Below, in pieces: positions 1 to 64,000 of a stretch of DNA of 64,000 nucleotides. A program made the translations under genes and the position numbers. Each line of letters begins with the position of its first letter. Position 1 is the stretch's first letter. The stretch comes from a virus. The notes below the pieces were generated by a model, which had not been told where the DNA came from, did not search any database, and saw only the letters and a list, made by a program, of their open reading frames with translations. The stretch is taken from the UHGV virus genome UHGV-1430452, one strand, 5' to 3'.

Positions 1-107
1 GATTTCAAAATATCTTTCATGGTTAACAGCCCCTTCATTTTTTGTAATAAATCTTTCTTTACCGGAAGAGCAGGTTTTTCTTTAGTTAAATAAAAATAAG
101 TTACCAT
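1..107 (-). CDS. hypothetical protein, N-terminal part only (ORF runs off the window start)
   Basis: ATG at 105-107 on minus strand preceded by GAAAGGAA; frame stays open to position 1. Confidence 0.25.
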   Translation of the reverse strand, partial: MVTYFYLTKEKPALPVKKDLLQKMKGLLTMKDILK

Positions 108-124
108 AGACATTCCTTTCATTT

Positions 125-337
125 CTAATCCGTATATTCATGAACTGTATTTAGAACTTTACTAGCACCAGAACAACCGCCTATTTCGATAGATAACGTG
201 GCTAAATGTTCTGTTAAATACGTCGCAGCTTCAATATCGTTAACGTATTTGTTACATATGATCTGACAGGCTGCGATTCGTTTAAGCAATTCGTCCTGTT
301 TATTTTTAGTTAATAGTTTCATAACCTCTCCTTTCAT
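125..337 (-). CDS. hypothetical small protein
   Basis: 70-aa ORF, translationally coupled to upstream gene. Confidence 0.4.
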   Translation of the reverse strand: MKGEVMKLLTKNKQDELLKRIAACQIICNKYVNDIEAATYLTEHLATLSIEIGGCSGASKVLNTVHEYTD

Positions 338-705
338 TTGTATTCAAATAGCACTTGCGTATCTGGACTGCATTCTTTTCGTTCTTCTTTTTCGCAATAT
401 GGGCAACCAAACTTGTCGTAGTTTAGATGCTTACAAAATTCACAAGTTCTTAAAAACGGAACTGGAAAATTACCAAAATCCCAGAAAGATATCTCCCCGC
501 ACTTAGAACATTTATACTTAATGATTCCGTCATTATCCTCTATAAATTGTCCATTTTTAATAAGTTCGTTGATGCACTTAGGACAATATATGAAGGTATG
601 TTGTTTGTTCTTATTTCCATGTTTGATAATGAAGTCTAACATTATAGACCACACCATAATGATTATCACTGCTATTAAAATATCAATCATACTTACTCCT
701 TTCAT
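334..705 (-). CDS. membrane-anchored Cys-rich zinc-ribbon protein
   Basis: N-terminal hydrophobic helix then several CxxC pairs (CPKC, CSKC, CEFC, CPYC). Confidence 0.45.
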   Translation of the reverse strand: MKGVSMIDILIAVIIIMVWSIMLDFIIKHGNKNKQHTFIYCPKCINELIKNGQFIEDNDGIIKYKCSKCGEISFWDFGNFPVPFLRTCEFCKHLNYDKFGCPYCEKEERKECSPDTQVLFEYK

Positions 706-1205
706 CTATGCTGATCGCAGCACCCATTATCGTAATCGAATTCTTCTCGATCTAATGCGCAGTAATAGCCAGATATGTTATCGCAAGTCTCTTCATCATA
801 ATAGTCTTCAAAATCACAATGAACACACTCCCCGCAGCAATGTTTTTCTCTAATATCTTCAACATTCGCATACTCATCATCTCCGGTTAAACGTAATAAT
901 TCTTTAATCTCATCGTCTGTTAAATCGAGTTCACCAGAGTTAAGTCTACTTCTCAAATATTCTGAAAATACAACATCCGAATTACTTGTATAATCAGAAA
1001 TGATATCACCTAACTTGTCATAAGCATCCGGTCCTTCTCCATATTCCTCAGCACATTTCTTACTATTCGGAATATAGTACATACACTGATCTCCGGAAAC
1101 ATCACAATAGTATCTTCCTTCATCCGGATCAAATTTTGCAGCTTTACAAGACATAGTTTTCTCCTTTCTACAATTAACAAAATTCAAGTCCATACCAAGT
1201 ATCAT
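702..1205 (-). CDS. acidic Cys-rich hypothetical protein
   Basis: 167-aa ORF with multiple CxxC/CC motifs. Confidence 0.45.
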   Translation of the reverse strand: MILGMDLNFVNCRKEKTMSCKAAKFDPDEGRYYCDVSGDQCMYYIPNSKKCAEEYGEGPDAYDKLGDIISDYTSNSDVVFSEYLRSRLNSGELDLTDDEIKELLRLTGDDEYANVEDIREKHCCGECVHCDFEDYYDEETCDNISGYYCALDREEFDYDNGCCDQHR

Positions 1206-1458
1206 TGATTTTAGTTACTTTTAATTTGTCTTCATAATACTCGTTTTTATAATTATCAATCAGCTTCTTTTTAGCTTTTGATAAATTTGTAAACCATTCC
1301 TTATCATACATATCGTAATCCCATTCCCAACTGTCTGGTTCAGTCGCTGTACCGAAGCTATCAATAATAAAGCTATCCTTGCCTAAGAACCCGACAGTAT
1401 CGACTAAGATACCATCGTCGTAAATACAATATACTTTTCTACCAAGCTTTGGTTTCAT
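1174..1458 (-). CDS. hypothetical protein
   Basis: 94-aa ORF. Confidence 0.4.
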   Translation of the reverse strand: MKPKLGRKVYCIYDDGILVDTVGFLGKDSFIIDSFGTATEPDSWEWDYDMYDKEWFTNLSKAKKKLIDNYKNEYYEDKLKVTKINDTWYGLEFC

Positions 1459-1471
1459 AGTTTCCCCTTTC

Positions 1472-1615
1472 CTATTTATTGCTCTTTAATTCGTTAGATA
1501 ACGATAACACGATAAGTCCAGCAAATATCAACCAAGCATCCGGTGAAATATTTGAAGTCTGTGCGTTAGTTCCAAAGACAAAACATAAAATTAATAGTAT
1601 TAATATAGTAATCAT
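1472..1615 (-). CDS. small hydrophobic peptide (47 aa)
   Basis: Hand-translated MITILILLILCFVFGTNAQ...; RBS GGAAAGGA upstream; below ORF-track size cutoff. Confidence 0.3.
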   Translation of the reverse strand: MITILILLILCFVFGTNAQTSNISPDAWLIFAGLIVLSLSNELKSNK

Positions 1616-1643
1616 ATATTTATTCGAATCCTTTCCGTAAAAA

Positions 1644-1690
1644 TAAAACAAAAGAGTCTCAACTAAATATCAATCTAGTTAAGACTCCTT
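1644..1690 (-). terminator. intrinsic terminator hairpin
   Basis: Minus-strand GGAGTCTTAACT...AGTTGAGACTC stem followed by TTTTGTTTT, downstream of gene 1702..1917. Confidence 0.55.
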
Positions 1691-1701
1691 TGTGTGATAA
1701 A

Positions 1702-1917
1702 TCATCTTTTTTTAGTAATCGGAATATTCAAATTCATACCACTCTCTTTCAAATCCTTACGGACATTATCGAATTCCTCTTTCCACTTATCAGTCCAGTC
1801 TCCGGCCTTTGTCTTTTCAGGTCTTGTGAACCTGATTTTAGACAGATCGCATCCCTTTTCTTTAAGTCCGTTTGCTACTTCGATAATTTCCTTAATAATT
1901 TTTCCATCAGTATTCAT
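1702..1917 (-). CDS. hypothetical protein
   Basis: 71-aa ORF with AGGAGG RBS. Confidence 0.45.
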   Translation of the reverse strand: MNTDGKIIKEIIEVANGLKEKGCDLSKIRFTRPEKTKAGDWTDKWKEEFDNVRKDLKESGMNLNIPITKKR

Positions 1918-1950
1918 TTCAATTCCTCCTTTAATAAAAAAATGTTTTAT

Positions 1951-1977
1951 TTCATTAAAGTAGATGTTTTTTACGCG
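1951..1977 (-). promoter_or_regulatory. conserved early-gene motif copy (promoter-like)
   Basis: ttcattaaag...ttttttacgcg, divergent member of the repeated motif family; upstream of gene 1702..1917. Confidence 0.35.
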
Positions 1978-2235
1978 TTATTTCCTAATAAACTGTCCAC
2001 ATGATCCGCAATAATGATCATACTCAGCTGTAGGTATTGGTGCCTCGCATGTCGGACATAATTTAAGAGATCCCTGGTCTGGATCGTCCGCCACTCGATA
2101 TTTTAATTCACTAACTACTTCTGTAAAAAGATCGGCGTTAGGTCCACCGTTTTTAATTTCCAAATCTCTAAGTTCTCTCATTCTATTTACAATATTGATT
2201 ACTCTCTGATTTCTTTCTTCTAAATATTTTTTCAT
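1978..2235 (-). CDS. zinc-ribbon protein
   Basis: 85 aa; C-terminal CPTC...CGSC. Confidence 0.45.
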   Translation of the reverse strand: MKKYLEERNQRVINIVNRMRELRDLEIKNGGPNADLFTEVVSELKYRVADDPDQGSLKLCPTCEAPIPTAEYDHYCGSCGQFIRK

Positions 2236-2236
2236 C

Positions 2237-2851
2237 TTATTTCTCCTTTCTTACTACCCTAGCTCTCTCAAAAATATAATTGTTAATATTATCAGGACCG
2301 TTACCATAGCGTTGTACATATGGCACTCCTAAAACATTTCTACCATTTACAAATCTATGTTCTCCGATCCCGATAACTTCGTGTTTCTCATATCGTCCAC
2401 TACTATTCATAATGAACACAATATCACCGACTTTAATCTCATTTACTGGAGTTTCTACAGCATCTAGGAATTCTCCGAGCTGTTCTTTTAATGGTTGACG
2501 AATATCAATCTCTTTAAGGAATTCGTCTAGATCATAACCTTCATGATAGTCTTCACCACCAACATGTCTAACAATATCCCAGTCTTTTACGACATAAATA
2601 CCATTATCCAACCAGTAATCCTCGACTTCACTTTCCCTTACATCAGTCTCAATTCCGATAGATAAGTTTCCACCAAAGAAATTACCTACGACCTGACAGA
2701 ATCTAGCCATACCGTAGGAATCATCAAATCCTCTATGCTCTTTTAACTCACAGTATTTAAGAAATGCAGTAACGCTATCAATACCTCCATTCCAATGCAA
2801 ATATACTCCGATGTCTTTTCCTTCTGGTTTTACGATAGCTCTGTTACCCAT
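2237..2851 (-). CDS. hypothetical protein
   Basis: 204-aa ORF. Confidence 0.45.
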   Translation of the reverse strand: MGNRAIVKPEGKDIGVYLHWNGGIDSVTAFLKYCELKEHRGFDDSYGMARFCQVVGNFFGGNLSIGIETDVRESEVEDYWLDNGIYVVKDWDIVRHVGGEDYHEGYDLDEFLKEIDIRQPLKEQLGEFLDAVETPVNEIKVGDIVFIMNSSGRYEKHEVIGIGEHRFVNGRNVLGVPYVQRYGNGPDNINNYIFERARVVRKEK

Positions 2852-2874
2852 GTTAAGTCAGCTCCTAAGTTGAT

Positions 2875-3075
2875 TTATTTTAAAATGCCTTTATGTCTAC
2901 ATAACTCTAGCAACATTTCATTCTCTTCTTGTAAAGCCTCTAATTTATCGGCAGCATTCTTACAGTAAATATGAATCGCATTAGACATTTTATCCGTTTC
3001 ATCCAACGGAACTTTCGTTAATGGAAACATATTTACAAGCCAACGTAGAGACTTAGCTTCTGGTACTTCTTTCAT
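2875..3075 (-). CDS. hypothetical protein
   Basis: 66-aa ORF. Confidence 0.35.
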   Translation of the reverse strand: MKEVPEAKSLRWLVNMFPLTKVPLDETDKMSNAIHIYCKNAADKLEALQEENEMLLELCRHKGILK

Positions 3076-3281
3076 TCGTTTCTCCTTTCAAATATCAGCT
3101 CCTAATTTAGTCTATCTTTACTATTTGTTCTATGCCGCCATCCCTAAGCTCACGATTTACAACTTGTGCTCCGTAAATTTCAAAATAGTCTGATTCTACA
3201 ATTTGCAAATCCTTTGGCAATTGTTCTAAAATATCGATAAGTTCACCTACTGTCATTTAGTTTCTCCTTTCAAATATCAAC

Positions 3282-3632
3282 TCACAAATCCTCATAGCTA
3301 TGAGCAATCAATGCGTAAATACTTTTATCTAAAACAAACGCATTATCGCCATCATTTCCGAAACCGATTACTCTATGATTCTTCAAGTTGTCACCGTGGA
3401 ATTTCGCATCAATACAACTTTCATCTTTGCTAGTCTGCATAACACAAAAAGTGACATAATTATCGTTAGGAAGTTTTATAGATATAGTGTTCATCCAGTC
3501 TTTAGATTTATGGTCCAAATGAGACATATCAACTGTATAGTGATTACATTTGTTGAATGTCGGATAACCTAATTTCTCAGCTTCCTCGATTGAACATTTA
3601 GTAAATATCAATTCTTTTTGTGTTGCTTCCAT
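3282..3632 (-). CDS. hypothetical protein
   Basis: 116-aa ORF. Confidence 0.4.
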   Translation of the reverse strand: MEATQKELIFTKCSIEEAEKLGYPTFNKCNHYTVDMSHLDHKSKDWMNTISIKLPNDNYVTFCVMQTSKDESCIDAKFHGDNLKNHRVIGFGNDGDNAFVLDKSIYALIAHSYEDL

Positions 3633-3721
3633 TGTTGGTCAGCTCCCTAAGTTAGTTTTAATGCTTAACATTAAATATAAAAAGAAGAAGCCCCAGCTAA
3701 ATATAGCCAGAGCTTCATACT

Positions 3722-3976
3722 TTACTTGCAATGAAATCCCATTACTACTTTTTCTTCAGATTCATTTTCCTTATTTTCTTCCGGTTCAACTTTGATTTTC
3801 GCTTTCTCGCATACCTCCTGTGCGATTTCGTTACCTTCTTTAGCAGCAAACTTCAATGTACCAAGGCCGATACCTGTAATAACTGCCTGAGCCATTTCCG
3901 CTGCAAACTTACCCATAGCAACTCCAAATGACACTGCAAATGCTGCTTTGCGTAAATCTTTAAATTGTCCATTCAT
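3722..3976 (-). CDS. small membrane-associated protein
   Basis: 84 aa, glycine-rich hydrophobic helices; AGGAGG RBS. Confidence 0.4.
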   Translation of the reverse strand: MNGQFKDLRKAAFAVSFGVAMGKFAAEMAQAVITGIGLGTLKFAAKEGNEIAQEVCEKAKIKVEPEENKENESEEKVVMGFHCK

Positions 3977-4006
3977 TTTAAGTTCCTCCTTTAAGAAATA
4001 TAGACT

Positions 4007-4037
4007 TCATTCCATTAAAGGCGATGTTTATGTCGCG
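4007..4037 (-). promoter_or_regulatory. conserved early-gene motif copy (promoter-like)
   Basis: ttcattccattaaaggcgatgtttatgtcgcg; ~30 nt upstream of the RBS of 3722..3976. Confidence 0.45.
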
Positions 4038-4039
4038 TA

Positions 4040-4369
4040 TTATCTATTTTTCTTACCGTAAGCGGAATAATCCCTACGCTTTGGAGTTACTGGTGCTTCT
4101 GGTTTTTCCGGACTTTCTTCCACCACCTCAACAGCATCGACGGGAGTGTCTGGCTTCTCTTCTTTTTTGACTTCTCCGTATGCGCTGCTAGTCTCGACTT
4201 TCTTACCGTTAACTCTTTTCTTCCATTCACAATCAAACTCTTCATCGATGCCAGACTTGTAAGAAAACGTGCAAATATACTCCTGTCCTGTTTTTGAATC
4301 TGTGTAAATATCACCGATAGCTCCTTCTGTTCTTCTTGTTGGTGCTCCTACTCCTGTTAATTTAGCCAT
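4040..4369 (-). CDS. hypothetical protein
   Basis: 109-aa ORF, Lys/Glu/Pro-rich tail. Confidence 0.4.
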   Translation of the reverse strand: MAKLTGVGAPTRRTEGAIGDIYTDSKTGQEYICTFSYKSGIDEEFDCEWKKRVNGKKVETSSAYGEVKKEEKPDTPVDAVEVVEESPEKPEAPVTPKRRDYSAYGKKNR

Positions 4370-4388
4370 TGATATTATCCTCCATAAT

Positions 4389-4607
4389 TTAAACTTTTTC
4401 TATTTTGCATTCATCACTGAGTAACCAGTTAAGACTTACTCCAGATAAACAAGGGTGTGGTGCAAAACCAGGTAATTTGATTAATGAACCCTGCTTACTA
4501 TCGAAATAATAAATATCGTTACTCTTCTGATTTGTAAATCTGAAGTATTCAGACGGCCCAATACCGAGCCGCCTTCTGATTAAAAATATAATTAATCTAT
4601 TTAACAT
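4389..4607 (-). CDS. hypothetical protein
   Basis: 72-aa ORF. Confidence 0.3.
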   Translation of the reverse strand: MLNRLIIFLIRRRLGIGPSEYFRFTNQKSNDIYYFDSKQGSLIKLPGFAPHPCLSGVSLNWLLSDECKIEKV

Positions 4608-4622
4608 ATCGCTCCTTTCTGA

Positions 4623-5120
4623 TTACTCTTCCGGATGTTCCTCCGCTGCAAATCTGGATGAGAATCTGTCAATATCCTGAGTTACACACATTGACTGCAA
4701 ATATGCTGCACGGAATGGTTTACCGTTAATCTCAGAATCATACGGTCTGATATCAAGATCGACACTTGCAATATCAATTTCGTCGAGCATGGATACTGTT
4801 TCTTCATCAAGTTTGACTCTATTTCTACCAGACTGAAGATATACAATAGGGCCTCTGTCGTTAAATTTGACTTTAACTGGAAGATAGATAAATGGTTCAT
4901 CTCCATCTTCTCTTGGCGGTTTGATCTTTACATTCCATCCTGCTCCAAACTTATTTACATCATTCTGCAAAGCTTCTGCCATTTCTTCGTTAGGGATAAT
5001 CAAAGCGAAGTTACGGTCTCCTTCTTTGTTGAATTTACCGCCTTCTCCTCTGAAGTTTCTGAAAATGATTCTTGCGTCATCGATCTGTAATACTCCTCTT
5101 GGTGCGAATGTTAATTCCAT
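4623..5120 (-). CDS. hypothetical protein (possible ssDNA-binding protein)
   Basis: 165 aa next to the replicase; the function is a guess from context. Confidence 0.3.
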   Translation of the reverse strand: MELTFAPRGVLQIDDARIIFRNFRGEGGKFNKEGDRNFALIIPNEEMAEALQNDVNKFGAGWNVKIKPPREDGDEPFIYLPVKVKFNDRGPIVYLQSGRNRVKLDEETVSMLDEIDIASVDLDIRPYDSEINGKPFRAAYLQSMCVTQDIDRFSSRFAAEEHPEE

Positions 5121-5230
5121 AATGTTAATCTCCTTTTAAATAAATATAGTTTTTAATGGATTTGATTTAATTGCTGCGTTGGACTTTTGTTTAACTTCCT
5201 CGCATATGATTGCTCCTTTCTTGTGATAGA

Positions 5231-5270
5231 AAAACAAAAAGAGTCTCAACCATAATCGGTCAAGACTCCT
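5231..5270 (-). terminator. intrinsic terminator/attenuator hairpin
   Basis: Minus-strand GGAGTCTTGACC...GGTTGAGACTC + TTTTTGTTTT; near-duplicate of the hairpin at 1644..1690. Confidence 0.5.
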
Positions 5271-5277
5271 TATCTCT

Positions 5278-5305
5278 TCATTAAAGCCGTTGTATTTTTC
5301 GCGAT
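5278..5305 (-). promoter_or_regulatory. conserved early-gene motif copy, here immediately followed by a terminator hairpin
   Basis: ttcattaaagccgttgtatttttcgcga; lies between the stop of 5311..5601 and the hairpin at 5231..5270. Confidence 0.4.
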
Positions 5306-5310
5306 TCGTA

Positions 5311-5601
5311 CTATCGTAAAGATTTTGGGACAAGGCTTTTGATAATCTTTTTCTGATGCTCGTCCAGATCGTGATATAGAGTGAAACCCGTTGCCCCATT
5401 ATACTCATCGCCAAACTGTTTGTAGTACATAGATTGTTTCCATAACTCCGGATACTCTTTTTTGTACTTTGCGAGTTCTTTTGCTTTCTTGTCATACTGT
5501 TTATCCGAAATTATATTATTATCTAACTCGTAATAAATATATGAATGAAGTATGATATATCTTTGCAAGTAATCTATGTATTCGAGGGTTGTTAGTTCCA
5601 T
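5311..5601 (-). CDS. hypothetical protein
   Basis: 96-aa ORF. Confidence 0.4.
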   Translation of the reverse strand: MELTTLEYIDYLQRYIILHSYIYYELDNNIISDKQYDKKAKELAKYKKEYPELWKQSMYYKQFGDEYNGATGFTLYHDLDEHQKKIIKSLVPKSLR

Positions 5602-8600
5602 GGCAGCTCTACATCTTCATCATCGAATGGAATTTCCTCAGGAGATCCTTCCGGTATGTTCATGAAGTCTGGTAAATGAGAATCTCTAAAAGGAGGTTCA
5701 TGCCGATCTGAAGCATCCCAAGGCGGAGTACCAACATATGGATCGTCTGATATGAACCACTCAGCGTCTCCGTATTGACCAATAGTTTCAAGAGCATCAT
5801 CCACAAGCTTTCGATAATATGAACGATCAATATTTTCTTCATTTCCCGGAGACATCATTAACTCGGATTCAAGCCAACGGAAACCAGTTGTTCCTGTAGC
5901 TGCATAATATTTACCGTTCTGTTCTCGCATCAATAGTCCTCCACCCTTTCCAGGCTTAACCGGACAAAATTGCCCAACTTTACCTACGAAATGATAGTCA
6001 TGACCTTCAGCTATTAAATCGTTTAATCTTCGACACTCACTTTCGAAAGTTGTGTCCGATAACTTACCTTTCCTGTACTTATCTTCAAGTTTGGATAGTT
6101 CTTTTTCATACTCGGATACATCTGGAAGTTTTTCGTTCATATCCAAATATAAAGCAGATTTTACTGAGAATGCTTCGCACATATCTTTCAACTCAATTGG
6201 TTCTTTACTGAACAGTGTTTTAAATACATACGGAACTGCAAACTGTTTTCCAGTAGCTGTCCATTCTCCGGCATTCTTTCCATCTTTAAACCTAGCCACG
6301 TACACAGCATCATTTACTAAACAGAATTTTTCAAAGTTAGCCTCTGTTTCAAATGTATATCCGTATTCTTTACCGAATTTGGTTACGAAATCAATAATAT
6401 CAGGAGTAGCATCGGGTATCTTTATGGAATCTGTCTTGATATGACAAACAGTAAATCCTCGTTTCTGAACTTCTCTTTTCAATAATGTCATGAAGAGAGC
6501 TCCTCTTTTGGCAACAATGTTATCCTTATTTCTAGGATCTCTAAATTCATTTACGAAGCCAGCTGATGTCAAACCATAAATGGAATTGATAACAATCTTA
6601 AGTGCCTGCGCTAAATCAGCAGCCTGTTCTTCATTTAAGTATGGTTTCAACGCTCCACCTAATAATTGTCCAGCTGTTTCAAAGTCTTTATGCTTAATTG
6701 CAACACGAGCTTTTACAATATCCTCAAACCGTTTTGTATATTCTGGTCCAAATAGACATTCGAATATAATACTGTGAGGATGCTGAGAAGCAATGTCTCC
6801 ATCCCATACATTACCGTAATGCCCAGGTTCAGAGTAAACCCGACCGCCTTCTCCAATGGCTTCGCCTAAATATGTTGATTTACCAAACTCAAAAGTATAG
6901 CCTTTAAAGAATGGAAGAATGCTATAACCTTCTGGAAGCTTTTCGCCAGGAACGTAAGATCGATATAATGGAAGACCCTCAGAATCAAATACTCTGAAAT
7001 CATAATCATCTCCGAATTTAATTCTATATTCATCATAACGATCTGAGCTAACCGGTTCCGCCAAGTATCTATAGTTGAATACATTCTGCGGTTTTTTATT
7101 ATTTCCAAATATAATTCTTTTAGAAAGAGTATTTGTCGTATCATTAACTGTAACGTTTGTAATATCATGTAAGAGTTTTACAAGATCAACCTGAATCTGT
7201 CTAGCAACAAAGTCTGCTTTTCTTGCATTGAATACAGCTTCCGTCGCAATGACATCATTATCGCAATACTCAGCAACCTTTGCCCATAATTCTTCTGGAA
7301 CTGGTTGATCCCAAGGAAGACCAAGCTCTTGATGATGAATACCCAGTTCAATCTCCCATTTCTTTAAACTCTGTTTCACAGTTGACATATCATATACATC
7401 AATGTAACCAAGATTATATGCCTCACCAAACATGCCATTATCACGGCTTCCCTTTGGAGCATTAATAATTCTTTGAGATAACTTATATATTTCCTCATTT
7501 GTGTATCCCATAAGTCTAGCATAAATGATATGTCTGTCGTATTTACGTCCATTAAAATCAACAAGTTTAAACTTTAGAAGATTTTCTATTTCTGCTGGTG
7601 TAGGATTAATTAATCTAACTACTGTTTTTCCTTCTCCAGCAAACTTATAGTTTACCAAAAATAAATTTGGGAATACCTCACAATCATAGAATACAAGATC
7701 GTCAGTATCACCCTCATTACTTGTCTCTGAAGCCTCTTCACTCTTAAACGCCATCTGATTAACTAACTTCAAACACTCATCAGCCTGGTTACTACTACTC
7801 GCCGCCAAAGCAAATACAGCATTTTTCATATCAGACACATCATATCCAATACCACTCTCATAAGCCTCATCCAAAAGTTTCTTAATCATTTGAATACTTG
7901 GAGCTGTGTTACCCATAATTTCTTTATTCAGATGTTTCTTAAGAACGGATCTCAAATATTTCTCATTCTTAATACCATCAAAGTTAATCACATTTTTCAC
8001 CTCTTTCAACGGAAGACCTGAGCTAATTGTACGAATAACAAGATTGACACACTTAGTAAGTTTTCTTCTAAGAGATGTTTTACCGGTAAATACCTTAATC
8101 TCGATATCCTCATCAAATATACGACTTAATTCACTCACATCACCGTTATAAATATAATGAAGATGAATACCTCCACCACTTTTGCTTAACTCAGCATATG
8201 TTGGAGGCCATTTACTAGCTGCTTCAAGATTCTTCTCGAAACATTTATTACCATTCTCGTCCTTAATATCAAAGTCAATAACTACATGATTTTCAGGGAC
8301 CTTGACGTAATGAAGTTTTGATGTGTCAAGTTCTGATAGGGTAGTTGAAACTTCATCCCATGGCTTCGTCGGAGTTTCTTTTGAAGTAGCATATTGAGCT
8401 GGACAATCAGAACATTCTTTATCAAAAATAGACTCCTGTTCTTCAAATATAAGCCAGCTCTCAGTTTTCTCATCTCCAATAGGTTTCTCTGCTTTAACCT
8501 TTTTCTTCCCACCAATAGAGTCTTCGAAAATATCAGTCTTAAAACCGTCGTAATAACTCAGCAGCTTACTTCCATCTTCTTTCTCCACCTTCTCATCAAA

Positions 8601-9818
8601 TTCCAAAAAATAGTTTCTCAACTCGTCTTTGAATTTTGTCTTAGAAAATGGATACGGCACTTTTGCTTCCTCACAGTAGTTTTTATACATCTCCCATGCT
8701 GCTTTTAGCGTAGTACCATCTTCTTTCTTGAAGACACTGAATGAATCACATACGAAGTTATAAAAGTCATTAGAAGCCATAAGCATGTCCTTCGGAGCGT
8801 AAGTATCGTAATACTCTGGATCTTCTTTAAAGACTTGTAAACAATGATATGCGATTGCTCCCAACTCAAAATCAACCTGTTTGGTCAATCTACGATATTC
8901 TCGAATCGGTATCTTGTTTCCAGTAGGACGAACGTCAATCAAACGCCTTAGTAAACCAGACTTAGCATCAGTGATCTTAACAGGTGTGTTTGTACCCATA
9001 AATAAAAAACATTTGAATCTTGTTTCATATTGTCCTTTAAATTTTTCATTCATGGTCATTATCTCGTGTGAAATCACCGAGTTTAAGCGCGTATTATCTT
9101 CGATTTTTGATAAATCACCATCATGTTGTATCGCTACAAGAGGGTTATTCTTAAACGGTTCCAGAGCGAAAACATTATTCGGATTACCCAAAGCTTTTGC
9201 GTCAAAAGAACAACAATATCCTTCAAATAATTTCTCGATAATATTTATGATAGTTGATTTACCAGTACCACCAGCTCCGTAAAGCACCAGGAACTTTTGA
9301 AGTATTTTTGATTCCCCAGATACAACGGAGCCGATAGCCCATTCTATTTTACGTCGTTCTTCTTCGGAATATAGAGTACCGATGAGTTTATCCCATGCAG
9401 AAATATCGCCAGGTTCGAGAGGATACGGGAGTCTCTTGCTTGCGAAATTCTCTCTGCTTAATTCTGTGTTTGAAAATATAAGTTCATCATCGAGTACAGC
9501 AAAGTTATCACGCATCTGTTTCTGACAATATTTATGGAACTTATCGATTGAGCCACTGTCAGCATCCCACATATACTTAATTACAGGAGTACCTTCAAGA
9601 CGTCCTTCATTTTCAGCGACATATCTATCAAGTTCTCTATCTACAAGACGGGTTACATCGTCTTCATCTGTACTCCACATCTTTCGATCTTCATCCCAGA
9701 TAGCGTAAAAGTCCCTACCTCGAATCATGAGATCTTTAGATTTCAACATTTTGAACTTAGGAGAAACATCAACACTGCTTTTATTCGTCTTCGTTGATAC
9801 TGTCATGAAGTCCAACAT
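5592..9818 (-). CDS. fused replication protein: SF3-type P-loop helicase + AEP primase-like + family-B DNA polymerase with 3'-5' exonuclease
   Basis: Walker A LVLYGAGGTGKST; primase-like VIDFDIKD and GGGIHLHYIYNG; exo-like FYDCEVF and YCDNDV; PolB motif B KIVINSIYG; motif C HIKTDSIKI. Confidence 0.8.
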   Translation of the reverse strand: MLDFMTVSTKTNKSSVDVSPKFKMLKSKDLMIRGRDFYAIWDEDRKMWSTDEDDVTRLVDRELDRYVAENEGRLEGTPVIKYMWDADSGSIDKFHKYCQKQMRDNFAVLDDELIFSNTELSRENFASKRLPYPLEPGDISAWDKLIGTLYSEEERRKIEWAIGSVVSGESKILQKFLVLYGAGGTGKSTIINIIEKLFEGYCCSFDAKALGNPNNVFALEPFKNNPLVAIQHDGDLSKIEDNTRLNSVISHEIMTMNEKFKGQYETRFKCFLFMGTNTPVKITDAKSGLLRRLIDVRPTGNKIPIREYRRLTKQVDFELGAIAYHCLQVFKEDPEYYDTYAPKDMLMASNDFYNFVCDSFSVFKKEDGTTLKAAWEMYKNYCEEAKVPYPFSKTKFKDELRNYFLEFDEKVEKEDGSKLLSYYDGFKTDIFEDSIGGKKKVKAEKPIGDEKTESWLIFEEQESIFDKECSDCPAQYATSKETPTKPWDEVSTTLSELDTSKLHYVKVPENHVVIDFDIKDENGNKCFEKNLEAASKWPPTYAELSKSGGGIHLHYIYNGDVSELSRIFDEDIEIKVFTGKTSLRRKLTKCVNLVIRTISSGLPLKEVKNVINFDGIKNEKYLRSVLKKHLNKEIMGNTAPSIQMIKKLLDEAYESGIGYDVSDMKNAVFALAASSSNQADECLKLVNQMAFKSEEASETSNEGDTDDLVFYDCEVFPNLFLVNYKFAGEGKTVVRLINPTPAEIENLLKFKLVDFNGRKYDRHIIYARLMGYTNEEIYKLSQRIINAPKGSRDNGMFGEAYNLGYIDVYDMSTVKQSLKKWEIELGIHHQELGLPWDQPVPEELWAKVAEYCDNDVIATEAVFNARKADFVARQIQVDLVKLLHDITNVTVNDTTNTLSKRIIFGNNKKPQNVFNYRYLAEPVSSDRYDEYRIKFGDDYDFRVFDSEGLPLYRSYVPGEKLPEGYSILPFFKGYTFEFGKSTYLGEAIGEGGRVYSEPGHYGNVWDGDIASQHPHSIIFECLFGPEYTKRFEDIVKARVAIKHKDFETAGQLLGGALKPYLNEEQAADLAQALKIVINSIYGLTSAGFVNEFRDPRNKDNIVAKRGALFMTLLKREVQKRGFTVCHIKTDSIKIPDATPDIIDFVTKFGKEYGYTFETEANFEKFCLVNDAVYVARFKDGKNAGEWTATGKQFAVPYVFKTLFSKEPIELKDMCEAFSVKSALYLDMNEKLPDVSEYEKELSKLEDKYRKGKLSDTTFESECRRLNDLIAEGHDYHFVGKVGQFCPVKPGKGGGLLMREQNGKYYAATGTTGFRWLESELMMSPGNEENIDRSYYRKLVDDALETIGQYGDAEWFISDDPYVGTPPWDASDRHEPPFRDSHLPDFMNIPEGSPEEIPFDDEDVELPWN

Positions 9819-10029
9819 TCATCTTATGGCCTCCTTTCATTTTTTTAATATATGATTCTAATGTTTCATAGCACCAGTCATAAAAATTATGGTAAGTAAA
9901 AACAAAATCCGAGCCGCTTTTTATGCGAACTCGGACACTATCTTTACCGTTGGGGAACCAGTCTTCTACATGAATTGCAATTTCCGGAAATTGTTTGCTA
10001 AATTGTTTATATACATCTTCGTGCTTCAT
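9781..10029 (-). CDS. hypothetical protein
   Basis: 82-aa ORF. Confidence 0.4.
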   Translation of the reverse strand: MKHEDVYKQFSKQFPEIAIHVEDWFPNGKDSVRVRIKSGSDFVFTYHNFYDWCYETLESYIKKMKGGHKMNVGLHDSINEDE

Positions 10030-10038
10030 ATCTTACCT

Positions 10039-10593
10039 CTAAACAAAAGTATCTAAATACCATAACATTTGAATCCAGATTTCAAATTTACGTAAGTCAT
10101 GATCGCAATTCTTAACTCTGAATAATCCACCGCGGCCGTCGGGTTCATATTCACGTTTGAGAAATGTGTTGATCACTTCTCTAACATACTTTTTATCAAA
10201 CCTGGAATCATACATACCGCCCAAACCGAGATTTACGATCATCTTCCAGAACCATTGTCCTGTTCTATCGCCGACACTCGGATCGTCCATAATATCTTCG
10301 CAACGAATTGCAAGAGCTATTATCATTTCTAGGATACTACATGGACGAGATAACATATCGACGATAACTTCTCGGCTTTCAGGGCTGTATATTTCATAAG
10401 CAAACCGACTTCTCAGATTTTCTCCGTCAGTTTCTCTGTTCTCATCTTTTGGGATGCTGTATCTGAATTCAATCTCATGTAAATATTCCAAAAGCTTTTT
10501 ATATGAATTTGCTTTGGCATATCTACCACTGCATACCAGATTATACATCCACTCGAAATATTCTATCTCAATTTCAGTCCTCGTCACCGCCAA
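10039..10593 (-). CDS. hypothetical protein
   Basis: 184-aa ORF. Confidence 0.45.
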   Translation of the reverse strand: MAVTRTEIEIEYFEWMYNLVCSGRYAKANSYKKLLEYLHEIEFRYSIPKDENRETDGENLRSRFAYEIYSPESREVIVDMLSRPCSILEMIIALAIRCEDIMDDPSVGDRTGQWFWKMIVNLGLGGMYDSRFDKKYVREVINTFLKREYEPDGRGGLFRVKNCDHDLRKFEIWIQMLWYLDTFV

Positions 10594-11167
10594 CTACCTC
10601 GCTGTAACTTCCGTAATCTCTAAGGATTTCGTAATATGACTTAAAATTAGGATTTTTGATATACACAGTATCGTCTTCATACTCTCCGAAATGGGAAGCG
10701 AAATCCTCTCCTACCATCTCGTCAATATTACCAATTATTCTGTCACGTTCATCCGCGAGCACTCCATCACCTTCATAATATGTCAGAGTGATCATCGGAT
10801 AATCCTGCTCCCATGTCTCTTCTGGAGCAATTACTTCAGGTCCGCCCATGTCATCTGCTTCCTCCTTTTCTTTCTCTTTCATAGCCTGCTCGTTAATATA
10901 ACCGAGCTCCTGTACTTTATCTCTGATTTCCTGAACAGTAAGTTTATCCGGATTTTCAATACCATCTTTTAAACCTTCCGTTAAAGCCTCTCCAACTTTT
11001 TTACAAGCTTTGCTCTCAGAATAGCGATCCCTAAGGAATTCATTCTCTTCGGTTTTGTCAGCAATGATCTGCTCGTACTTGGTTTTAACTAACTTCCATG
11101 TTACTACCGAACCGATTGCACCTCCAGCTAAGAATATCATTCCTTTAATTAATAAATTCTTGTTCAT
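10574..11167 (-). CDS. membrane-anchored acidic protein
   Basis: N-terminal TM helix (IFLAGGAIGSVVTW) then acidic soluble region. Confidence 0.45.
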   Translation of the reverse strand: MNKNLLIKGMIFLAGGAIGSVVTWKLVKTKYEQIIADKTEENEFLRDRYSESKACKKVGEALTEGLKDGIENPDKLTVQEIRDKVQELGYINEQAMKEKEKEEADDMGGPEVIAPEETWEQDYPMITLTYYEGDGVLADERDRIIGNIDEMVGEDFASHFGEYEDDTVYIKNPNFKSYYEILRDYGSYSEVVGGDED

Positions 11168-11179
11168 TTGTTTCTCCTT

Positions 11180-11377
11180 TCACTCAGAGTATATAAGTTC
11201 GTACTCACCGCTATCATTTTGTTCCTCGTTTGGATCAGTCTTTACCGATAACACCGTCACTGCTAGTCCACCGAATAACAGTGAAATACTCATAAGAATC
11301 CCTCCTGCGATATGACGTCTTTTCTTTGTATTTAACGAATGGTCTATCATTGATAGAATTCTTCCGAGCTTCTCCAC
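11180..11377 (-). CDS. small membrane protein
   Basis: 65 aa with TM segment GGILMSISLLFGGLAVTVL. Confidence 0.35.
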   Translation of the reverse strand: MEKLGRILSMIDHSLNTKKRRHIAGGILMSISLLFGGLAVTVLSVKTDPNEEQNDSGEYELIYSE

Positions 11378-11396
11378 TTATATCTCTCCCTTTGTT

Positions 11397-11525
11397 TTAT
11401 TTAGTTGCTGTTGTAGTTTTTAAAATATGCGAATTCCCCTCAATAGGATGAGTAAGAATCATAAGTCCACTGACAAAACAAATCCCAGCAATAGTGGCAA
11501 ACGTAATTGATAACTTTTCTTTCAC
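11397..11525 (-). CDS. small hydrophobic peptide (42 aa, GTG start)
   Basis: Hand-translated KEKLSITFATIAGICFVSGLMILTH...; RBS AAAGGA; below ORF-track cutoff. Confidence 0.25.
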   Translation of the reverse strand: MKEKLSITFATIAGICFVSGLMILTHPIEGNSHILKTTTATK

Positions 11526-11773
11526 GTTAAGTCAGTCCTTTCATTCTTTTCGAACGGATTTGGTTGCAACGCTAAAACAAAGTAGTCATCGACGATTTTA
11601 GCACCTTTTACTTTGCCGATTTCAATCATTGCTTTAACTGTTGCAGTTCCACAATTCCATCTCACAGCTGCTTTTTCTGCTGAGATAAATAACGGCGTAA
11701 GATTCTGACTGAATAACTCTTTGTCTTCCAAACCGTTCTCCAAAATATAAATGATTAACTCTCTACCGGTCAT
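11522..11773 (-). CDS. HTH-like small DNA-binding protein
   Basis: 83 aa; helix-turn-helix-like stretch AEKAAVRWNCGTATVKAMIEIG. Confidence 0.4.
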   Translation of the reverse strand: MTGRELIIYILENGLEDKELFSQNLTPLFISAEKAAVRWNCGTATVKAMIEIGKVKGAKIVDDYFVLALQPNPFEKNERTDLT

Positions 11774-11925
11774 AAATCTCTCTCCATTTTTGATATATAC
11801 TCTTCAGGAAATATGGAATCGATAGACTTCAAGATGTCATTTAGATCATCTTCATCCATCGGTTCACTTAGAGTACAGGCTACTGCAATTTTTAAGTTAT
11901 TGAGTCTTTCTCGTAAATCGGTCAT
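11770..11925 (-). CDS. small acidic protein (51 aa)
   Basis: Hand-translated MTDLRERLNNLKIAVACTLSEPMDEDD...; AAGGAG RBS; ATGA overlap with next gene. Confidence 0.3.
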   Translation of the reverse strand: MTDLRERLNNLKIAVACTLSEPMDEDDLNDILKSIDSIFPEEYISKMERDL

Positions 11926-12028
11926 TCAATTCTCCTTATACTTACCCTCAGCCTCATGCACGAAGCCAAGGGTAGTCAAACATATCTCTGTAGGGATTCC
12001 CAGACCCGAGATTATCGAGTCCTGACAT

Positions 12029-12967
12029 TCAAATCATGTTGAGAATATCCCCATCCACATTGAAATCAAGAAGAATAGTTCTCTCATAACCGTTCACGAA
12101 GTTACGATTTGCCTCGTTGTAAGTGTTATAGATTCCGAAATCTACGAAATTATCACCTACTGGATGTTTCTCGTCATAAATCCATCCAACAATCTGACCT
12201 GCCTGTGTACGCGGGATTCCGAGCATATCATATACTTCATTCAGGAACAGATGACCTTTCGTTTTCAACATGTCATTTGCATAACGCTGCTGATCTTTAA
12301 GGAACATTAGATTGAATTCAGGATCTTTAGTCCATCCTGTACATCCATCATCGAAGAATTTAGCATAATCGCTGTAACTGTCGAGAGTTGCTACATTTGC
12401 TGTTTTCTTAACAGTAGTTTCTGTACCATCTTCATTTACAACAGTCTCTTCGATTTCTTTTGCTTTGATGTTGTACTTCAGTTCTTTATCAAGCTCTTCA
12501 CCAAATCTCTCAATAACACGACCACGATATTCCTTGAAGCCTTTGTCAATAGTTGCATAAGCGGCTGCAAGTGCTAAGTTACGTTTACGAAGAATATGAT
12601 GACCACTAAGAATAGCAGCGATAGAAACTGTTCCAAGGATTACTGCTGGAGCATAAAGTTTTGCTACCTTTACGGCTGTTTGAGTATACATGATAGTTAA
12701 ATCTTTCTTACCATCTTCTTCTGTGTACTCTTTACCTTCTGGAACCATATCTGGATTTTCCATAAATTCATGAATTTTCTCGATTTTTTCTTTTGGCTCA
12801 GCGAGCACCTCATCGAGTTTAGTAGTTGCTTTACATGCCATTACAGCAGAGCCAACTACACCAACAATACCTGCGCCAACCAAGATTTCAGGGCTATGCT
12901 TTTTAAATTTAAAACCTACACGATGGAGGCTTCTAGTTACTGTGTTCATAATTTCTAATTTTGCCAT
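12029..12967 (-). CDS. membrane-anchored protein, paralogue family member A
   Basis: 312 aa; shares the N-terminal block (SPEIL..G.GI.G..S.V.A.KAT.K..E) and the YAPAVILG...RxLALAAAY block with 15042..15869 and 17330..18106. Confidence 0.5.
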   Translation of the reverse strand: MAKLEIMNTVTRSLHRVGFKFKKHSPEILVGAGIVGVVGSAVMACKATTKLDEVLAEPKEKIEKIHEFMENPDMVPEGKEYTEEDGKKDLTIMYTQTAVKVAKLYAPAVILGTVSIAAILSGHHILRKRNLALAAAYATIDKGFKEYRGRVIERFGEELDKELKYNIKAKEIEETVVNEDGTETTVKKTANVATLDSYSDYAKFFDDGCTGWTKDPEFNLMFLKDQQRYANDMLKTKGHLFLNEVYDMLGIPRTQAGQIVGWIYDEKHPVGDNFVDFGIYNTYNEANRNFVNGYERTILLDFNVDGDILNMI

Positions 12968-12969
12968 GA

Positions 12970-13416
12970 TTATTTACTCTCCTTTTCTAATTCTTTACAA
13001 AATTCCATTAAACTTTTACCGCGAATAAGAATATCGTTTGGTGTTAAAACAATATCAGGTTCCTTGCTCTTATTCGGATTCTCAACATATTCAATAAGCC
13101 TATTGAGATACCACTGAGCTTTCTTTAAGTCCTCAATGCCGTTTTTCTTTTTCCAGCGACATAAATACTTCATTGCATTACCTGTACAAAATGCTTCTAA
13201 TCCGTTAAGACCATCACAAAAGGCCTCGATAACGTCGATAGTTTCGAGACCTGATTTTGACTGATAATGATCCGGATGATTCACCATATCGTTTTTGGCA
13301 ACCCATTGTGTCGGAATACAAAAAGGATCATCGCTCGTTATACAGTGTTTACAAGCTTCCGATCCCATTGTACGACCACAATTGTCACAATCATATTTGC
13401 TTTTTGTTATACTCAT
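12970..13416 (-). CDS. DUF3310-like phage protein
   Basis: HPDHYQ...GLETIDVIEAF...NAMKYLCRWKKKNGIEDLKKAQWYLNRLIE pattern recalled from the DUF3310 family. Confidence 0.5.
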   Translation of the reverse strand: MSITKSKYDCDNCGRTMGSEACKHCITSDDPFCIPTQWVAKNDMVNHPDHYQSKSGLETIDVIEAFCDGLNGLEAFCTGNAMKYLCRWKKKNGIEDLKKAQWYLNRLIEYVENPNKSKEPDIVLTPNDILIRGKSLMEFCKELEKESK

Positions 13417-13426
13417 AGTTTTCCTT

Positions 13427-13735
13427 TCAAATATAATCTTTTACCTTCTTGCCAGTGTTATAAATCTCTCGTTCGATTCCTAGACCAAAAGGTAATCTAA
13501 CACTCTCTAATTCAGACAGCATTACATAACCCCATTCCCATTCAAAAAGATGACAATAACCGTATAATAACCAGTCACCGTCATCTTGTTTTTCACCTTC
13601 TGTAATTAACCAGGTACCTGTTCCAGTTGGATTAAAATACTTAACTACTACATCAGCTTCTTCCATCTTTCCTTCCTGAGAACCAATCGGATAATTTTCA
13701 AAAGTTTTCTCCAATTCATCGGTCATTAGTAGCAT
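13427..13735 (-). CDS. hypothetical protein
   Basis: 102-aa ORF, Trp-rich. Confidence 0.4.
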   Translation of the reverse strand: MLLMTDELEKTFENYPIGSQEGKMEEADVVVKYFNPTGTGTWLITEGEKQDDGDWLLYGYCHLFEWEWGYVMLSELESVRLPFGLGIEREIYNTGKKVKDYI

Positions 13736-13767
13736 CGTAACGACACATCCTTATTGTGTATTTTTAT

Positions 13768-14376
13768 TTAGTCAATTGGCATAGCTTTTGGCAACTTAAG
13801 AACATATCCATCTTTAATTCTCACAGTCTCGGCAGTACGAATGTTTGTCCATCCGTATTTGTTACTTGTATACGGTGCTGGAAGAGCAGCCATATCATAC
13901 ATATCAGCTACAGTAACAAAGCCATATGTGTCTATAAGATCTACCATCTGTTCTCTTACAGCCTCACATTCACCGCGAGAATCAAACACAAGATCATCAT
14001 AATCAAACCGGCCTTTTGCACGTAGACCACCATCACGTCGATCGTCTTTCTTATCGTCATAATAACTTCGGTAAGATATCTTGTTCCCAGTCTTACGCTT
14101 ATTACTTCCAGAACCGCCGTAAAGAATCATGTCGGCACCATCAGTAACAATATCCAAGATTGCTTTCTTAATTGCTGGAATCAAAACATCCAAGACAATA
14201 TATGATTTAACATTAGCTGCATCTTCGGAAATGAACATGCTTGCTAATTTACGTCCTTCGTTTTTCTTCGTTTTCACTTTACCATTAACAACTTTCTGCA
14301 CCCTCTTTTCTTTCGTAGGCGCTTCAGTTGCTTTTTCTTCTTTGCTCTTATGAGAATTCGGTTGATATTCTCTCAT
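13768..14376 (-). CDS. hypothetical protein
   Basis: 202-aa ORF with basic N-terminus. Confidence 0.45.
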   Translation of the reverse strand: MREYQPNSHKSKEEKATEAPTKEKRVQKVVNGKVKTKKNEGRKLASMFISEDAANVKSYIVLDVLIPAIKKAILDIVTDGADMILYGGSGSNKRKTGNKISYRSYYDDKKDDRRDGGLRAKGRFDYDDLVFDSRGECEAVREQMVDLIDTYGFVTVADMYDMAALPAPYTSNKYGWTNIRTAETVRIKDGYVLKLPKAMPID

Positions 14377-14390
14377 TTTCTTATCACCTC

Positions 14391-14594
14391 TTAATTAACC
14401 ATTTTGATTTCACCAGGCAATGTTATCCTCACACCTGGCAATAAATTTAATTGTTTCTTAGCCTGATAAGTTAAGTTACTCCTGGCTTTTTGTTTTGATG
14501 AAGCACTTGTTTCACCCTTCCAACGATCGATCATGCATTTATCAAACGACATTACAGGACCTTCGTATGTGTATTTGTCATACTCTTCGTTCAT
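14391..14594 (-). CDS. hypothetical protein
   Basis: 67-aa ORF. Confidence 0.35.
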   Translation of the reverse strand: MNEEYDKYTYEGPVMSFDKCMIDRWKGETSASSKQKARSNLTYQAKKQLNLLPGVRITLPGEIKMVN

Positions 14595-14666
14595 TGTTAC
14601 CTCCTAGAAACAAAAAGAGAAGAGTCCCATAATTGAGACCCGTCTCTTTTTCGAATACTTTAAATG

Positions 14667-14972
14667 TTATTTCTCGGCTGCTTCCTCGTCGATTTCTTCC
14701 TCGATAACGGATTCATCTTCAGGTTCATCAACCTCTTCAACCTCGACCCATTTCAGTCTTTTCTTGGCTTTCTTCTTTTTAGGCTGCTCGTCTTTCTTTT
14801 TGGATTTGATTTTCTTGTAAGCTGCTGCTCCTAATGCAACTGCTCCAGCAATCAATCCTACTGTCAGACCGATAGCCTTTCCAGATCCACCTTCTTCTAC
14901 TGAATAGTCTTCCGGCTCCAGGTCAATAACCTCAACCTCGTTATCCATTACTTCGTCTTTGATTTCGCTCAT
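14667..14972 (-). CDS. acidic membrane protein (start moved to the ATG with an RBS)
   Basis: AGGAGG 8 nt upstream of the ATG at 14970-14972; central TM helix; the ORF-track start at 15014 overlaps the motif. Confidence 0.45.
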   Translation of the reverse strand: MSEIKDEVMDNEVEVIDLEPEDYSVEEGGSGKAIGLTVGLIAGAVALGAAAYKKIKSKKKDEQPKKKKAKKRLKWVEVEEVDEPEDESVIEEEIDEEAAEK

Positions 14973-15009
14973 AGCAAGATCCTCCTTTAAAATAATTTTA
15001 AGTATTTTC

Positions 15010-15036
15010 TTCATAAAGCACTGTGTATTTTTCGCG
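15010..15036 (-). promoter_or_regulatory. conserved early-gene motif copy (promoter-like)
   Basis: ttcataaagcactgtgtatttttcgcg upstream of 14667..14972. Confidence 0.45.
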
Positions 15037-15041
15037 TATGA

Positions 15042-15869
15042 TTAATAGTAGCTATCGAAACCATATTCCGGAGGCATCAGATGATCAATAACAATACACG
15101 GTTCATTATCTTCCGTAATTTGAGCACTATATCTCACATCGATTTTGCCTTTATCGATTCTCCAACCGATGCTATTACCAACTTCGGTATGCTTAAGACC
15201 AATTTCGTCATAGAAATCATTCAGAGAAATATACATCTCGTTACCGTTGATCATTCTCTCATTAAGAGTAAGAACAGCATTTTTAATCTTGTCGATATCC
15301 GATCTGAAATATCTGTCGGAATGACTGTCATAACACAACGTGTTACCTTTACCTGTCATGATAATCTGAGTGTCTGCAACCGGATGTTCTTCAACTTGCT
15401 TCTTAGCGACTTTATCTCTGATGTTATTTTCCTTCTTCTCTCCGATAGTCTCTACCACTTTCTCTCTGTAGTCAGACAGTGCTGTTGTAGATAACTGATA
15501 TGCTGTTGCCAATGCTGCGTTACGTCTTACATGTACGGAATTAGCACCGATAAGACAAGCGACTGACGCAATGCCAGTGATAGCTGCTGGAATATAAGGT
15601 TTCCAAGCTGCTTTTACTGTTTCGACAGGTGTGAGATTTAAAGCGTTTCTTTCGTCTTCTTCTGTGAAAATACCGCCTTCATGAGCTTCTTTCTCTTTAA
15701 ACTTCTTCTCTTCCTCGATTAACTCCATAGCTTTTGGTGTTGCTTTTACTGCAAGCACAACAGTAGATATCATACCTGCGATACCAATGCCAGTAAGAAT
15801 TTCCGGACTGCGTTTTTTCATTACATATTTTGCAGTGTTTAAAAATTTTGTTACATTTGGTTTGTTCAT
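15042..15869 (-). CDS. membrane-anchored protein, paralogue family member B
   Basis: 275 aa; same N-terminal and central blocks as 12029..12967 and 17330..18106. Confidence 0.5.
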   Translation of the reverse strand: MNKPNVTKFLNTAKYVMKKRSPEILTGIGIAGMISTVVLAVKATPKAMELIEEEKKFKEKEAHEGGIFTEEDERNALNLTPVETVKAAWKPYIPAAITGIASVACLIGANSVHVRRNAALATAYQLSTTALSDYREKVVETIGEKKENNIRDKVAKKQVEEHPVADTQIIMTGKGNTLCYDSHSDRYFRSDIDKIKNAVLTLNERMINGNEMYISLNDFYDEIGLKHTEVGNSIGWRIDKGKIDVRYSAQITEDNEPCIVIDHLMPPEYGFDSYY

Positions 15870-15958
15870 TTTTTATCTCCTTTCATGAACAGTTAAATTG
15901 TTTTTACCAAAAATCCCACTCGGGAAAATTTTGATCTTGAAAAAATAGAAATCGAAAA

Positions 15959-16030
15959 GAAACAGTGTAGGACTCGAACCCACAACCTACAGATATAAGT
16001 CTGTTGCTCTACCAATTGAGCTAACTGTTT
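15959..16030 (-). tRNA. tRNA with non-canonical 6-nt anticodon loop (anticodon unresolved; UAU or UUA are the options)
   Basis: Minus-strand fold: 7-bp acceptor AAACAGT/ACTGTTT, D-arm GCTC-AATTGGTA-GAGC, T-arm GTGGG-TTCGAGT-CCTAC; anticodon stem ACAGA/TCTGT encloses only CTTATA. Confidence 0.6.
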
Positions 16031-16080
16031 CTTCTCATAATAGCGCTTGTAAATTTCGCGAATATAGATCTTCAGAAACA

Positions 16081-16106
16081 AAAAAGAAGAACCCCGAAGG
16101 ATTCTC
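16081..16106 (-). terminator. intrinsic terminator
   Basis: Minus-strand GAAUCC-UUCG-GGGUUC hairpin followed by UUCUUUUUUG, between small gene and tRNA. Confidence 0.5.
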
Positions 16107-16277
16107 CTAGACTTTCTTCTGAAGCTCAGAAACTGCTTTCTTCAACTCTTCAAACTCCTTTTCTTTTTTCTGATCTGATAATGCACCTGCTATAGCCATA
16201 ATACCTGTTACTACAACACCTGCATATTTTCCGACAGACTTCAGAAGCGGATTATTGATAATACCTTTGAATTTCAT
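16107..16277 (-). CDS. small membrane peptide (56 aa)
   Basis: Hand-translated MKFKGIINNPLLKSVGKYAGVVVTGIMAIAGALSDQKKEKEFEELKKAVSELQKKV; GGAGA RBS. Confidence 0.4.
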   Translation of the reverse strand: MKFKGIINNPLLKSVGKYAGVVVTGIMAIAGALSDQKKEKEFEELKKAVSELQKKV

Positions 16278-16295
16278 TTTTCTCGTCTCCTTTCT

Positions 16296-16327
16296 TCATT
16301 CCATTAAAGGAAATGTTTTTGTCGCGA
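16296..16327 (-). promoter_or_regulatory. conserved early-gene motif copy (promoter-like)
   Basis: ttcattccattaaaggaaatgtttttgtcgcga. Confidence 0.45.
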
Positions 16328-16364
16328 TACCGGTTTCGCTATATCAAAATATCATCGTTTATCG

Positions 16365-16853
16365 TCACCCGTGTATGGGTAAATCCATTTTGATTTTGTC
16401 AGGATTCATAATGAGGATACTATCGCAGTCCCAGCCATACAGATCCCAATATAACTGATGATCAGCTGATAAATTTAACTCGATGGCATCATAGCCAAGT
16501 TCAATGCATTTCTCGAAATCTATCAGTGTACTTATTGATTTCCATACCGGGTCAGCAATTGTTGGAAGTTCCTTTAATTTTTCTACGGAATCTATAACGA
16601 ATATATTGGCTTCCGGAAGAGTGAATATGAAACTATTTTCTTCAATACATTCACGAAAATTTTCTCTTTCACACCAGTCTTTCCAACCTAATTTGGCATC
16701 TATCGGACTAGCCCAAAGACCTCCTCTAGGTTTAACCCAGCATTGCTCATTTTGAATAGGTTTAAATAAGTTTGGATTAAAAGTTGCATGTCCGTAATGA
16801 ATATAAATCTTGTCTTGCATATTACTATCCTTTCGTTCAAAAACATATGTCAC
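16365..16853 (-). CDS. hypothetical protein
   Basis: 162-aa ORF. Confidence 0.45.
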   Translation of the reverse strand: MTYVFERKDSNMQDKIYIHYGHATFNPNLFKPIQNEQCWVKPRGGLWASPIDAKLGWKDWCERENFRECIEENSFIFTLPEANIFVIDSVEKLKELPTIADPVWKSISTLIDFEKCIELGYDAIELNLSADHQLYWDLYGWDCDSILIMNPDKIKMDLPIHG

Positions 16854-16878
16854 TTAGTAACAAAAAGAAAAGAGGCCC

Positions 16879-17082
16879 CTATTTCAGGACCTCAAATTTC
16901 TCTTTTTTATTTTTCTTGATTTTATTCTCAACGGATTCTTTCCATTGATTCGCTTTAGTTGCCACTGCCTGTCTGACTTCTGGAATAGCAAGTGCCGAAC
17001 CGACAACCGTTACTGCCGGCACAACAATCTGTCCAATCCAAAGTCTTACTTCTCTCATAGCATCAATATTTTTGCGTTTCAT
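16879..17082 (-). CDS. small membrane protein
   Basis: 67 aa with TM helix; AGGAGG RBS. Confidence 0.4.
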   Translation of the reverse strand: MKRKNIDAMREVRLWIGQIVVPAVTVVGSALAIPEVRQAVATKANQWKESVENKIKKNKKEKFEVLK

Positions 17083-17112
17083 AGTTTTATCCTCCTTTAA
17101 AAATATAATCTT

Positions 17113-17140
17113 TTCATTAAAGGCGTTGTTTATTTAGCGA
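17113..17140 (-). promoter_or_regulatory. conserved early-gene motif copy (promoter-like)
   Basis: ttcattaaaggcgttgtttatttagcga. Confidence 0.45.
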
Positions 17141-17316
17141 GTGTAATGGATATGCTCATTGTTTAATTCGTCGAGATGTTTAATAAAATCTAAATATCTT
17201 TTATTTCGTCTATTCTCCACAAAGTTTATAACTAACCAAGCAATCCCTACGATAGGCAAGCCAACGAATACTAATAGAAATAGTAAGCATGTAATCATAG
17301 AAACAAGCGTATTCAT
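17134..17316 (-). CDS. small membrane protein (start moved to ATG with RBS)
   Basis: AAAGGAG RBS before MNTLVSMITCLLFLLVFVGLPIVGIAWLV... Confidence 0.4.
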   Translation of the reverse strand: MNTLVSMITCLLFLLVFVGLPIVGIAWLVINFVENRRNKRYLDFIKHLDELNNEHIHYTR

Positions 17317-17329
17317 AAATCTTCTCCTT

Positions 17330-18106
17330 TCAATACTCTTCGTAATCAATGAACGGCTCTGTGAAATCTACAATATAACATTCAATACCGTCGTCCATTT
17401 CTACTTTTGTATGGTGGAAATATAGCCAACCATCCCAGTACATTTCATACATCTGAGCTGCGGACCAACCCATAAATTCACCGTAATCCTGTCGATCAAT
17501 CTCTAGTAAATCGTAATAATCGTTTAAAGATGCACCACCGGATTGAGATAGCATTTTATTAATCTCATACTCTGCTCTCAATTGAGTTTCTTTCGTCACA
17601 CGGTAATAACGTTTGGAATATTCATCGTAGAATAGTGTTTTGCCATCCTCGTATTCGTCGTCATATTCTTCTTTGTCTTCTTCCTCGTAATGGTCTTTTG
17701 CTACAGCAGCACGAATGAGTTTGTCTCCGTCTTCACCATATAACTTTTTAACTTTGTTTTTGTACTCTTTGTGAGTTTGGTCTAGTAAGGCATAAGCAGA
17801 TGCGATGGCTGCTTGGGAATGTTTGTTTAATAGATTCGCGCCAAATATGCAAGCTAGGGTTCCTGTTCCAATCAATAAGGAAGGAATATATGTTGGTCCT
17901 GCTACTCGAATAGTCTCCCATTTTGTTAATTCATCTCCTTTCTCTTCTTCAGCTAGTTCAATAAGTTCCATTGCTTTCGGAGTAGCTTTAACCGCCATTA
18001 CAGCTGTACCTACCACTCCGGCAGCTCCTAATACTGTTAATATAGTAGAGCTGTTTTTCTTTACGAATCTTTTCGAAACTGTTAGTAAGTCATTCATTTC
18101 CAGCAC
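17330..18106 (-). CDS. membrane-anchored protein, paralogue family member C
   Basis: 258 aa; N-terminal block KKNSSTILTVLGAAGVVGTAVMAVKATPKAMELIE matches members A and B. Confidence 0.5.
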   Translation of the reverse strand: MLEMNDLLTVSKRFVKKNSSTILTVLGAAGVVGTAVMAVKATPKAMELIELAEEEKGDELTKWETIRVAGPTYIPSLLIGTGTLACIFGANLLNKHSQAAIASAYALLDQTHKEYKNKVKKLYGEDGDKLIRAAVAKDHYEEEDKEEYDDEYEDGKTLFYDEYSKRYYRVTKETQLRAEYEINKMLSQSGGASLNDYYDLLEIDRQDYGEFMGWSAAQMYEMYWDGWLYFHHTKVEMDDGIECYIVDFTEPFIDYEEY

Positions 18107-18216
18107 GCTCCTTGGCGATAAATTTGGTAAAAATAAAAAGAGAAAGAAAAGAGTCAGCTTGTTGTGTAAACCAAGTCTAACTCAATTCTTTTTGTCATTA
18201 TCCGAAATAACAATAT

Positions 18217-18246
18217 CCCATAACAGGTGATGTAATTTTCGCGAAT
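18217..18246 (-). promoter_or_regulatory. conserved early-gene motif copy (promoter-like)
   Basis: cccataacaggtgatgtaattttcgcgaat. Confidence 0.45.
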
Positions 18247-18248
18247 CC

Positions 18249-18470
18249 CTACTGCTCAAAAAATAAAACTACATCTACCGGATCTTTGAAGTGCTGCTCC
18301 TCCACTACTTCTTTAAATTCTTCAAATGATTCCGGTTCGTATTCTTGTAAATATAAAATCTGTTCAAGCAATCTTCCGTAAAATCCTTGAGAATTAGATA
18401 GCATTTTTACCACACCAATGACTTGTTCAACATCATAACCGTCTGCTTTCTTTTCCATAGCGTTTGCCAT
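18249..18470 (-). CDS. small acidic protein (start moved to ATG)
   Basis: AAAGGAG RBS 7 nt before the ATG at 18468-18470; the ORF-track start is a GTG upstream. Confidence 0.4.
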   Translation of the reverse strand: MANAMEKKADGYDVEQVIGVVKMLSNSQGFYGRLLEQILYLQEYEPESFEEFKEVVEEQHFKDPVDVVLFFEQ

Positions 18471-18645
18471 TTTGAACACTCCTTTAATTGGTTTTTGATA
18501 AAAATAAAAAGAGAATACAATGACTTCAGGGTCGGCCCAACGAAAACCGTTGCCCGGTGGGTAGCATGTTTTATTACGTTATTACGTGCCGCTACGCCTT
18601 CGTGTCTCACCACTGGATTTCCACCAGTATCTATCCATTGCTTTC

Positions 18646-18675
18646 TCTCATAATAGGTGATGTAATTTTCGCGAA
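18646..18675 (-). promoter_or_regulatory. conserved early-gene motif copy (promoter-like)
   Basis: tctcataataggtgatgtaattttcgcgaa. Confidence 0.5.
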
Positions 18676-18702
18676 TAGAAAAAGAAAATGCCTAGTTTTT
18701 AA

Positions 18703-18966
18703 CTAGACAAATTCTTTAATAATTATTGTTCCACCAACTACATCGATTTTTATTTTATTCATCGCTTTCAACATACTAGCCACTTTTTGCACTGGTAACT
18801 TACTTGTGAAACCATAGAACACCAAGTCGCCCATGGTATATACATGCCCTACTGAATACTTAACTTCAATATCGGCTGTATATTTGCCAAGGCAATCCAT
18901 TGCTCCTAAATTTTTCACAACTTCGTTTTTATTCGCGCATAAAGTAATTTCATATTTAGTAAACAT
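18703..18966 (-). CDS. hypothetical protein
   Basis: 87-aa ORF; AGGAGG RBS. Confidence 0.45.
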   Translation of the reverse strand: MFTKYEITLCANKNEVVKNLGAMDCLGKYTADIEVKYSVGHVYTMGDLVFYGFTSKLPVQKVASMLKAMNKIKIDVVGGTIIIKEFV

Positions 18967-18997
18967 ATAAATTCCTCCTTATTCGATTTCATTGTTT

Positions 18998-19028
18998 TTC
19001 TCATAATAGGTGATGTAATTTTCGCGAA
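18998..19028 (-). promoter_or_regulatory. conserved early-gene motif copy (promoter-like)
   Basis: ttctcataataggtgatgtaattttcgcgaa. Confidence 0.5.
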
Positions 19029-19050
19029 AACAAAAGAGAAAGGGCCCATG

Positions 19051-19191
19051 TTACTGAGCCACTTTCGCTTTCTTATGATTTTTAACTGCTTTCTTAGAAA
19101 CCTCTACTGCTTTATTCACTGCATCACTTGCCAAACTACCGACTACCAATCCGCCAGCAATCTCAATAATGTGTCTAACTAAAACATTCAT
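19051..19191 (-). CDS. small membrane peptide (46 aa)
   Basis: Hand-translated MNVLVRHIIEIAGGLVVGSLASDAVNKAVE...; AGGAGG RBS 8 nt upstream. Confidence 0.4.
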   Translation of the reverse strand: MNVLVRHIIEIAGGLVVGSLASDAVNKAVEVSKKAVKNHKKAKVAQ

Positions 19192-19224
19192 TTTAGATTC
19201 CTCCTGTTAAGCAATTTATTATCT

Positions 19225-19255
19225 TTCCATAATAGGACTTGTAATTTTCGCGAAT
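19225..19255 (-). promoter_or_regulatory. conserved early-gene motif copy (promoter-like)
   Basis: tttccataataggacttgtaattttcgcgaa. Confidence 0.5.
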
Positions 19256-19284
19256 TAAAAGAAAAGACACCGTGTTTCAGGTGC

Positions 19285-19512
19285 CTAATCCTCTGAATCA
19301 ACCATTTGTTCAATTTTCAGTAATACTTTCTGATCAATTTCTCCATCCGCATTGATATGAAATCGTATTTTACCATCCTTCATCTCAGCTTCTATCTCAC
19401 TAATACGGATGTCTGGTTTGACTCCAATATTTTTGTATATAGCTCTAGATATAAGTTTGGCTACCATACCTCTCATAAATCTAGTAGATAATTTAATTTT
19501 CATTTCGTCCAT
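19285..19512 (-). CDS. hypothetical protein
   Basis: 75-aa ORF; AGGAGG RBS. Confidence 0.45.
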   Translation of the reverse strand: MDEMKIKLSTRFMRGMVAKLISRAIYKNIGVKPDIRISEIEAEMKDGKIRFHINADGEIDQKVLLKIEQMVDSED

Positions 19513-19525
19513 AATTACCTCCTCC

Positions 19526-19557
19526 TTCTAGGTTGTTTCCTATAATAGGGGAAGTTT
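19526..19557 (-). promoter_or_regulatory. conserved early-gene motif copy (promoter-like)
   Basis: tttcctataataggggaagtttaagtcgcgaa. Confidence 0.5.
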
Positions 19558-19598
19558 AAGTCGCGAAAACAAAAGAAAGAGCAGTGGGTGACACCGCT

Positions 19599-19706
19599 CT
19601 AACTGTTTCTCAAAAATCGAATGAGAATCCATACAAGCCATAATCCTCCGGTTGCAAATACTAATACAAAGTCGATAAGCAATCCGAATAATCCACGCTT
19701 TTTCAT
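19599..19706 (-). CDS. small hydrophobic peptide (35 aa)
   Basis: Hand-translated MKKRGLFGLLIDFVLVFATGGLWLVWILIRFLRNS; AGGAGAAG RBS. Confidence 0.35.
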   Translation of the reverse strand: MKKRGLFGLLIDFVLVFATGGLWLVWILIRFLRNS

Positions 19707-19731
19707 GATTATCTTCTCCTTTCATTTTCTT

Positions 19732-19758
19732 TTCACAATAGGAGAAGTTTTTATCGCG
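19732..19758 (-). promoter_or_regulatory. conserved early-gene motif copy (promoter-like)
   Basis: ttcacaataggagaagtttttatcgcg. Confidence 0.45.
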
Positions 19759-19809
19759 TGCATTATCAGTTCCTTCAAATACAAAATAAAAGAGACCAAT
19801 CGGCCTCTC

Positions 19810-19959
19810 TTACATGTTTCGTTTAGAAAGTTCTTCTGCTACCTTCTTTGCAATCTTTTCATCCAATAACTTATCTGTACTTTGTTTCCCTGCGAATGTT
19901 AATCCCGCACTAACAATAGCTGTTATAAGCTTTGCAATTCTAATTACTTTTGGTGACAT
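19810..19959 (-). CDS. small membrane peptide (49 aa)
   Basis: Hand-translated MSPKVIRIAKLITAIVSAGLTFAGKQSTDKLLDEKIAKKVAEELSKRNM; AGGAGG RBS. Confidence 0.4.
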   Translation of the reverse strand: MSPKVIRIAKLITAIVSAGLTFAGKQSTDKLLDEKIAKKVAEELSKRNM

Positions 19960-19972
19960 AAATATACCTCCT

Positions 19973-20000
19973 TTCTATAATAGAAGAGGTTTAAATCGCG
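19973..20000 (-). promoter_or_regulatory. conserved early-gene motif copy (promoter-like)
   Basis: ttctataatagaagaggtttaaatcgcg. Confidence 0.45.
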
Positions 20001-20350
20001 CGTCTATCGAAGCAAGTTTCCCATCGTTCTCGCTTAACTGGCTTCATTTTCATAGTCCACATCATTTGTCGGACCGTTACGGTGGGATATAAACCGTTCT
20101 CAGGTTCTCCCGATCTATCCTCGAAGAACTCCAGGAATCTTTCATGTAAATATAAAGTGTCTGTCAGCCACGGATCAATCTCGCCCCACCAGGTATTTTT
20201 CGTCGCTGGATCATATCGCTGCTGAATAACAGCTAGTCCTTTTCGTCCCATTTTGAATAAAGTACATTTACTGTAAACTGGATGATCACATTCATAAGTT
20301 TCTCCGTACATCGATACATAAACTTTTGGCTTTTCGTAGTGATAACGCAT
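19991..20350 (-). CDS. hypothetical protein
   Basis: 119-aa ORF. Confidence 0.45.
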   Translation of the reverse strand: MRYHYEKPKVYVSMYGETYECDHPVYSKCTLFKMGRKGLAVIQQRYDPATKNTWWGEIDPWLTDTLYLHERFLEFFEDRSGEPENGLYPTVTVRQMMWTMKMKPVKRERWETCFDRRAI

Positions 20351-20378
20351 ATTACTATTATCCTTTCTTTAACTTTAG

Positions 20379-20408
20379 TTATATAACTTTTGTTTAAACT
20401 CTCGCGTT
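20379..20408 (-). promoter_or_regulatory. degenerate copy of the early-gene motif
   Basis: Minus-strand AACGCGAGAGTTTAAACAAAAGTTATATAAC keeps the CGCGA, AAACA and TTATAT elements. Confidence 0.3.
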
Positions 20409-20446
20409 AGGAAATATAAAAGAAGAAAAAAAAAGAAAAGACTATG

Positions 20447-20523
20447 GGAATAGCGCGGGATTCGAACCCACGACGTTGAGTTTCCTCTTATTCTTCCATT
20501 AGAACTAACCGTCTTAACTATTC
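20447..20523 (-). tRNA. tRNA-like element (good acceptor and T-arm; no canonical anticodon stem found)
   Basis: Minus-strand GAATAGT/GCTATTC acceptor, T-arm GTGGG-TTCGAAT-CCCGC, D-arm-like AGA-CGGTTAGT-TCT; central 29 nt purine-rich with only a short GAG-GAAA-CTC hairpin. Confidence 0.4.
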
Positions 20524-20570
20524 CAGAGACTTCTTCCGATATATTGCTATACGGGAATTGTTCTCTTCTT

Positions 20571-20600
20571 TTCTATAATAGGAAATGTTTATTTAGCGAA
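20571..20600 (-). promoter_or_regulatory. conserved early-gene motif copy, upstream of the tRNA-like element
   Basis: ttctataataggaaatgtttatttagcgaa, ~45 nt from the 5' end of the tRNA-like element. Confidence 0.45.
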
Positions 20601-20643
20601 AGAAAATAGCCCAGGCGTTTAACCCGAGCTAATTCTCTTAAAC

Positions 20644-21012
20644 TTATTCGTTACCATTGAGTTTCTCAATAGCTTCAACCTTCCTGCTGTCAAACATCGT
20701 AGAATTTACAATACTCATCACAGCTTTGTAATATGTTTTCGGCTGATCCTTCTTGAGCAACTCTATCGCCTGAACTTTACGACTATCAAACATGCTGCTG
20801 TTCATTATCGAAGCTACCGCACTGTCATAATCTGCTGTGCTAAATATATCCGCTAATAAATCAACTTCATATGTGTCCTGTTTTCGTTTCTTTTCACGCA
20901 ATACAACTGCCACAATTGGAATCGCAATACCAATCCCATTTGCTACATATTCTGTGATTTTCCATAAACTCTCTTTTGTTTTCTCGCTAGTTAAAACTTC
21001 TTTGATTTTCAT
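20644..21012 (-). CDS. membrane protein with internal duplicated segment
   Basis: 122 aa; TM helix; SIMNSSMFDSRKVQAIELL and SIVNSTMFDSRKVEAIEKL repeats. Confidence 0.45.
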   Translation of the reverse strand: MKIKEVLTSEKTKESLWKITEYVANGIGIAIPIVAVVLREKKRKQDTYEVDLLADIFSTADYDSAVASIMNSSMFDSRKVQAIELLKKDQPKTYYKAVMSIVNSTMFDSRKVEAIEKLNGNE

Positions 21013-21035
21013 ATCAATAACCTCCTATAAGTTTA

Positions 21036-21066
21036 TTCTCATAACAGGCGTTGTAATAATAGCGAA
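21036..21066 (-). promoter_or_regulatory. conserved early-gene motif copy (promoter-like)
   Basis: ttctcataacaggcgttgtaataatagcgaa. Confidence 0.45.
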
Positions 21067-21112
21067 AAAGAAGAGCCTAAGTCATTTCGACTCAAGCCCT
21101 TCCATTTTGAAA

Positions 21113-21496
21113 TTACTTTTTTGGGAGTAACTTCTGAATGAATCCTCGACCCATTATTGTTGTGATGGTTCCAGTCTCTTCGAATTTGATAGACTTGATT
21201 GTGCCCCAGATAGTAACCGCTGTCGGTATAACAATACCCGCTCCTGTTAAGCAATTCTTAACAACTCGATCTTTTCGTTCATCTTTAAGCTGCTCTGCTC
21301 TTAATTCAGCATCAACATTTTGCTGATCCTTTTTAAGTTCTTGTTCAGCCTTAATTTTCTCAAGTTCGATTGCTCGATCACATAACTTTGTCAGGCCGTC
21401 TACCGTATTTTTGTACTTATCTGTACCTACTTCAAGTTTTCCTAACTCTTCGAATTCGTCCTGAATCTCATCTTTTAATAATGTTTCAATACTCAT
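21113..21496 (-). CDS. membrane protein with coiled-coil N-terminus (start moved to ATG with RBS)
   Basis: AGGAGG before MSIETLL...; C-terminal TM helix. Confidence 0.45.
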   Translation of the reverse strand: MSIETLLKDEIQDEFEELGKLEVGTDKYKNTVDGLTKLCDRAIELEKIKAEQELKKDQQNVDAELRAEQLKDERKDRVVKNCLTGAGIVIPTAVTIWGTIKSIKFEETGTITTIMGRGFIQKLLPKK

Positions 21497-21520
21497 TTTG
21501 AACTCCTCCTTATATTCGTA

Positions 21521-21549
21521 TTTCATAATAGGGAATGTTATTTTTGCGA
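21521..21549 (-). promoter_or_regulatory. conserved early-gene motif copy (promoter-like)
   Basis: tttcataatagggaatgttatttttgcga. Confidence 0.45.
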
Positions 21550-21747
21550 CAGATCTACTCTAAGCATTACGTGTTTATCTTTTCGTAGCTTATATGCCTT
21601 ACCACTATCTATTTCTAAAAATAAATACGGTGCTGAGTCTGGATCTGAGCTGTCTACTTTCAGTGTGCCGATTGGCTTTTTTACTAAGAGTGTCGTTGCC
21701 ACAACTGCACCTATCAGCATACCTACTAATAAAAATAAAAGTTCCAC
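21538..21747 (-). CDS. small membrane protein (GTG start)
   Basis: GGAGG RBS then GTG; ELLFLLVGMLIGAVVATTLLVKK... Confidence 0.35.
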   Translation of the reverse strand: MELLFLLVGMLIGAVVATTLLVKKPIGTLKVDSSDPDSAPYLFLEIDSGKAYKLRKDKHVMLRVDLSQK

Positions 21748-21766
21748 TACGCTACTTCCTCCTTTC

Positions 21767-21789
21767 TTCAATAGAATTGTTTTATCGAA
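21767..21789 (-). promoter_or_regulatory. weak copy of the early-gene motif
   Basis: ttcaatagaattgttttatcgaa. Confidence 0.3.
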
Positions 21790-21907
21790 AACTCCCTCCC
21801 GGGAAATTTTCACTTTAGAATTTTAATATTGTTTCCTGTCACCTATGTACGGAATATCTATTCTAGATTAGAGTTTGTTTTAATCTAGGTTAAAGAAAAA
21901 AGAGAGC

Positions 21908-22144
21908 CTAAGCCCTCTTATCTGTCATAAAACTTGGTAACTGAAGTTCTGGTTTATAAGTCATTAACTCTGCTTCATATAGCCTCATGATAATAGCTAT
22001 CTCATCTTCATGAATACTTTTTATCAACTTAAAGACTTTATCATAATCAACATCTGATTTATTCTTCATTTGACAAATATAATCCACGAGTCTGGTATAC
22101 TTATCATCCGCAGTTCCTATCATTGCCGCAAATTTAACTTCCAT
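21908..22144 (-). CDS. hypothetical protein
   Basis: 78-aa ORF; AGGAGG RBS. Confidence 0.45.
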   Translation of the reverse strand: MEVKFAAMIGTADDKYTRLVDYICQMKNKSDVDYDKVFKLIKSIHEDEIAIIMRLYEAELMTYKPELQLPSFMTDKRA

Positions 22145-22176
22145 AATTTATCCTCCTTAAATTTAAAGTTTTATGT

Positions 22177-22206
22177 TTCTATAAAGTAGTATGTATTTTT
22201 GGCGAA
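22177..22206 (-). promoter_or_regulatory. conserved early-gene motif copy (promoter-like)
   Basis: ttctataaagtagtatgtatttttggcgaa. Confidence 0.45.
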
Positions 22207-22225
22207 AAAGAAAAGAAGAGACCGA

Positions 22226-22426
22226 TTAGGCCTCCTCTTTAAATAACTCAGGGTATTTCTCCATCAGTTCTTTTCTGTCTCGTTCAATGTCTTTTTCTAT
22301 ATGCTCGATTTCTGCTTCCAATTTACCTGTGCTTTTACCTAAACGGTAACCCAGATAAGATCCTACAGCATAAACCAATCCGGCATATAAACCAAAACCT
22401 AAACCAGCTTTTAAATTAGCTTTCAT
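22226..22426 (-). CDS. small glycine-zipper membrane protein
   Basis: 66 aa; AGLGFGLYAGLVYAVGSYLG then a charged helix. Confidence 0.45.
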   Translation of the reverse strand: MKANLKAGLGFGLYAGLVYAVGSYLGYRLGKSTGKLEAEIEHIEKDIERDRKELMEKYPELFKEEA

Positions 22427-22447
22427 GATAGATCACTCCTATAATTT

Positions 22448-22477
22448 ATTCTCATAATAGGCGTTGTTTTAGTCGCG
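22448..22477 (-). promoter_or_regulatory. conserved early-gene motif copy (promoter-like)
   Basis: ttctcataataggcgttgttttagtcgcga. Confidence 0.5.
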
Positions 22478-22657
22478 ATCATCAAACGGTACTTCTATGT
22501 TTTCAATCTCGTCAGAAATAATCTCCCCGTCACCGATAAGTAGTTCTCTTTTGTTTATTTGATTAACGCTAGTTCGATATATACCCTCAGCTACTGCTAG
22601 TCCGATAAATGTACTTACTCCCCAAAGAATTCCTTTGATTAATTTATTAGTATCCAT
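22469..22657 (-). CDS. small membrane protein (start moved to ATG)
   Basis: GAGAGGAAA RBS before MDTNKLIKGILWGVSTFIGLAVAEG... Confidence 0.4.
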   Translation of the reverse strand: MDTNKLIKGILWGVSTFIGLAVAEGIYRTSVNQINKRELLIGDGEIISDEIENIEVPFDDRD

Positions 22658-22737
22658 TTTGAATTTTCCTCTCATGATATATTCTCTATTGGAAATCAAA
22701 AGGAAGAGTATCTGCATAGATACCCGCCTTTTTGTTT

Positions 22738-22953
22738 TTAATTATTGCTTGTGGTCCAACCCATGTTGTTCTGTGTGAATGAGTTGTTAATGCCGTTGAT
22801 AGTTCTTACTCTATCCTCGTACAATGAATTGTCGCTAATGATGCTAACTCCGAATTTCCATTTGAAGTCTGGAATTTCGTTAGCTGCTTTCATAGCTTCA
22901 TCCCATTTCTCAAGGAAGACTTCTATCGCATATCCTCTCTCTACACTATCCAT
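22738..22953 (-). CDS. hypothetical protein
   Basis: 71-aa ORF; GGAGGG RBS. Confidence 0.45.
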   Translation of the reverse strand: MDSVERGYAIEVFLEKWDEAMKAANEIPDFKWKFGVSIISDNSLYEDRVRTINGINNSFTQNNMGWTTSNN

Positions 22954-22987
22954 GTCGTTACCCTCCTTTATAATAATTTTCTATAAA

Positions 22988-23017
22988 GGAGCGTGTAATT
23001 TTCGCGAATATCTAATC
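22988..23017 (-). promoter_or_regulatory. conserved early-gene motif copy (promoter-like)
   Basis: ttctataaaggagcgtgtaattttcgcgaa. Confidence 0.5.
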
Positions 23018-23056
23018 CCGTGCATTAATCAACTTCAGATTCTCACTTCGTTCTAA

Positions 23057-23476
23057 TCAATCCCTAGCATTCGATAGCAGCCAAAAGAACCTTCTGTACC
23101 TGTCGTAATACATGTCTCTACCGCACGGAATATCTAACTTTGACCGCAGGTAAGTATACGATAAACCCTCTGTAACCGCTTTTAAAATGTAATCGTACAA
23201 ATAACGGTCTGCATCCAAAGCTATCCTCTCGATTAGATCGATTTTCTCTTTATAATAAGCTCTCAAGATTGCTCTCTTACCTGTTGGATCACCAGGCATA
23301 TTGCTCGTTGGGATTTTCTCGATCATGGATAACGGTACAGAATGATCGTTAAAAGCAGCATAAGCACTCTTCCATATCGGATACTGTAAACAAAAATGTT
23401 TTAGTTCGTAATATCGATGTTTGCTAATCCAGTATTTGTTGTTCTCAGACAGCTCTGGACGTATTCTTGTTGCCAT
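23057..23476 (-). CDS. hypothetical protein (possible transcription regulator)
   Basis: 139 aa, third gene of the Cro-side operon; regulator role is a guess from context. Confidence 0.3.
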   Translation of the reverse strand: MATRIRPELSENNKYWISKHRYYELKHFCLQYPIWKSAYAAFNDHSVPLSMIEKIPTSNMPGDPTGKRAILRAYYKEKIDLIERIALDADRYLYDYILKAVTEGLSYTYLRSKLDIPCGRDMYYDRYRRFFWLLSNARD

Positions 23477-23615
23477 TTTGATTTTTCTCCTTCAATTTAT
23501 TCTTCCTGCATTTATCTGCTTTCTTCATAAATTTAACAGTGGCTTTTTCCAACTTCTCTCTATCAACTTCTCCATAAACATTAACGATAGCATTCTTATA
23601 ACGGTATGTTTCCAT
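23445..23615 (-). CDS. small basic protein (56 aa)
   Basis: Hand-translated METYRYKNAIVNVYGEVDREKLEKATVKFMKKADK...; coupled to the stop of the Cro-like gene; weak RBS. Confidence 0.25.
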   Translation of the reverse strand: METYRYKNAIVNVYGEVDREKLEKATVKFMKKADKCRKNKLKEKNQNGNKNTSRAV

Positions 23616-23617
23616 CA

Positions 23618-23827
23618 CTATTTACTCCGTGATAAGAATATGTCCAATGCTTCTAGGTTAGTTAATCCAAGAACCTCTTTTAACTTAGCCGCTTCATTTA
23701 CCGTAAATGCATCAAATCCATTTAGCTTACGATAAAAAGAAGATCTGTTGATGTCGATCAGATCAGCGGTCTTAGCCACGTTCAATCCCTTTTCGACTAT
23801 CTTGCCTTTTAATTTATTCGCATTCAT
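23618..23827 (-). CDS. Cro/excisionase-like HTH protein
   Basis: HTH LNVAKTADLIDINRSSFYRKL; divergent from the XRE repressor gene; GAGAGGTG RBS before MNANK. Confidence 0.6.
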   Translation of the reverse strand: MNANKLKGKIVEKGLNVAKTADLIDINRSSFYRKLNGFDAFTVNEAAKLKEVLGLTNLEALDIFLSRSK

Positions 23828-24052
23828 GCACATCACCTCTCGCTGTATTTGTCGCTTATCTGCAACAACACGAGAATATCACCAGCTTACTTTTTCTGTC
23901 AATAACTTTTTCGCATAAAACGAAAACGATTTATTCTAGAATACAATTTATTTGCATATATGCGATTTTGTGTGTATCATATGGATTGATAAGAGAAGAA
24001 TAAGAAAGAGTCCTAAGACTCATCTTCGCGATAGTATAAAGGAGTTAACCGA
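23828..24052. promoter_or_regulatory. lysis/lysogeny switch region with divergent promoters and palindromic operator candidates
   Basis: Between divergent HTH genes; palindrome GCATATATGC at 23954-23963, TGTGTATCATATGG -10-like element, GAGTC-CTAA-GACTC hairpin at 24009-24022. Confidence 0.5.
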
Positions 24053-24649
24053 ATGACAATAGGACAAAAAATAAAAGAATTACGCAATCAACTTAATATG
24101 TCGGTGGATGATCTTGCTGTGAAACTGGGTAAGAACCGTGCGACTATCTACCGCTATGAACGAGGAGATATCGAGAACCTCCCTCTCGATGTACTAGAAC
24201 CATTAGCAAATGCTCTTGAGACCACACCTGGTTATTTAATGGGATGGGAAGAAACTACGAAAAAGAAAGAGCCTTCAATTATCGATGAAGTTACCATGGG
24301 TGACGTTTTTAAAGCGTTACGTCTAGGAAGTAATTTATCGATAGAGGAATTTTCGCATGAGATTGGATTATCTGCCCAAGACATAAGCAATTATGAAGCA
24401 GGAAAGACTCCTATACCTGTAAATATAATTAATCTTGTTGCTGATTTCTTTGGCATATCAATAGCGGAAATAGTTAAGGCACACAAAAACAGCGAAAATA
24501 GAACGCCTTCTGGTTTCGAAATGAAAAAGGAACGATTTGAACGTTTTAAAGTTTGGAATAAAGAGTTTGGACGAATACATTTTACTGATGAAGAAATCAA
24601 TAAAATAATGGAATATACAAGGTTCTTACTTAGCCAAAGAAGACAGTAA
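24053..24649 (+). CDS. XRE-family repressor with two tandem HTH domains
   Basis: IKELRNQLNMSVDDLAVKLGKNRATIYRYERG and FKALRLGSNLSIEEFSHEIGLSAQDISNYEAG. Confidence 0.8.
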   Translation: MTIGQKIKELRNQLNMSVDDLAVKLGKNRATIYRYERGDIENLPLDVLEPLANALETTPGYLMGWEETTKKKEPSIIDEVTMGDVFKALRLGSNLSIEEFSHEIGLSAQDISNYEAGKTPIPVNIINLVADFFGISIAEIVKAHKNSENRTPSGFEMKKERFERFKVWNKEFGRIHFTDEEINKIMEYTRFLLSQRRQ

Positions 24650-24734
24650 GTCTACATAGGTTTACTCTATTTAAAGGAGGTGATGCCTGAATTCAGTTCA
24701 TCGTAGAATTTACATCAAAGGAAAGGTGGAACCA

Positions 24735-26312
24735 ATGACAACGTTTGATATGAACAACGCTGTAGACAATGCGTTCGGTATGGACGTATATGCTATCTAT
24801 CTTCGGAAAAGTCGAGCCGATGTAGAAGCAGAAAAACTTGGAGAAGGAGAAACACTAGCAAGGCATAGAAAGATACTAACAGAACTTGCTGCTAGAAAAG
24901 GATTGTATATCGGTAAGATTTACGAGGAAATTGTATCTGGTGAAACAATCGAAGCTAGACCTGAAATACAAAAACTGATAGAAGATTGTTATAAAGGGAA
25001 ATATAGAGGAATCCTAATAGTAGAAGTTACTCGTCTATCTCGTGGTAATCAAGGAGACGCTCAAAAAATACTCGACTGTCTCAAATATTCGAATAGAAAC
25101 AATGGTGTATTAGTTATCACTCCTACTAAGACTTATGACGTTGCACACAGCCAAGAAGACGAAGAATATATGGAGTTTGAATTGTTTATGTCTCGTCGAG
25201 AATATAAGATGATTCAAAAGCGTATGGATCGTGGCCGTAAACAAGCAGTCGTAGAAGGAAACTTCATGGGTAGTTACCGTCCCTATGGATATGACATCTT
25301 AAAAACCAAGACCGGACGAACACTTATACCGAATGAAGATGAAGCTCCTATCGTGAAAATGATTTACGAATGGACAGTTAACGATAATTTATCTCCTTTC
25401 AAGATAGCTGAGCGTTTAACTAATATGGGTGTTCCTACTTATTATGGTGAGAAGGATTGGTCTAAAGAAACAGTTAAAACCATTTTGACGAATCAGACAT
25501 ACATGGGTAAAGTTCGTTGGAATGATCGAATGACTGTTAAGACTATGGTCGACGGAGAACTTAAAGCTACACGACCTCGTTCAAATCATTCCGATCACTT
25601 CATGCTATATGATGGAAAACATATGAAACACGCACTCGTCGACGAAGAAACATTCAAAGCAGCCTCCTCTCGCTTTCATAACGATAGGACAAGATCAAAT
25701 CTAAAACTTGTTAATCCTCTTGCAGGACTTCTATTTTGTAAGAAATGTGGTAAATCTATGGGTTATCAATCATATAGACATAAGAAAAACGGACCAATGG
25801 ATCGATACAATCATAGACAGTCTGCTAATGGATGCAAGGTTAAGTCAGCAGTTGCTGAGGATGTTATAAAAGCTGTTATACATGCTTTGAAACTTTATAT
25901 AGAAGATTTCGAATTTAAGTTAGACAACACTCCAGATGTTGACGAAAATTCAATCAATACGCAGCTCGAAGCTTTACAAAAAGAAATACGAAAATCCGAA
26001 CGAAAACTTGCTAAGCTATTCGATTCTTGGGAAGATGAGAAGATAACAGATAATGAATTTGTTCAAAGGAAAGCCGTCCATAATCAGAAGATAGAAAATA
26101 TAAAGAGGCAAATGGAAGAACTCGAATATTCGATACCAGAAAGAGAAGAATATGAGGATAAAATAATATTGCTGTCTGAAGCACTTGTCGCTATCACAGA
26201 CGAATCGCTTGACGCAGATATTAAGAACGAGTATCTTAAAAGAATCATTGATAGAATAGAGTTTAGTAGAGAGAATAACTCAGAGTTTATACTAGATATA
26301 GACTTATGCTAA
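24735..26312 (+). CDS. int: large serine recombinase (integrase)
   Basis: N-terminal catalytic region YLRKSRAD...ARHRKIL; recombinase domain; zinc ribbon CKKCGKSMG...CKVKS; C-terminal coiled-coil; ~525 aa. Confidence 0.85.
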   Translation: MTTFDMNNAVDNAFGMDVYAIYLRKSRADVEAEKLGEGETLARHRKILTELAARKGLYIGKIYEEIVSGETIEARPEIQKLIEDCYKGKYRGILIVEVTRLSRGNQGDAQKILDCLKYSNRNNGVLVITPTKTYDVAHSQEDEEYMEFELFMSRREYKMIQKRMDRGRKQAVVEGNFMGSYRPYGYDILKTKTGRTLIPNEDEAPIVKMIYEWTVNDNLSPFKIAERLTNMGVPTYYGEKDWSKETVKTILTNQTYMGKVRWNDRMTVKTMVDGELKATRPRSNHSDHFMLYDGKHMKHALVDEETFKAASSRFHNDRTRSNLKLVNPLAGLLFCKKCGKSMGYQSYRHKKNGPMDRYNHRQSANGCKVKSAVAEDVIKAVIHALKLYIEDFEFKLDNTPDVDENSINTQLEALQKEIRKSERKLAKLFDSWEDEKITDNEFVQRKAVHNQKIENIKRQMEELEYSIPEREEYEDKIILLSEALVAITDESLDADIKNEYLKRIIDRIEFSRENNSEFILDIDLC

Positions 26313-26373
26313 ATGGTGGCTTTGCTGCCTGTAAGACCTGCACTAAAATGGTGTAGGTAACTTTTTCCCCGAC

Positions 26374-26421
26374 ATATATATCATGGTTGTGTTTCTTTTA
26401 TATCGCCACCATGATATATAT
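26374..26421. repeat. 14-bp perfect inverted repeat with 20-bp spacer (candidate attP core or operator)
   Basis: ATATATATCATGGT at 26374-26387 and its reverse complement ACCATGATATATAT at 26408-26421. Confidence 0.4.
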
Positions 26422-26468
26422 CACAGGGAAACTATTCTAAACGTTGATATATCAAGGAGGAGATATAC

Positions 26469-26720
26469 ATGAGAATAGTATGGAAAGACAGTGCGCCTAA
26501 AACAAAACCTTGGTTGACGTTCAAATATAGAGAACATATCGTTAGCCAATATGGAGATGGATGGATTACCGATATACCTGGTGATAACAATATCTATTTT
26601 CCGAGAGAGTGTGCTTATAATGCAATCGATAAGTCTCTAGGTGGAAAGACACGAAAAGCTAATCCTCAAAGACATAAATTAGGAATAAAAGTTATTGGTA
26701 GAAAGGACGATGTATCATGA
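26469..26720 (+). CDS. small protein, tandem paralogue 1
   Basis: 83 aa MRIVWKDS...GDNN.Y...NAID; GGAGG RBS. Confidence 0.55.
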   Translation: MRIVWKDSAPKTKPWLTFKYREHIVSQYGDGWITDIPGDNNIYFPRECAYNAIDKSLGGKTRKANPQRHKLGIKVIGRKDDVS

Positions 26721-26968
26721 GAATCGTATGGAAAGATAGTCATAAGCCAAAAGAATATGAACCTATGAAATATCGAAATATTTACATCTTCGGTACTCCT
26801 GAAGGATGGGAAGTAAATATAAAAGGAGATAATAATCTATACAAGACTCATTACTGTGCTATGAATGCGATTGATGATTACTTTGGAGATTTTGGAGAAC
26901 GTGGTACAGAAAAACGTAAACGATATGGAATACAAATAATAGGTAAGAAAAATGATGAGACTGCATGA
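26717..26968 (+). CDS. small protein, tandem paralogue 2
   Basis: 83 aa, also starts MRIVWKDS; ATGA overlap with paralogue 1. Confidence 0.55.
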   Translation: MRIVWKDSHKPKEYEPMKYRNIYIFGTPEGWEVNIKGDNNLYKTHYCAMNAIDDYFGDFGERGTEKRKRYGIQIIGKKNDETA

Positions 26969-26977
26969 ATCTCAAAA

Positions 26978-27011
26978 GCCACTTCCTTTTCTGGAGGTGG
27001 CATATTTTTAT
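26978..27011. terminator. bidirectional terminator between convergent genes
   Basis: GCCACTTCC-TTTTCT-GGAGGTGGC hairpin + ATATTTTTA. Confidence 0.5.
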
Positions 27012-27016
27012 CTAGG

Positions 27017-27568
27017 TTAGACATTTCTATTTTCGTATGACGTAAATTTTACATTTGTGTACTCGTTAACCAAAAAGCTACATGCTTCATTAACTGTTTT
27101 AACGACGGATTCCCCTTCTATATAACTCTGATAATTCCTTCTTTGATTTTCAAATTTAAGATCAGGTTCAACCATGGTATCTACACTTAACCATATTAGT
27201 TCCGTAGTATAGTCTTCGGTAAAATATCCTTTTATAAAAACCTCTTTCTTTCCAACCGTTCCGATTAGTTTTATAAACGACATATCATGCTTCGTCAGAT
27301 TAAACGCATATCTTATTCCTTTTACATATTGCCCGCCAAGTTTCCTCGACTTAATTGTTTCATAGTAATTATCTTTATTGTTGTTCTTTTTATGCCACTC
27401 ATCCGATATACAAATCCACATTAAAAGTTCGCTTAAAGTTGCAACCATGGATATGCTATTTTGTTTGTCGCTTGTGCTTAAATATTCATGAAATCTTTTA
27501 TGAGATTCTCTTAATCCATGGTTTATATACATTAGCCTAAATTCTTCGACACTATTCATTATCTGCAT
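27017..27568 (-). CDS. moron-like hypothetical protein
   Basis: 183 aa, visibly AT-rich, bracketed by terminators at 27632-27662 and 26978-27011, GGAGG RBS. Confidence 0.5.
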   Translation of the reverse strand: MQIMNSVEEFRLMYINHGLRESHKRFHEYLSTSDKQNSISMVATLSELLMWICISDEWHKKNNNKDNYYETIKSRKLGGQYVKGIRYAFNLTKHDMSFIKLIGTVGKKEVFIKGYFTEDYTTELIWLSVDTMVEPDLKFENQRRNYQSYIEGESVVKTVNEACSFLVNEYTNVKFTSYENRNV

Positions 27569-27631
27569 TCCTCCTTTTATCGTAATATTCGACCATATAG
27601 GAGAAATTTCCTTTTAACCATATGAAGAAAA

Positions 27632-27662
27632 ATAAAAGGGGCTGTTTTATTCGCCCCAATTA
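27632..27662 (-). terminator. intrinsic terminator
   Basis: GGGGC-N10-GCCCC hairpin flanked by A/T runs. Confidence 0.6.
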
Positions 27663-27664
27663 TT

Positions 27665-27973
27665 TTACATCTTGTGTGAAATCTCCTCGCAATGCTTTTC
27701 CAATGATTTGATTCGTTCTTCGTGACCCTGATTTTGAATTTTCAGCTCGTCTATTTCAGATCCATGATTCGTAACCCGAGTCTTCAAGTTATTAATCATC
27801 TCGGTCAAGAAGTTTATAGTCGCGTTGAGTTTGATTATGTTTTCGTTTAGCTTTTCGATAGGCTCATTTTTAGAATGTTCTTCCTGAGTAATATCCTTCC
27901 TCAGTTTCATATAGAAAGCGAACACTGAGCCTATGACTGTTAAGACAATGATTATAACTTGATTCTCTGCCAT
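27665..27973 (-). CDS. membrane-anchored coiled-coil protein (lysis-associated?)
   Basis: N-terminal TM helix VIIIVLTVIGSVFAFYM then coiled-coil; next to holin. Confidence 0.35.
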   Translation of the reverse strand: MAENQVIIIVLTVIGSVFAFYMKLRKDITQEEHSKNEPIEKLNENIIKLNATINFLTEMINNLKTRVTNHGSEIDELKIQNQGHEERIKSLEKHCEEISHKM

Positions 27974-27975
27974 AG

Positions 27976-28269
27976 TTATTTTTCCTTCGCTGTATTATTA
28001 TCGTCTTTCTTACCTTCTACAAATCTACTAAATCCCTGATGTAGACCTGTAGATGCCAGACCCATAACTGCACCATATACGATGGAATCGACAGAGATGC
28101 CGCTTACTGCCGTATTCAATGCTGCGCCGACAACAGCCAGGATGACTGGAATATCGTCGTTAGGGATACGTTTTAAAAAAGTCGCATGTTTGATGATATA
28201 TCCAACCACCAGACAAGCGACCATTACTACAAGTACGAAATGTTCAGTTAAAATTTTTGCGAAATCCAT
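27976..28269 (-). CDS. holin
   Basis: 97 aa with two to three TM helices and a charged C-terminal tail. Confidence 0.6.
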   Translation of the reverse strand: MDFAKILTEHFVLVVMVACLVVGYIIKHATFLKRIPNDDIPVILAVVGAALNTAVSGISVDSIVYGAVMGLASTGLHQGFSRFVEGKKDDNNTAKEK

Positions 28270-28293
28270 TTTGAATTACCTTCCTTTCTTTTA

Positions 28294-28929
28294 CTAATTA
28301 ACTTTTTCCCATCCAGCAGGATATGCCTCAGGGGAGTACACGTTGTTATCGATAAGTGAAACGTACTTCTCGTTATTGAATGTTATCTTATCTCCCTTTT
28401 TATATGCCGTCTCAGCGTTGATCGGCTGTTTAAATTCTGGATACTCAACGTTAGGATCTGAGATTTCAACATACAAGGACGGAGAAACATCCGGCTTCCA
28501 TTCTTCAGTAGATGTGAACGGATCTGACGCGACAACCTTATAGAATTTATCCTGATAGATAAAGCGATCTCCTTTGCTATATGTAACTCCCACAACATAT
28601 TCCGGATACATATATCTCATAATATAAGCATCTTTGTCAGAAGCTTGTTTAAGTGTAAGATCGAACTGCAACTCTTCAAGTTTCTTAGTTCCTTCTTCGA
28701 TAGCTGCTTCTTTTTCTTTTTCTTTCAGGATATTATTGTAATGCTCTTCGTCATAAACTAGATGGTATTTCTTATCCTCTTCGTTAAGTTTCAAAGCATA
28801 ACAATGTAATTTGGAAAGATCCACAACAGTATCATCGAGAATCGCACAAATATAATTATTGCGTAATTGACGAAGAGAAATGTTAGTTATCTCTCCATTG
28901 ACGTTTTCCGCTTCAACATAAACATTCAT
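28294..28929 (-). CDS. hypothetical protein with C-terminal YxKGD repeats
   Basis: 211 aa; YSKGDRFIYQDKFYKV and YKKGDKITFNNEKYVS repeats. Confidence 0.4.
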   Translation of the reverse strand: MNVYVEAENVNGEITNISLRQLRNNYICAILDDTVVDLSKLHCYALKLNEEDKKYHLVYDEEHYNNILKEKEKEAAIEEGTKKLEELQFDLTLKQASDKDAYIMRYMYPEYVVGVTYSKGDRFIYQDKFYKVVASDPFTSTEEWKPDVSPSLYVEISDPNVEYPEFKQPINAETAYKKGDKITFNNEKYVSLIDNNVYSPEAYPAGWEKVN

Positions 28930-28945
28930 TGCTCATCACCTCCCC

Positions 28946-29281
28946 TTAAACATCAACAGCCCCCGTATAGGAAGGCTGAGTTTTTAACCAATCGTATGCA
29001 TTTTGAATTAGATCGCCTATAAGTAGTTTCTGAGCCTCATCCCATTCAATGCTAAGATAATCCATGTTGGTGTATGGAAAAGATGGCTCTCCTATGATTC
29101 TACCAGCCATATAATCCTTATCGTATTGACGACCTTCTTTATCAATGTACGATTCTACAATAATAGTAGCTCGCTGATTAATTTCTACGTTAATGGCGGC
29201 AATATGATGATAGCTTACTACTACACCATTAGCGGTTTTAATGTTTACTTCTATAGCCAAAATATCACTCCTAAACTCCAA
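28946..29281 (-). CDS. small protein downstream of the fibre gene (possible fibre chaperone), paralogue of 31724..32005
   Basis: 111 aa; shares the SYIDKEG/SYIDEHAR and YDWLKTQP/YEYLKTLP blocks with 31724..32005. Confidence 0.4.
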   Translation of the reverse strand: MEFRSDILAIEVNIKTANGVVVSYHHIAAINVEINQRATIIVESYIDKEGRQYDKDYMAGRIIGEPSFPYTNMDYLSIEWDEAQKLLIGDLIQNAYDWLKTQPSYTGAVDV

Positions 29282-31703
29282 TTACTTGTCTAAGAACAAA
29301 CCTGTTATTGGTATAAGCAACTCCATTGTTTCCCTGTCCGGTATAGTTATTTTCAACCCCACCGGTGAGTTTGCCATCAGATATGTTCAATACTTTAACA
29401 CTCGCATATCCGCAAACTTCAGACATAAGCGTGAAACACCACGGTTTTCCTGAGTATGTAGAAACAGCGCTTTTAGGCACGAAGAAGCTATGTAATCTTG
29501 TATTAGTAGCAGACCCATTATAATAGTCAGAGAATATCAATACGATTCCATGAGGTTGATTTGATACAGGGCTACTAAAAGTTATGGTATGAGTATTACT
29601 CGGCCATAAACTTCCGGTCCATAGTGTATTATTTGTAAACCTTTCGGTAACTGAACCTCTTACAAAGCCATTATCAGCAGTAAACGTCATAGCAGTTCTG
29701 ATACTGTGAGGGGAATATGAATCTGTTGGGGTCATGAGAAAATAATTTTCGCTACTCCCATCAACTTTTCTAGCAAACATTTTTACTGTAGGACTGACTC
29801 CTCCTCTATCCCCTTTAACGCTAACATAAGAAGCCACACCATCGTGTGACTCAAAATTTGCTAACATATCAGCAATATCTGCTCTTAATACCACGCGATA
29901 CTCTCCATCATAGCGGCTAGTGTAAATTGTTTCAGTAGTTGAGGCAGCATTAGCTTCGTATGTAATGATTGGATCATCATCATCTTCGAAATAAACGAGA
30001 ACATCGTCTGTAAATGCTTCATCGTTTTCGATGACTAAAGTACCTTTTACAGTAGATATCTTACCTCTACCGTTATTCATGGATATTACTGTATTATCTG
30101 AATTTTTCCCGAGATCTATTAACGATTCACCAAAAGTAGCCAACTCAGTAATTCCGTTTCTCATTTCGATGTCTGTACTACTAATAAGAATATTTCTGCC
30201 AAGAGTTGATGTTCTCTTATCAGCAACCATAAGTCCATTAGCATCGAAACCGAGGAAGTTTGTAGCGGTTTTAGCAGCTTCTACAGCCTGACCATAAGGA
30301 TCAATCCAGCTACTCCATGTTGAAGTTGAAGTTCCAACACGCCAATATTCTTTTCCAGTACCTTCGACTTTGGCTGTCTGTCTCGGATATCCTCCGCTAG
30401 TATCTTTGTACGGCATATCAGTTCGTAAATGACAGTAAGTCCCTACTCCAGACAATCCTATAGTAGAACAATACTTGAATTCGGCAACTGATGTACTAGG
30501 ATAATTATTTATGTAATATAGCGGCGGGTAATTCGAATTTTTGGTATCTTTTACGTCAAGTCCGTCGCCTTTTGGTCCTTGTGGTCCAGTAGGTCCTTGT
30601 GGTCCTGTTGCGCCTGTACTACCAGTTTCTCCTCGTGGTCCAGTAGGTCCTTGTGGTCCAGTGGCTCCTGTGGCTCCGGTGTTACCAGTAATACATACAC
30701 CATTAGATGATGGAGTATATGATGTAGTGTTGTCTGTGTACGTTACCAGTGTTCTTCTCCAAATATACTTTCCATCAGCCCACGTAGGTTGACTCGTACT
30801 CCATGATCCACCTGTTAATGTTGTCGGGGAATTGGATGAATAGAACTGTTCTTGTGTACTTTTTATGGTAGAACCCAGTGTTACGCTCAATCCATTAGCA
30901 GTCTGTTCTAGAGTAGAGACCTCGCCTTCCAAATCTGTTACTTTCGAACTTAAACCACTGGCAGTCTGTTCTACCGTACTAACCCTGTTTCCAAGAGAAG
31001 TAGTTTCCTGTACATTTGCTTCTATTCTGTCAGCATTTTGATCGATACTGGATTTAGCGTTTGTTAGATCTGTAGTGAGCTTCGATACATCCGAAGTTAA
31101 GCCATCAGCAGTCTGTTCAAGCGTGCTTGTCCTGACACCTAATTCATTTGTGGCGTTCACATTTGCTGTAATACGTTCTCTTTCTATGTTCAGATCAGCT
31201 TCGTACTCCGTTCTGAGGTCATTCACGGCTTCCCATGAACTATCACAAACTGGGCTTGTGTATGCATTTGACGTTGGGTTCTTATACGTAATGAGATATC
31301 TCGTCCATAAATACATACCAGTAGACCAGGTAGGCATGGAAGTTACCCATGACCCGCCTGTCTGTGTTGTTTTGGAAGTGCTTAAATAATATTGCTGAGT
31401 GATGCTATCAATGCCAGTACCAGTAGGACCCTGAGATCCTGTTGCCCCGTCGGTTCCATTCTTAGGTATGTAAGATACTGAATATGTTGTAGATGTATCA
31501 CCCTCTGTATATGTAATGACGGTTCTGCTCCACAAATACTGTCCAGGTGATACAGAGGGGATTGTCGTACTCCATGTACCGTTTGGAGGATTTGTGCCTG
31601 ACGTACCAGCCTGATAAGTTATGACTGTGGATGTAATTCCCTTGCCGTCTATTCCGTCTATAATGTCCGAGATAGTAACCTCGGCTTTAGCTATCACAGC
31701 CAA
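29271..31703 (-). CDS. tail fibre protein with collagen-like Gly-X-Y repeats
   Basis: 810 aa; GATGSQGPTGTG and GATGATGPQGPTGPRGETGSTGATGPQGPTGPQGPKGDG; heptad-like segments. Confidence 0.65.
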   Translation of the reverse strand: MAVIAKAEVTISDIIDGIDGKGITSTVITYQAGTSGTNPPNGTWSTTIPSVSPGQYLWSRTVITYTEGDTSTTYSVSYIPKNGTDGATGSQGPTGTGIDSITQQYYLSTSKTTQTGGSWVTSMPTWSTGMYLWTRYLITYKNPTSNAYTSPVCDSSWEAVNDLRTEYEADLNIERERITANVNATNELGVRTSTLEQTADGLTSDVSKLTTDLTNAKSSIDQNADRIEANVQETTSLGNRVSTVEQTASGLSSKVTDLEGEVSTLEQTANGLSVTLGSTIKSTQEQFYSSNSPTTLTGGSWSTSQPTWADGKYIWRRTLVTYTDNTTSYTPSSNGVCITGNTGATGATGPQGPTGPRGETGSTGATGPQGPTGPQGPKGDGLDVKDTKNSNYPPLYYINNYPSTSVAEFKYCSTIGLSGVGTYCHLRTDMPYKDTSGGYPRQTAKVEGTGKEYWRVGTSTSTWSSWIDPYGQAVEAAKTATNFLGFDANGLMVADKRTSTLGRNILISSTDIEMRNGITELATFGESLIDLGKNSDNTVISMNNGRGKISTVKGTLVIENDEAFTDDVLVYFEDDDDPIITYEANAASTTETIYTSRYDGEYRVVLRADIADMLANFESHDGVASYVSVKGDRGGVSPTVKMFARKVDGSSENYFLMTPTDSYSPHSIRTAMTFTADNGFVRGSVTERFTNNTLWTGSLWPSNTHTITFSSPVSNQPHGIVLIFSDYYNGSATNTRLHSFFVPKSAVSTYSGKPWCFTLMSEVCGYASVKVLNISDGKLTGGVENNYTGQGNNGVAYTNNRFVLRQVIGV

Positions 31704-31723
31704 ATAACATCACTGTCCTTTCT

Positions 31724-32005
31724 CTAAATATCTGTAGCTCCCTCGAATTCAGGAAGTGTTTTAAGATACTCATATGCAAGTTCAATTGTCATATTAGGAC
31801 TATAATCTGTCTCATAAGTCTTGCTCTTTTTATAAGCAACAGAATCGAATGTGTCTTTTTCGTCATTCCTTGCATGTTCATCAATGTATGAGAGAACCGC
31901 TATGGAATTCTGCCGATTGATTGTCGACTGAATAAATAAGATTCTATGATAGTTTGTAGTAACGCCGTCCAGTTGTTTAATAGCTTTACATAATGCCATA
32001 ATCAT
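31724..32005 (-). CDS. small protein downstream of a fibre gene (possible fibre chaperone)
   Basis: 93 aa; paralogue of 28946..29281. Confidence 0.4.
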   Translation of the reverse strand: MIMALCKAIKQLDGVTTNYHRILFIQSTINRQNSIAVLSYIDEHARNDEKDTFDSVAYKKSKTYETDYSPNMTIELAYEYLKTLPEFEGATDI

Positions 32006-32013
32006 CAGTCTCC

Positions 32014-33798
32014 TTAACTAAAAGTAATCTTTCCGTCCCAATATATACCAATAGCATCATTGTTTGTTACATTTGTTGTGTTAGTAAAAACTACTTTAAT
32101 ATAAACACCAACTCCATATGTAGCGTACGTATCATATGAATCGGGTTTCACATAAACAGAAGCAGCCGATCCGTGTGTATACTTAGTGTTCTGCCTTAAT
32201 ACAAAACCGTCCAAACTGGTAGCCGTTGCAGTTGGTGATCCTATTATTGGTTTTGACATAGGAACCCAGAATGAAATATCTCTGCCGGAATTAGTCACAT
32301 AACCAGCAGTTCGTAATGTTATCGAAATGGTATCTCCACGCGAATAATATGGTTTGTATGTACCTGGACTAGCCAAGTCACTAATACCAAATGTTATGTT
32401 ATGACCATAAATATTCGTGTTGCCCGTTCTAGCATCCCAGTTTCCATACCCGACAATAGTATTACCATATTGGTTCTGAGCCTGGAATGCTTCGTGATAA
32501 GTCCCATCGGTAGCATTTTTAGCTATAATGGAATTCGGAGAATCCAGAACCACATCTTGCCTAAAATAAGCTTTATAATTAACATCAAAAGCGTCATTTA
32601 ACTCAGCTGGTTTACCAATTGATACACCTTTTCCTCCAGCTTTAAAGTCGATAGGAAATCTAGCACCACCAAGAGTTTTCTTAACCGATGTAGTACCATT
32701 CTTACTATCAGTTACTTTAATTGTGAATTCATAAGATTTATCAACGTTTAACGCATTATCTCCTACTACTACAGAAGCGCTTCCACTATTACCAGATGCA
32801 GAGATGGTTTTCGTGTTGGTCAACCATGACACAGTTACTGATGTTACCGGGTTTGATCCGGTTAACTGACTACAAGACCAATTAAATGTAATCTTACAAT
32901 AAGTTCCGGTTTCCTGTGTCGTACCGCTTGAATTACAACGAGTAACTTTCACGCTTGATATAGTTGGAGGCTTATACGCAAGTTCCCATACAGCGTAAAG
33001 AGTAATAGCAGCATTTGAAGTATAGTTAGCTCCTGCCGCATAAGCTACAGCACCTGTCGCAGACTTAGCCCAACCTTTAAAGTTATAGTTCGTCCTGGTA
33101 GGTTTAGTAGTTGATAATTTAAGAGTTACACCGTACGTTTTCGTTTGCTGTGCAGGTGCTCCACTTCCTCCGTTAGCATTATAAGTAACTTTGTAAGTGA
33201 TAGCCTGCCATACCGCATAAAGAGTAACACTCGCATTTGCTGTATAACTTGCCCCAGCAGCATAAGCCACACCCCCAGTAGAAGATGTGGCCCAACCTTT
33301 AAATGTATATCCTGTTCTCGTAGGTTTTGTAGACGATAATGTAATGTTTGTTCCATGCCATTTTGTCTGTTGAGATGGAGCACCTGAACCTCCGTTTGCG
33401 TTATAACTAATCTTATAGGAAGTTTTAGCCGCAACCGAGATCGATCCACTGGCAGTCTTAGTTCCAGCGTAGGTTCCGCTCCATGTGAAATTCATTTCAA
33501 AGGAGAACCACAAAGCGATAGATCTTGCTGATGTTCCCTTTGTAATAGTTACGGTTCCACTTGTAATTGTCTGAGAACTTTTACCACCTATGGAGAATGT
33601 TCCAGATTTAACAACTTTACCATCTATTTTGACACTGTAATTTTTCGCAACGCTAGAGTTAACAGTATATCCATGAGTTACCCATTTGAGTGTCCAAGAA
33701 AGTGTGGCAGTGGTTGCAGTACTACTTGACTGAGTTACTACAAGTTGAACCTGCGGACAGGATGAACTACCAAATTGTGCCGTTGTTAAAGTTGCCAT
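32014..33798 (-). CDS. tail/receptor-binding protein with two Listeria-Bacteroides (Flg_new-type) repeats
   Basis: Two copies of Y.(I/V).YNANGGSGAP.QQTK...KPTRT.Y.FKGWA.S.TG.VAYAAGA.YT.NA..TLYAVW. Confidence 0.55.
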   Translation of the reverse strand: MATLTTAQFGSSSCPQVQLVVTQSSSTATTATLSWTLKWVTHGYTVNSSVAKNYSVKIDGKVVKSGTFSIGGKSSQTITSGTVTITKGTSARSIALWFSFEMNFTWSGTYAGTKTASGSISVAAKTSYKISYNANGGSGAPSQQTKWHGTNITLSSTKPTRTGYTFKGWATSSTGGVAYAAGASYTANASVTLYAVWQAITYKVTYNANGGSGAPAQQTKTYGVTLKLSTTKPTRTNYNFKGWAKSATGAVAYAAGANYTSNAAITLYAVWELAYKPPTISSVKVTRCNSSGTTQETGTYCKITFNWSCSQLTGSNPVTSVTVSWLTNTKTISASGNSGSASVVVGDNALNVDKSYEFTIKVTDSKNGTTSVKKTLGGARFPIDFKAGGKGVSIGKPAELNDAFDVNYKAYFRQDVVLDSPNSIIAKNATDGTYHEAFQAQNQYGNTIVGYGNWDARTGNTNIYGHNITFGISDLASPGTYKPYYSRGDTISITLRTAGYVTNSGRDISFWVPMSKPIIGSPTATATSLDGFVLRQNTKYTHGSAASVYVKPDSYDTYATYGVGVYIKVVFTNTTNVTNNDAIGIYWDGKITFS

Positions 33799-35171
33799 TA
33801 TGAATCACTTCCTTTCCAAATGAGACCCATGTTACCGTTACTGCGCTCTGCAAATGCAAATCCGCCAAATGCTAATTCATCCTCAACTTCTGCTTTTCCG
33901 ATTTTTAACGATTGGTTAGTTACATATGCCGGGACGGTTGTACCATCCATGAATTTTATAGCTGTATTGGTGATTAGAACTTTAAACGAACTCTCATTTC
34001 CAAGCTCAATGCACGGTTCGTCTCCATCAGTTGTGATTCGAATATAATTCGTTAACTCTTCCAAACCTGTCACAGCATTTTCCAATGCAGTGATATCTCC
34101 ACCTTGAGCGTCAATATCATTCTCCAAAGACTTTATTCCATCAATAGCATTCTGTAATTGAGTTAAAGTCTCACCCATAGAAAATATCCATCCACTTGAT
34201 GTTTGCTCCATTAACGAAGCTCCGCTACCGTCAACAACCATGGTAGATATTGAATCAGCTATCTGTGAAATCCTAGATTCTGCTTGTTCGATACGTTCAG
34301 TCAATCTATCGGCTGCATCTTGAGCAGCATTTTCCGCTGCTTCTAAGCCATTAGATGACGCTAAATCTTCCGGAGCCGGTGTCCAGTCGGTTGCTTTGTT
34401 TCCGAGTTCGAATTTAACATTTCGAATTTTGCAACCTACCTGTGTTGGACAATATATCTCTATTTTGTTACTACTAATCAAGTCAGTTCCTTCTTCTCCT
34501 TTATCAGCAACGGTAATGTCCAATTCTTGATGTACCCAAGTAGTTCCAACAGCCTGGATTGAATTGTTTATAGTCATTACATATCTGGGTGTTCCGTTCG
34601 TATTATATACATTGCAAGTTGTACTTCCGTTTGGACTAACGATATCAAAACTCATTTTGACTTTTTCCCCAACGAAGTTACTCATAGGAACTGTCAGATT
34701 ATAAAATTGTGAAAAAGAACCTGTATCTTGATATGTTGCTAAGACATATTCATTATTTTCATCAAATGGTAAACCACTACGACCATCACCATCATAATCA
34801 ACGTCTCTTGTTCCGAAATAGTTTCTTCCTCCTATTTCAAGTCCGTCAATCTTATTATTAGTGCTATTCGCAGTGTTCTGTGCATTAACCGCTTTGTTGT
34901 ATGCCTGCTTCGCCGCTTCATACGAGCTCGATTTCGAAACTGACGAATATCTAAAATTCCCATTTGTAAATACAGTACAATCCACGAAATATAAAGTATT
35001 AGTAGATCCAGCACTGTATGAAGGTTCCGTCAATGACCAATTACCGCCTGGCGGATTACTTGTGGGTTTGGCCGGGATGTTGGTAGTAGACGATTGTAAC
35101 AGATAATATCGAGTTACAGATTCTATATCAACGATATGGGATATTGTTATCTCGGCCTTCCCCCTAATCAT
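33798..35171 (-). CDS. tail fibre / baseplate protein
   Basis: 457 aa in the fibre block; coiled-coil segment. Confidence 0.45.
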   Translation of the reverse strand: MIRGKAEITISHIVDIESVTRYYLLQSSTTNIPAKPTSNPPGGNWSLTEPSYSAGSTNTLYFVDCTVFTNGNFRYSSVSKSSSYEAAKQAYNKAVNAQNTANSTNNKIDGLEIGGRNYFGTRDVDYDGDGRSGLPFDENNEYVLATYQDTGSFSQFYNLTVPMSNFVGEKVKMSFDIVSPNGSTTCNVYNTNGTPRYVMTINNSIQAVGTTWVHQELDITVADKGEEGTDLISSNKIEIYCPTQVGCKIRNVKFELGNKATDWTPAPEDLASSNGLEAAENAAQDAADRLTERIEQAESRISQIADSISTMVVDGSGASLMEQTSSGWIFSMGETLTQLQNAIDGIKSLENDIDAQGGDITALENAVTGLEELTNYIRITTDGDEPCIELGNESSFKVLITNTAIKFMDGTTVPAYVTNQSLKIGKAEVEDELAFGGFAFAERSNGNMGLIWKGSDS

Positions 35172-35181
35172 ATTAAGCTCC

Positions 35182-36306
35182 TTACTGCTCTAACTGAGCG
35201 GTATAAACTACAGAATTAGTAACCTCAGCCGCTGATACGCTCAATGTCTTACTGGTTTTAATTGCTGTAGTTGATCCCTGTTTATACCATTTAATACTTC
35301 CAAGAGATCCGCATACTCCGGCGTCCGTGATTGACTGTTCAATAGCGCCTTTAAATACATGAGCTGTTAATACAGTAGAGCCGGAATTGTTCTTAAATAT
35401 AGTTCCGTTTGAGGAAGTAATGGTAATTGTAATAGCATCAGCTCCAGCATTACCCTGAGCACCTGTTGCTCCATGAGTTCCGATGATTGCTGGAGTAGAA
35501 GAAGCTGTCTGACCATTTGTATATGTAGTCTTCTGATATGACCAAATATATTTGTTTGTTGTTGTAGTTGCTGTCGGTGTAGTTGACCATCCACTTGTAG
35601 ATGTAGTCACTCCACTTGATGCGGATGTTGTAAGGTAGAAAGTTTCAACCTTCGATATGCCATTACCTGTAGCACCTGTCTGACCTGTAGCTCCTGTTGC
35701 CCCATGAGTACCAATAATGACAGGTGTGGTTGTGGTCGGAGAACCTGTAGTATACGAAATTTTCTGATAACTCCACAAATATTTGTTAGTTGTTGTAGTG
35801 GACTGCATTGATGTTGTCCATCCGGTAGTAGAAGTAGTAACACCAGAAGGAGATGATGAAGCCAGGTAGTAGGTTTCAACTCCCGTAATACCTTTTCCCG
35901 GAGATCCAGTAGCTCCTGTCTGTCCAGTTGCTCCTGTCTGCCCCTTCATCGCTACCGCAAACGAGAACTTCTTATTTACGGTGATTCCATCCACTACTAC
36001 AGGTATTGTAGCCTCACAAGCTTCTGTAATTGCAGCTGTTGTTGTGAATGTTATTTTCACGGCTGATGTTCCACTGTTTGCCACAGATGCACTAATTCCT
36101 TCTGGACAAGTTATATTAGCTGCTGTAACACTAACCGATGAACACTGATTTGTTCCGCAGAATGCAACAGCTTCTGTAGTACAAGTCAGACCAGTAGCTG
36201 TACCGCTAGTACCTCCAACAAAAGTGTAAGCTTCACTAGTTAACATGACTGAATACGCGTCTGTAACGTCTATAATCGTAATCTGATCAGCTGATCTAAT
36301 TGCCAT
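35182..36306 (-). CDS. tail fibre protein with GxT repeats and internal duplication
   Basis: 374 aa; GQTGATGQTGATG; duplicated block YLWSYQKISYTTG...IIGTHGATGATGQTGATG. Confidence 0.5.
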   Translation of the reverse strand: MAIRSADQITIIDVTDAYSVMLTSEAYTFVGGTSGTATGLTCTTEAVAFCGTNQCSSVSVTAANITCPEGISASVANSGTSAVKITFTTTAAITEACEATIPVVVDGITVNKKFSFAVAMKGQTGATGQTGATGSPGKGITGVETYYLASSSPSGVTTSTTGWTTSMQSTTTTNKYLWSYQKISYTTGSPTTTTPVIIGTHGATGATGQTGATGNGISKVETFYLTTSASSGVTTSTSGWSTTPTATTTTNKYIWSYQKTTYTNGQTASSTPAIIGTHGATGAQGNAGADAITITITSSNGTIFKNNSGSTVLTAHVFKGAIEQSITDAGVCGSLGSIKWYKQGSTTAIKTSKTLSVSAAEVTNSVVYTAQLEQ

Positions 36307-36324
36307 TTTGATTTTCCTCCCTTA

Positions 36325-37899
36325 TTAAACAATTAATTGACATAGAAATGTGATTTTTGTATCGACGTCTTCAGGACTTAGTGTGAAGGTAAAACCATCG
36401 TTGCCAAGTCGCTCATCGTCGGCTGATATAACTCCAAATGAATCGTCATTAAGTCGTTGCCAGCTCCATTCAAGGTATGCACCAGGACCAACTGCCTCTT
36501 TAAGGGTTTTCATATCTGTAATTCTTCTGCTTCCACGATAAATAACCGCCGATAATACGGTGGCTACTTGATCGTTCTTAAATACAGTTCCTCTCGATGA
36601 TTCAATCCTCAAAAGAGTTGTTACTTCATCCTCAATCTGGGTCATATGATTTTTGATGCTATCAATCTCTTCTTGAAGACTTGGACCGCTGCTACCACCA
36701 GCAGACATTGATATGCTGTTTGCTGATATTTCGAGCTTATAAGTACCGTCTTCTGTTTTATAATATTTCAAGAAATTGCTAGAGTCTCCGAAAGCTATTT
36801 GCCCCTCATTATCGAGATAAATACCACGAGTATTGTTATCTACAGTCTCTTTAACTCCAGAATATATGGAATTGTTTGTTATATTAAGTCCACCAATAGT
36901 TGCGCCAAAAGCAACCAAATCGCTAACTGATATCTTCTCTGCTGTTACTGATTTCGCTCTAATGACTTGTCCATTAAGGCTGTTATAATCAGTTTGTTCG
37001 GCTTCTGTGGTAACTCCATCTGTATTAAGTTTGTAATATAGACCGTCTTCACCTTTCACCACTAACTTATCAGCAACAATAGTATTGGCTTCAATCATGT
37101 CACCACGGATAGTAACACCGACCAACTCTCCTGTGAGCGTTTGATCTCCTACAACCAAATCTTTAATAAGACCACTTTCAGTAAATAAGTTTGTAATAGC
37201 AGCTTTTCCGATATTGGAAAAATCGATATTGGCATATTTACCGTCAAGGTTGGCAATTGTAGCGTTGATGGCAGTTAAATCCTCTGTGGTAAGATTCTTG
37301 AAGTTACCAAAGTCAGATTCTAAATTATGAATATTAGCGTCGACAGCTTCCAGACTTCCTATTGTCGCGTATTTAATATCAGCTATATCGGCATCGAGTT
37401 TCTTAGCGTTTAAGTTTTCTATTTCCGCAGAATTAGCGGTTAGTTTCCCTTCAATTGTTGCATCATTGGCTTTTAATGTTTCAATATCGGCTTTGCTAGC
37501 AGTCAATGTATCTTTAATAGTCACATTATCACTGACTAAGTCATCGATACGACCCATCTGAGCATCGAATTCTTTAGTACTTACTTTGTCAGCAATTACT
37601 ATTTCGAATTCTGATATTTGATCACCAATTTCCGTAACAACTTTATTACTAGCCGACGGGGATGACGTGCTACCAGTGACAGTCGCAGAATGGTCTTTAA
37701 TTGTCACAATAACTCGGTCACCGTTTTCTACTACTGTAGTAGATTTCATAGGTGTTAATAGATCAGACCCATCAAGCTTTACAAATTTCTCACCATTGTA
37801 ATCGACTATTGTTCCAAAAGAGGTGCTTTCGGAAGGTTCCTTTTTGGTATCTTTAGTCGCTTTTACGAATTGTGATATCAAATCGCTAGAGAGTCCCAT
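36325..37899 (-). CDS. minor tail structural protein (coiled-coil)
   Basis: 524 aa; long coiled-coil, position in tail block. Confidence 0.45.
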   Translation of the reverse strand: MGLSSDLISQFVKATKDTKKEPSESTSFGTIVDYNGEKFVKLDGSDLLTPMKSTTVVENGDRVIVTIKDHSATVTGSTSSPSASNKVVTEIGDQISEFEIVIADKVSTKEFDAQMGRIDDLVSDNVTIKDTLTASKADIETLKANDATIEGKLTANSAEIENLNAKKLDADIADIKYATIGSLEAVDANIHNLESDFGNFKNLTTEDLTAINATIANLDGKYANIDFSNIGKAAITNLFTESGLIKDLVVGDQTLTGELVGVTIRGDMIEANTIVADKLVVKGEDGLYYKLNTDGVTTEAEQTDYNSLNGQVIRAKSVTAEKISVSDLVAFGATIGGLNITNNSIYSGVKETVDNNTRGIYLDNEGQIAFGDSSNFLKYYKTEDGTYKLEISANSISMSAGGSSGPSLQEEIDSIKNHMTQIEDEVTTLLRIESSRGTVFKNDQVATVLSAVIYRGSRRITDMKTLKEAVGPGAYLEWSWQRLNDDSFGVISADDERLGNDGFTFTLSPEDVDTKITFLCQLIV

Positions 37900-37905
37900 T
37901 AAATA

Positions 37906-38982
37906 TCACCCCCATAATTTAGTTGTAAATACAGCTTTCTCTGTAACTGGACATCCAGGCTCACATTTGATAGATTGACTAACAACTTTGGCTTTTATGT
38001 TACTTATTCCAGCTCGTTTATAGTTAAGACGTACACAATCATTTAACCGTACAGGACAATACGCGTGAGTATATGTCACCGTATATTCAAGGCAGGACAC
38101 TTCACGGAGTAATTGCTCTGCATATTTTTGAATCTGTGATTCGGTCGGTATACCTGACAAGCTAGGATTAGTCACTCGATGTAAAATCTCTCGACCGCGA
38201 TTGATAGTAGAAGTTGGACTATTTTCGTCGTCATTAACTGCCCTACCGTAATAAATATCGTTAGCGTCAGAGTATACTACCTCAACAACATTCGGTATTC
38301 CGTACAGATCATGATTTACTGTTATCTCAGGATACAAGATAGAACTATTATTATCATCATAGGTATGAACAGGTTGCAAAGAGGCCGTATCCTGATCGGG
38401 AGCGAAAAGAATACGACCTAATTCGTCTAAACTAAGTTTATATTTTGCATTTGATATCAAATCCGAAGTAAATGTTATCCAAGTATCATCCGTGTTTGCT
38501 ACAAAATCGTTATATAATTCAGTCTCATTGTCTGCTTTTATAACTGGTGCTCTTACGTTGTCACGACATATCTGATAGGCCATTTTCATGATGTTCTCGC
38601 CTTTTAATATGGAATATCCAAGAGGTGGTGGATTCTCCTTTAACTCAATCAGTGGTGTGTAAGCGTCAAGAGTGTTGTCTTGTTTCTTACCGTCGAATGA
38701 TGAGGATGGGGTTTGAACTAAGTAAGTGCCTAGAGGATGTTTCTCAGTTAATCCATTTTGAATCGTAATGAGATAAACCCTCACATAGCACTCACCGATA
38801 GTTTCCGTAATATCTAATGTAGCTGATCCAAGTGTTTCAGCCCCTGAGTCTCTGGAAATAGAACACGATTTCACGGTATCTATTCGTTTCATATCTTTCC
38901 ATGTGCCTGGATCGACTATATAGTATTCAAATGTCTGTTCCATCGACTTAGTCCAATCTGGCATATCAGATACCTCCTTCAA
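37906..38982 (-). CDS. tail/baseplate component
   Basis: 358 aa directly after the distal-tail-like gene. Confidence 0.4.
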   Translation of the reverse strand: MKEVSDMPDWTKSMEQTFEYYIVDPGTWKDMKRIDTVKSCSISRDSGAETLGSATLDITETIGECYVRVYLITIQNGLTEKHPLGTYLVQTPSSSFDGKKQDNTLDAYTPLIELKENPPPLGYSILKGENIMKMAYQICRDNVRAPVIKADNETELYNDFVANTDDTWITFTSDLISNAKYKLSLDELGRILFAPDQDTASLQPVHTYDDNNSSILYPEITVNHDLYGIPNVVEVVYSDANDIYYGRAVNDDENSPTSTINRGREILHRVTNPSLSGIPTESQIQKYAEQLLREVSCLEYTVTYTHAYCPVRLNDCVRLNYKRAGISNIKAKVVSQSIKCEPGCPVTEKAVFTTKLWG

Positions 38983-41545
38983 CTCTTGTTATGTCTAGAG
39001 TAACCGGAATAGTGACATCGGAATGTTTCTGATTAAAAGATACAGTGATGTTTGCCCAATAGCCGCTTCCGGACGGTTCCCTAACATACACATCACCCAT
39101 CCATACGGATAAACGCCGTAATGCATAAAGAGTCTCTTTGTCTTCCTTAGGAATAACCATATTCCAAGTTGCAGAAGCGCCAACATGAGTGCCATAATAA
39201 CTAACCGGATACTTTCTTCCGATATAATTTACGAGTGTACTATCCGGTTTGTTATTGTCTGATACATCAATGTTGTAAGGGATTTTCAGCATCGAACCTA
39301 CCCATGGAGGAGTTTCGAGTTCTTCGTCTTCAGTTGTGTTAAAATTGGTCCATTCATCGTCCCACTGAATTATTACGGAATTGCCTCCTACTGGATACCC
39401 AGGTGGATCATAGTAACTAACAGAACCTGTACTTTTCGATGTGGCGACAATTCTATATCGCGCGTAATCTAAAGCTGGGTGTGGATCAGTTACGTATGAT
39501 TCATCTAAAGGAGATAGACCGGTAGCTAGCTCGGTAAATGTTCCATCAAACTCTTTCCTATAAACCGATAGCTCAACATCGGCCACAGCTTCCGACATTT
39601 CGTTCAAACAATATGGACTTATGTATGCTGTGTATGTTTCTTCGTCAATTCCTATTTCTGCATCCGGTTCATATGTGAATTCAGTCCATGATACATCGAA
39701 TTCTAATTCCGCTTCTGACGTAAGACCGGAATCCATAGAAGCAGTGCATTTAACTGTATAGCTGATGGCATTTTCGAGATCTATACTATGTGCAGAGATC
39801 TCCAATAACAACTGCTCTTTAGTGTCAAAGTACTGAGAATATAATGCTTCTCCTGCGTTTATTATTTTCTCATTGCCTATTTCATCAACTGTTGTGTAAA
39901 CTTCATTCGATGTTATTTCAACATGATATCCAATTGGCATCTGAGTGTTAGGACCAGTTTCACACTTAAGATAAATAGGAAACGAATTTACTGTAGTGAT
40001 AATATTATTTTGATTATCAGTCAAATTCATGGACAATGTGGCCGGAGCATAAACGTTAACTGTTCTCTGTATCGACCAATCGCCATACTGTTTAGTTACA
40101 CCAGCAGTTCTAACTCGCCACTTTATAACAGTGCCTTCTTTGTATTGGGTAGTATCCACAGAATAGAAACTGGTTCTATCTTTATCTTCTTCGACATTGG
40201 TATTTTCTATAGTGTGGGTTATTTTTTCTTCATCATAATATATCTCTAATTCAGCAAACGTCTGACTAGAGCCGTCTTCCGCATTATGAACCCAATATAG
40301 AAGTAACTCTTCCCCAGTAATCGCGGTAGTTGTTGAAGACCATGTTGTAGGAGCTGATGGACTTTTACCAATAACTATGGATTTAATCGATGTCCATGAC
40401 GATTCTCCATTATCGTTTACAGCTCGTACTCTAAAGAAATATTCCTGTCCTGATTCCATCCCGGTTATCTGAGCATATTGGTAAGCAGTAGATGTCACGC
40501 TTTTAACCTCTCCAGGATTTTGATCGAAATACGATTGTTTTGTTGTATATTCGATAGTAAAGCTTGTAGCATTCTCTACTTTTTCCCATTTAAGCTGCAC
40601 AGACGTGTCCGACGTAGCCTTGATGAAAATTATTTCTTTAGGAGCTGCTGGTACTGTTCCTGCTGAATTCGAGTAATCAGACCATTCGCCATAGATTTTA
40701 TCGCTTCCGTATAGGTTCACTGCTCTACAACGAACTCTGTAGTCTGAACCTGGATTAATAGTAAAAGACGCCACAGCTCTACAGGTCTGAACCTTTACTG
40801 TCGACGTCTTAAACCGAGTTGCCCCACTATAAACTTCAAAAGCGATCTGGTCAGTTCTAGGATCATCAATGTTATCGATAGTTGCTGTTAATGTGTACTT
40901 ATCGATTTTTACACTTGGTGCATTAGGCTTAGCAGGAGGATTACCTGCAAAATTCAAGTATGCACTAGCTTTAGTGGCAGTCCAATAAGCAACGTCTTTA
41001 CCATTCACCTTATGCTTTTTAGCGACAGGTTTAACATATACCATGACACTTATCGCATTTGACGGGACGGTGTATGTAGATTGGTGTACTTTTTCTTGTG
41101 AATTACTTCCTACAAAAAATATTCCATCACCAGTGCTATAACGCCATTCAACTTGATAATAATCTACATAAGAGGTAGCTCTTGGTGCTGCGAAAAAAGA
41201 TACTGACCTGGTTCCATCACCGAAGTCAGTACCACTTCCATCTTTTATCAGATATCCGACATTTATAGCGGACTGAATATTATGAGTACCACTTTTATTC
41301 CTGCCTAGAACAGCTCTTGCTCCTTTAATCTGAGTAATTTTCCATGTCTCATTAAAAACCCAGGAGGAAATGCTAACACCGTTATACCATGTAGCACCAC
41401 TTTGAATTGTTACCCATTCGCCTACTCGATAGTTTCCAATTTGTTCTGCATATATTTTTGCCGGTTCTTTAAAGTCCCATGTAGCGTAATATGTACTATC
41501 TGTACCAGACTGAAGCGCTAATTTAAGATTGGTAACTGACGCCAT
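38966..41545 (-). CDS. tail tip protein with fibronectin-III-like domains (distal tail protein-like)
   Basis: 859 aa immediately after tape measure; FN3-like segments (SVQLKWEKV...YFFRVRAVNDNGESSW). Confidence 0.45.
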   Translation of the reverse strand: MASVTNLKLALQSGTDSTYYATWDFKEPAKIYAEQIGNYRVGEWVTIQSGATWYNGVSISSWVFNETWKITQIKGARAVLGRNKSGTHNIQSAINVGYLIKDGSGTDFGDGTRSVSFFAAPRATSYVDYYQVEWRYSTGDGIFFVGSNSQEKVHQSTYTVPSNAISVMVYVKPVAKKHKVNGKDVAYWTATKASAYLNFAGNPPAKPNAPSVKIDKYTLTATIDNIDDPRTDQIAFEVYSGATRFKTSTVKVQTCRAVASFTINPGSDYRVRCRAVNLYGSDKIYGEWSDYSNSAGTVPAAPKEIIFIKATSDTSVQLKWEKVENATSFTIEYTTKQSYFDQNPGEVKSVTSTAYQYAQITGMESGQEYFFRVRAVNDNGESSWTSIKSIVIGKSPSAPTTWSSTTTAITGEELLLYWVHNAEDGSSQTFAELEIYYDEEKITHTIENTNVEEDKDRTSFYSVDTTQYKEGTVIKWRVRTAGVTKQYGDWSIQRTVNVYAPATLSMNLTDNQNNIITTVNSFPIYLKCETGPNTQMPIGYHVEITSNEVYTTVDEIGNEKIINAGEALYSQYFDTKEQLLLEISAHSIDLENAISYTVKCTASMDSGLTSEAELEFDVSWTEFTYEPDAEIGIDEETYTAYISPYCLNEMSEAVADVELSVYRKEFDGTFTELATGLSPLDESYVTDPHPALDYARYRIVATSKSTGSVSYYDPPGYPVGGNSVIIQWDDEWTNFNTTEDEELETPPWVGSMLKIPYNIDVSDNNKPDSTLVNYIGRKYPVSYYGTHVGASATWNMVIPKEDKETLYALRRLSVWMGDVYVREPSGSGYWANITVSFNQKHSDVTIPVTLDITRVEGGI

Positions 41546-41549
41546 TAGC

Positions 41550-44500
41550 TTATATCCTCCTTTCTATCACGGCTGCTCTTACAATTTCTTTAACAGCTTC
41601 TGTAATATTGCTTCCATCATCATAAGTAAGACCGTTAATGTTATATGAAACACCACCAACATTACCTAAGTCTTTACGAAGTCTGTTTATTGCTGAAACA
41701 ACATCATCCATAGATCCATTTTGAATTCTTTCACCCATCATAGAATTTATGGTGTTTAGTCTTGACATTACTCCCAATGTAGGAGTTCCATTCAACATGC
41801 CGTTAATTGCACTAGCTCCAGATTTAATATCAGACAAATCAAGGACTGGTCTTATTGTCGGCTGAGTGTTGATATCTCCGTCAAGAAGACTCGAAATTCT
41901 CGACATTGCTGTTTGAGTACTGTTAACAGCGTTATCGGACATTCTAGAAATAGATTGTTTCACTAATCCTCCGAACATACCGATACCCTTAGCAAATCCA
42001 ATAGGAACATATGAACCTATTTTCATGAACACCCTTGAAGGTGAATGAATAGCAAGATTAGCCCTAGCTGCTGCCGATGCTGCCGCTGCCATTGAAGCTG
42101 CTGCATTTGCCGCCGACCAAATGTTCGCTTGAATACCTGCTACAAATCCGCTAGCTACATAAGATCCAGAACTATAAAAGCTTGAATAATATCCTCTAGT
42201 AGAAGATACTGCTGAAGACAATATCGACGTTGTTGTGTTCACAACACTTGAAGCTCTACTTCGCATACCGTTTACGAATTGTGTCATTAAAGCAACGCCA
42301 TTAGTTCCAAATACGGATCTTTTACTGCTAATAGCTTTAAGCATCGAGTTGATAATATTGGTAGCTGTTGATGTTACCAATGCTTGTTTTGATTTCAAAC
42401 CATTAGAGAAAGATGTAATTAAGTTCGATCCAATGTTCGACATCTTAGACGTTGAACCACTAAATGATTTAGTAATACTATTCATAGAAGTTTGACCCAA
42501 AGTAGATACAGCAGTTTTAAACGATGCTACGCCGCTTGTGTTAAGTCCGGCCAAACTACTAATAAAATTCTTAATCTTAGTAGCCGCTGTTATAGAGCTA
42601 GATATTGATCCGACATTTATACCTGCAACAGAATCAGAGTAACTTTTTAAAGTACTTCCGATAGTTCCTATCTTAAAGTTTGAAACTCCACTAGAATCCA
42701 AACTTGATAGTCCCTGAATAAAAGTCTTTAATCTATTTGCCGCAGTAACAGAAGATGTAACTTTACCAGAGTCCACATTTTCAACCGACTTAGAGTAGCT
42801 CTTCAAAGTAGTTCCAATAGATCCTATTTTGAAGTTACTAACACCACTACTATCCAATCCCGTAAGACTTGATACAAAATTTCTAAGTCTATTTGCTGAT
42901 GATATGGATGATGAGACTATACCCGGGTCCATATCTTTAACGGAGTTTCCGTAGTCCTGCATAGCCTTACCTATGGAATTAATCTTGAAGTTTTCAATAC
43001 CGCTTGTATCAAGACCCACCAGACTAGCTATTAAACTCTTAAGTCTTAAAGCTACTGAGACTGCTGTGTTTACTTTAGCGATATCGATATCGGCTACAGA
43101 TTCTCCGAACTTACCTATAGCCTGTCCAATATTAACCAAATGACCGTCTCCGGCTCCAACACCTGCAAAGCTACTAACACCACTTGCATCGAGATCGGCT
43201 AAAGCGGTAATCAGGTTTTTAATCCTATAAGCGGCTGTTATGGCGGTGTTTATACCATCAGAGTTTATGTTTGCAGCGTCTGTTGAGAATGTAGTCATGG
43301 CCGAGCTGAATTTTTCGACGTATTTTGAGAATTCCTCAAGATTCATCTTACCGTCAAACCAGCCTTCTTCTGGAAGGGCTTCTTGAAGAGCTATAATAGC
43401 GCTACCTGCATTCGTTACGGATGTTACGACTGCTTCCGATATACCGTCCTCTCCCATTCCGGTTTTAAGTTTGCCCATAGCTGTAGCAAATTGACCTATG
43501 TTTTCGCCAAAAGTTCCTAAGTCATCTTTTCCGGTAAACCAGTCGATTACTCCTCCCATATTCTCAAGAGAAGATTGTAATCCAGCAAGTTTAGTAGCCG
43601 CATTTATAATAGAAGTAATTGAATCATCATCTATTTTTGTATCTCCTAAATCGGCAAAAGCAGTTTTCATCGATCCCATAAAGCTAGCGACACTAGACCC
43701 AAAAGTCCCTAAGTCGTCCCTTCCAGTGAACCAGTCAACCACTCCTCCTATATTTTCAAGCGATGACTGCAAGCCTGATAATTTAGTAGCTGCGTCGATG
43801 ATTATGCCGATTGCTTCGGTATTTATTTTGACTCCGTCTAAGCTTGAAAATGCTTTTGTCATAGATCCTATAAATAGACCTATATTTACACCAAATGTGC
43901 CGAGGTCGTCTCTACCTTTAAACCAGCTTATTACTCCACCTATTGGTTCGAGTGCTGACTGCAATCCTGCTAATTTAGTTGATCCATCGATAATGGTAGT
44001 CAAAGCTTCAGAATTAAATTCAACACCATCAAGACTCTGAAAAGCAGTTTTCATAGAGAATATAAATTGAGCTACGTTTGTTCCAAAAGTTCCAAGATCA
44101 TCTCTACCTTTAAACCAACTTATTACTCCGCCTATAGGTTCCAATGACGATTGTAAATTAGCTAGAATAGTAGTAGCACTTATTATTGCGGTTAATCCTT
44201 CTGTGTTTAAAGTAATTCCTTCTAGATCAGAGAACGCAACTTTCATGGAAGATATGAATTCTCCTACACTTTCTCCAAATGTGCCGAGGTCGTCTCTACC
44301 TTTAAACCAGCTTATTACTCCGCCTATTGGTTCAAGGCTAGATTGAAGTTTACTCAGTTCAGCAGCTCCAGTAATGATCGATGTTAAAGCTTCCGTATTG
44401 AAGGATACTCCGTCAAGACCTAGAAAAGCATTCTTCATTGAGAATATAAATTGACCGACGTTAGTTCCGAAAGTCGCGAGGTCATCCCTGCCAGAGAACC

Positions 44501-47500
44501 AATCCATAACACCGCCTATAGGCTCCAATGACGATTGTAATTCGCTAAGTTTCGTTGCTACATTTATCACAGCGCCCATTGCCGCCTCGTCTATTGTGAT
44601 TCCAGCAGAAGCTTGCGATATCGCTTTCATAGCATTGAAGAACGCAACACCATCGGTCTCAAACTTCTCCATAGAAGTACCACCGAGAGTGAATATGTCA
44701 GCGATAGAAGTACCAACTGTTGTAAATCCTATCTCTGCCATAGCACTCATTAAATCGGACACGCCATCGAAAGATCCTGATTTAATACCACTAGCATTTT
44801 CGCTTGCTATAGCTAGTTTGTCCATGAAATCAGCAATATTTTGACCTATTTCCGGTAAACTTCCGGTAATACCTTCTCCGATTCCTCCTATGAATGCTCC
44901 GATTCCTTTGCCGATTGCGTTTCCTATTTTTCCTAATAATCCACCGCCAGCTTCAACAAGGGACGAAAAACCTGGAATTTTAGATAACCCACCGATTGCT
45001 GCCAGAAGTACTGCTATCTCAGCTATTACAGCACCAACGGCTAATACTCCGGTCATTGCTGGGCCGGCTAAAGCTCCAGCTCCGGCGAATACTTTCATCA
45101 ATATTCCGATTACTCCGAATGCACCTATGCCTTTTAGCATAGTATCCATATCTAAATTGCCTATCGAATCGACGATACCTTTGACAACTTGTCCGACAAA
45201 ATTCATTATTGCCGATATTAATTCTGGAGTATGCTCGGCAAGACTATTAATAACTCCGATTATAAAACCGAGAAGTGAATCGACAATCTGTGGTGCATAC
45301 TGTTCTAATGCGTCTAAAACGCCTAAGAGCAGTTTCAGAAAACTTTCAGCCAATTGAGGTGCATATTCTCCTATAACTTTTGCGATTTCGACGATACCTC
45401 GACCTATTACTTCAGCAATTTGTGGAATCAATCCTAAAATACCGGTGATTATAACTGTTATTGATGCGACAAGCGCTGTGGCACCAGCAGTTCCAGCAGT
45501 AGCAAGAGCTGTGAATCCAGCTGATAGAGCAAGTATACCAACGCCAATTCCAGCTATAGCTACAGCAAATATAGCCATCGCAGCGGATAAACCAAGTATT
45601 GCCGGAGTGAGTGGACTCAGAAGAGCTCCAGCTACTCCTATTACTACAAAGGCTCCAGCAAGAGTTACGAGACCTTTTACTATGCTCTCCCAACTCATAG
45701 ATCCTAATGATTTCAATACAGGTGTTAAAATTGCTAATCCAGCAGCTGCAACAACTAATGCGGCAGACCCCTTAAGAGATCCACTCATGGCTTTTAATCC
45801 AATAGATAGCTCGACCAAAGCTATTCCAAGTACAACGAGTCCTTTTCCTATACTCTCCCAGCTCATCGATCCTAATGATTTTAAGACTGGAGTTAATATA
45901 GCAAGTGCTGACGCCATCAAAAGCATTTGACCGCCGAACTTAGCGATAGATCCACTACCCTTGCTCATAATTTTAGAAGCTAACACCAGCATTGTAACAA
46001 TACCTAATATTCCAGCTCCACCTTTAGCTAATTCGTTCCAACTCATAGAACCCAAACTCTTACCAACAGCAGCCAAAATGCCAACCGCAGCTGACATGAT
46101 AAGCATCTGTCCAGCAAATTTGGTTATAGACTTACTTTCAGTATTCATGAGTTTGGCAGCACCAACTAATATAGCGACTATTCCTAATATTCCGGCCCCA
46201 CCTTTGGCTAATTCTTCCCAACTCATTGAACTGAGAATTTTAGCGACTCCAGATAACGCTGCTATTGCTGCTGATAATATAAGCATCTGTCCAGCAAATT
46301 TGGTTATAGACTTACTTTCGGTATTCATAAGTTTAGCAGCCGCGACGAGTATAGCTACCATTCCACCAATACCAACGAGGCCTTTTGCTACACCGTTCCA
46401 ATCAAGTCCAGCTATAATTTTCATAGCGCCTGCTAATATAAGAATAGCTGCTCCGAGTCCAATCATCTGAACAGTTCTAGCTATACCTGACAAACTTGAT
46501 ACTATACCAGATAAAGGTTTGACACTTTTGCTGTTTATTTTTTCAAGCACTGCTAATGCAGATATCAACTCTACAAACAAACCGCCTATTGCGCCTAAAG
46601 AACTTCCGAGTTTATCCTCGTCTATTCCAGATATGACAAAAAGAGCCGCTGCCAGTATTCCAATAGCACCCGCTATTTTTAGCAATGTTCCGGCTTTAAG
46701 ATTCTGTTGCCATGATTCCAAACTTCCCTTAACGCCATCAAGTATTTTTTTAACGTTATCTAAGAAACTTATTTTTTCGAATGGATCAGATAATCCTTTA
46801 ATAAAGTTTCTTATGGCTAGTAATATTCCAGCAAACAATCCGCTGTTTAATACTTCGAAAATATCGCCTTTACCAAAGGCATCGGCTATCATATTACCTA
46901 TATCGGAAAAAGCTTCTCCGATGGCCGCGCCAACCGACTTTATAGTGTTCCATAGACCGGAAAAGAAGCCAAGAAAACCTTGAAGTGTAGGAGAAATCTT
47001 AAAACTCTCAATAAGTGAGCGTCCAAACTCTGCTATTTTTGAAATCCCGTTGCTAAGAAATCCAACAATTTTATCAACTGCGTCGCCAAACAGATTTCCT
47101 TCTACTATGGAGTCTCTCACATTCGAGATAAAATCTCCAAAAGAACTCGTTGCATCCAGTATTCCTCCACCAAGTCCGGTGAAGTTTCCAATAATATCTA
47201 GAGCGCCTTTTCCAACAGCTTTAAAAGCCTCTATAACAATATCGATAGCGGAAAAGATTCCTTTAAATGTAGATTTTATTTTAGATGCAGCGCCTTCACT
47301 TACTTTTAAAGTATCAGTGAAAGCTTTGAATCTATCAATCATACTTACTACTTGGTCGACTGTAGTAGGTGGAAATATCTCTCTAAAAGCTTCTTTTATC
47401 GGTTTTATTATATCTCCAAGGAATTTGAATATATTTTTCAAACCCTCTATAATTTTTTCTCTACCGCCAAGCTCGGTTATTCCATCGATAAGACCATCTA

Positions 47501-49097
47501 TGTTGTCTTTTAATTTATTCGTAGATTCGTTTGCTTCATTTAGCGCTTTTAATGTAGCGTCATCAACGATACCTGTTATTTCTAAATCGTTAGCTTCCTG
47601 AAAAGCTTTAATAGCTGACTCTGTGGCACTTCCGAAAATTCCATCAGCACCAGAATCGCCAATATCATAGTTAAGGCTTTGTAATGCTTTTTGTACTTTT
47701 GTTACGTCGTCTCCTGTATTACCTTTCGATAAACCGGCTTCGACTCCACTTAAATCTACAAGTTCGCCTTTTAATCCGCTAACAGCTTCTTTTAAAATAT
47801 CAGAAGATATGGCACCAGATTGAAAAGCTTTTTCTAGAGAACCATATTTTTTTATGATCTCGTCCATATTAACGCCATGGTCCTCAGCAATCGATCTAAC
47901 TTTTTCCTCAAAAGTATCGGTTTCTACACCAGCTTCATTTATTTTTTTTACAAGCTTATCCCAGTTAGAAGACATCGCGCCTTCCAATAATTCGTTACGA
48001 GATTTCGCTGATGATTCAACCATCTTTCCAATGGTATCTGAAATTCCAGTGAACAATTCTTTGGAGTCTTCAAAATCACCGACAAGTATTCTCCAAGTTT
48101 GACCCCATCCAGATTGGAGAGATTCTTTTACCGTATCTATCAGCTGTGTGAATGTTTTTACTTTTGTAGCAGCGTCTTCAGCGTCCTTCGCTAAAGCCAT
48201 AATATCGTTTGCTTGAGATTCGCTATAACCTTGGGCAATAAGATCGGCCTTACTATATGCGCCAGACAATTGGTTAAGAGTTTCAGTTAATACCTCGGTC
48301 GTTAACCATTCACCTTTTGTTAGGCTTTCTCTAAAGCTGCCATATGTATCAATAGCTTGTTTAGCGCCTGTTCCCAAAAGTTCAGACGTTCTAACAAGTG
48401 CGTCCTGAAATACCTTACCACCCATACCGGCATTAACAACTGAGTTCCAGTCCATAAGACTAACTTTACCTGCCGCCAATGCCTGAGAAAGCTGATACAT
48501 CGCAGTAGATGCCTGTTGAGAAGTTGATCCAGAAACTGCGGCCAAGTTCGCAATACCTTTAATAGCATTAACTGAGGTATCAAGTTTTACACCAGCTGCT
48601 GTAAACGTACCGATATTACGAGTCATTTCCGTAAAATTGTAAATCGTCTTATCGGCATATGTATTTAGCTCATCTAAAGCCTTATTTACAATATCAACAT
48701 TAGTGCCTTCCTGCCTTGTATTGGATAGAATTGTCTGAATAGCACCAATCTGAGTTTCGTATTCTTGGAAACCGCTTTTAACCGGATCTATAGTTAATGC
48801 TGATATCATACGTTTACCAGTGTTAACAGCCTGGTTAGTGATGTTTGCTAAAGCAGTTACACCAGCGACCTGTAGTGCTGAAAATTTAGCCTGAACTGTC
48901 TCTATACCACTGCTCATTCCTGCAAAGCTAACACCTTTAGCAGCCTTACCGACATTCTCCAACCCTTTGGAGGCACCAGATAGATTTAACTTTTGTTTGA
49001 GCTTATCGAGAGTTGACATACTGGTTGCGACTCCGCTCTCAAACTGCTTATTGTCGAACCGCATCTCCAAGACTCTGTTGTCAATAGTCGTACTCAT
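41550..49097 (-). CDS. tape measure protein (2515 aa) with internal repeats and a peptidoglycan-binding domain
   Basis: N-terminal tape-measure domain (GFQEYETQIGAIQ...MYQLSQALAAGKVSLMDWNS); PG_binding_1-like segment DDVTKVQKALQSLNYDIGDSGADGIFGSATESAIKAFQ; repeated ISWFKGRDDLGTFG and TM-rich blocks. Confidence 0.85.
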   Translation of the reverse strand: MSTTIDNRVLEMRFDNKQFESGVATSMSTLDKLKQKLNLSGASKGLENVGKAAKGVSFAGMSSGIETVQAKFSALQVAGVTALANITNQAVNTGKRMISALTIDPVKSGFQEYETQIGAIQTILSNTRQEGTNVDIVNKALDELNTYADKTIYNFTEMTRNIGTFTAAGVKLDTSVNAIKGIANLAAVSGSTSQQASTAMYQLSQALAAGKVSLMDWNSVVNAGMGGKVFQDALVRTSELLGTGAKQAIDTYGSFRESLTKGEWLTTEVLTETLNQLSGAYSKADLIAQGYSESQANDIMALAKDAEDAATKVKTFTQLIDTVKESLQSGWGQTWRILVGDFEDSKELFTGISDTIGKMVESSAKSRNELLEGAMSSNWDKLVKKINEAGVETDTFEEKVRSIAEDHGVNMDEIIKKYGSLEKAFQSGAISSDILKEAVSGLKGELVDLSGVEAGLSKGNTGDDVTKVQKALQSLNYDIGDSGADGIFGSATESAIKAFQEANDLEITGIVDDATLKALNEANESTNKLKDNIDGLIDGITELGGREKIIEGLKNIFKFLGDIIKPIKEAFREIFPPTTVDQVVSMIDRFKAFTDTLKVSEGAASKIKSTFKGIFSAIDIVIEAFKAVGKGALDIIGNFTGLGGGILDATSSFGDFISNVRDSIVEGNLFGDAVDKIVGFLSNGISKIAEFGRSLIESFKISPTLQGFLGFFSGLWNTIKSVGAAIGEAFSDIGNMIADAFGKGDIFEVLNSGLFAGILLAIRNFIKGLSDPFEKISFLDNVKKILDGVKGSLESWQQNLKAGTLLKIAGAIGILAAALFVISGIDEDKLGSSLGAIGGLFVELISALAVLEKINSKSVKPLSGIVSSLSGIARTVQMIGLGAAILILAGAMKIIAGLDWNGVAKGLVGIGGMVAILVAAAKLMNTESKSITKFAGQMLILSAAIAALSGVAKILSSMSWEELAKGGAGILGIVAILVGAAKLMNTESKSITKFAGQMLIMSAAVGILAAVGKSLGSMSWNELAKGGAGILGIVTMLVLASKIMSKGSGSIAKFGGQMLLMASALAILTPVLKSLGSMSWESIGKGLVVLGIALVELSIGLKAMSGSLKGSAALVVAAAGLAILTPVLKSLGSMSWESIVKGLVTLAGAFVVIGVAGALLSPLTPAILGLSAAMAIFAVAIAGIGVGILALSAGFTALATAGTAGATALVASITVIITGILGLIPQIAEVIGRGIVEIAKVIGEYAPQLAESFLKLLLGVLDALEQYAPQIVDSLLGFIIGVINSLAEHTPELISAIMNFVGQVVKGIVDSIGNLDMDTMLKGIGAFGVIGILMKVFAGAGALAGPAMTGVLAVGAVIAEIAVLLAAIGGLSKIPGFSSLVEAGGGLLGKIGNAIGKGIGAFIGGIGEGITGSLPEIGQNIADFMDKLAIASENASGIKSGSFDGVSDLMSAMAEIGFTTVGTSIADIFTLGGTSMEKFETDGVAFFNAMKAISQASAGITIDEAAMGAVINVATKLSELQSSLEPIGGVMDWFSGRDDLATFGTNVGQFIFSMKNAFLGLDGVSFNTEALTSIITGAAELSKLQSSLEPIGGVISWFKGRDDLGTFGESVGEFISSMKVAFSDLEGITLNTEGLTAIISATTILANLQSSLEPIGGVISWFKGRDDLGTFGTNVAQFIFSMKTAFQSLDGVEFNSEALTTIIDGSTKLAGLQSALEPIGGVISWFKGRDDLGTFGVNIGLFIGSMTKAFSSLDGVKINTEAIGIIIDAATKLSGLQSSLENIGGVVDWFTGRDDLGTFGSSVASFMGSMKTAFADLGDTKIDDDSITSIINAATKLAGLQSSLENMGGVIDWFTGKDDLGTFGENIGQFATAMGKLKTGMGEDGISEAVVTSVTNAGSAIIALQEALPEEGWFDGKMNLEEFSKYVEKFSSAMTTFSTDAANINSDGINTAITAAYRIKNLITALADLDASGVSSFAGVGAGDGHLVNIGQAIGKFGESVADIDIAKVNTAVSVALRLKSLIASLVGLDTSGIENFKINSIGKAMQDYGNSVKDMDPGIVSSSISSANRLRNFVSSLTGLDSSGVSNFKIGSIGTTLKSYSKSVENVDSGKVTSSVTAANRLKTFIQGLSSLDSSGVSNFKIGTIGSTLKSYSDSVAGINVGSISSSITAATKIKNFISSLAGLNTSGVASFKTAVSTLGQTSMNSITKSFSGSTSKMSNIGSNLITSFSNGLKSKQALVTSTATNIINSMLKAISSKRSVFGTNGVALMTQFVNGMRSRASSVVNTTTSILSSAVSSTRGYYSSFYSSGSYVASGFVAGIQANIWSAANAAASMAAAASAAARANLAIHSPSRVFMKIGSYVPIGFAKGIGMFGGLVKQSISRMSDNAVNSTQTAMSRISSLLDGDINTQPTIRPVLDLSDIKSGASAINGMLNGTPTLGVMSRLNTINSMMGERIQNGSMDDVVSAINRLRKDLGNVGGVSYNINGLTYDDGSNITEAVKEIVRAAVIERRI
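43300..46400. repeat. in-frame tandem repeats inside the tape measure gene
   Basis: Recurrent protein blocks (PIGGVISWFKGRDDLGTFG x5-6; GILGIVAILVGAAKLMNTESKSITKFAGQMLI x2-3) and matching DNA periodicity; boundaries approximate. Confidence 0.5.
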
Positions 49098-49471
49098 ATC
49101 TTAGTAACCTCCCTCCAGGCCTCTTCTGCCATTTTGTCAAAAATAGGCTGAATCGCAGGATTGATATAATCTCTCCCTTGAACCCAGCCTCCAGTACCAG
49201 TCCCATGACCATATTGCAAAATAATAGCGATTGGTACACCTTTATTAATGTTAGAGTTTGTAAAAGTAATCTTTGCTGATCCGGATGTATTCTCAATTTC
49301 GTATCCCCACGATTTAGCAGTCAATCCAGATTCTACAGGAGTAGCAGACATAAGAGCAGCCACCCCTTCCCGACCATATTTGTCGAGTACGCTGAGCTTT
49401 GCATTCCCTTTAAGTTTCTCAAAATATCGAGTAACTTTAGAGAAGTCTCCCTTATGTCTGAAACTAATCAT
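49094..49471 (-). CDS. tail-module hypothetical protein
   Basis: 125 aa, 4-nt overlap with the tape measure start. Confidence 0.35.
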   Translation of the reverse strand: MISFRHKGDFSKVTRYFEKLKGNAKLSVLDKYGREGVAALMSATPVESGLTAKSWGYEIENTSGSAKITFTNSNINKGVPIAIILQYGHGTGTGGWVQGRDYINPAIQPIFDKMAEEAWREVTKI

Positions 49472-49486
49472 TTTGATCTTTCTCCT

Positions 49487-51205
49487 TTACAGTAGCTCGT
49501 TAACTCGATCCTGAATTTTCTGAATCATGTTGTGATCGTATCCAGCTTTTGCGAGGGCATTAATTCGTGCATCTCCATTACCGTATTTTCCGGCAATGAC
49601 ATCACGGGCTACATTATCAATCACTATCTGATTTACTTTCTTCTGCACAGTGTCTGGATTATAACCAGCTTTCTTGAGAGCAGACACACGAGCATCACCA
49701 TTACCCCATTTTCCAGCTAAAACCTCTTTAGCTACTTCATCGATAGATTTAGTAGGTTTTGCAGGAGCTTTAAGTAGTTCATTCACTTTCTTCTGTACAG
49801 TGTCTGGATTATAACCAGCTTTCTTGAGAGCAGACACACGAGCATCACCATTACCCCATTTTCCAGCTAAAACCTCTTTAGCTACTTCATCGATAGATTT
49901 AGTAGGTTTTGCAGGAGCTTTAAGTAGTTCATTCACTTTCTTCTGTACAGTGTCTGGATTATAACCAGCTTTCTTGAGAGCAGACACACGAGCATCACCA
50001 TTACCCCATTTACCGGCGATTACTTCTTTAGCAATTTCATCGATAGATTTGGTCGGTTTTGGCGTAGATGTAGGTTTAGATGTTGGTGCTGGTGTGGAAG
50101 AACTTTTCGCATATTTTGGTCTAGCAAAACCACGAATCATACCCCAGCCAACCGGAATGGTACGTCTTGCTACTGCTTCTCCTCTGTTACCTTCAATCGC
50201 TGTGATTTGTCCGTTTGAAACAGATTCCACATACCCGATATGATCAGAATATCCGTCGTTTGGCTGAGTCTTATCATCCCAGTTATAAACAATTACATCA
50301 CCAGGTTTCGGAGTAATGGTGCCGTCCTCGACCCAAATGCCTTTCTGCTTAAAAATCTTAATATGTTCCTCACAACCAACTTCTGTACCGATGAGATCGA
50401 CTGCTCCGGATTTGATAGCTGCTGCTGATACTGTACAATCACACCATTCATCATTAGGTTTAATAGCGTATCCGCGAGCCAAAGGTTTGTGAGAATTATA
50501 GATGTTAAGAATCTCAATATATTTACCGTTAGCTTCAGAATAACCGAGCCAACTTCTCATAACATTAAGAACGTCCTGTGCTGTTACACCCAATTCCGTA
50601 TCCTCCTGTTTTCCGTAAAAATAGTTCATGTCGACTTTACCTTTAATACCGCCTACAGTTCCGGAACTCGTATACTGATGAACCAAACAACCGTAATCTG
50701 CTTTTCCGTTATAATCAGCGAGCCAGAATTTGTACTGTTTAATCAGATCATGATTATACCAATTTCGATAGTAGTCGATATTTGCGTAGATTCCAGCTTT
50801 GTATCCCTGAGATTCTACGTACTCACAAAAGATTCTTGTAAAGTTATTACATTCATTTTTACCAAGTCTCACACCTTTTGCAGCTGCTTTCTTGACTGTG
50901 TCATATTCGAAATCTGCGAAGATGATTGTGTTTTTATCAAGACCAGCTTTTCTAACAACATCAACACAGAATTTTGCTTCGTCAAGTGCGCCCTGTTCGT
51001 TTAAGGCATAAATAAAATGGTAAGTTCCTATAATCGGAATCTTGTTGTTTTTACACCCATTGACATACTCATAGAATTTTGAATCTACTGTCTTCCTGTA
51101 AGAAGATCTAAGAATCGCGAACTCTATTCCGGAGGACTTGACTTTAGAAAAATCTACATCTCCCTGCCAATAGCTGATATCAATTCCTTTCTTCACAATC
51201 ATCAT
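49487..51205 (-). CDS. peptidoglycan hydrolase: GH25 muramidase + CHAP-like domain + four CW_7 cell-wall-binding repeats
   Basis: GIDISYWQG GH25 N-terminus; Cys/His segment DEWCDCTVSAA...SDHIGYV...IEGN; 4x IDE(V/I)AKEV(L/I)AGKWGNGDAR(V/I)SALKKAGYNPDTVQKKVN. Confidence 0.8.
   Translation of the reverse strand: MMIVKKGIDISYWQGDVDFSKVKSSGIEFAILRSSYRKTVDSKFYEYVNGCKNNKIPIIGTYHFIYALNEQGALDEAKFCVDVVRKAGLDKNTIIFADFEYDTVKKAAAKGVRLGKNECNNFTRIFCEYVESQGYKAGIYANIDYYRNWYNHDLIKQYKFWLADYNGKADYGCLVHQYTSSGTVGGIKGKVDMNYFYGKQEDTELGVTAQDVLNVMRSWLGYSEANGKYIEILNIYNSHKPLARGYAIKPNDEWCDCTVSAAAIKSGAVDLIGTEVGCEEHIKIFKQKGIWVEDGTITPKPGDVIVYNWDDKTQPNDGYSDHIGYVESVSNGQITAIEGNRGEAVARRTIPVGWGMIRGFARPKYAKSSSTPAPTSKPTSTPKPTKSIDEIAKEVIAGKWGNGDARVSALKKAGYNPDTVQKKVNELLKAPAKPTKSIDEVAKEVLAGKWGNGDARVSALKKAGYNPDTVQKKVNELLKAPAKPTKSIDEVAKEVLAGKWGNGDARVSALKKAGYNPDTVQKKVNQIVIDNVARDVIAGKYGNGDARINALAKAGYDHNMIQKIQDRVNELL
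49530..50130. repeat. 150-bp tandem DNA repeat (about 4 copies, two identical) encoding the CW_7 repeats
   Basis: Copies starting 49681 and 49831 are identical over ~150 bp; flanking copies diverged. Confidence 0.8.
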
Positions 51206-51762
51206 CCTTTCGAATTGAATTTCTTTCTTCGAGCTGCATTCATTTCAGCATAACGACTCATTAATTCTCGCTTACTTGTCTGTTTAGGTGGCTCATTGTG
51301 AGCACTACATACCCTTATCAAAGTAATAAGTCTATTAAGATGCCATTTTTCACACTCAAATGGAATATTGTTTGCAATCATCCAATAATATATAAGCTCT
51401 GACGTTATGATCTCTCGATTTTTCTTTCCAGATCTTCTGTCATTGATAGTAGTTGCTGTCATTGGAGCATAAATATAGTCAGTTATTTGCTTTAAGTTAT
51501 CTTCACTTAACCGACCATACACACTTGGATCAACATTCTTATTGAGTGTCATACACCTTATGTAATCTATTGTTTCTTCAATGGTTTTCTCTTTATTTGT
51601 ATAAAAAGGTTTACACCATTTTGATTCCCATTTTGAAAGAGAGATGAGTGAATGTTCTAATTGTAGTGTCTGCTCTTTCTGAGCTGGCACGGGTATAAAC
51701 ACTTGATTTCCTTCATCCCATAATTCGTCAGCTTCTCTAGCAGGTACTATAATCTGAATCAT
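51202..51762 (-). CDS. tail-module hypothetical protein
   Basis: 186 aa; GGAGGG RBS. Confidence 0.4.
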   Translation of the reverse strand: MIQIIVPAREADELWDEGNQVFIPVPAQKEQTLQLEHSLISLSKWESKWCKPFYTNKEKTIEETIDYIRCMTLNKNVDPSVYGRLSEDNLKQITDYIYAPMTATTINDRRSGKKNREIITSELIYYWMIANNIPFECEKWHLNRLITLIRVCSAHNEPPKQTSKRELMSRYAEMNAARRKKFNSKG

Positions 51763-51791
51763 TACTCATCCCTCCATTGTGTTCGAATTTA

Positions 51792-52205
51792 TTAAGCTCC
51801 TGGAAGCAGATTCTTTGAATTAGCTTCCTGTGCAACATCAGCCGGAACGATGCCGTTAATAAATGCCGCTGCTGCTTCTGCGTCTGTAGCAAGTTCCATG
51901 AAGAGTGTGGAATAAGCTTCTGTCTGTGAAAACTTTCTTGACAGTGGTCTTCCGTCCTCATCAAGTTTCATGAAACCTTTACCATCCGGAGCCTTTTCTC
52001 CATATGCTTTAAGAATAAGATCTTTAAAGATAGCTACGATTGTCGGAGTATCCTGTGCTGCCACGACTTTCTCAATCATCTCAGCGAATCCACCAACTGT
52101 AGATAATTCCATCTCCATAATTTCTGCTTTAGAAAGGTTGAAGTAATATGTATCTTCTCTTTCTACTCCGTTGTAATCTGTGTATTTAATAGCTTTTTTT
52201 AACAT
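51792..52205 (-). CDS. putative tail assembly chaperone
   Basis: 137 aa acidic protein directly after the major tail protein gene. Confidence 0.4.
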   Translation of the reverse strand: MLKKAIKYTDYNGVEREDTYYFNLSKAEIMEMELSTVGGFAEMIEKVVAAQDTPTIVAIFKDLILKAYGEKAPDGKGFMKLDEDGRPLSRKFSQTEAYSTLFMELATDAEAAAAFINGIVPADVAQEANSKNLLPGA

Positions 52206-52241
52206 GTTGTTCTCCTTTCAATTTTTCAACGTTTAATAATT

Positions 52242-52276
52242 AAAAAAAAAGACCCCACCTATTGCTAAGCGGGGCC
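52242..52276 (-). terminator. intrinsic terminator after major tail protein gene
   Basis: Minus-strand CCCCGC/GGUGGGG stem followed by a run of 9 U. Confidence 0.6.
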
Positions 52277-52301
52277 TATCGTTATTCCATTACTTAGTTA
52301 C

Positions 52302-52967
52302 TTACGCACCTGTCGTAGTTTTCATCATAGTAGCAACCTCATCCGGGAGTGGAAGTCTTGCTTCTGTATCCTCGTCACCGTAAAGAACTGCCTCCAGTGC
52401 TGCCAGTTTAGTTGGATCAGCTGTGGTAGAGTCGATTATGAGATGAGATGTAGGTTTGAAATTAGCTACAGATACCGGAGTAGTACTACACTCCCAGGAC
52501 ATAGTAGCCGCTTCCGGACTATCATTTACAGTCGCACGAGATACTTCGGAAGGAGCTGCAAGAGCACCGTATACCAGATGCAGTTTGTAACCATGTGATT
52601 CGCCCTCTGTATCATTACCAATAAGGCTTCGATAAGATAAACCGAAATTTTTACGTTTCTGCTGTCCAATCTTAACGCCGGTTGCAATTTCTCCTTCACC
52701 GTTACATTCTGCGAATTCATCGGGATACATATAAGCTTCGATTGTGAAACCAAATTCCTCAGCGGACATAAGTGTCACATACTTAATGTTATCTGCATAG
52801 AGCGGTGTCGGTTCTGCTCCAGATGGTGATTCTGTTACAGCTGTAAGACCATTCCATGCTGCTCCTTTCGGATAGTTTCCATCAGTTCCCATTGGATAAA
52901 TTACGCCATGATCGACGCCAGTTTCAAACAAACGTTCGCCTGTTGCGTCCCATACAAGTTTAGCCAT
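52302..52967 (-). CDS. major tail protein
   Basis: 221 aa, position between head-tail genes and chaperone, followed by a strong terminator. Confidence 0.5.
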   Translation of the reverse strand: MAKLVWDATGERLFETGVDHGVIYPMGTDGNYPKGAAWNGLTAVTESPSGAEPTPLYADNIKYVTLMSAEEFGFTIEAYMYPDEFAECNGEGEIATGVKIGQQKRKNFGLSYRSLIGNDTEGESHGYKLHLVYGALAAPSEVSRATVNDSPEAATMSWECSTTPVSVANFKPTSHLIIDSTTADPTKLAALEAVLYGDEDTEARLPLPDEVATMMKTTTGA

Positions 52968-52981
52968 ATTTGATTTCCTCC

Positions 52982-53302
52982 TTAATAATATAGCGTTAAT
53001 ACATCGTGATTGAGATTATCGGCTTTATACAGCCTATCGTAAGAGCAGTATGGAAGTTCCATAAGCTTCTGTATAACAGGATTATCCGGTAATTTACTAA
53101 TCACGGTAATGTCATATTTCCTACGTGTTAAATATGTTGAGTTGTTAGCTTTCATGGTTTCGATATCACTTAATGAATACACAATAGCTGGATAACTCAT
53201 TTGAAGTGACGCTGGGGGTTGATAGAAAACCTGGTTACTACCAAGAAGTTCTTCAAGTTTCGCTTGTAGTTCTAATCTACTAGCCACGCCACACACCCCC
53301 AA
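52982..53302 (-). CDS. head-tail joining protein (putative)
   Basis: 106 aa between capsid and tail genes. Confidence 0.35.
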   Translation of the reverse strand: MGVCGVASRLELQAKLEELLGSNQVFYQPPASLQMSYPAIVYSLSDIETMKANNSTYLTRRKYDITVISKLPDNPVIQKLMELPYCSYDRLYKADNLNHDVLTLYY

Positions 53303-53597
53303 TCGATAATATCAGTCTAGGATACTGAACTTCGACGTCTGTCACTTTCCATTTCTCATTTGAGAATTCAATCCAAGTCATGGCAGATACATGATCTCTG
53401 GCGTAGGGATCGGCCACTATACTAATCTGGTTTGAGATATTAATATCATCGTTAACGTTTCCAGAATTCTGCCGTTTCCACCGATTGCTCATGATATCAC
53501 CAAAATACTGACGTTCGACGATTTCATCTTCTATCCAGACACCAGGCTCAACCTCGCCAGTATAAGTAAATCCGATCTTCCCACACCATTTATTCAT
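53280..53597 (-). CDS. head-tail joining protein (putative)
   Basis: 105 aa directly after the capsid gene. Confidence 0.35.
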   Translation of the reverse strand: MNKWCGKIGFTYTGEVEPGVWIEDEIVERQYFGDIMSNRWKRQNSGNVNDDINISNQISIVADPYARDHVSAMTWIEFSNEKWKVTDVEVQYPRLILSIGGVWRG

Positions 53598-53621
53598 GTT
53601 CTATCACTCCATTTTGAATTG

Positions 53622-55559
53622 TTAGGCAGTTTCTTTCACGAATTCAAGAGCTACTGCGGAATACGGTTTAACAAGTGTACCGGAGCAACGTGTCTCCATA
53701 AGATACTTCTGCTTGTTGTAATCGATATCGAAATCATCGAAGAAGTTGATTTCTCCACCCTTATCTGTACCTACGTTGTAATCTTTAAGATTTACATAGA
53801 TACCAGCAAGCTCATATGTCTTATTTTCATCGTCTGTTCTTGTAAGACCTTCCATTACCGGAACCGGAACGATTTCTCTTACGCGAAGAGATGCTGCAAG
53901 TTTCTGTACGCTATCATAGATAACACGTCCGTTTGTATCTTCAATGAGCAAGCAATCTGTAAGCATATCCTCAGACATGAACATATCAGGGTTGCCAGAT
54001 CCTTTATAATTCTTTCTGGATTTGATGCAAGCTTTGATGAATGCCTTAGCTTTCTCTTCAGCAGTAGCGGAATCGCTTACATTGATAGCTGCTTTAACTG
54101 TGAAAAGATCTTCCATCTTCCAGATAGGTCTGATGCAGTCCTCATTGATTTTATCGTTAGCCTCTTCAACCGGATCTCTTCCATCACCGATAAGGAATGC
54201 GCGAGCAAGTTCCTCATCAAGCATCATACGAACTTCTCTCTTCAGCCATGGAAGAATATCGAAATCTGTAATATCAAGCATGTCATCGCGATCTAATGCC
54301 TGTTTCTTGTATACAGTTGTTGGATTTGTTACACGTTTGAGAAGCTTAAATACTTCTTCAATTTTAAGTTTGCCTTTCTGGTATCCCTTTGCTCTAGCCT
54401 GTGCTGCTGTGATGTCAGCAAAGATAGTTTTGATACGGGAGAACGGTGTGTGATGTACTCCGCCAAGTACTTTTGATACCCAATCGTCATTACGTTTGAT
54501 AAATTCCGGTTCATTGTTAAGATTCTTTGCATCCGGGAATAAGATGTCAATGTCTGTGATACCATGAGCAAGCACTGCCTCTTTAAGAGAACCTGAGCGT
54601 TTCGCATCTTCGAAAATCGCAGTCATCTCGGAGTGTGTAAGCACATCATCTGCCATAGGGGTTTCATTGTCGAATACGTTGTGTTTCATATTTTTGTTTC
54701 CTCCTTCATTTTCATCATCTTCTTCGGTTTCAACACCAGCATCTTCTAATGCCTGTCCGATCATAGCGTACACAACAGTTTTCTGTTTCTCAGAAAGAGT
54801 GTTGAATACATCAGCTACAGTTTCTTCTTTGTTTTCTCCCTTTGTTTCTTCCTCGGCATGTTTTACTTCTTCCTCAGAATGGGTTACTTCTTCTTTGTCT
54901 GGTTTATCATCGTTTTCTTCTTTGATACCAGCATCTTCTAATGCCTGTCCGATCATAGCGTACACAACAGTTTTCTGTTTTTCAGAAAGAGTGTTGAATA
55001 CATCAGCTACAGTTTCGTCCTTATTTTCTTCGGCATTATGTTTTTTGGTTTCTTCTGCCATTTTTTCTTCTCCTTTCTCAGAAGTATCTGCGTGGAACAA
55101 TGACTCCACATTTTCGATATATTCGCCTGAGCTGATATATCCCTCTTCATAAGAATCTTCGCCATGCATCATGACAGACTCTATTACTGCGCCTGGATTA
55201 GCACCAGCTAAAACCAAACTAAGCTCACGAATGACTCCGTGAACTACATTACTTCCCTGCTGTTTAAGTCTGTTGGCATATATGGAAAATCTATTCACAT
55301 CACCATGCTGAACCAGCAATTTAGCATTCTGCCCTGATTCCGTATCGTTAAATGTGCAATATGCATACACACCTTCGTCCCTGTTTTCCAGCAAGGCATG
55401 ACCGAGCACTTCATCTACGCTATTATGCTGATGATTCCAAACTAACGGTACAGTTTCACCATCGCACTCTTTGAATGCATCTTTCATGATGACTCTACCG
55501 TCCGCACACAGCATGTCAGCTTTAGTAGCCCAGCCAGAACAATCATATGACTTAGCCAT
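53622..55559 (-). CDS. prohead protease - scaffold-like linker - major capsid protein fusion
   Basis: N-terminal prohead-protease-like region (VPLVWNHQ...FSIYA...ELSLVLAGANPGAVI); acidic linker with duplicated ETVADVFNTLSEKQKTVVYAMIGQALEDAG; ~350-aa C-terminal capsid-like domain. Confidence 0.6.
   Translation of the reverse strand: MAKSYDCSGWATKADMLCADGRVIMKDAFKECDGETVPLVWNHQHNSVDEVLGHALLENRDEGVYAYCTFNDTESGQNAKLLVQHGDVNRFSIYANRLKQQGSNVVHGVIRELSLVLAGANPGAVIESVMMHGEDSYEEGYISSGEYIENVESLFHADTSEKGEEKMAEETKKHNAEENKDETVADVFNTLSEKQKTVVYAMIGQALEDAGIKEENDDKPDKEEVTHSEEEVKHAEEETKGENKEETVADVFNTLSEKQKTVVYAMIGQALEDAGVETEEDDENEGGNKNMKHNVFDNETPMADDVLTHSEMTAIFEDAKRSGSLKEAVLAHGITDIDILFPDAKNLNNEPEFIKRNDDWVSKVLGGVHHTPFSRIKTIFADITAAQARAKGYQKGKLKIEEVFKLLKRVTNPTTVYKKQALDRDDMLDITDFDILPWLKREVRMMLDEELARAFLIGDGRDPVEEANDKINEDCIRPIWKMEDLFTVKAAINVSDSATAEEKAKAFIKACIKSRKNYKGSGNPDMFMSEDMLTDCLLIEDTNGRVIYDSVQKLAASLRVREIVPVPVMEGLTRTDDENKTYELAGIYVNLKDYNVGTDKGGEINFFDDFDIDYNKQKYLMETRCSGTLVKPYSAVALEFVKETA
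54736..55018. repeat. ~90-bp duplicated module inside the capsid fusion gene
   Basis: Near-identical DNA at 54736-54825 and 54929-55018. Confidence 0.7.
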
Positions 55560-55598
55560 TTTGATTTTCTGCCTCCTTTTTAATTAACTTAAACTGCA

Positions 55599-55865
55599 TT
55601 AAACCGAAGCAGTGAAAGTAACAGCTGTTGAACTTCCATCACTAGCGATAAGACCAGTAGACTTAAGGCATACCGGTTTGTAATATGTATCTGTCATGTA
55701 AACAGTTACTCCTTTAAGGAATAACTCCTGGAGATCTTCCTTCATGACTTTCTCCGCTTTTGCTTCCTTATCGTAGAACAGAACTTTTGAAGAATTTGCA
55801 TATAAAACAACTGTTTTTACAAACTTTTCATCATATGCTGCATTAACTGTTTCTCTTTTAGCCAT
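55599..55865 (-). CDS. hypothetical head protein (start moved to ATG with RBS)
   Basis: GGAGG RBS before MAKRETVNAAYDEK... Confidence 0.35.
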   Translation of the reverse strand: MAKRETVNAAYDEKFVKTVVLYANSSKVLFYDKEAKAEKVMKEDLQELFLKGVTVYMTDTYYKPVCLKSTGLIASDGSSTAVTFTASV

Positions 55866-55908
55866 AATTATTTTCCTCCATTTGTTAATAATGTGTATTG
55901 TTTCACAA

Positions 55909-57180
55909 TCATAGGTCCGAAATTGGTGTGTCACCTAATGAGGGTTCTTCCTCTGGTGGAATATCTTCTTCACTTATATCCGGAGTTGGATTCAATCCAG
56001 TTCCTGTTTGATTGATGTTGCTATTTACTAACTGGTCAGCTTTTGGATCATCTGATGGTTTCATACCAATAATCTGTCGAACCTCATTAGCTGTAAGTAT
56101 TTCATTCTGCGTAAACACTCCAGCGATTTCAGCCAGTTTACTAAGAGGAACGAGTCTAAACGAATCTCTGAAGAATTTGATAGTCTGATTCTGAGATCGT
56201 GCTGTCTTTGTTAAAAACTTGCGTTTCATCTCATCGACGATTGCTGCGACAATTGGCTCAATAGTCCTTGAATAGTAGTTCAGCATTTCTTCTTCGCTCG
56301 CTGATCCATCGAGTATCGCCTGTGTGATTCCAAGCTGGCTGTATAGTTGAGCAGTTAGATATTCCACTTGTTTCATCAGGTTATTGTCGAGAGGTCTGTT
56401 TAACTGCACTATCTTTTCAGTTCCATCAACATAGCCAATACCGTAAGTGGAACCGCTTAGCTGTTGCTCCAGGTCCGCACGTCTTTCATTAGCTAGTTTT
56501 CGCCGAGCTTCAGATTTAATAGAATATGGTAGCTGAATAATCATGTCCAATTTTCCACTACTGATACGTTCGTCCATTCTATCGAGAAGGGCAAGTTTTC
56601 GCGTAAGACGCTGCATGGTAGAATTATGCTCATTGATAACCGCATATAAAGGATTCTCAACTATAGCTACCATTTTCTTTTCAAGCTTAATGTCTTCTCG
56701 TTCTCCTGTTCGTTCATTGTAAACTCTAACTTTCACATGGTTTGGATACCATTCAAGAATTTTACCAGTTCGCATGGAAAGTATTTTATATGATTCAGTT
56801 TGAGATGGATCTATATCTGTATCAACAGGAACTATTGCTACACAGCCCTCGTCAAGCATAGACATAACGATATCTTGTGTGAATGCTCTACCAGTCTGAT
56901 CGATATTCGCTTCAAGATTCAGACATTTATTAAGAGTCGAATCAATCTTTTCTATAAATCTACCGTTACTGTCTATACGACAGTGATTAATATTTATAGA
57001 AGAGACATCCAAAGCTATTCGATTAAAAATAGCAGTAACAACAGATCGCTCATTACCCCTAGTGAATCTCGGCCTATCCGGTCTATTTGAATATCCTGGA
57101 CCAATGTTACGAGAGTCATATGTCGGATCTCGGTTCATGAAAGCATTCCACGAATGCCGAAGTCTATCTATAAAATCCAT
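55909..57180 (-). CDS. portal protein
   Basis: 423 aa, between terminase and capsid genes; acidic C-terminus. Confidence 0.55.
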   Translation of the reverse strand: MDFIDRLRHSWNAFMNRDPTYDSRNIGPGYSNRPDRPRFTRGNERSVVTAIFNRIALDVSSININHCRIDSNGRFIEKIDSTLNKCLNLEANIDQTGRAFTQDIVMSMLDEGCVAIVPVDTDIDPSQTESYKILSMRTGKILEWYPNHVKVRVYNERTGEREDIKLEKKMVAIVENPLYAVINEHNSTMQRLTRKLALLDRMDERISSGKLDMIIQLPYSIKSEARRKLANERRADLEQQLSGSTYGIGYVDGTEKIVQLNRPLDNNLMKQVEYLTAQLYSQLGITQAILDGSASEEEMLNYYSRTIEPIVAAIVDEMKRKFLTKTARSQNQTIKFFRDSFRLVPLSKLAEIAGVFTQNEILTANEVRQIIGMKPSDDPKADQLVNSNINQTGTGLNPTPDISEEDIPPEEEPSLGDTPISDL

Positions 57181-57194
57181 TTTGATTTTACCTC

Positions 57195-57791
57195 CTATGG
57201 TGTTGATGGATTAAGACTTTCAGCGATTTTAGCGTCTATGTATGAATGTATTTCAGCTATATCCGCTTCCGTCCAATAATCAGTACCTCTGACAGGTGTC
57301 TTCCCATCAGTACCAGGATCTCCTTTTGGTCCAGCATCACCAGTATCACCTTTTGGTCCCTGAACACCCTGTTCACCTTGAGGTCCGGTTAATCCTGTAT
57401 CTCCCTTTGGACCCTGAATACCTTGTTCACCTTGAGGTCCAGTAGCTCCGGTATCACCTTTTGGTCCCTGGATACCCTGTTCACCTTTCGGGCCTGTAGC
57501 TCCGGTATCACCTTTCGGACCTTTAAGACTAGCTAACCATTCAGTCTCGCTTCCTTCGAAACCAGTAGAAAGCGCTACTTGATAAGCAGAATCACCTGGA
57601 TCTCCTTTTTCACCAGGAGGGCCAGGAGTGGTTGAACCAGTTCCTCCGTTAGTAATGAGCTCGCATAATTCCCAAAGCAATTCTTCAGCTCTAGACTGAG
57701 GTCTCGGCAATCCTTCAGTACCTTTCTGTAAGATAGTATTTTTCATATATTCTTCAAATCTACTATCCGGTATGTATGTTTCATCGATCAT
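57195..57791 (-). CDS. collagen-like repeat protein
   Basis: 198 aa; GPKGDTGATGPKGEQGIQGPKGDTGATGPQGEQGIQGPKGDTGLTGPQGEQGVQGPKGDTGDAGPKGDPG. Confidence 0.55.
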   Translation of the reverse strand: MIDETYIPDSRFEEYMKNTILQKGTEGLPRPQSRAEELLWELCELITNGGTGSTTPGPPGEKGDPGDSAYQVALSTGFEGSETEWLASLKGPKGDTGATGPKGEQGIQGPKGDTGATGPQGEQGIQGPKGDTGLTGPQGEQGVQGPKGDTGDAGPKGDPGTDGKTPVRGTDYWTEADIAEIHSYIDAKIAESLNPSTP

Positions 57792-57809
57792 TTTGTCACC
57801 TCTAAGTGC

Positions 57810-58055
57810 TTAGAGTTCAATTCCTTCAATGGCTGCTCTTACCTCAAGACATCTGAGATACTCGCCCATGTAACGTTTCTGCTCCTGAAGTTTTGCTATC
57901 GGGCAAGTTGGTTTGAAGTCGAGAACTCCTGCTTCATGTTTTACAAGCATCTGATGTAATTTGTCATATCGAATCTTTGTCTGATAATACTCAGCTTTAA
58001 AACGATCTTTATAATCGGAACTATTCATAAGTTCAATCGTGTCTTTTAACTCCAT
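57810..58055 (-). CDS. hypothetical protein
   Basis: 81-aa ORF; AAGGAGG RBS. Confidence 0.4.
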   Translation of the reverse strand: MELKDTIELMNSSDYKDRFKAEYYQTKIRYDKLHQMLVKHEAGVLDFKPTCPIAKLQEQKRYMGEYLRCLEVRAAIEGIEL

Positions 58056-58144
58056 TTTGAATTTACCTCCTTATCTTATTTACGGCCGCCTTTCTTACCG
58101 CCTTTTCCTTTACGTCCACCTTTACATGCCATAGTTTTTCACCT

Positions 58145-59878
58145 CTATTCAAAAGCATCCTTGTTCAGTTTATAAGCAACGAACGCATCCATAAGTGCTG
58201 CAACGCAGTCAATCTTATGCTCTCGTTTGCGTTTATAAAGTTTTCTGTTACCGTTGGTGTCTTCAAGGGTGATACAGTTTCCCATAGCAAACGACATGAT
58301 CTCTTCATCGAATCGAAGCATTCTCTCTTCAGAAAGGTTCTTTAATTCTCCAAGAGGAATAGATTCTGTCTTTGCTCCCTGAATTACTTTCTCAATACCA
58401 AACGGACCATTCTCGGTTTCCCATCTATTAACAAATTCCTTTGCTCCATACGGGTCAAAGCCGAAACACCGAACATCGTAATCACTATCGATAATATGTT
58501 TATCCAGATCGTCGTAAACTTGCATCATATCGAGGATCGCACCGTCGAGAACTATCAAACTACCTTCATTCATAAACTGATCGTATTTCGTCCGCATAGC
58601 TGCTGGTAATTTCATCAGAGTTAATGAAGAAATATAGTTTCTAGTCTTAATACCGAACGTTCCATCCTGTAAAGGGAACATAAATGAGAATGAGCAAAAG
58701 TCGTCTCCCTGCGATAAGTCTGCTCCCATAGCACAAGGTAATCCCCAGTAATCTCTACGTCTATGAGGTATTGTCTCTTCATAAGTAAAGTAATAGGTAT
58801 AACCTTCCAACGGGATTCCAAATCTTTTCGCAAGAATATCGTTCTTTGCTGCTGGGTTCTGTTCGGCTCTTTCCACGTCAAGCTGATATGCTTCAGGGCT
58901 AACGGTCTTTCCAATATTCGGATTAGCCTTAAGCCACATTTCTGGATTTCCTACTTCCTCAATATCATCGAGCTTATACCACCAGATTGATACGTGAGGA
59001 TTAGTGTACTCGTCTCGAAGAATCTTAGATAATTCCATTTTGATTGTGTCGCCGCTACCATTTCGTACAGTACCTTCTGAACTGGTTGCCACAATAAGAT
59101 AATCATCATTTTTTGAGGCACCCTGTTCAACAGCACCAACGACGTCTTCTCGTACATCTCCTGATAGCCATTCATCTATAGTGGAGATCTTATCTCTTCG
59201 TGACTGCAATTTATCGATGGACATTGGTAGAACTTCGATTATTGAATTTGTAAGGAAGTTCTCTACACCCTTTTTCGTACTAGCTAACTTCTGTCGATTC
59301 GCCCTTGAGCCTGTAGTATTCTGTAAAGAGCCCTCTGTTAAGAATTTAAACAAAGGACCTCTAGCTCTTGCTATAGCTGTACGAATAGGAGCTAATGTTG
59401 CTTCTGATTGTCTCATTGTCGGCGCGGTTACTAATTGCTGAGTAGTACTCGTGTCGACATTTAAAAAATAAGCCTGAATACATGCCGCATACATCGATTT
59501 AGCAGCACCTCTGGCTACGATCAAATACTGTTTGTTAACCAGTCGTTTCTTAATTCTCTTGGTAACATATCGTCCTTCGTCGTAGTCATAGACTGATCGT
59601 TCAACGAAGTAATACCAACCGAAAATCTGTTCCGCCCAAAGTTTAAACGAATCAAGTAAATGTAGATCTTCGCCATCAGTTAATGTGAGTTCGTTCTCAC
59701 AATAATTAATAAAACCCTGGATCGCTTGGTCGTCATACCAAATTCCAGGGTTAGCTATAAGATCATCTATTCGATTCATCTCCATCGAGATTTCTTTACA
59801 TATTGGGATTTCTCCTCGCATGACCGCCTCTCTAAAGCGGCCGTAATATTTCGGAACAGCCGTGTTTGAAAGACTCAT
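58145..59878 (-). CDS. terL: terminase large subunit
   Basis: 577 aa; Walker A-like LIVARGAAKSMYAA; ATPase and nuclease halves in the usual order. Confidence 0.8.
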   Translation of the reverse strand: MSLSNTAVPKYYGRFREAVMRGEIPICKEISMEMNRIDDLIANPGIWYDDQAIQGFINYCENELTLTDGEDLHLLDSFKLWAEQIFGWYYFVERSVYDYDEGRYVTKRIKKRLVNKQYLIVARGAAKSMYAACIQAYFLNVDTSTTQQLVTAPTMRQSEATLAPIRTAIARARGPLFKFLTEGSLQNTTGSRANRQKLASTKKGVENFLTNSIIEVLPMSIDKLQSRRDKISTIDEWLSGDVREDVVGAVEQGASKNDDYLIVATSSEGTVRNGSGDTIKMELSKILRDEYTNPHVSIWWYKLDDIEEVGNPEMWLKANPNIGKTVSPEAYQLDVERAEQNPAAKNDILAKRFGIPLEGYTYYFTYEETIPHRRRDYWGLPCAMGADLSQGDDFCSFSFMFPLQDGTFGIKTRNYISSLTLMKLPAAMRTKYDQFMNEGSLIVLDGAILDMMQVYDDLDKHIIDSDYDVRCFGFDPYGAKEFVNRWETENGPFGIEKVIQGAKTESIPLGELKNLSEERMLRFDEEIMSFAMGNCITLEDTNGNRKLYKRKREHKIDCVAALMDAFVAYKLNKDAFE

Positions 59879-59921
59879 GATGTTTTTCTCCTGTTTTATT
59901 TTGTGTTCTATTTAGCACACT

Positions 59922-60494
59922 TTAACGACCATAACGAGCATTGTTCAATATTCTTGACACATAGGTTCGTCCAGTCTTTTTGTATGCTTCTTGAGATTCG
60001 AGCAACATAGCATCTGCCTTATCAGATAATCTTGAAGCATCTTCGAACATTTTATTATACTCCTTAGCATCTGCTGTTTTGTTCTGTGCAGAAGCTATAA
60101 ATCTTGAAACTGCGTTTTTACCAAGTTTCTTGCGCTGCTCTTTAACCTGATTCCACTTTGCATCAGCAACATCACTAGCTTTTGATGCTGCATCAACCTT
60201 TTTAGAATAATCTTTTACTGCTGATTTTTTGGCATCTACTTTCGCTTTCTTTATGTCGGCTTTTGCTTCTCTTAAAGAAGCCTTAGCTGCATCTCTTTGG
60301 ATCTTATTACCTTTTCGAATAGCTCCAATACCGTTCAACTGACCAGAATTCCTAGCTGCTTTACGAGCTTCTAATCCATCAGCTCTGGCTTTCTTAGAGG
60401 CTTGTCTAAAGGTCGGCTGATCGCTTCTCCTTCTAACTCCCCACTTCATGCCTTTTACACCGTAGTGCATTAATTTGTCATCATAGTATCCCAT
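59922..60494 (-). CDS. leader-sharing paralogue 4 (190 aa, Lys/Ala-rich coiled-coil)
   Basis: N-terminus LMHYGVKGMKWGVRRR shared with the three genes upstream; sits in the usual small-terminase slot. Confidence 0.5.
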   Translation of the reverse strand: MGYYDDKLMHYGVKGMKWGVRRRSDQPTFRQASKKARADGLEARKAARNSGQLNGIGAIRKGNKIQRDAAKASLREAKADIKKAKVDAKKSAVKDYSKKVDAASKASDVADAKWNQVKEQRKKLGKNAVSRFIASAQNKTADAKEYNKMFEDASRLSDKADAMLLESQEAYKKTGRTYVSRILNNARYGR

Positions 60495-60523
60495 TTTGAA
60501 TTTTCACCTCTTATCTCAAATAG

Positions 60524-61660
60524 TTATGTGTTCCCGGACAGCATCCCAATGATTTCTCTATCCGATAGTTTCGTGTTCGGATGTTGTTTACGATAATTAT
60601 TTATCGCTTTTGTGTTAAAAGCATATGATACTCCTACTGGAACAGTTGCTCCCAAAGCATACGTAGCTCCCTTTTTTGAGCCAGTTATTATTTTGTTGAC
60701 GTAGTCTTCAGCTTTCTGTATTTTCTTAGCTTGATCAAGATTCTTTGAAATCTCATCAACCGTTAATTCTCTAAAATTAGTTACAGAAATCTTTCCTTTC
60801 GCATCAAATACTATGAGAGGATTTTTTGTCTTGTAGTCATTAAACTTCATATCGTTAATGTCTTGAATAGCATTATATCCTTTTGATTTCATAGCACTAT
60901 AAAATGTTTTGGATGAATATGAATCATGATTCCCAGCTAATTTAGAATTGAAATTTTCATACAGTTTTGATAACTCACTATCTGTATACGTTCCGAATTT
61001 AGCAAATCTTATAGGCTTTTCATTCGAACTTATAGAGCTTGGTAGATTATGTACATACTCTGCGAACTTTTTATCATTCTTATAAAGATCTTTGAATACT
61101 TTCTTCGCATTATTCTTAGAAGCAACTTTGACATCATCTTTAACTAATAAAGACATCACATATGCTTTTCCAGTCTGTTGATATCGTTCTCTACCAAGTT
61201 TACCTGCATATTTTATGTTATCGGTTTTCTTGTATGAAGCGAAGAAATTATCGTATAACTTTCCTCCGGTATCTTTCATCTCTACTCGTTGCAACAACTT
61301 TCCAGACTTTATAGTTTTATCACAGTAATCTTTAATGTACTTATTTGTTGCATATGCAGCTATCGAAGCAACTGTGATACCGGCTGTTATGGCTATGATT
61401 TTCTCAGTTTTGATACGTCTATCAGCCGCCATCTTAGCCTGTTTAGGACTCATCCCTTTGCTAATATACTTAGATTCAATCCTCGATCTGTGACTCGATC
61501 TATTTGTGCTCTTATCGGATTCGTTTTGGTATTTATTCTTTCCAGCATTAGTGAGAGAACCGTCTTTATTTTGGTAACGTCTTATTCCCCATTTCATGCC
61601 TTTTACACCGTAATGGTAGAGTTCATCTGTAGAAGTTATTCTTGAAATTGCATACTCCAT
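60524..61660 (-). CDS. leader-sharing paralogue 3 (378 aa)
   Basis: N-terminus ELYHYGVKGMKWGIRRYQNKDGSLT; C-terminal block homologous to paralogue 2. Confidence 0.5.
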   Translation of the reverse strand: MEYAISRITSTDELYHYGVKGMKWGIRRYQNKDGSLTNAGKNKYQNESDKSTNRSSHRSRIESKYISKGMSPKQAKMAADRRIKTEKIIAITAGITVASIAAYATNKYIKDYCDKTIKSGKLLQRVEMKDTGGKLYDNFFASYKKTDNIKYAGKLGRERYQQTGKAYVMSLLVKDDVKVASKNNAKKVFKDLYKNDKKFAEYVHNLPSSISSNEKPIRFAKFGTYTDSELSKLYENFNSKLAGNHDSYSSKTFYSAMKSKGYNAIQDINDMKFNDYKTKNPLIVFDAKGKISVTNFRELTVDEISKNLDQAKKIQKAEDYVNKIITGSKKGATYALGATVPVGVSYAFNTKAINNYRKQHPNTKLSDREIIGMLSGNT

Positions 61661-61677
61661 TTTGACTCACCTACCTC

Positions 61678-62736
61678 TTAACTCAAATACTTATCAAGTT
61701 TACGGTTCACATAAGAATCGCACTCCGACACACTCTTCGTTCCGAGCTTAGATACGAAACCAACTGTATTAGCTCCGATTTCCTTAACGATTCTTTCTGA
61801 ATTGTATTTTCGATACAGCTTGTCTACAATTTTAGGATTCGCTTCGGTTACAGACTGAAGTTTCACCGAATCTGTATCAAACACAATCATAGGTCTTTTC
61901 GCATGATAACTTGAATACTCCTTATCGTTATAGTCAAGTAAAGCATTATAACCTTTCTTCTTTAACTCTGAGTAGAAACGATTTTGTGCAGCTATCTCTT
62001 GTTGATTATGGTTTACAAGGGATAGATTCAGAGCCTTATAGATAGCCACCTTTTCAGAATTTCTAAGTTTACTTGGATCTTTCTCCAAAGCATTTTGAGC
62101 TTGTTTAAATAGAACCTGTTGAGTAGGTCGCCGCATCTTCTCTTTAGAGTCAGCTATCGAAGCCTCTACATTCTTCTTAAACTCTGGCTCTTTCAATAAG
62201 TTTGCGGTTATGTAGCCAGCGTTCTCATCTGACGGAACTTTCAACTTCTTCACAGTTTCCAGTTTCAACTGATAAACCTTCATATTATTGCTTTTATCTC
62301 TTAGAGATTTTGCAACGTTGAAATCTTCCTCACTGCCGGTTGCCTCAGCCTGTTTCTCAGCACGTCTTGCATCCGAAGCAGCTCTACTCGTAAGATTCTT
62401 ACCAAATAATCCGAGATACTTATCCATGTCTTTCTTTTTATATGTAGCGTAGAATGCGAAATTCTCGAATTCTTTTGAAGTCTGGATTCGAGCGAATGTA
62501 GTACCTTTTCTTAAATATGTATCAACGTACTGCTTACCTGTGACTTGAGTTTTGACAGTGTTTTTTAATTCAGAAACTTTCATACTCATTAACGTAGTCT
62601 TTTTCTGTGTGATATGAGTATCTGAAGAATTCTGATATCGTTTCTTACCAGATGGTGTCAATGTTCCGTCAGCATACTGATATCTCCTAACACCCCACTT
62701 TTGACCTTTAACGCCGTGATGATAAAGTTCTTCCAT
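61678..62736 (-). CDS. leader-sharing paralogue 2 (352 aa)
   Basis: N-terminus MEELYHHGVKGQKWGVRRYQYADGTLT. Confidence 0.5.
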   Translation of the reverse strand: MEELYHHGVKGQKWGVRRYQYADGTLTPSGKKRYQNSSDTHITQKKTTLMSMKVSELKNTVKTQVTGKQYVDTYLRKGTTFARIQTSKEFENFAFYATYKKKDMDKYLGLFGKNLTSRAASDARRAEKQAEATGSEEDFNVAKSLRDKSNNMKVYQLKLETVKKLKVPSDENAGYITANLLKEPEFKKNVEASIADSKEKMRRPTQQVLFKQAQNALEKDPSKLRNSEKVAIYKALNLSLVNHNQQEIAAQNRFYSELKKKGYNALLDYNDKEYSSYHAKRPMIVFDTDSVKLQSVTEANPKIVDKLYRKYNSERIVKEIGANTVGFVSKLGTKSVSECDSYVNRKLDKYLS

Positions 62737-62739
62737 AAC

Positions 62740-63285
62740 TTACTTACCACTTAGCGCTTTGATGGCTAAAGCAATGCTTAATGCCGACCCGGTTACTGCT
62801 AAAACATCACCGGTGGTTTCTAGCATTCTACTAGCATACTCGCGTCCTTTCGTGGTTTTTTGAGGAGCAAACATATCATTATATTGTTTCTCCAAAAGAG
62901 CTCTATTAATCTGATCACGCATTTCTTTATCGGTCATGTTGCTTAAGTCCATCTTTTGTTTCGGATTATTTCTGATAGACTTATCGGTCATGGTCTTTAT
63001 ATTACGGCTCAGTCCAGCAGTAGCATCGGTCAAAGATTTGGTTCTTTCCAAGTCTTCTTTAACATATCGTCTAGCATCTGCTATGTTGTCAGTTCGACCG
63101 TTCTTTTTAGACTGCTTATAATAAGTACCAGTAGACTCATCATACTTATTAAATTCTTTTTCTCTAGAGTCTCTTTCATATCTCTTCTGACCTTTTTCAG
63201 TAAGAGTACCATCCTTGTTCTGGTATCTTCTTACTCCCCATTTCATGCCTTTAATTCCATGATGATAGAGTTCATTATTGTCCAT
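62740..63285 (-). CDS. leader-sharing paralogue 1 (181 aa)
   Basis: N-terminus NELYHHGIKGMKWGVRRYQNKDGTLT; C-terminal hydrophobic helix. Confidence 0.5.
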   Translation of the reverse strand: MDNNELYHHGIKGMKWGVRRYQNKDGTLTEKGQKRYERDSREKEFNKYDESTGTYYKQSKKNGRTDNIADARRYVKEDLERTKSLTDATAGLSRNIKTMTDKSIRNNPKQKMDLSNMTDKEMRDQINRALLEKQYNDMFAPQKTTKGREYASRMLETTGDVLAVTGSALSIALAIKALSGK

Positions 63286-63640
63286 TTTGAATTACCTCCT
63301 TTCCAGTTTGTTCTGCCTCCACATTAAGTCTCCATTCAAGCTCGTTGATCATCTGTTTCATGGCTTCCATTACAGCAGAGCTAAGAGGAGGATCGAAAAT
63401 AAGTCTAACCTTTAGATACATATAGGTTTTTACAGCCTCGAAGTTTTTGTTATCGGTCGGAAGAAATTCATCCCATGTAGTAAACTTATCCGTGATATGA
63501 AATCCATTACTAGGACCAACTCCCAACTGACTAAGTATCATGAATACAGAATTGATATGCATGATGATATCAGAATCAAAGTGCTCATAATCTTCTGTTA
63601 TACCGAGCATCTTTTTAACTGATGTAAGTATACTTTCCAA
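63275..63640 (-). CDS. gp6-like head-tail connector / DNA-packaging family protein (putative)
   Basis: 121 aa; N-terminal pattern SVKKMLGITEDYEHFDSDIIMHINSVFMILSQ resembles the gp6-like connector family. Confidence 0.35.
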   Translation of the reverse strand: MESILTSVKKMLGITEDYEHFDSDIIMHINSVFMILSQLGVGPSNGFHITDKFTTWDEFLPTDNKNFEAVKTYMYLKVRLIFDPPLSSAVMEAMKQMINELEWRLNVEAEQTGKEVIQNGQ

Positions 63641-63657
63641 TATTCACACCTCCTTCG

Positions 63658-63951
63658 CTATCGTTTCCAGGGACAAGTGTCATTTGGTTTTCGTTCTATT
63701 GGTTCTGTTATAAGTAAGCTCTCGTCTCCGTAGTGAATAGCGTTGTGGGTATTGAGTGTTGTAGAAATTACATTCTCTGGATCGAATACTTTCGGATCTC
63801 GTAGAAGAACGTCTTCTACTGAAATTGGATTTATATGATGCACGAGGATCTTACCCACTATCTCATAACCTTCACAGGCCAAATCACAGCCATTATCTCG
63901 AATAATTATTTCGTTACGAAAGCGCTTCCATTCTGTCGTACGATAAAGCAT
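63658..63951 (-). CDS. HNH endonuclease
   Basis: 97 aa; Cys pair CDLACEGY, HHINPI, NTHNAIH; packaging-module position. Confidence 0.7.
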   Translation of the reverse strand: MLYRTTEWKRFRNEIIIRDNGCDLACEGYEIVGKILVHHINPISVEDVLLRDPKVFDPENVISTTLNTHNAIHYGDESLLITEPIERKPNDTCPWKR

Positions 63952-64000
63952 CTGATTTAAATATCGATCATAGCCGAATGTCTCAACACCAACTTGTCCG

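What the first reader, a model, noticed from the sequence alone, without database searches (positions are those of the whole stretch)
5231..5305. Motif copy immediately followed by a terminator hairpin (possible attenuator), duplicated at 1644..1690
Here the motif is followed within ~10 nt by a strong hairpin + U-run, so transcripts from it would terminate at once unless antiterminated. A tiny ORF (MRGS) follows. A near-identical hairpin occurs at 1644..1690. Together these suggest regulated read-through into the replication genes.
Basis: seen in the sequence. Interest (0 to 1): 0.4.

Follow-up and report, generated by a model that had tools for sequence, protein, structure and literature searches.

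The report
Empty promoter–terminator cassette before phage SSB
A phage promoter sits directly in front of a transcription stop signal, most likely because the small gene once between them was lost, so the downstream DNA-binding-protein gene can only be expressed by polymerases that run through the stop.

Summary
Window 5305..5274 is one of 20 co-oriented copies of a 32-nt promoter-like motif. Three nt later comes a strong intrinsic terminator: stem 5271..5238, U-run to 5230. The hairpin at 1693..1648 shares its stem base and U-run, but it has no motif beside it. It is the ordinary end of a promoter–gene–terminator unit.

The window is a temperate phage of gut Clostridia. The motif occurs in all 81 related loci, always on the coding strand. 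The hairpin belongs to a clade-wide terminator family.

The usual junction order is terminator then motif. About 7% of motif copies show the reverse order. At this slot, relatives L001 and L005/L007 carry a small orphan gene between the same two elements. The window, L002 and L003 carry nothing, so this is an empty cassette.

No other promoter precedes the SSB gene, so SSB needs terminator read-through. This holds in 31 of 70 relatives. Classical attenuation is excluded: there is no leader, and the MRGS mini-ORF lies downstream. Regulated, Q-like antitermination remains possible but unshown. Interest is modest. It is a new variant of known promoter–terminator cassettes.

The parts
5274..5305 (-). 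Copy of the clade-wide 32-nt promoter-like motif (consensus tTCGCGAAAAtTACAnnnnCCTaTTATGrrAA). Its -10-like hexamer TTTAAT lies at 5285..5280. The inferred transcription start zone is 5279..5274.
   Evidence: Matrix score 36.5 bits. Consensus positions are kept in L002 and L003 despite 14 of 32 differences between the window and L003. The start zone is inferred from the motif copy abutting a tRNA 5' end and the copy abutting a ribosome-binding site at 20002..19971.
5238..5271 (-). Intrinsic-terminator hairpin with 15 pairs including G-U pairs, so it is stable only as sense-strand RNA. Core stem 5268..5241. It belongs to the clade-wide GAGTCTTGRC...GYTGAGRCTC family.
   Evidence: Family census. 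Covariation and wobble counts. Compensatory changes in L002 and L003.
5230..5240 (-). U-run TTTTTGTTTTT immediately 3' of the stem.
5191..5219 (-). Ribosome-binding site AAAGGAG (5219..5213) plus mini-ORF MRGS-stop (5205..5191), downstream of the terminator. It is probably the vestige of a small gene or a ribosome-loading site. It is not a leader peptide for this terminator.
   Evidence: At the same place L002 has MRGG, L003 has MVMKK, L001 has MT, L005/L007 have an 11-codon ORF and L044 has an ORF of about 41 aa.
4623..5120 (-). ssDNA-binding protein gene, the first gene that depends on read-through of the terminator.
   Evidence: Pfam PF24083 Phage_ssDNA_bind, E = 5e-42. No motif or sigma-70-like site on this strand between 5230 and 5120.
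5311..5601 (-). 96-aa ORF resembling the N-terminal Ia domain of NAD-dependent DNA ligase. Its stop codon lies 5 nt before the motif.
   Evidence: Pfam PF22745, E = 9e-22. phrog_6466.
5592..9818 (-). 1408-aa primase/helicase-DNA polymerase fusion. This is the upstream operon that the terminator closes.
   Evidence: phrog_4210, E = 0, plus primase phrogs. DUF5906.
1648..1693 (-). Second member of the same hairpin family (20 pairs) with a U-run to about 1638. It terminates the unit made of motif 1979..1948 and the 71-aa gene 1917..1702. A 47-aa membrane-type ORF (1615..1472) follows with no promoter of its own.

Best explanation
This is an empty promoter-terminator cassette in a variable slot of the phage replication module.

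Shown:
- 5305..5274 is a functional-looking copy of the clade's own promoter type.
- 5271..5230 is a canonical intrinsic terminator from a hairpin family shared across the clade.
- Relatives carry an unrelated small orphan gene between the same two elements, at the same slot between the ligase-Ia-like gene and SSB.
- No other promoter precedes SSB.

Inferred:
- The juxtaposition arose when the orphan gene was lost from a promoter-gene-terminator unit.
- The terminator ends most transcripts of the polymerase/ligase-Ia operon.
- It also ends most transcripts started 3-8 nt upstream of it at the motif, giving a hairpin RNA of about 45 nt.
- SSB and the following genes are made from the fraction of polymerases that read through.
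- The element therefore works as a promoter-proximal attenuator. The local promoter adds extra initiations in front of it.
- Whether read-through is constant leak or raised by a phage factor cannot be decided from sequence.
For: Promoter status of the motif:
- 20 co-oriented copies sit 0-40 nt upstream of ribosome-binding sites.
- One copy ends exactly at the mature 5' end of a tRNA.
- Eight copies start right after the U-run of the preceding terminator.
- The motif is found in all 81 related loci and never on the non-coding strand.

Terminator status of the hairpin:
- It has a 15-pair stem and an uninterrupted U-run, with z = -4.7.
- It belongs to a family that normally follows stop codons.
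- That family keeps its pairing through wobble and compensatory changes.
- L002 and L003 keep the arrangement, with A-T to G-C and wobble changes in the stem.

Empty cassette:
- L001 has ligase-Ia stop, motif, ribosome-binding site, 74-aa ORF, terminator of the same family, mini-ORF, then SSB.
- L005 and L007 have a different ORF of about 65 aa in the same slot.
- The L001 ORF is absent from the window.

Read-through is required:
- No promoter-like site lies between 5230 and 5120.
- Of 70 non-redundant relatives, 28 have terminator then SSB with no motif between, 3 have motif, terminator, SSB, and none has terminator, motif, SSB.
- Window terminators at 14646..14617, 3716..3687 and 1693..1648 are also followed by genes without a motif.

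The reversed order recurs:
- 25 of 340 non-redundant motif copies are followed within 8 nt of the inferred start by a hairpin plus T-rich tail.
- About 30 such junctions lie 20-60 nt before the ribosome-binding site of a real gene.
Against: - No transcript data exist. The promoter activity, the start site and the termination efficiency are all inferred.
- Placing a promoter before a strong terminator looks wasteful, so a specific function may be hidden.
- The motif keeps its consensus positions in three genomes. A motif-then-terminator junction just downstream of SSB is kept in 9 loci whose SSBs are only 76-100% identical to L011's. The architecture can therefore be stable, not only a recent deletion scar.
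- The direction of the event is not proven. Loss of a gene in the window lineage and gain of a gene in L001 and L005/L007 both fit.
- Only three distinct genomes carry this exact junction.
Confidence: 0.55

Rival explanations
1. Regulated, promoter-loaded antitermination, like lambda pR'-tR'. The motif promoter makes only a short terminated RNA until a phage factor, loaded at the motif, renders the polymerase terminator-resistant. This would switch on SSB and later genes.
For: - The anatomy is the same as pR'-tR': a promoter followed at once by a terminator, with the downstream genes lacking a promoter.
- The replication module holds several terminators with no promoter after them.
- 21Q itself has a sigma-region-4-like fold and binds DNA within the promoter (PMC6606751).
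- The first motif copy starts 49 nt after that gene.
Against: - The 139-aa protein matches no Q family or any other family by sequence. Foldseek against PDB finds nothing. The fold match is equally good for an activator or a small sigma-like factor.
- In the early region, 17 motif copies alternate with terminators every 200-1300 nt. This argues that motif-started polymerases do stop at such terminators.
- No consistent -10-like pause element appears in the initially transcribed region of the motif-then-terminator copies.
- Downstream genes are early or replication genes, not late genes.
Confidence: 0.2
2. Dual-use hairpin. It is the 3' end of the polymerase-operon mRNA and also a 5'-terminal stem-loop that protects SSB mRNA from 5' exonuclease, together with the ribosome-binding site and mini-ORF. 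This would resemble the 5' stabilisers known in Bacillus.
For: - The stem begins 3-8 nt from the inferred start.
- A strong ribosome-binding site with a mini-ORF follows in four lineages, with different peptides.
- The host group is Firmicutes.
- 5' stem-loops and ribosome-binding-site stabilisers are established there. This rests on my own knowledge and was not tested here.
Against: - Hairpins near the motif start are not enriched over controls: 29 of 340 against 23-43 in control windows.
- 25 of those 29 carry a T-rich tail, so they are terminators, not generic stabilisers.
- Terminators in the reversed order are as strong as those in the normal order: -16.0 against -14.5 kcal/mol, with equal T content.
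- The mini-ORF is also present in L001, where no promoter adjoins the hairpin.
Confidence: 0.1
3. Neutral relic. The promoter copy is silent or irrelevant and the juxtaposition has no function. The hairpin acts only as terminator of the upstream operon.
For: - Origin by loss of the cassette's gene.
- Only three genomes carry the junction.
Against: - The window and L003 differ at 14 of 32 motif positions, yet every high-information position is kept and both copies score 30 bits or more.
- Similar junctions elsewhere persist across SSB divergence of 76-84%.
Confidence: 0.1
4. The hairpin RNA of about 45 nt is itself the product. It could be a small regulatory RNA or a replication primer or origin transcript between the polymerase and SSB genes.
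For: - A promoter plus a terminator hairpin with nothing between is the anatomy of very short plasmid antisense RNAs. This rests on my own knowledge.
- L001 has a motif, terminator, motif unit after the 139-aa gene, where the first promoter can only make a short RNA.
- The location lies inside the replication module.
Against: - No complementary target was found. The only related sequence (1693..1648) is identical in sense, not antisense.
- No Rfam family matches.
- No iterons or repeats lie around 5100..5350.
- Relatives have an ordinary gene in the slot.
Confidence: 0.05

Closest known systems
PeSL (promoter-early stem-loop) cassettes of T4-type phages (PMC2839356; PMC4122927)
   Same: - Conserved composite promoter plus terminator stem-loop motifs repeat between small orphan genes.
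- The stem-loop position relative to the promoter varies.
- Related phages differ by presence or absence of the orphan gene at one slot. The same is seen here for L001, L005/L007 and the window.
- The same hairpin family flanks SSB on both sides in L079 and L080.
   Different: - The PeSL promoter is a sigma-70-type early promoter. Its stem-loop lies between or over the -35 and -10 boxes or just before the start site, so it is outside the local transcript.
- Here the promoter is a different 32-nt motif with no -35 box at 17 bp, and the whole terminator lies inside the local transcript.
- Recombination or mini-circles were not tested.
Lambdoid late promoter pR' with terminator tR' and Q antiterminator (PMC6606751)
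   Same: - A promoter is followed directly by an intrinsic terminator.
- Downstream genes have no promoter of their own.
- A small protein with a sigma-region-4-like fold is encoded early in the phage.
   Different: - tR' lies about 200 nt from the start in lambda, against about 45 nt here.
- No Q homologue is detectable by sequence.
- No sigma-dependent pause element was identified.
- The genes downstream are early or replication genes.
- The motif occurs 20 times, mostly without a following terminator.
Terminators inside operons of Gram-positive mobile elements, overcome by processive antitermination (Tn916 T1-T3 and canT, PMC11658703)
   Same: - Terminators lie in front of replication-related genes of an integrated element of Firmicutes.
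- Expression of the downstream genes needs read-through.
   Different: - canT is a cis-acting RNA downstream of one promoter.
- Here there is no room for an RNA element between the start site and the terminator, and no canT-like element was identified.
Classical transcription attenuators (leader peptide, riboswitch, T-box)
   Same: A terminator lies between the promoter and the first gene.
   Different: - There is no leader sequence and no alternative antiterminator fold.
- The mini-ORF lies downstream of the terminator.

Membership tests
Intrinsic (Rho-independent) terminator | Stable G+C-containing stem-loop in the sense RNA | tested here: met
   15-pair stem at 5271..5238. The 49-nt transcript folds at -19.5 kcal/mol, z = -4.7. 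G-U pairs make it strand-specific.
Intrinsic (Rho-independent) terminator | U-run immediately 3' of the stem | tested here: met
   TTTTTGTTTTT at 5240..5230.
Intrinsic (Rho-independent) terminator | RNA 3' ends at the U-run in vivo or in vitro | not testable with these tools
   Needs Term-seq or in vitro transcription.
Promoter (clade-specific motif) | Co-oriented with genes, in intergenic positions, at a short fixed distance upstream of ribosome-binding sites or RNA genes | tested here: met
   20 of 20 window copies lie on the coding strand. Across 81 loci there are no copies on the other strand. One copy abuts a tRNA 5' end.
Promoter (clade-specific motif) | Canonical sigma-70/sigma-A architecture (-35 TTGACA, 17 bp, -10 TATAAT) | tested here: not met
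   A -10-like TATTAT/TTTAAT is present, but the upstream conserved block TTCGCG lies only 14 bp away. The consensus scan does not pick up the motif copies as good sigma-70 sites.
Promoter (clade-specific motif) | Mapped transcription start | not testable with these tools
   The start zone 5279..5274 is inferred only from the tRNA and ribosome-binding-site constraints.
Classical attenuator (leader peptide or riboswitch) | Leader RNA upstream of the terminator able to form an alternative antiterminator fold | tested here: not met
   Only 3-8 nt lie between the start zone and the stem. Folding 5345..5228 shows the upstream hairpin is separate and the terminator intact. No Rfam match.
Classical attenuator (leader peptide or riboswitch) | Leader ORF upstream of or overlapping the terminator | tested here: not met
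   MRGS (5205..5191) lies 25 nt downstream of the U-run.
Q-type antitermination module (pR'-QBE-tR') | Promoter followed by a terminator, with downstream genes lacking their own promoter | tested here: met
Q-type antitermination module (pR'-QBE-tR') | Q-family protein encoded by the phage | tested here: inconclusive
   [not shown]
Q-type antitermination module (pR'-QBE-tR') | -10-like sigma-dependent pause element in the initially transcribed region | tested here: inconclusive
   The window copy has GATAAG (4 of 6). Other motif-then-terminator copies show no common element.
PeSL-like mobile promoter-terminator cassette | Conserved promoter plus stem-loop composites repeated between small orphan genes | tested here: met
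   In the early region 15-23 kb, 17 motif copies alternate with terminators. The hairpin family is shared across loci.
PeSL-like mobile promoter-terminator cassette | Presence or absence, or replacement, of the flanked orphan gene between related genomes at one slot | tested here: met
   L001 has a 74-aa ORF, L005/L007 have a different ORF of about 65 aa, and the window, L002 and L003 have none.
PeSL-like mobile promoter-terminator cassette | Sigma-70 early promoter with the stem-loop placed within or just before the promoter | tested here: not met
   The promoter type differs, and here the stem-loop lies downstream of the start site.
PeSL-like mobile promoter-terminator cassette | Recombination between cassettes (mini-circles) | not testable with these tools
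   Needs inverse PCR or long-read data.

The most novel reading that the evidence does not exclude
The conserved 139-aa protein, with a fold like sigma region 4 and 21Q, loads onto RNA polymerase at the 32-nt motif and makes it terminator-resistant. The motif-then-terminator junctions would then be Q-like switches controlling SSB and other genes. About 7% of motif copies in this very abundant clade of gut Clostridia phages are such junctions. This would be a Q-type, promoter-loaded antitermination system outside the lambdoid phages of Proteobacteria.
Probability: 0.12. Interest if true: 0.65.

Novelty: new variant of a known kind. Interest (0 to 1): 0.3.

Why it matters
By itself the junction is a small regulatory detail. 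It does expose how an uncharacterised but very common clade of temperate gut-Firmicutes phages is wired:
- The clade has a private promoter type, a shared terminator family and cassette-like orphan genes.
- Its replication module is punctuated by terminators that must be read through.

If read-through proves to be factor-dependent, the clade would offer a new antitermination system and a compact promoter-terminator switch. If not, it is a clear example of how cassette shuffling leaves empty promoter-terminator units that act as attenuators.

Tried and rejected
- Near-identity search of 4000..7000 against GenBank phages found no match. Relatives were found only through the SSB protein.
- Rfam found only the tRNA, at gathering threshold on the whole window and at E <= 1 on 1..24100.
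- Classical attenuation was rejected. There is no leader and no competing fold, and MRGS lies downstream.
- The idea that the start site lies inside the stem, so that local transcripts lack the full hairpin, was rejected for the window copy. The tRNA and ribosome-binding-site constraints place the start no later than core position 31, which is 3-8 nt before the stem. It may still apply to the L011-type junctions, where the stem starts inside the motif.
- A generic 5' stabiliser hairpin is not supported. Hairpins near the start are not enriched, and those present carry U-tails.
- Terminators in the reversed order are not weaker than those in the normal order.
- An origin-of-replication reading found no iterons or repeats near the site.
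- The 71-aa gene in front of the second hairpin is not a homologue of the L001 orphan gene. That gene is absent from the window.
- The terminator-like hairpin at 9935..9908 lies inside an 82-aa ORF and was discarded.
- The 139-aa protein has no Pfam, NCBIfam or PDB sequence hit and no Foldseek PDB hit.
- Scans of viral and metagenome contigs for the junction returned only the L002 and L003 contigs and one contig identical to the window.

Full report
**What is at the coordinates**

Almost all genes of the window are on the minus strand, and the finding must be read on that strand. In the 5'-to-3' direction of the minus strand the order is:
- the stop codon of a 96-aa ORF at 5313..5311;
- a motif copy at 5305..5274;
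- a hairpin with stem 5271..5238 (core GAGTCTTGACC / GGTTGAGACTC);
- the run TTTTTGTTTTT at 5240..5230;
- the ribosome-binding site AAAGGAG at 5219..5213;
- the mini-ORF ATG CGA GGA AGT TAA (MRGS) at 5205..5191;
- the start codon of a 165-aa gene at 5120.

The terminator scan lists the hairpin with 15 pairs. It also lists a hairpin at 1693..1648 with 20 pairs. In 1..9000 the scan finds 11 terminator-like sites, against 3.5 ± 2.2 in shuffles. The predicted 49-nt transcript folds at -19.5 kcal/mol (z = -4.7). The second hairpin folds at -27.2 kcal/mol (z = -9.4). The two hairpins share AAGGAGTCTTRAC ... GTTGAGACTCTTTT. That pattern occurs exactly twice in the window and never in 100 shuffles. 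Only the hairpin is duplicated, not the motif-plus-hairpin pair.

**What the motif is**

Repeat finding gave families of a 30-40-nt repeat. A matrix built from 20 copies has the consensus tTCGCGAAAAtTACAnnnnCCTaTTATGrrAA. It scores all 20 copies at 25-43 bits, all on the minus strand. Nothing else in the window scores between 8 and 25 bits, and shuffles give 0-2 hits at 8 bits.

Seventeen copies lie in a region of small genes at 15-23 kb. The others are at 5305, 4039 and 1979.

Four observations point to a promoter:
- Copies sit 0-40 nt upstream of ribosome-binding sites.
- The copy at 16062..16031 ends exactly at the mature 5' end of a tRNA.
- The copy at 20002..19971 runs straight into the ribosome-binding site of a 49-aa ORF.
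- Eight copies begin directly after the U-run of the preceding terminator.

The start site must lie no later than core position 30-31, that is 1-6 nt after the TATTAT/TTTAAT hexamer. For the copy in question this gives a start zone of 5279..5274.

The motif is not a standard sigma-A promoter. The conserved upstream block TTCGCG is only 14 bp from the hexamer.

**What the genome is**

The plus strand carries a double helix-turn-helix repressor (24053..24649) and a large serine recombinase (24726..26312).

Lytic genes run leftwards from a sigma-A-like promoter at 23902. In order they are:
- a cro-like gene;
- a 57-aa ORF;
- a 139-aa protein (23476..23057);
- the motif-driven small genes.

Further along lie three genes:
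- a 1408-aa primase/helicase-DNA polymerase fusion (9818..5592);
- the 96-aa ORF, which resembles the Ia domain of NAD-dependent ligase;
- the 165-aa ssDNA-binding protein.

Relatives are one unannotated GenBank record from human faeces, 80 IMG/VR contigs, and prophage-like regions in Ruminococcus, Ruminiclostridium and Eubacterium ramulus assemblies. This is a temperate phage clade of gut Clostridia.

**Clade-wide context**

The window-derived matrix finds the motif in all 81 loci. It is always on the coding strand and never on the other.

The hairpin belongs to a family with consensus GAGTCTTGGCTAGAAATAGCTGAGGCTC plus a T-run, of which I found 38 non-redundant copies. Most directly follow a stop codon, and many flank SSB on one or both sides. 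In an alignment of 29 members, the pairs are kept through wobble and compensatory changes. Several conserved G-U pairs make the structure specific to the sense RNA. The lower stem was part of the search pattern, so only the upper pairs count as independent evidence.

**How unusual the order is**

I used my own terminator finder on 398 motif copies in the window and the loci held at that point (L001-L081). Of these, 67 have a terminator ending within 25 nt upstream, which is the normal order. About 30 have a hairpin plus T-run starting within -6 to +10 nt of the motif end.

After removing redundancy there are 340 copies. Of these, 29 have a hairpin (-8 kcal/mol or better) starting within 8 nt of the inferred start, and 25 of those carry a T-rich tail. 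Control windows at other offsets give similar numbers of hairpins but 0-12 with such tails. Start-proximal hairpins are therefore terminators, not generic 5' stem-loops.

About 30 non-redundant junctions read stop, motif, terminator, then 20-60 nt, then the ribosome-binding site of a real gene, with no other motif. Some are followed by a tRNA.

Terminators in the reversed order are as strong as those in the normal order: -16.0 against -14.5 kcal/mol, with equal T content.

A second example exists in the window: motif 18245..18214, terminator 18191..18143, then a DUF6353 gene.

**The SSB junction in relatives**

The polymerase-to-SSB order is conserved in all loci, but the distance between the two genes varies from 33 to more than 1300 nt. 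The 70 non-redundant SSB upstream regions divide as follows:

| Arrangement before SSB | Regions |
|---|---|
| Terminator, then SSB, no motif between | 28 |
| Motif, terminator, SSB (window, L002, L003) | 3 |
| Terminator, motif, SSB | 0 |
| No terminator within 200 nt | 39 |

SSB therefore never has its own promoter behind a terminator. In 31 of 70 cases it can only be reached by read-through.

In the window, no motif or sigma-70-like site lies between 5230 and 5120 on this strand. Terminators at 14646..14617, 3716..3687 and 1693..1648 are likewise followed by genes without a motif.

**Origin of the juxtaposition**

L002 and L003 (SSB 94% and 88% identical) keep the order motif, hairpin, U-run, 105-130 nt, SSB. 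The stem shows A-T to G-C and wobble changes. The window and L003 differ at 14 of 32 motif positions, but every high-information position is kept.

The next relatives have a gene in the slot:
- L001 reads ligase-Ia stop, motif (17 bits), ribosome-binding site, 74-aa membrane-type ORF, terminator of the same hairpin family, mini-ORF, SSB.
- L005 and L007 carry a different ORF of about 65 aa between a motif-like site and a terminator.

The L001 ORF is absent from the window and from the other loci.

The slot thus holds a promoter-(orphan gene)-terminator cassette whose gene differs or is missing. The window carries the empty form. This parallels the PeSL cassettes of T4-type phages. There, conserved promoter-plus-stem-loop motifs flank orphan genes that come and go between close relatives, and the stem-loop position varies (PMC2839356).

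**Mechanism**

Two points are shown. A transcript started at the motif contains the entire hairpin and U-run. No alternative fold competes with the hairpin, either in that transcript or in one coming from upstream.

The rest is inferred:
- Both classes of transcript mostly end at about 5235..5230.
- The local promoter then yields a hairpin RNA of about 45 nt.
- SSB mRNA comes from the read-through fraction.

Leader-peptide or riboswitch attenuation is excluded, because there is no leader and the mini-ORF lies downstream. What remains is either constitutive leak or modification of the polymerase by a factor.

**Candidate factor**

The 139-aa protein has 7912 homologues, 73-91% identical among the best 120. 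It has no family assignment.

An AlphaFold model has mean pLDDT 78.5 and is all-helical. Fold searches gave:
- no Foldseek hit in PDB;
- weak BFVD hits that include proteins named sigma-70 region 4, DUF1492 and transcriptional activator.

21Q itself contains a sigma-region-4-like fold (PMC6606751). This is a lead, not a test. It fits an activator or small sigma-like factor for the motif at least as well as it fits an antiterminator.

The dense alternation of motifs and terminators in the early region argues that motif-started polymerases normally do terminate.

**Verdict**

Read-through is indeed required, but this is not a classical attenuator. The "duplicate" is an ordinary terminator, and regulation is unproven.
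- The best reading is an empty promoter-terminator cassette acting as a promoter-proximal attenuator before SSB (confidence 0.55).
- A Q-like switch remains the most interesting alternative (about 0.2 as a rival; 0.12 for the full novel case).

Noticed in passing
window 23008, 22479, 22206, 21550, 21066, 20600, 20002, 19760, 19567, 19254, 19028, 18675, 18245, 17141, 16328, 16062, 15038, 5305, 4039, 1979 (minus-strand start of each 32-nt core): A private promoter-like motif, tTCGCGAAAAtTACAnnnnCCTaTTATGrrAA, has 20 copies on one strand. It is found in all 81 related loci and never on the non-coding strand. It is not a standard sigma-A promoter, because the upstream block lies only 14 bp from the -10-like hexamer. 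The factor that recognises it is unknown.
   Followed up: partly
[not shown]
   Followed up: partly
window 15958-16031 (-): A tRNA gene starts exactly at the end of a motif copy, so it has essentially no 5' leader. Its anticodon loop appears to have 6 nt (CTTATA). ARAGORN could not assign an anticodon, while Rfam scores it at 62 bits.
   Followed up: no
window 18500-18644 (-): A G+C-rich leader of about 140 nt that looks structured follows motif 18675 and ends in a T-run before the gene starting at 18469. It has no Rfam match, even at E <= 1. It was not found in the held loci, which mostly do not cover the early region. It could be an unknown riboswitch-like leader or a small RNA.
   Followed up: partly
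window 18143-18245 (-): A second case of a promoter followed by a terminator. Motif 18245..18214 is followed by a small hairpin, then terminator 18191..18143 with a long T-run, then a DUF6353 gene with no other promoter.
   Followed up: partly
window 5121-5160 (-), and about 45 nt upstream of SSB in most loci: A conserved A+U-rich box, TTATATTTAtTTAAAGGAGATTAAAA, spans the SSB ribosome-binding site across the clade, even where the rest of the spacer differs. Together with the hairpin and U-run upstream, it recalls the translational operator of T4 gene 32. This rests on my own knowledge and was not tested.
   Followed up: no
window 5191-5219 (-); L001 19906-19929; L002 and L003 same position: A strong ribosome-binding site plus a 2-5-codon mini-ORF lies just after the terminator in four lineages, with different peptides (MRGS, MRGG, MVMKK, MT). 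L044 has a 41-aa ORF there. It is either the vestige of a gene or a ribosome-loading site.
   Followed up: partly
window 14617-14646 (-) and 3687-3716 (-): Strong terminators are followed within 3-35 nt by the ribosome-binding site of the next gene, with no promoter motif. Read-through seems to be a general requirement in the replication module.
   Followed up: partly
L011, L025, L033, L035, L036, L037, L039, L042, L075, about 10460-10560: Just downstream of SSB, a motif copy overlaps the base of a terminator stem (GAGAGGAAGAG...CTCTTCCTCT). Transcripts from that promoter may lack the lowest pairs that bring the stem next to the U-rich tract. That would make the terminator stronger for upstream transcripts than for the promoter's own. 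The arrangement is kept across SSB identities of 76-100% to L011.
   Followed up: partly
L079 and L080, 9925 and 10498: The SSB gene is flanked on both sides by near-identical copies of the same terminator hairpin. This would allow the gene to be exchanged as a module by recombination.
   Followed up: no
window 12029-12967, 15042-15869, 17330-18106 (-): Three paralogous DUF6353 genes lie in the early and replication region.
   Followed up: no
window 30567-30690, 35442-35957, 57303-57628; 41550-49097 (-): Collagen-like Gly-X-Y repeats occur in several structural genes. A 2515-aa ORF carries six 192-nt tandem repeats (43488-44570) and 168/180-nt repeats (45646-46235).
   Followed up: no

Follow-up and report, generated by a model that had tools for sequence, protein, structure and literature searches.

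Three dispersed, predicted membrane-anchored paralogues of a temperate phage are core DUF6353 proteins inherited with a helicase-primase-PolB replicase

On sequence comparison, three dispersed genes of a temperate phage (A, B and C; UHGV virus genome UHGV-1430452, of which a window of 64,000 nucleotides was analyzed) were shown to represent three old, non-redundant subfamilies of DUF6353, an already catalogued but uncharacterized protein family. They are core rather than accessory genes of a phage lineage that includes lactococcal phage 1706, Faecalibacterium phage Oengus (FP_oengus) and a large actinophage supercluster, and they are inherited together with the helicase-primase-PolB replicase of that lineage in a fixed gene order. 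All three belong to the lytic operon, at a distance from the modules for lysogeny and lysis, and are under strong purifying selection. Taken together, these evolutionary statements and the architectural ones below are made with very high confidence. DUF6353, which belongs to viral dark matter and is very large, is core to a lineage of phages whose hosts fall in two bacterial phyla. The combination of ancient, non-redundant subfamilies, purifying selection and synteny with a recently characterized, unconventional replicase makes of a vague "hypothetical membrane protein" a well-delimited module open to testing, which is tractable in Gordonia, Arthrobacter, Streptomyces and Lactococcus hosts. 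Members of the lineage include prophages of common human-gut Lachnospiraceae, and detection of phage Oengus has been reported for as many as 40% of gut viromes (PMC5883640).

An earlier note on this DNA had described three similar open reading frames, interleaved with other genes rather than in tandem. Both observations hold: A, B and C all lie on the minus strand, dispersed among unrelated small genes of the early (lytic) region (Table 1), and a six-frame HMM scan of the window found exactly three full DUF6353 copies. For C, the most likely start is not the GTG at 18106, the limit given in the note, but the ATG at 18097, as an AGGAG sits 10 nt upstream of this ATG and only 1 nt from the GTG.

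Table 1. Positions in the window of the three DUF6353 genes and of the neighboring genes and elements
Feature	Position	Strand	Description	Match
Paralogue A	12029..12967	-	312 aa; A-type DUF6353 protein	
Paralogue B	15042..15869	-	275 aa; B-type DUF6353 protein	
B, hydrophobic helix 1 (predicted)	~15747..15803			
B, hydrophobic helix 2 (predicted)	~15543..15599			
B, C-terminal alpha/beta domain (predicted)	~15060..15341			
Paralogue C	17330..18097	-	255 aa from ATG at 18097 (258 aa if GTG at 18106); C-type DUF6353 protein	
phrog_4079 protein	13768..14376	-	202 aa; between B and A	PHROG 4079, E 1e-59
phrog_4695 protein	10574..11167	-	197 aa; conserved module partner	
phrog_4678 protein	10039..10593	-	184 aa; conserved soluble module partner, just upstream of replicase	
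Helicase-primase-PolB "four-in-one" replicase	5592..9818	-	1408 aa	PHROG 4210, E 0; DUF5906
Early-region promoter-like motif TCGCGAAAATTACAnnnCCTATTATG	18219..18244	-	upstream of C; repeat family D1	
Early-region promoter-like motif, further copy	16036..16061	-	upstream of tRNA gene and B	
tRNA gene	15958..16031	-	between C and B; anticodon loop one base short	
Hol44-type holin	27976..28269		lysis cassette	E 1e-11

BLASTP comparison confirmed A, B and C as true paralogues, homologous over their full length, with 30-32% identity across 242-267 residues (E 4e-17 to 3e-37; 30% for A and B). The N-terminal blocks pointed out in the earlier note, the first hydrophobic segment (TM1; 47-58% identity) and the KATPKA block (45-100%), are the most similar regions. 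The note held that the proteins then diverge; their tails are not unrelated, the C-terminal domains being still 22-32% identical. The similarity also persists outside the hydrophobic segments with SEG filtering on, where the regions past the second such segment give separate matches (E 2e-7 to 6e-14), and it is thus not merely low-complexity hydrophobic sequence, the outcome named in the note as a refutation. The proposed paralogy with a common predicted membrane anchor is supported.

The family, which the note could not assign, is Pfam DUF6353 (PF19880), or PHROG 2152. Membership was judged by the curated gathering threshold of 25 bits and by coverage of the 253-position model, and all three proteins match end to end: A with 292.1 bits (model positions 2-252, E 4.9e-87), B with 298.8 bits (1-252, E 4.3e-89) and C with 198.8 bits (1-246, E 1.4e-58). 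PHROG 2152 was matched over approximately positions 2-271 of 273 (E 4e-93 for A, 1.7e-91 and 8.5e-67 for the other two). DUF6353 comprises 12,203 family representatives (clusters at 50% identity), of which the best 150 are of uniform length with one matched stretch each. The proteins of the window, which are new members of this family, share its length and architecture and do not differ from it in kind. No mention of DUF6353 was found in the literature searched. None of A, B and C matched any annotated PHROG, and none clearly matched known proteins of replication or morphogenesis, an outcome that the note would have taken as refuting its reading.

Each paralogue is predicted to begin with a basic tail (net charge about +5), followed by two Gly/Ala/Ser-rich hydrophobic helices separated by a charged loop of 33-56 residues. 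A conserved helix is predicted after the second hydrophobic segment, then an acidic, poorly ordered linker and, at the C-terminal end, a compact alpha/beta domain of approximately 100 residues. Relative to this plan, the loop between the helices is longer in A, whose C-terminal domain also carries an insertion, and the linker of C is very acidic. AF2 models run long helices through both hydrophobic segments. The AF2 model of the C-terminal domain has a pLDDT of 87 and a pTM of 0.79, and no relative of this domain was found among solved structures; the domain also occurs standalone and with alternative anchors. Topology cannot be read clearly from charge, since as many Lys and Arg residues border the loop as border the termini. 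The C-terminal part of DUF6353 proteins carries a net charge of -5 to -16, and the distribution of charge weakly favors a cytoplasmic location of the C-terminal domain.

The A-, B- and C-type subfamilies are defined here as copies that cluster with those of distant phages over the paralogues of their own genome and that occupy a conserved position in the module; the neighbor-joining tree, cross-phylum best matches and gene order at 80 loci place all three copies in such groups. The tree resolves three clean clades. A clusters with FP_oengus gp22, Gordonia phage Nadmeg gp59 and Rhodococcus phage Poco6 gp069 (41-45% identity to the "second copies" and FP_oengus gp22), B falls in the B-type clade and is approximately 40% identical to Gordonia phage "first copies," and C groups with FP_oengus gp15 and the MT835485 copy in a clade that is sister to the B type. 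By this phylogeny, A and B are separate orthologous clades common to phages of Actinobacteria and Firmicutes, and C is a Firmicutes sister of B. Both of these identities exceed that between A and B, in line with ancient subfamilies.

The order C, B, phrog_4079, A, phrog_4695, phrog_4678, replicase was found at essentially all of the 80 Clostridia prophage loci that were long enough and also in FP_oengus, and the order B, phrog_4079, A, phrog_4695, phrog_4678, replicase, with further genes between B, phrog_4079 and A, in phages of Gordonia, Rhodococcus, Arthrobacter, Microbacterium and Streptomyces; the actinophage loci examined yielded no C-type copy. Of 50,697 phage genomes surveyed, 251 records carry DUF6353 and 253 the replicase (tblastn), with the same genus breakdown, such that DUF6353 is present in 251 of the approximately 253 replicase-carrying genomes of the lineage. 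Vertical inheritance within one lineage may suffice to account for this co-distribution.

One of the closest counterparts is FP_oengus, in which three dispersed copies (gp15, gp18 and gp22, already labeled "DUF6353 family protein" in RefSeq) occur in the order C, B, A, each orthologous to one copy of the window, and are likewise followed by homologues of the phrog_4695 and phrog_4678 proteins and a large replicase. However, the orthologues are only approximately 25-45% identical, and FP_oengus, at 58 kb, encodes a tyrosine integrase, whereas the window encodes a large serine integrase and contigs whose B protein is identical are up to 96.7 kb long. In actinophages, the pairs gp054/gp069 of Rhodococcus phage ReqiPoco6 and gp50/gp59 of Gordonia phage Nadmeg correspond to a B-type and an A-type copy that occupy equivalent places upstream of the replicase; the depositors of ReqiPoco6 had noticed the resemblance of gp054 to gp069 and of both to 1706 gp51, and labeled them "membrane protein." Copy number, which the note had suggested surveying, is thus three in FP_oengus and in the window, two in most actinophages of this comparison and apparently one in lactococcal relatives, among which phage P162 (Nevevirus), the sole one examined locus-wide, has a single copy.

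The earlier note regarded the paralogues as diversifying, a view that the rates of substitution contradict. The median dN/dS values of A, B and C are 0.063, 0.067 and 0.093, respectively (0.046 for the replicase), conservation is about equal to that of neighboring core genes, and the clades are old and their order fixed. Dispersed membrane paralogues of an early region need not be arms-race genes. Adjacent genes of the module differ in dS within the same phage pair, which indicates that they can recombine independently and argues against tight co-adaptation.

The phrog_4079 gene keeps its position in phages of Actinobacteria and Firmicutes, and its product aligns with the DUF6353 C-terminal domain (hhalign probability 64%, E 6.6e-5 over 36 columns). 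It may contain a divergent version of this domain, with the motif G-x-V-T-V-x-D-x-Y-D ... Y-G-W. A fold match in BFVD was a 208-aa protein of Arthrobacter phage Qui (E 4e-3), equated by protein length alone with Qui gp85, a phrog_4079-like paralogue. In the phrog_4695 protein, a single hydrophobic helix at the N terminus is joined by a variable, charged linker to a C-terminal domain that is conserved. The replicase is a homologue of GP55 of lactococcal phage 1706, which alone synthesizes DNA de novo in vitro, so that no accessory protein is needed for catalysis; the PolB domain of the 1706 replicase has been described as phi29-like (PMC12205980).

As a whole, an explanation that joins the old core subfamilies to a membrane platform is the best available, though we hold it tentatively, at somewhat under even confidence. 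The platform mechanism itself is a guess that we consider doubtful. The helices of DUF6353 would form an N-in/C-in membrane hairpin, leaving the acidic C-terminal domain in the cytoplasm, and a hetero-oligomer of A, B and C would be held together by contacts between their helices of small residues. Such a complex, which the phrog_4079 and phrog_4695 proteins of similar build may join, could act as a membrane-tethered platform that recruits a phage or host protein partner at the early or replication stage, for example so that the genome is replicated at the membrane. The net negative charge of the C-terminal domains would point to binding of protein rather than DNA. Against this reading stand the ability of GP55 to synthesize DNA by itself, vertical inheritance as a possible source of the co-distribution, the ambiguous topology and the independent recombination of module genes. 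As lactococcal relatives appear to have one DUF6353 copy, a heteromer of A and B would not be universal. A more specific version, in which DUF6353 A/B(/C) with the phrog_4079 and phrog_4695 proteins forms an unrecognized multi-subunit membrane platform that tethers or organizes the four-in-one replicase or sequesters a host factor, is unlikely; if true, platforms of this kind would represent a new class of phage replication organizer, conserved between actinophages of soil and the Clostridia phages that abound in the human gut.

A layout analogy exists in Bacillus phage phi29, whose p16.7 and p1 are early membrane-anchored organizers of phage DNA replication that are encoded with replication genes and consist of an anchor, a helical part and a small domain at the C terminus. 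DUF6353 proteins share with them the N-terminal membrane anchor, which is predicted, and the early position in a replication module. The likeness ends there: no sequence or fold similarity to p16.7 or p1 was detected, DUF6353 has two hydrophobic helices rather than one, and the acidic C-terminal part argues against p16.7-like DNA binding.

The reading put forward in the earlier note, that the paralogues block DNA entry or adsorption of competing phages, each with different targets, draws on the early production of A, B and C during infection and on their predicted membrane location, as well as on their unsettled topology and on the possibility that several paralogues could in principle widen specificity. 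Like Sie2009 of lactococcal phages, Ltp of a streptococcal phage and Imm of T4, they are small, phage-encoded and membrane-associated, and lytic phages can carry exclusion genes (e.g., T4 Imm and Sp). However, exclusion genes of these types are accessory and, in temperate Gram-positive phages, usually sit in and are expressed from the lysogeny module. DUF6353 is instead nearly universal in its lineage, with ancient subfamilies in fixed order under strong purifying selection and no sign of an arms race, and the genes lie in a lytic operon that diverges from the repressor and large serine integrase encoded on the opposite strand. Furthermore, no PADLOC defense model matched A, B, C or three module partners at E <= 1, no annotated PHROG was hit, and the C-terminal domain is weakly predicted to be cytoplasmic. 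Exclusion is quite improbable.

We assign a still slighter chance to each of two further readings. The proteins might be membrane-active factors of host takeover or of lysis timing, whose hairpins oligomerize into a pore or a holin- or antiholin-like regulator that changes the membrane potential or sets the time of lysis. Two small-residue-rich helices and a charged tail recall the layout of class II holins, C gives a faint, non-significant match to Phage_holin_5_2 (E 0.2), and many small membrane proteins surround the DUF6353 genes in related phages. Holins were taken as proteins of ~60-150 aa that adjoin an endolysin or lysis cassette and match a holin family; A, B and C have 255-312 aa with a folded 100-residue domain, and they are transcribed with early and replication genes rather than late ones. 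A bona fide Hol44-type holin and an XhlA-like gene form a separate lysis cassette beside the tail genes. Alternatively, the helices may not be transmembrane but form the buried core of a wholly cytoplasmic helical scaffold, a view consistent with the moderate hydrophobicity (Kyte-Doolittle 1.5-2.1) of Gly/Ala/Ser/Thr-rich segments, with AF2 helices that run through both segments far beyond 20 residues, and with positive charges at either side of every helix. A fold search with the whole model returned ESCRT-III/Vipp1-like helical hairpins as weakly similar, but at non-significant E >= 1. Against a soluble protein, two hydrophobic stretches of ~19 residues occur at conserved spacing in 219 of the 236 DUF6353 members checked, and independent annotators have named homologues "membrane protein."

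The transcriptional setting can be read in part from the window. A lies in a tight operon leading to the replicase, and no terminator-like hairpin was found between the phrog_4079 gene and the replicase. The promoter-like motif upstream of C has nine matches (0.01 expected), every one on the minus strand. The tRNA gene, reported by ARAGORN as "tRNA-???" and by Rfam RF00005 with 62 bits and a one-base loop deletion, appears to be cotranscribed with B.

The three paralogous proteins A, B and C are new members of a known but uncharacterized family, DUF6353 (PF19880; PHROG 2152). The earlier note had been unable to name a family; the assignment follows from profile scores, with end-to-end matches to the Pfam model at 292, 299 and 199 bits for A, B and C, respectively (cut-off 25), and end-to-end, high-scoring membership of all three in PHROG 2152. 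A six-frame HMM scan of the window recovered three full copies and no more, and full-length BLASTP confirmed that their similarity, first noticed in the sequence alone, is far beyond chance. The proteins can be aligned along their entire length, with pairwise identities of 30–32% over 242–267 residues (E 4e-17 to 3e-37). Similarity is indeed highest in the N-terminal blocks that the note had named (47–58% identity in the first hydrophobic segment, TM1, and 45–100% in the KATPKA block). The divergence described after these blocks was borne out only in part: the remainder is less similar, but the C-terminal domain (C-domain) still shows 22–32% identity, and the parts following the second hydrophobic segment (TM2) match on their own when low-complexity sequence is filtered out (E 2e-7 to 6e-14). 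The BLASTP E-values and these SEG-filtered matches rule out a low-complexity artefact. For C, the start codon is probably the ATG at 18097 rather than the GTG at 18106, because an AGGAG lies 10 nt upstream of the former and only 1 nt from the latter.

DUF6353 comprises 12,203 representatives at 50% identity. The best 150 of these are all 249–336 aa long, with a single full-length match each and no fusions, and the architecture looks uniform. B matches at least 8000 clusters at 90% identity, none informatively named, and "hypothetical protein" is the sole source label among the 120 B matches listed. DUF6353 is not mentioned in the literature searched, and publications on DUF6353, ReqiPepy6/ReqiPoco6, phage 1706 and FP_oengus contain no functional data on these genes. 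PADLOC and NCBIfam gave no match to DUF6353, and profile searches of PDB sequences with DUF6353 and with the partner proteins phrog_4678, phrog_4695 and phrog_4079 found nothing.

Coordinates of the DUF6353 genes, their partners and other features of the window
Feature	Position	Strand	Remark
A	12029..12967	minus	ORF, 312 aa
B	15042..15869	minus	ORF, 275 aa
C	17330..18106	minus	ORF, 258 aa counted from GTG at 18106
Helicase-primase-PolB replicase	5592..9818	minus	1408 aa; module partner
phrog_4678	10039..10593	minus	module partner
phrog_4695	10574..11167	minus	module partner; one N-terminal hydrophobic helix
phrog_4079	13768..14376	minus	module partner, position kept
DUF3310 and DUF2958 genes	12970..13735	minus
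tRNA gene	15958..16031	minus
CI-like repressor	24053..24649	plus
Large serine integrase	24726..26312	plus
Two 83-aa ORFs	26469..26968	plus
Hol44-type holin	27976..28269		lysis cassette
TCGCGAAAATTACAnnnCCTATTATG motif copies	16036-16061, 18219-18244, 18649-18674, 19002-19027, 19228-19253, 20574-20599, 21040-21065, 21524-21549, 22453-22478	minus

The four partners keep their place relative to DUF6353 in phages of Gordonia, Rhodococcus, Arthrobacter, Microbacterium, Streptomyces and Faecalibacterium. In bacterial genomes, a scan of one genome per species with a B-centred alignment as query recovered 183 relatives. The best 80 of these loci came almost entirely from Lachnospiraceae and other Clostridia, including Hungatella, Enterocloster, Blautia and Roseburia; this sample is skewed towards Clostridia relatives of B, and the actinophage loci provide independent support. 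Essentially every locus of sufficient length among the 80 carries C, B, phrog_4079, A, phrog_4695, phrog_4678 and the replicase in this order on one strand. Three DUF6353 copies are present in 54 of the 80 loci, and those with fewer are mostly short contigs. Roughly 15 of the 80 Clostridia loci (L014, L016, L020, L023, L024, L046, L050-L052, L055, L061 and L077-L080) possess a fourth, A-like copy upstream of C, which the window lacks. Among 50,697 phage records, the replicase was detected in 253 and DUF6353 in 251, with an identical genus breakdown. Actinophages and gut phages alike conserve phrog_4695 and phrog_4678 directly upstream of the replicase; both lack relatives in Pfam and the PDB, and a Pfam search with phrog_4678 homologues also returned nothing. 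The phrog_4678 protein is soluble, with many invariant Trp, Arg and Gly residues. In the window, an insertion of DUF3310 and DUF2958 genes separates phrog_4079 from A; most related phages examined lack these genes at that position, which makes them variable cargo within the conserved module.

The paralogues are ancient subfamilies rather than products of local diversification. Annotated phage genomes contain 482 matches to the family of B, spread over 246 records and usually two to a genome. B shares ~40% identity with the "first copy" found in Gordonia phages, and A shares 41–45% with the "second copy" found in Gordonia and Arthrobacter phages as well as with gp22 of the Faecalibacterium phage FP_oengus; both sets of cross-phage identities exceed the identity between A and B inside the window. 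A neighbour-joining tree of copies from ten phages resolved three clean clades. The A-type and B-type clades each mix phages of Actinobacteria and Firmicutes, and the C-type clade, sister to B, contains gut Firmicutes phages only. A recent tandem-like duplication is ruled out by this tree, in which each copy groups with those of distant phages.

The same genes are under strong constraint. The 53 loci carrying all seven module genes match the window proteins at median identities of 54.8% (A), 52.0% (B) and 42.2% (C), compared with 61.7% for the replicase, 54.4% for phrog_4678, 49.5% for phrog_4079 and 37.5% for phrog_4695. Median dN/dS, calculated from up to 18 non-overlapping close pairs, is 0.063, 0.067 and 0.093 for A, B and C, respectively, 0.046 for the replicase and 0.04–0.10 for the partners. 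The paralogues had been described as diversifying; with dN/dS of 0.06–0.09, like that of the replicase and partners, this description is ruled out. A, B and C are core, constrained genes of the lytic operon that are locked to the replicase lineage. In some phage pairs, dS is sharply unequal between adjacent module genes, a sign of mosaic recombination acting gene by gene, with the module order always retained. The gap reaches about 20-fold within a pair (e.g., L031/L048 and L015/L029); in L031/L048, dS rises from 0.06 (A) through 0.32 (B) to 1.15 (C).

The arrangement itself is already present in FP_oengus, whose RefSeq record annotates gp15, gp18 and gp22 as "DUF6353 family protein" in the same dispersed order, and the window reproduces it. 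Likewise, the depositors of ReqiPoco6 annotated gp054 and gp069 as alike and as resembling phage 1706 gp51. To our knowledge, no previous description exists of the subfamily structure, the synteny with the four-in-one replicase or the purifying selection; a paper on the shared ancestry of this lineage does not mention DUF6353 proteins (10.1101/842583). The DUF6353 module represents large, well-defined dark matter in abundant gut phages.

Each DUF6353 protein of the window contains two hydrophobic stretches of ~19 residues (residues 23–41 and 91–109 in B), enriched in Gly, Ala, Ser and Thr. Net charge is about +5 in the N-terminal tail, close to zero in the loop and -5 to -16 in the C-terminal part. 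K+R counts beside the helices are similar on both sides, and an N-in/C-in hairpin is therefore favoured by the basic tail only as a tentative topology. In the AlphaFold2 model, built from a 41-sequence alignment, each hydrophobic segment lies within a long helix, the charged linker (about 126–171) has low confidence and the C-domain is predicted confidently. Modelled alone, the C-domain reached pLDDT 87 and pTM 0.79 with a beta-beta-alpha-beta-alpha-beta-beta-beta layout, and a search of the viral structure library BFVD matched uncharacterized phage proteins only. Among these, the fold occurs in shorter architectures, namely standalone proteins of ~105–111 aa and a 208-aa protein of Arthrobacter phage Qui, which we take, by length only, to be Qui gp85, a phrog_4079-like paralogue. 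Small ORFs consisting of the C-domain only are also found in phages Qui and HazuAndZazu. When only one phrog_4079 sequence was compared with the C-domain profile, the weaker test, the probability was 9%; profile-profile comparison (hhalign) raised this only to 64% (E 6.6e-5, across a shared motif), and the proposal that phrog_4079 carries a divergent DUF6353 C-domain is therefore tentative. Its N-terminus is unlike that of DUF6353: it is basic and includes a single helix, either amphipathic or hydrophobic. In some phages, phrog_4079 is present twice. The layout of phrog_4695, with a TM anchor, a variable charged linker and a small, conserved C-terminal domain, is analogous to that of DUF6353.

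The window belongs to a temperate siphovirus, and proteins identical to B occur on contigs of up to 96.7 kb. A divergent minus-strand lytic operon runs from ~23.8 kb down to the window start, with many small genes followed by C, B and A and then by the replicase and a single-strand annealing protein. On the plus strand, two 83-aa ORFs follow the CI-like repressor and serine integrase genes; these would be better candidates than DUF6353 for prophage-expressed exclusion or moron genes.

Several roles can be considered for A, B and C. The hydrophobic helices could fold into a hairpin in the membrane, their conserved small residues might mediate co-assembly of the non-redundant paralogues, and the acidic C-domains would bind proteins on the cytoplasmic side of a membrane platform at the early or replication stage. 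As a whole, this mechanism, the best of the explanations considered, is possible but doubtful. The replicase is a homologue of GP55 of lactococcal phage 1706, which unites helicase, primase, polymerase and exonuclease activities and carries out de novo DNA synthesis unaided; that GP55 works alone in vitro argues against a platform (PMC12205980). The co-distribution of DUF6353 with the replicase may also reflect simple vertical inheritance, and lactococcal relatives seem to be single-copy for DUF6353, both of which count against it. The closest functional analogy, phi29 p16.7/p1, concerns layout only and fails on homology and on charge.

Superinfection exclusion or an effector function at the host envelope, as proposed in the earlier note for proteins sharing a membrane anchor, is unlikely; the placement of these genes in the lytic operon and their constraint do not support it. 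A membrane-active or lysis-timing role would also suit paired hydrophobic segments; the lysis cassette, including an XhlA-like gene and a CBM5/12 protein, is separate from the lytic operon and adjoins the tail genes, and we regard such a role as very unlikely. Equally improbable is a soluble helical scaffold: a Foldseek search of the PDB with the whole model returned non-significant helical matches only, and exactly two hydrophobic stretches were counted in 219 of 236 DUF6353 members checked.

Transcription signals point to different expression of the three genes. Terminator-like hairpins with T-runs are enriched threefold (21 versus 7.0 +/- 2.7 expected); almost all lie on the minus strand at 14622..22725, where they separate nearly all neighbouring small early genes. 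The interval between 14.6 kb and the replicase has none, implying that punctuated early units give way to a single, tight replication operon. A repeated intergenic motif of ~26–35 nt, TCGCGAAAATTACAnnnCCTATTATG on the coding strand, occurs nine times at up to 3 mismatches (0.01 expected), alongside more degenerate copies. All nine fall inside the hairpin-rich stretch, usually between a hairpin and the next small early gene, and related loci seldom contain the exact core. The motif resembles an early promoter in multiple copies, serving either a host sigma factor or the putative phage RNA polymerase of this lineage. One copy lies upstream of C, one upstream of the unit of tRNA and B, and none upstream of A. 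From sequence alone, B and C seem to belong to short early transcription units, and A appears to be co-transcribed with phrog_4079 and the replicase. The tRNA gene scores 62 bits in Rfam, and its anticodon loop (ACAGA-CUUAUA-UCUGU) lacks one base; ARAGORN could assign no anticodon to it. It could be a degenerate tRNA or one with unconventional decoding, and Rhodococcus phage ReqiPoco6 carries a "tRNA-OTHER" in the analogous early region.

Follow-up and report, generated by a model that had tools for sequence, protein, structure and literature searches.

The window, the whole stretch of 64,000 nucleotides that was analysed, comes from a temperate phage of the siphovirus type, whose host is Gram-positive and low in GC. 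Its genes include those for a primase-polymerase (5592-9818), a large serine integrase (24726-26312, plus strand), a 2515-aa tape measure protein, a portal, a protease, a terminase and an endolysin with amidase and cell-wall-binding repeats. A tRNA-like element occupies part of the early region, flanked on one side by a gene of the DUF6353 family and on the other by a small ORF that has a strong terminator. The features of this locus, followed by those of a second, degenerate element, are:

16085-16108, minus strand: terminator-like hairpin of the upstream gene (16107-16277), which isolates the unit; terminator scan, 10-bp stem then TTTTTTG
16032-16062, minus strand: promoter-like motif TTCGCGAAA-TTTACA-AGCGC-TATTAT-GAGAA, ending right at the RNA and common to every family member
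16031, minus strand: G-1, opposite C73 and able to pair with it, which takes the terminal helix to 8 bp
15959-16030, minus strand: tRNA-like RNA body, A1 to C73, 72 nt; Rfam, ARAGORN, family covariance model and covariation
16030-16024 / 15966-15960, minus strand: acceptor AAACAGU/ACUGUUU, read directly
16021-16006, minus strand: D arm GCUC-AAUUGGUA-GAGC, read directly
16004-16000 / 15993-15989, minus strand: anticodon-type stem ACAGA/UCUGU, read directly
15994-15999, minus strand: 6-nt loop CUUAUA of the former anticodon arm, read directly
between the anticodon-type stem and the T arm, minus strand: variable region AGGUU
15983-15967, minus strand: T arm GUGGG-UUCGAGU-CCUAC, read directly
15959, minus strand: C73, read directly; CCA is not encoded
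15940-15958, minus strand: U-rich trailer UUUUCGAUUUCUAUUUUUU, directly after C73; family consensus UUUU-N1-3-UUUU
15870-15939, minus strand: remainder of the 89-nt leader, with Shine-Dalgarno GGAG ahead of the ATG
15042-15869, minus strand: DUF6353 / phrog_2152 gene, 275 aa with N-terminal membrane helices; Pfam PF19880, 4e-89; PHROG 2152
20443-20521, minus strand: second, degenerate tRNA-like element with helix GGAAUAG/CUAUUCC, T arm CGUGGG-UUCGAAU-CCCGCG and a GAAA-capped arm; covariance model R1, 30.9 bits, E 6e-6, filters off

The main element reads, from its 5′ end, G(-1) AAACAGU UA GCUC AAUUGGUA GAGC A ACAGA CUUAUA UCUGU AGGUU GUGGG UUCGAGU CCUAC ACUGUUU C(73) UUUU. ARAGORN makes a single call in the whole window, at 15958-16031 on the minus strand, labelled 'tRNA-???' with a 2-base anticodon, which corresponds to a 6-nt loop. 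Rfam RF00005 matches 15959-16030 on the minus strand at 62 bits (gathering threshold 29, E 4.8e-11) with all 71 model positions covered, and the only deletion in the alignment falls in the anticodon loop. The MFE fold is a cloverleaf with the stem ACAGA/UCUGU and the loop CUUAUA (z = -3.1), and the family covariance model R1 scores the element at 97.2 bits. Together with direct reading, these results confirm the earlier note on this DNA in two respects, namely that the acceptor stem, D arm and T arm fold canonically on the minus strand and that the 5-bp stem encloses six nucleotides. The G that precedes A1, and that can pair with C73, had been overlooked there. The element has the tertiary core of a canonical elongator tRNA (U8, A14, G18G19, R15:Y48 and a T loop of the form UUCRANY); the loop CUUAUA departs from the canonical anticodon loop of 7 nt, which has U33 and a purine at 37. 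It also lacks the GUG anticodon of tRNA-His, which within the family is seen only in L024 (UGUGUA), and A1:U72 with C73 is an atypical combination for a canonical tRNA. A 4-bp stem with an 8-nt loop, once offered as an alternative, was rejected: across the family the pair that closes the loop covaries (AU 10, CG 3, UA 2, GC 1, UG 1), so that the 5-bp stem and 6-nt loop are favoured by the comparison, and the longer loop would have no U33. A sequencing or base-call error, the correction of which might have restored a normal 7-nt loop, is ruled out as the source of the 6-nt loop, since the element is identical in four other, independent assemblies (L016, L027, L107 and L108).

The sequence immediately 5′ of the RNA is TTCGCGAAATTTACAAGCGCTATTATGAGAAG, and the promoter-like motif has the short form TTCGCGAAA...TATTATGAGA. 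The 9-mer TTCGCGAAA with aTTACA-N5-TATTAT-GAGA occurs at 10 or more intergenic sites on the minus strand of the window between 5 and 23 kb, each preceding an ORF, and the element looks to own a copy of what resembles the early promoter of the phage. Read as a sigma-70 promoter, the motif has an unsuitable -35/-10 spacing, and a promoter scan gave no minus-strand promoter at the site. The motif is loosely similar to T7-type promoters and may be one for a phage single-subunit RNA polymerase; no phage RNA polymerase was found among the window genes. On the 3′ side, the CCA-less C73 is followed by the U-rich trailer, as expected of a putative RNase Z substrate. In the terminator scan, the T arm together with CTGTTTCTTT comes out as terminator-like, and CTGTT with its U run is similar to class II stop signals.

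The DUF6353 gene that follows is one of three paralogues in the window, and the element lies beside only this one. The DUF6353 family has at least 8000 members, and no literature on it was found. A sequence search of the PDB with the protein gave no match, and its AlphaFold model, of moderate quality (pLDDT 67), had no informative structural neighbours; in this model two long helices of membrane type are accompanied by a small alpha/beta domain at the C terminus. The degenerate element at 20443-20521 is preceded by a copy of the promoter motif (20600) and then comes ORF 19991-20350; its sequence weakly suggests an element that is related to the main one and separate from it.

Relatives of the element were reached by several routes. 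A megablast of the 2-kb region against GenBank phages gave no match, and an exact 28-mer scan of IMG/VR returned nothing. Distant blastn yielded generic tRNA similarity and one unannotated faecal phage, MT835485, matching at 70%, whose copy is missed by ARAGORN and detected by the covariance model. Seven IMG/VR loci were retrieved via the downstream protein, of which one (62% protein identity) carries the same 'tRNA-???' with a single T-stem change from G.U to A-U, and another a tRNA-Thr(UGU)-like gene with the acceptor and promoter found in the window. A 5′-half pattern added copies in IMG/VR, in metagenomes and in two Lachnospiraceae genomes, and a 3′-half pattern returned 70 IMG/VR stretches, about 55 of them genuine. 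Pattern and covariance-model searches together gave a family of 47-51 distinct sequences from gut-phage contigs and Lachnospiraceae prophages, a census of what exact-pattern scans could reach. The hosts are gut Firmicutes, and Lachnospiraceae wherever the host is known. ARAGORN labels most of these sequences 'tRNA-???' with 2- or 4-base anticodons, and the isotypes given to the remainder are unrelated to each other (His-AUG, Gly-UCC, Leu-UAA, Leu-CAA, Phe-AAA, Thr-UGU and Pyl-CUA). By BLAST, the window element matches phage tRNA-Thr, Arg and Ile genes at 83-91% over 55-60 nt, and the ancestor of the family was likely a tRNA-Thr(UGU). No published account of this phage RNA family or of the promoter-RNA-DUF6353 module was found, and none of a 6-nt anticodon loop; tRNA mimicry and pseudo-tRNAs are already known kinds, and this RNA family is apparently undescribed.

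Comparison with homologues, which had been suggested as a check, drew on about 50 distinct relatives and showed that the stems covary and the loops range from 3 to 10 nt. All of these homologues share the upstream promoter-like motif, the terminal helix G-1/AAACAG...CUGUUU/C73 followed by a U tract, and a canonical T arm. A D arm is usual, and the members devoid of it (L088, L101 and L105) retain the acceptor and the T arm. Both search patterns prescribed some acceptor and T-loop positions, where conservation is consequently overstated; the 13 copies found through the neighbouring protein and the distant MT835485 copy provide a partial correction. Covariation was tested for the cloverleaf, including G-1:C73, in a 20-sequence alignment in which 96.8% of cells pair and 13 pairs have changed on both sides. 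The covariation score was 0.479, compared with 0.153 or less in slid controls, and none of 500 shuffles reached the observed value. Covarying pairs were found in the D stem (3 of 4), the anticodon-type stem (5 of 5) and the T stem (4 of 5). The acceptor in this alignment has one-sided A to G changes only, its 3′ strand having been fixed by the search pattern; the MT835485 copy (L001) shows a compensatory acceptor exchange from C4:G69 to U4:A69. The Levitt pair 15:48 is A:U in 12 sequences, G:C in 8 and broken in none, G18 and G19 are invariant without any search pattern demanding them, and U8 and A21 are each present in 90% or more. Since G18G19 are invariant and the 15:48 pair is both unbroken and covarying, the L-shaped fold is evidently under selection. 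At the ends of the molecule, a G is present at -1 in 46 of 47 family sequences despite a varying leader (GAG, GAGAAG, GG or GAAG), and G-1/C73 is found in all 13 copies retrieved via the protein. The 3′ strand CUGUUUC is constant even where 6:67 and 7:66 are mismatched, which hints at a sequence-specific reader.

The former anticodon arm behaves differently from these conserved parts. In MFE folds of the central segment of 51 distinct sequences, a procedure that undercounts 7-nt loops with pairable ends such as UUUGUAA, the loop has 3 nt in 6 sequences, 4 nt in 23, 5 nt in 1, 6 nt in 17, 7 nt in 3 and 10 nt in 1. Tetraloop arms include ACAGAC-UUCG-GUCUG (L046, L072) and ACAUUG-GAAA-CGAUGU (L069 group), with a further arm, CUGAGGUC-GAAA/GAUA-GACUUCAG, in L079 and L045. 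The arm is lengthened by a second helix in L009, L052 and L063 and carries a 30-nt insertion in L042. Even within the clade that has the window stem ACAGA/UCUGU, the loops are UUUGUAA, UGUGUA, UGUAUG, CUUAUA, UUUAUA, CUCAAA, C-UUAA-G, C-UUAG-G and C-UUCG-G, and the window loop CUUAUA is one state of a drifting series. The closest relatives, gathered through DUF6353 homologues independently of the RNA, have the following arms at decreasing identity of the adjacent protein to that of the window:

91% identical: RNA identical
88%: arm CUAGAC-UUAG-GUUUAG
83%: arm GUAGA-CUUAACAG-UCUAC
82%: arm ACAGG-UGUAUG-UCUGU
79%: arms ACAGA-UUUAUA-UCUGU and ACAGA-CUCAAA-UCUGU

Six different loops are therefore found among neighbours whose adjacent proteins are 79-91% identical, and no anticodon is conserved among them. 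As judged from these alignments, the loop evolves faster than the neighbouring protein while the stems, T arm and ends hold, which is the reverse of how an anticodon behaves, and the arm needs only to form a hairpin.

These observations bear directly on the proposal, made in the earlier note, that the element is a suppressor or decoding-modifying tRNA. Members with UUCG or GAAA tetraloops cannot decode, which argues against any such role, neither the length nor the sequence of the loop is conserved, and there is no sign of stop-codon recoding. In code 11 the window ORFs stay open over lengths of up to 2515 aa and together cover about 71% of the sequence, and the stop codons used in the window are TAA (20), TGA (9) and TAG (5). 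A look at codon usage, also suggested at that time, found AUA to be frequent (34% of the Ile codons in the window), yet the genes read through normally in code 11 and high AUA usage alone is insufficient to make the element a tRNA-Ile. We conclude that the element is very probably a non-decoding, conserved tRNA-like RNA.

The RNA is closely tied to its downstream gene. The first downstream ORF is a DUF6353 homologue in most loci, with 25-62% identity to the window protein, and in 42 of 51 distinct leaders the start codon follows C73 after a gap of 27-48 nt (89 nt in the window and 87 nt in L002). No strong terminator lies between the RNA and the start of the ORF. The order promoter-RNA-DUF6353 is kept inside a Lachnospiraceae prophage (L036, from the mouse-gut isolate MGBC000187), which offers a clue to the host and in which the element is internal with phage genes on both sides. 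The internal position also speaks against an attachment-site role, as does the serine-recombinase integrase 8 kb from the element; a copy of an attP or integration site was rejected, the genome scan having found prophage copies only and no host tRNA with this 5′ half. At some DUF6353 loci the element is absent or weak (L004, L008 and L119; L005-L007 score 23 bits or less), and since such loci and paralogues exist, DUF6353 expression does not need the element. In L052 and L094 there is an unrelated structured RNA of the same design, with its 5′ end pairing just ahead of the U tract. Complementarity of the leader to the D loop or the 6-nt loop was checked by eye and was inconsistent across the family.

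Every variant retains a terminal helix, T arm, CCA-less discriminator and U-rich trailer, and usually the elbow, which together are the least that RNase P, RNase Z and the CCA-adding enzyme require of a substrate. The comparison indicates that selection maintains the acceptor helix and T arm along with the D/T elbow and 3′ trailer, and we infer a leader role because these are the parts recognised by the three enzymes and not those needed by the ribosome or the anticodon-reading synthetases. The family resembles t-elements in that the acceptor and T-arm mimic is kept and the rest is non-canonical. We propose that the element is a tRNA-derived, non-decoding leader RNA excised by the host tRNA-processing enzymes, which is the best explanation as a whole and one that we regard as having an even chance of being correct. 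The narrower statement that a tRNA-mimicking leader acts through end-processing or attenuation seems to us to fall somewhat short of that. The unit runs from the promoter-like motif through a 2-6 nt leader ending in G, the L-shaped body and the U tract to the start of DUF6353 about 30-90 nt further on, and after the element its next feature is a ribosome-binding site. Transcription would begin from the promoter-like motif, so that the RNA would form the 5′ leader of a co-transcribed DUF6353 message, and host RNase P and RNase Z would excise it from that leader. Excision would free a tRNA-like RNA that is stable, and would determine where the DUF6353 mRNA begins and how abundant it is, as in the t-elements of plant mitochondria, and the T arm and U tract might also attenuate read-through. 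The D/T elbow and the Levitt pair appear to be kept beyond the needs of a mere cleavage signal, and this over-conservation of the elbow and 15:48, together with the constant CUGUUUC, suggests that the released RNA, or a sequence-specific reader of it, matters.

We consider each of three other explanations unlikely. In the first, the RNA is a charged, non-decoding tRNA mimic. The pair G-1:C73 is the main identity mark of bacterial tRNA-His, and it could let the host HisRS aminoacylate the RNA regardless of its anticodon, so that the charged RNA would serve outside translation, either as a signal or by donating its aminoacyl group, perhaps to the DUF6353 protein in the membrane. This would be in keeping with the near-universal G-1 opposite C73 in spite of a variable leader length and with the conserved L-shape and acceptor/T domain, and there is a precedent in irregular G-1 tRNAs with a Thr anticodon that are charged by E. 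coli HisRS in vitro and are unused in translation (PMC5389517). However, G-1 could simply come from the promoter, which has a purine-rich start that reads GAGA in other copies, and the DUF6353 model, with its membrane helices and small alpha/beta domain, offers no informative structural match. A more specific form of the same idea, in which the phage employs an aminoacyl carrier off the ribosome, charged by HisRS through G-1:C73, with a scrambled arm that blocks decoding and a co-transcribed DUF6353 protein that uses or senses the charged RNA, is more doubtful still. Were it true, DUF6353 might for example modify the envelope or report the charging state of the host, and phages would for the first time be known to possess an aminoacyl-tRNA-like system outside translation.

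The second explanation, which we rate as no more probable than the first, is that the RNA is a decoy or sponge whose tRNA shape titrates a host factor, such as a tRNA-targeting defence nuclease or a tRNA-modifying or tRNA-sensing protein, thereby sparing host tRNAs or blunting a defence early in infection. The early-type promoter and early region, the conserved L-shape and the unusually constant acceptor sequence would all fit, the quick turnover of the anticodon arm could mirror an arms race, and phage tRNAs are known to counter tRNA-targeting defences via changes in the anticodon loop (PMC10264068). Those known cases, however, are functional decoders that replace cleaved tRNAs, whereas here the acceptor with A1:U72 and C73 is unlike that of ordinary host tRNAs and the tetraloop arms would not mimic the target of an anticodon nuclease. 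A decoy also fails to account for the close association of the RNA with the DUF6353 start codon at a conserved spacing.

The third explanation is a purely cis-acting attenuator, in which the T arm or the terminal helix would combine with the U tract to terminate transcription intrinsically before DUF6353 is reached from the promoter, the tRNA shape being no more than a historical leftover. The terminator-like call on the T arm and its downstream sequence, the conserved double U tract and the unrelated RNA of the same design in L052 and L094 are consistent with this. A simple terminator, though, would not keep G18G19, the covariation at 15:48, the D arm and the T-loop sequence, and the hairpin is weak and AU-rich; this explanation, too, we find improbable. 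Among the alternatives that deny the RNA a function, or give it one in decoding, a decaying tRNA pseudogene is very unlikely. The earlier note had allowed for a decayed tRNA, and in so far as decoding capacity has evidently been lost this was correct; the anticodon loop is defective, and one genomic copy (L029) is broken by an IS element. A neutral pseudogene is nevertheless disfavoured by compensatory changes in three stems and one tertiary pair, with the stems, the elbow and 15:48 all maintained in this way, and by a promoter, trailer and DUF6353 neighbourhood that are conserved while the neighbouring protein falls to 25-40% identity. Least credible of all is a genuine decoder with a 6-nt loop, which might be a tRNA-Ile(UAU) without position 38, a suppressor of ochre stops (UUA), or a tRNA that reads doublets or causes a -1 frameshift. 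In its favour, CUUAUA can be read as C32-U33-UAU-A37, AUA is common in the window and a few relatives (L003, L073) keep a plausible Thr loop, UUUGUAA. Against it, the loop varies even among close relatives, many members have UUCG or GNRA tetraloops, the long ORFs are intact in code 11, and A1:U72 with C73 matches neither Ile, Leu nor Thr identity.

A non-decoding leader RNA of this kind would have several consequences. Labels such as 'tRNA-???' or arbitrary isotypes risk being misread as suppressor or recoding tRNAs in surveys of gut phages, and treating these elements as one non-decoding family removes that misannotation. The family is a natural experiment on which parts of a tRNA are needed when decoding is not, namely the acceptor helix, T arm, elbow and trailer, and it suggests that temperate Lachnospiraceae phages exploit the tRNA-processing or tRNA-binding machinery of the host in a way not yet described. 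It also offers the first functional lead on DUF6353, a family of no known role. Finally, the arm tolerates tetraloops and 30-nt insertions, a property used in engineered tRNA scaffolds, and the element could become an RNA expression scaffold for gut Firmicutes.

The closest known parallel is to the t-elements of plant mitochondria, which lie in mRNA leaders and trailers, are cut by RNase Z and RNase P, and when excised can gain a non-templated C or CCA (PMC1920247). Like the phage RNA, they have a tRNA-like cloverleaf with a conserved T arm (GGTTCRANYCC in t-elements) and acceptor and a non-canonical remainder (PMC1920247). They are, however, organellar and scattered and form no one orthologous family, they are without an abutting promoter, G-1:C73 or a fixed partner gene, and their cleavage was demonstrated by experiment, whereas that of the phage element is predicted from its features. 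In eukaryotes, mascRNA of MALAT1 is a tRNA mimic at the 3′ end of a longer transcript that is separated by tRNase Z and is not used in translation. The tRNA-like leaders of the MHV68 TMERs, which are processed by tRNase Z (PMC4838037), are virus-encoded mimics at the 5′ end of a longer transcript and are likewise not used in translation. In contrast to the phage element, both are eukaryotic, and the tRNA-like part of a TMER supplies a Pol III promoter and has pre-miRNAs as partners; the phage element has an external phage promoter ahead of it and a protein-coding gene as its partner. The Bacillus cereus pseudo-tRNA tRNAOther (PMC3399842) is, by its description, set apart as a single chromosomal locus that flanks a genomic island and is without the promoter/DUF6353 module. 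The irregular G-1 tRNAs of Acidobacteria, which have a Thr-type anticodon, are charged by HisRS in vitro and do not decode, and for which non-translational roles have been suggested (Mukai et al., PMC5389517), share with the phage family a G-1 on a non-decoding tRNA-like gene. They differ in having 8/4 or other unusual acceptor/T geometry, in occurring in polycistrons near toxin-antitoxin genes and in keeping 7-nt loops, whereas in the phage family the geometry is 7(+1)/5 and the loops are degenerate. Ordinary phage tRNAs, including anticodon-loop mutants that evade nucleases (PMC10264068), are likewise phage-encoded and have a canonical body, but they keep loops of 7 nt, have a defined anticodon and work in decoding, which the members of the present family do not.

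A promoter-like motif of the form TTCGCGAAA-aTTACA-N5-TATTAT-GAGA, which includes the palindrome TTCGCGAA, is repeated on the minus strand of the window and lies immediately 5′ of small early ORFs. Its spacing is not that of a sigma-70 promoter. The copies are located as follows:

16062, 18245, 18675, 19028, 19254 and 23008, minus strand, exact TTCGCGAAA
5305, 15038, 20600 and 22206, minus strand, one mismatch to TTCGCGAAA

Downstream of the copy at 20600 is a second, degenerate tRNA-like element (20443-20521, minus strand), which scores 30.9 bits (E 6e-6) with R1, the covariance model of the tRNA-like family. Its helix reads GGAAUAG/CUAUUCC, its T arm is perfect and another arm is capped by GAAA; a long U tract comes after the element, which lies ahead of the ORF at 19991-20350. 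The window also encodes three paralogues of the membrane protein family DUF6353 (phrog_2152), all of them inside 6 kb, and only the middle one has a tRNA-like leader:

12029-12967, minus strand, DUF6353 paralogue
15042-15869, minus strand, DUF6353 paralogue with tRNA-like leader
17330-18106, minus strand, DUF6353 paralogue

Relatives contain up to four such paralogues (L110). In a minority of loci (L048, L050, L051, L073 and L104) a protein of ∼100-106 residues of the MSIEQLRLIL...WAVDELL type replaces DUF6353 as the first gene 3′ of the tRNA-like element.

GC and AT skew switch sign at 24001-28000 (+0.07 versus about −0.2 elsewhere), an interval that coincides with the sole plus-strand block of the window. 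This block, which is presumably the lysogeny module, comprises two genes:

24053-24649, plus strand, ORF
24726-26312, plus strand, serine integrase

Separately, the 2515-residue tape-measure protein (41550-49097, minus strand) contains an internal endolysin/peptidase-like segment, with residues ∼445-530 matching lysis PHROGs.

Some phages contain two members of the tRNA-like family. In L075 these are in tandem (4636-4710 and 4747-4823), each with its own promoter-like copy, and in L058 they are at 1110-1185 and 4927-4998. The copy in the Lachnospiraceae genome MGBC000092 (L029, about 640-700, minus strand) is cut off 3′ of the variable loop by an insertion that begins with an IS3-type transposase orfA (MSQNYTPEFKKKIVRLHEEEG...). 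In L052 and L094, a gap of 166-167 nt separates the tRNA-like element from the start of DUF6353. It holds an additional promoter-like copy and, downstream of that copy, a structured RNA of a non-tRNA-like type, whose 5′ end (GAGAAUA...) is paired to ...UAUUCUC immediately 5′ of a U tract. This RNA and the tRNA-like element share one common design, a 5′ end that is paired ahead of a U run.

A subfamily (L041, L065, L080, L083, L095, L096 and L099) has the register of the terminal helix shifted (GGAAACA/UGUUUCU), and the D stem is separated from this helix by 4-5 nt rather than 2. A DUF6353 gene is found 35-38 nt downstream of these elements in spite of this geometry, which is incompatible with a standard tRNA.
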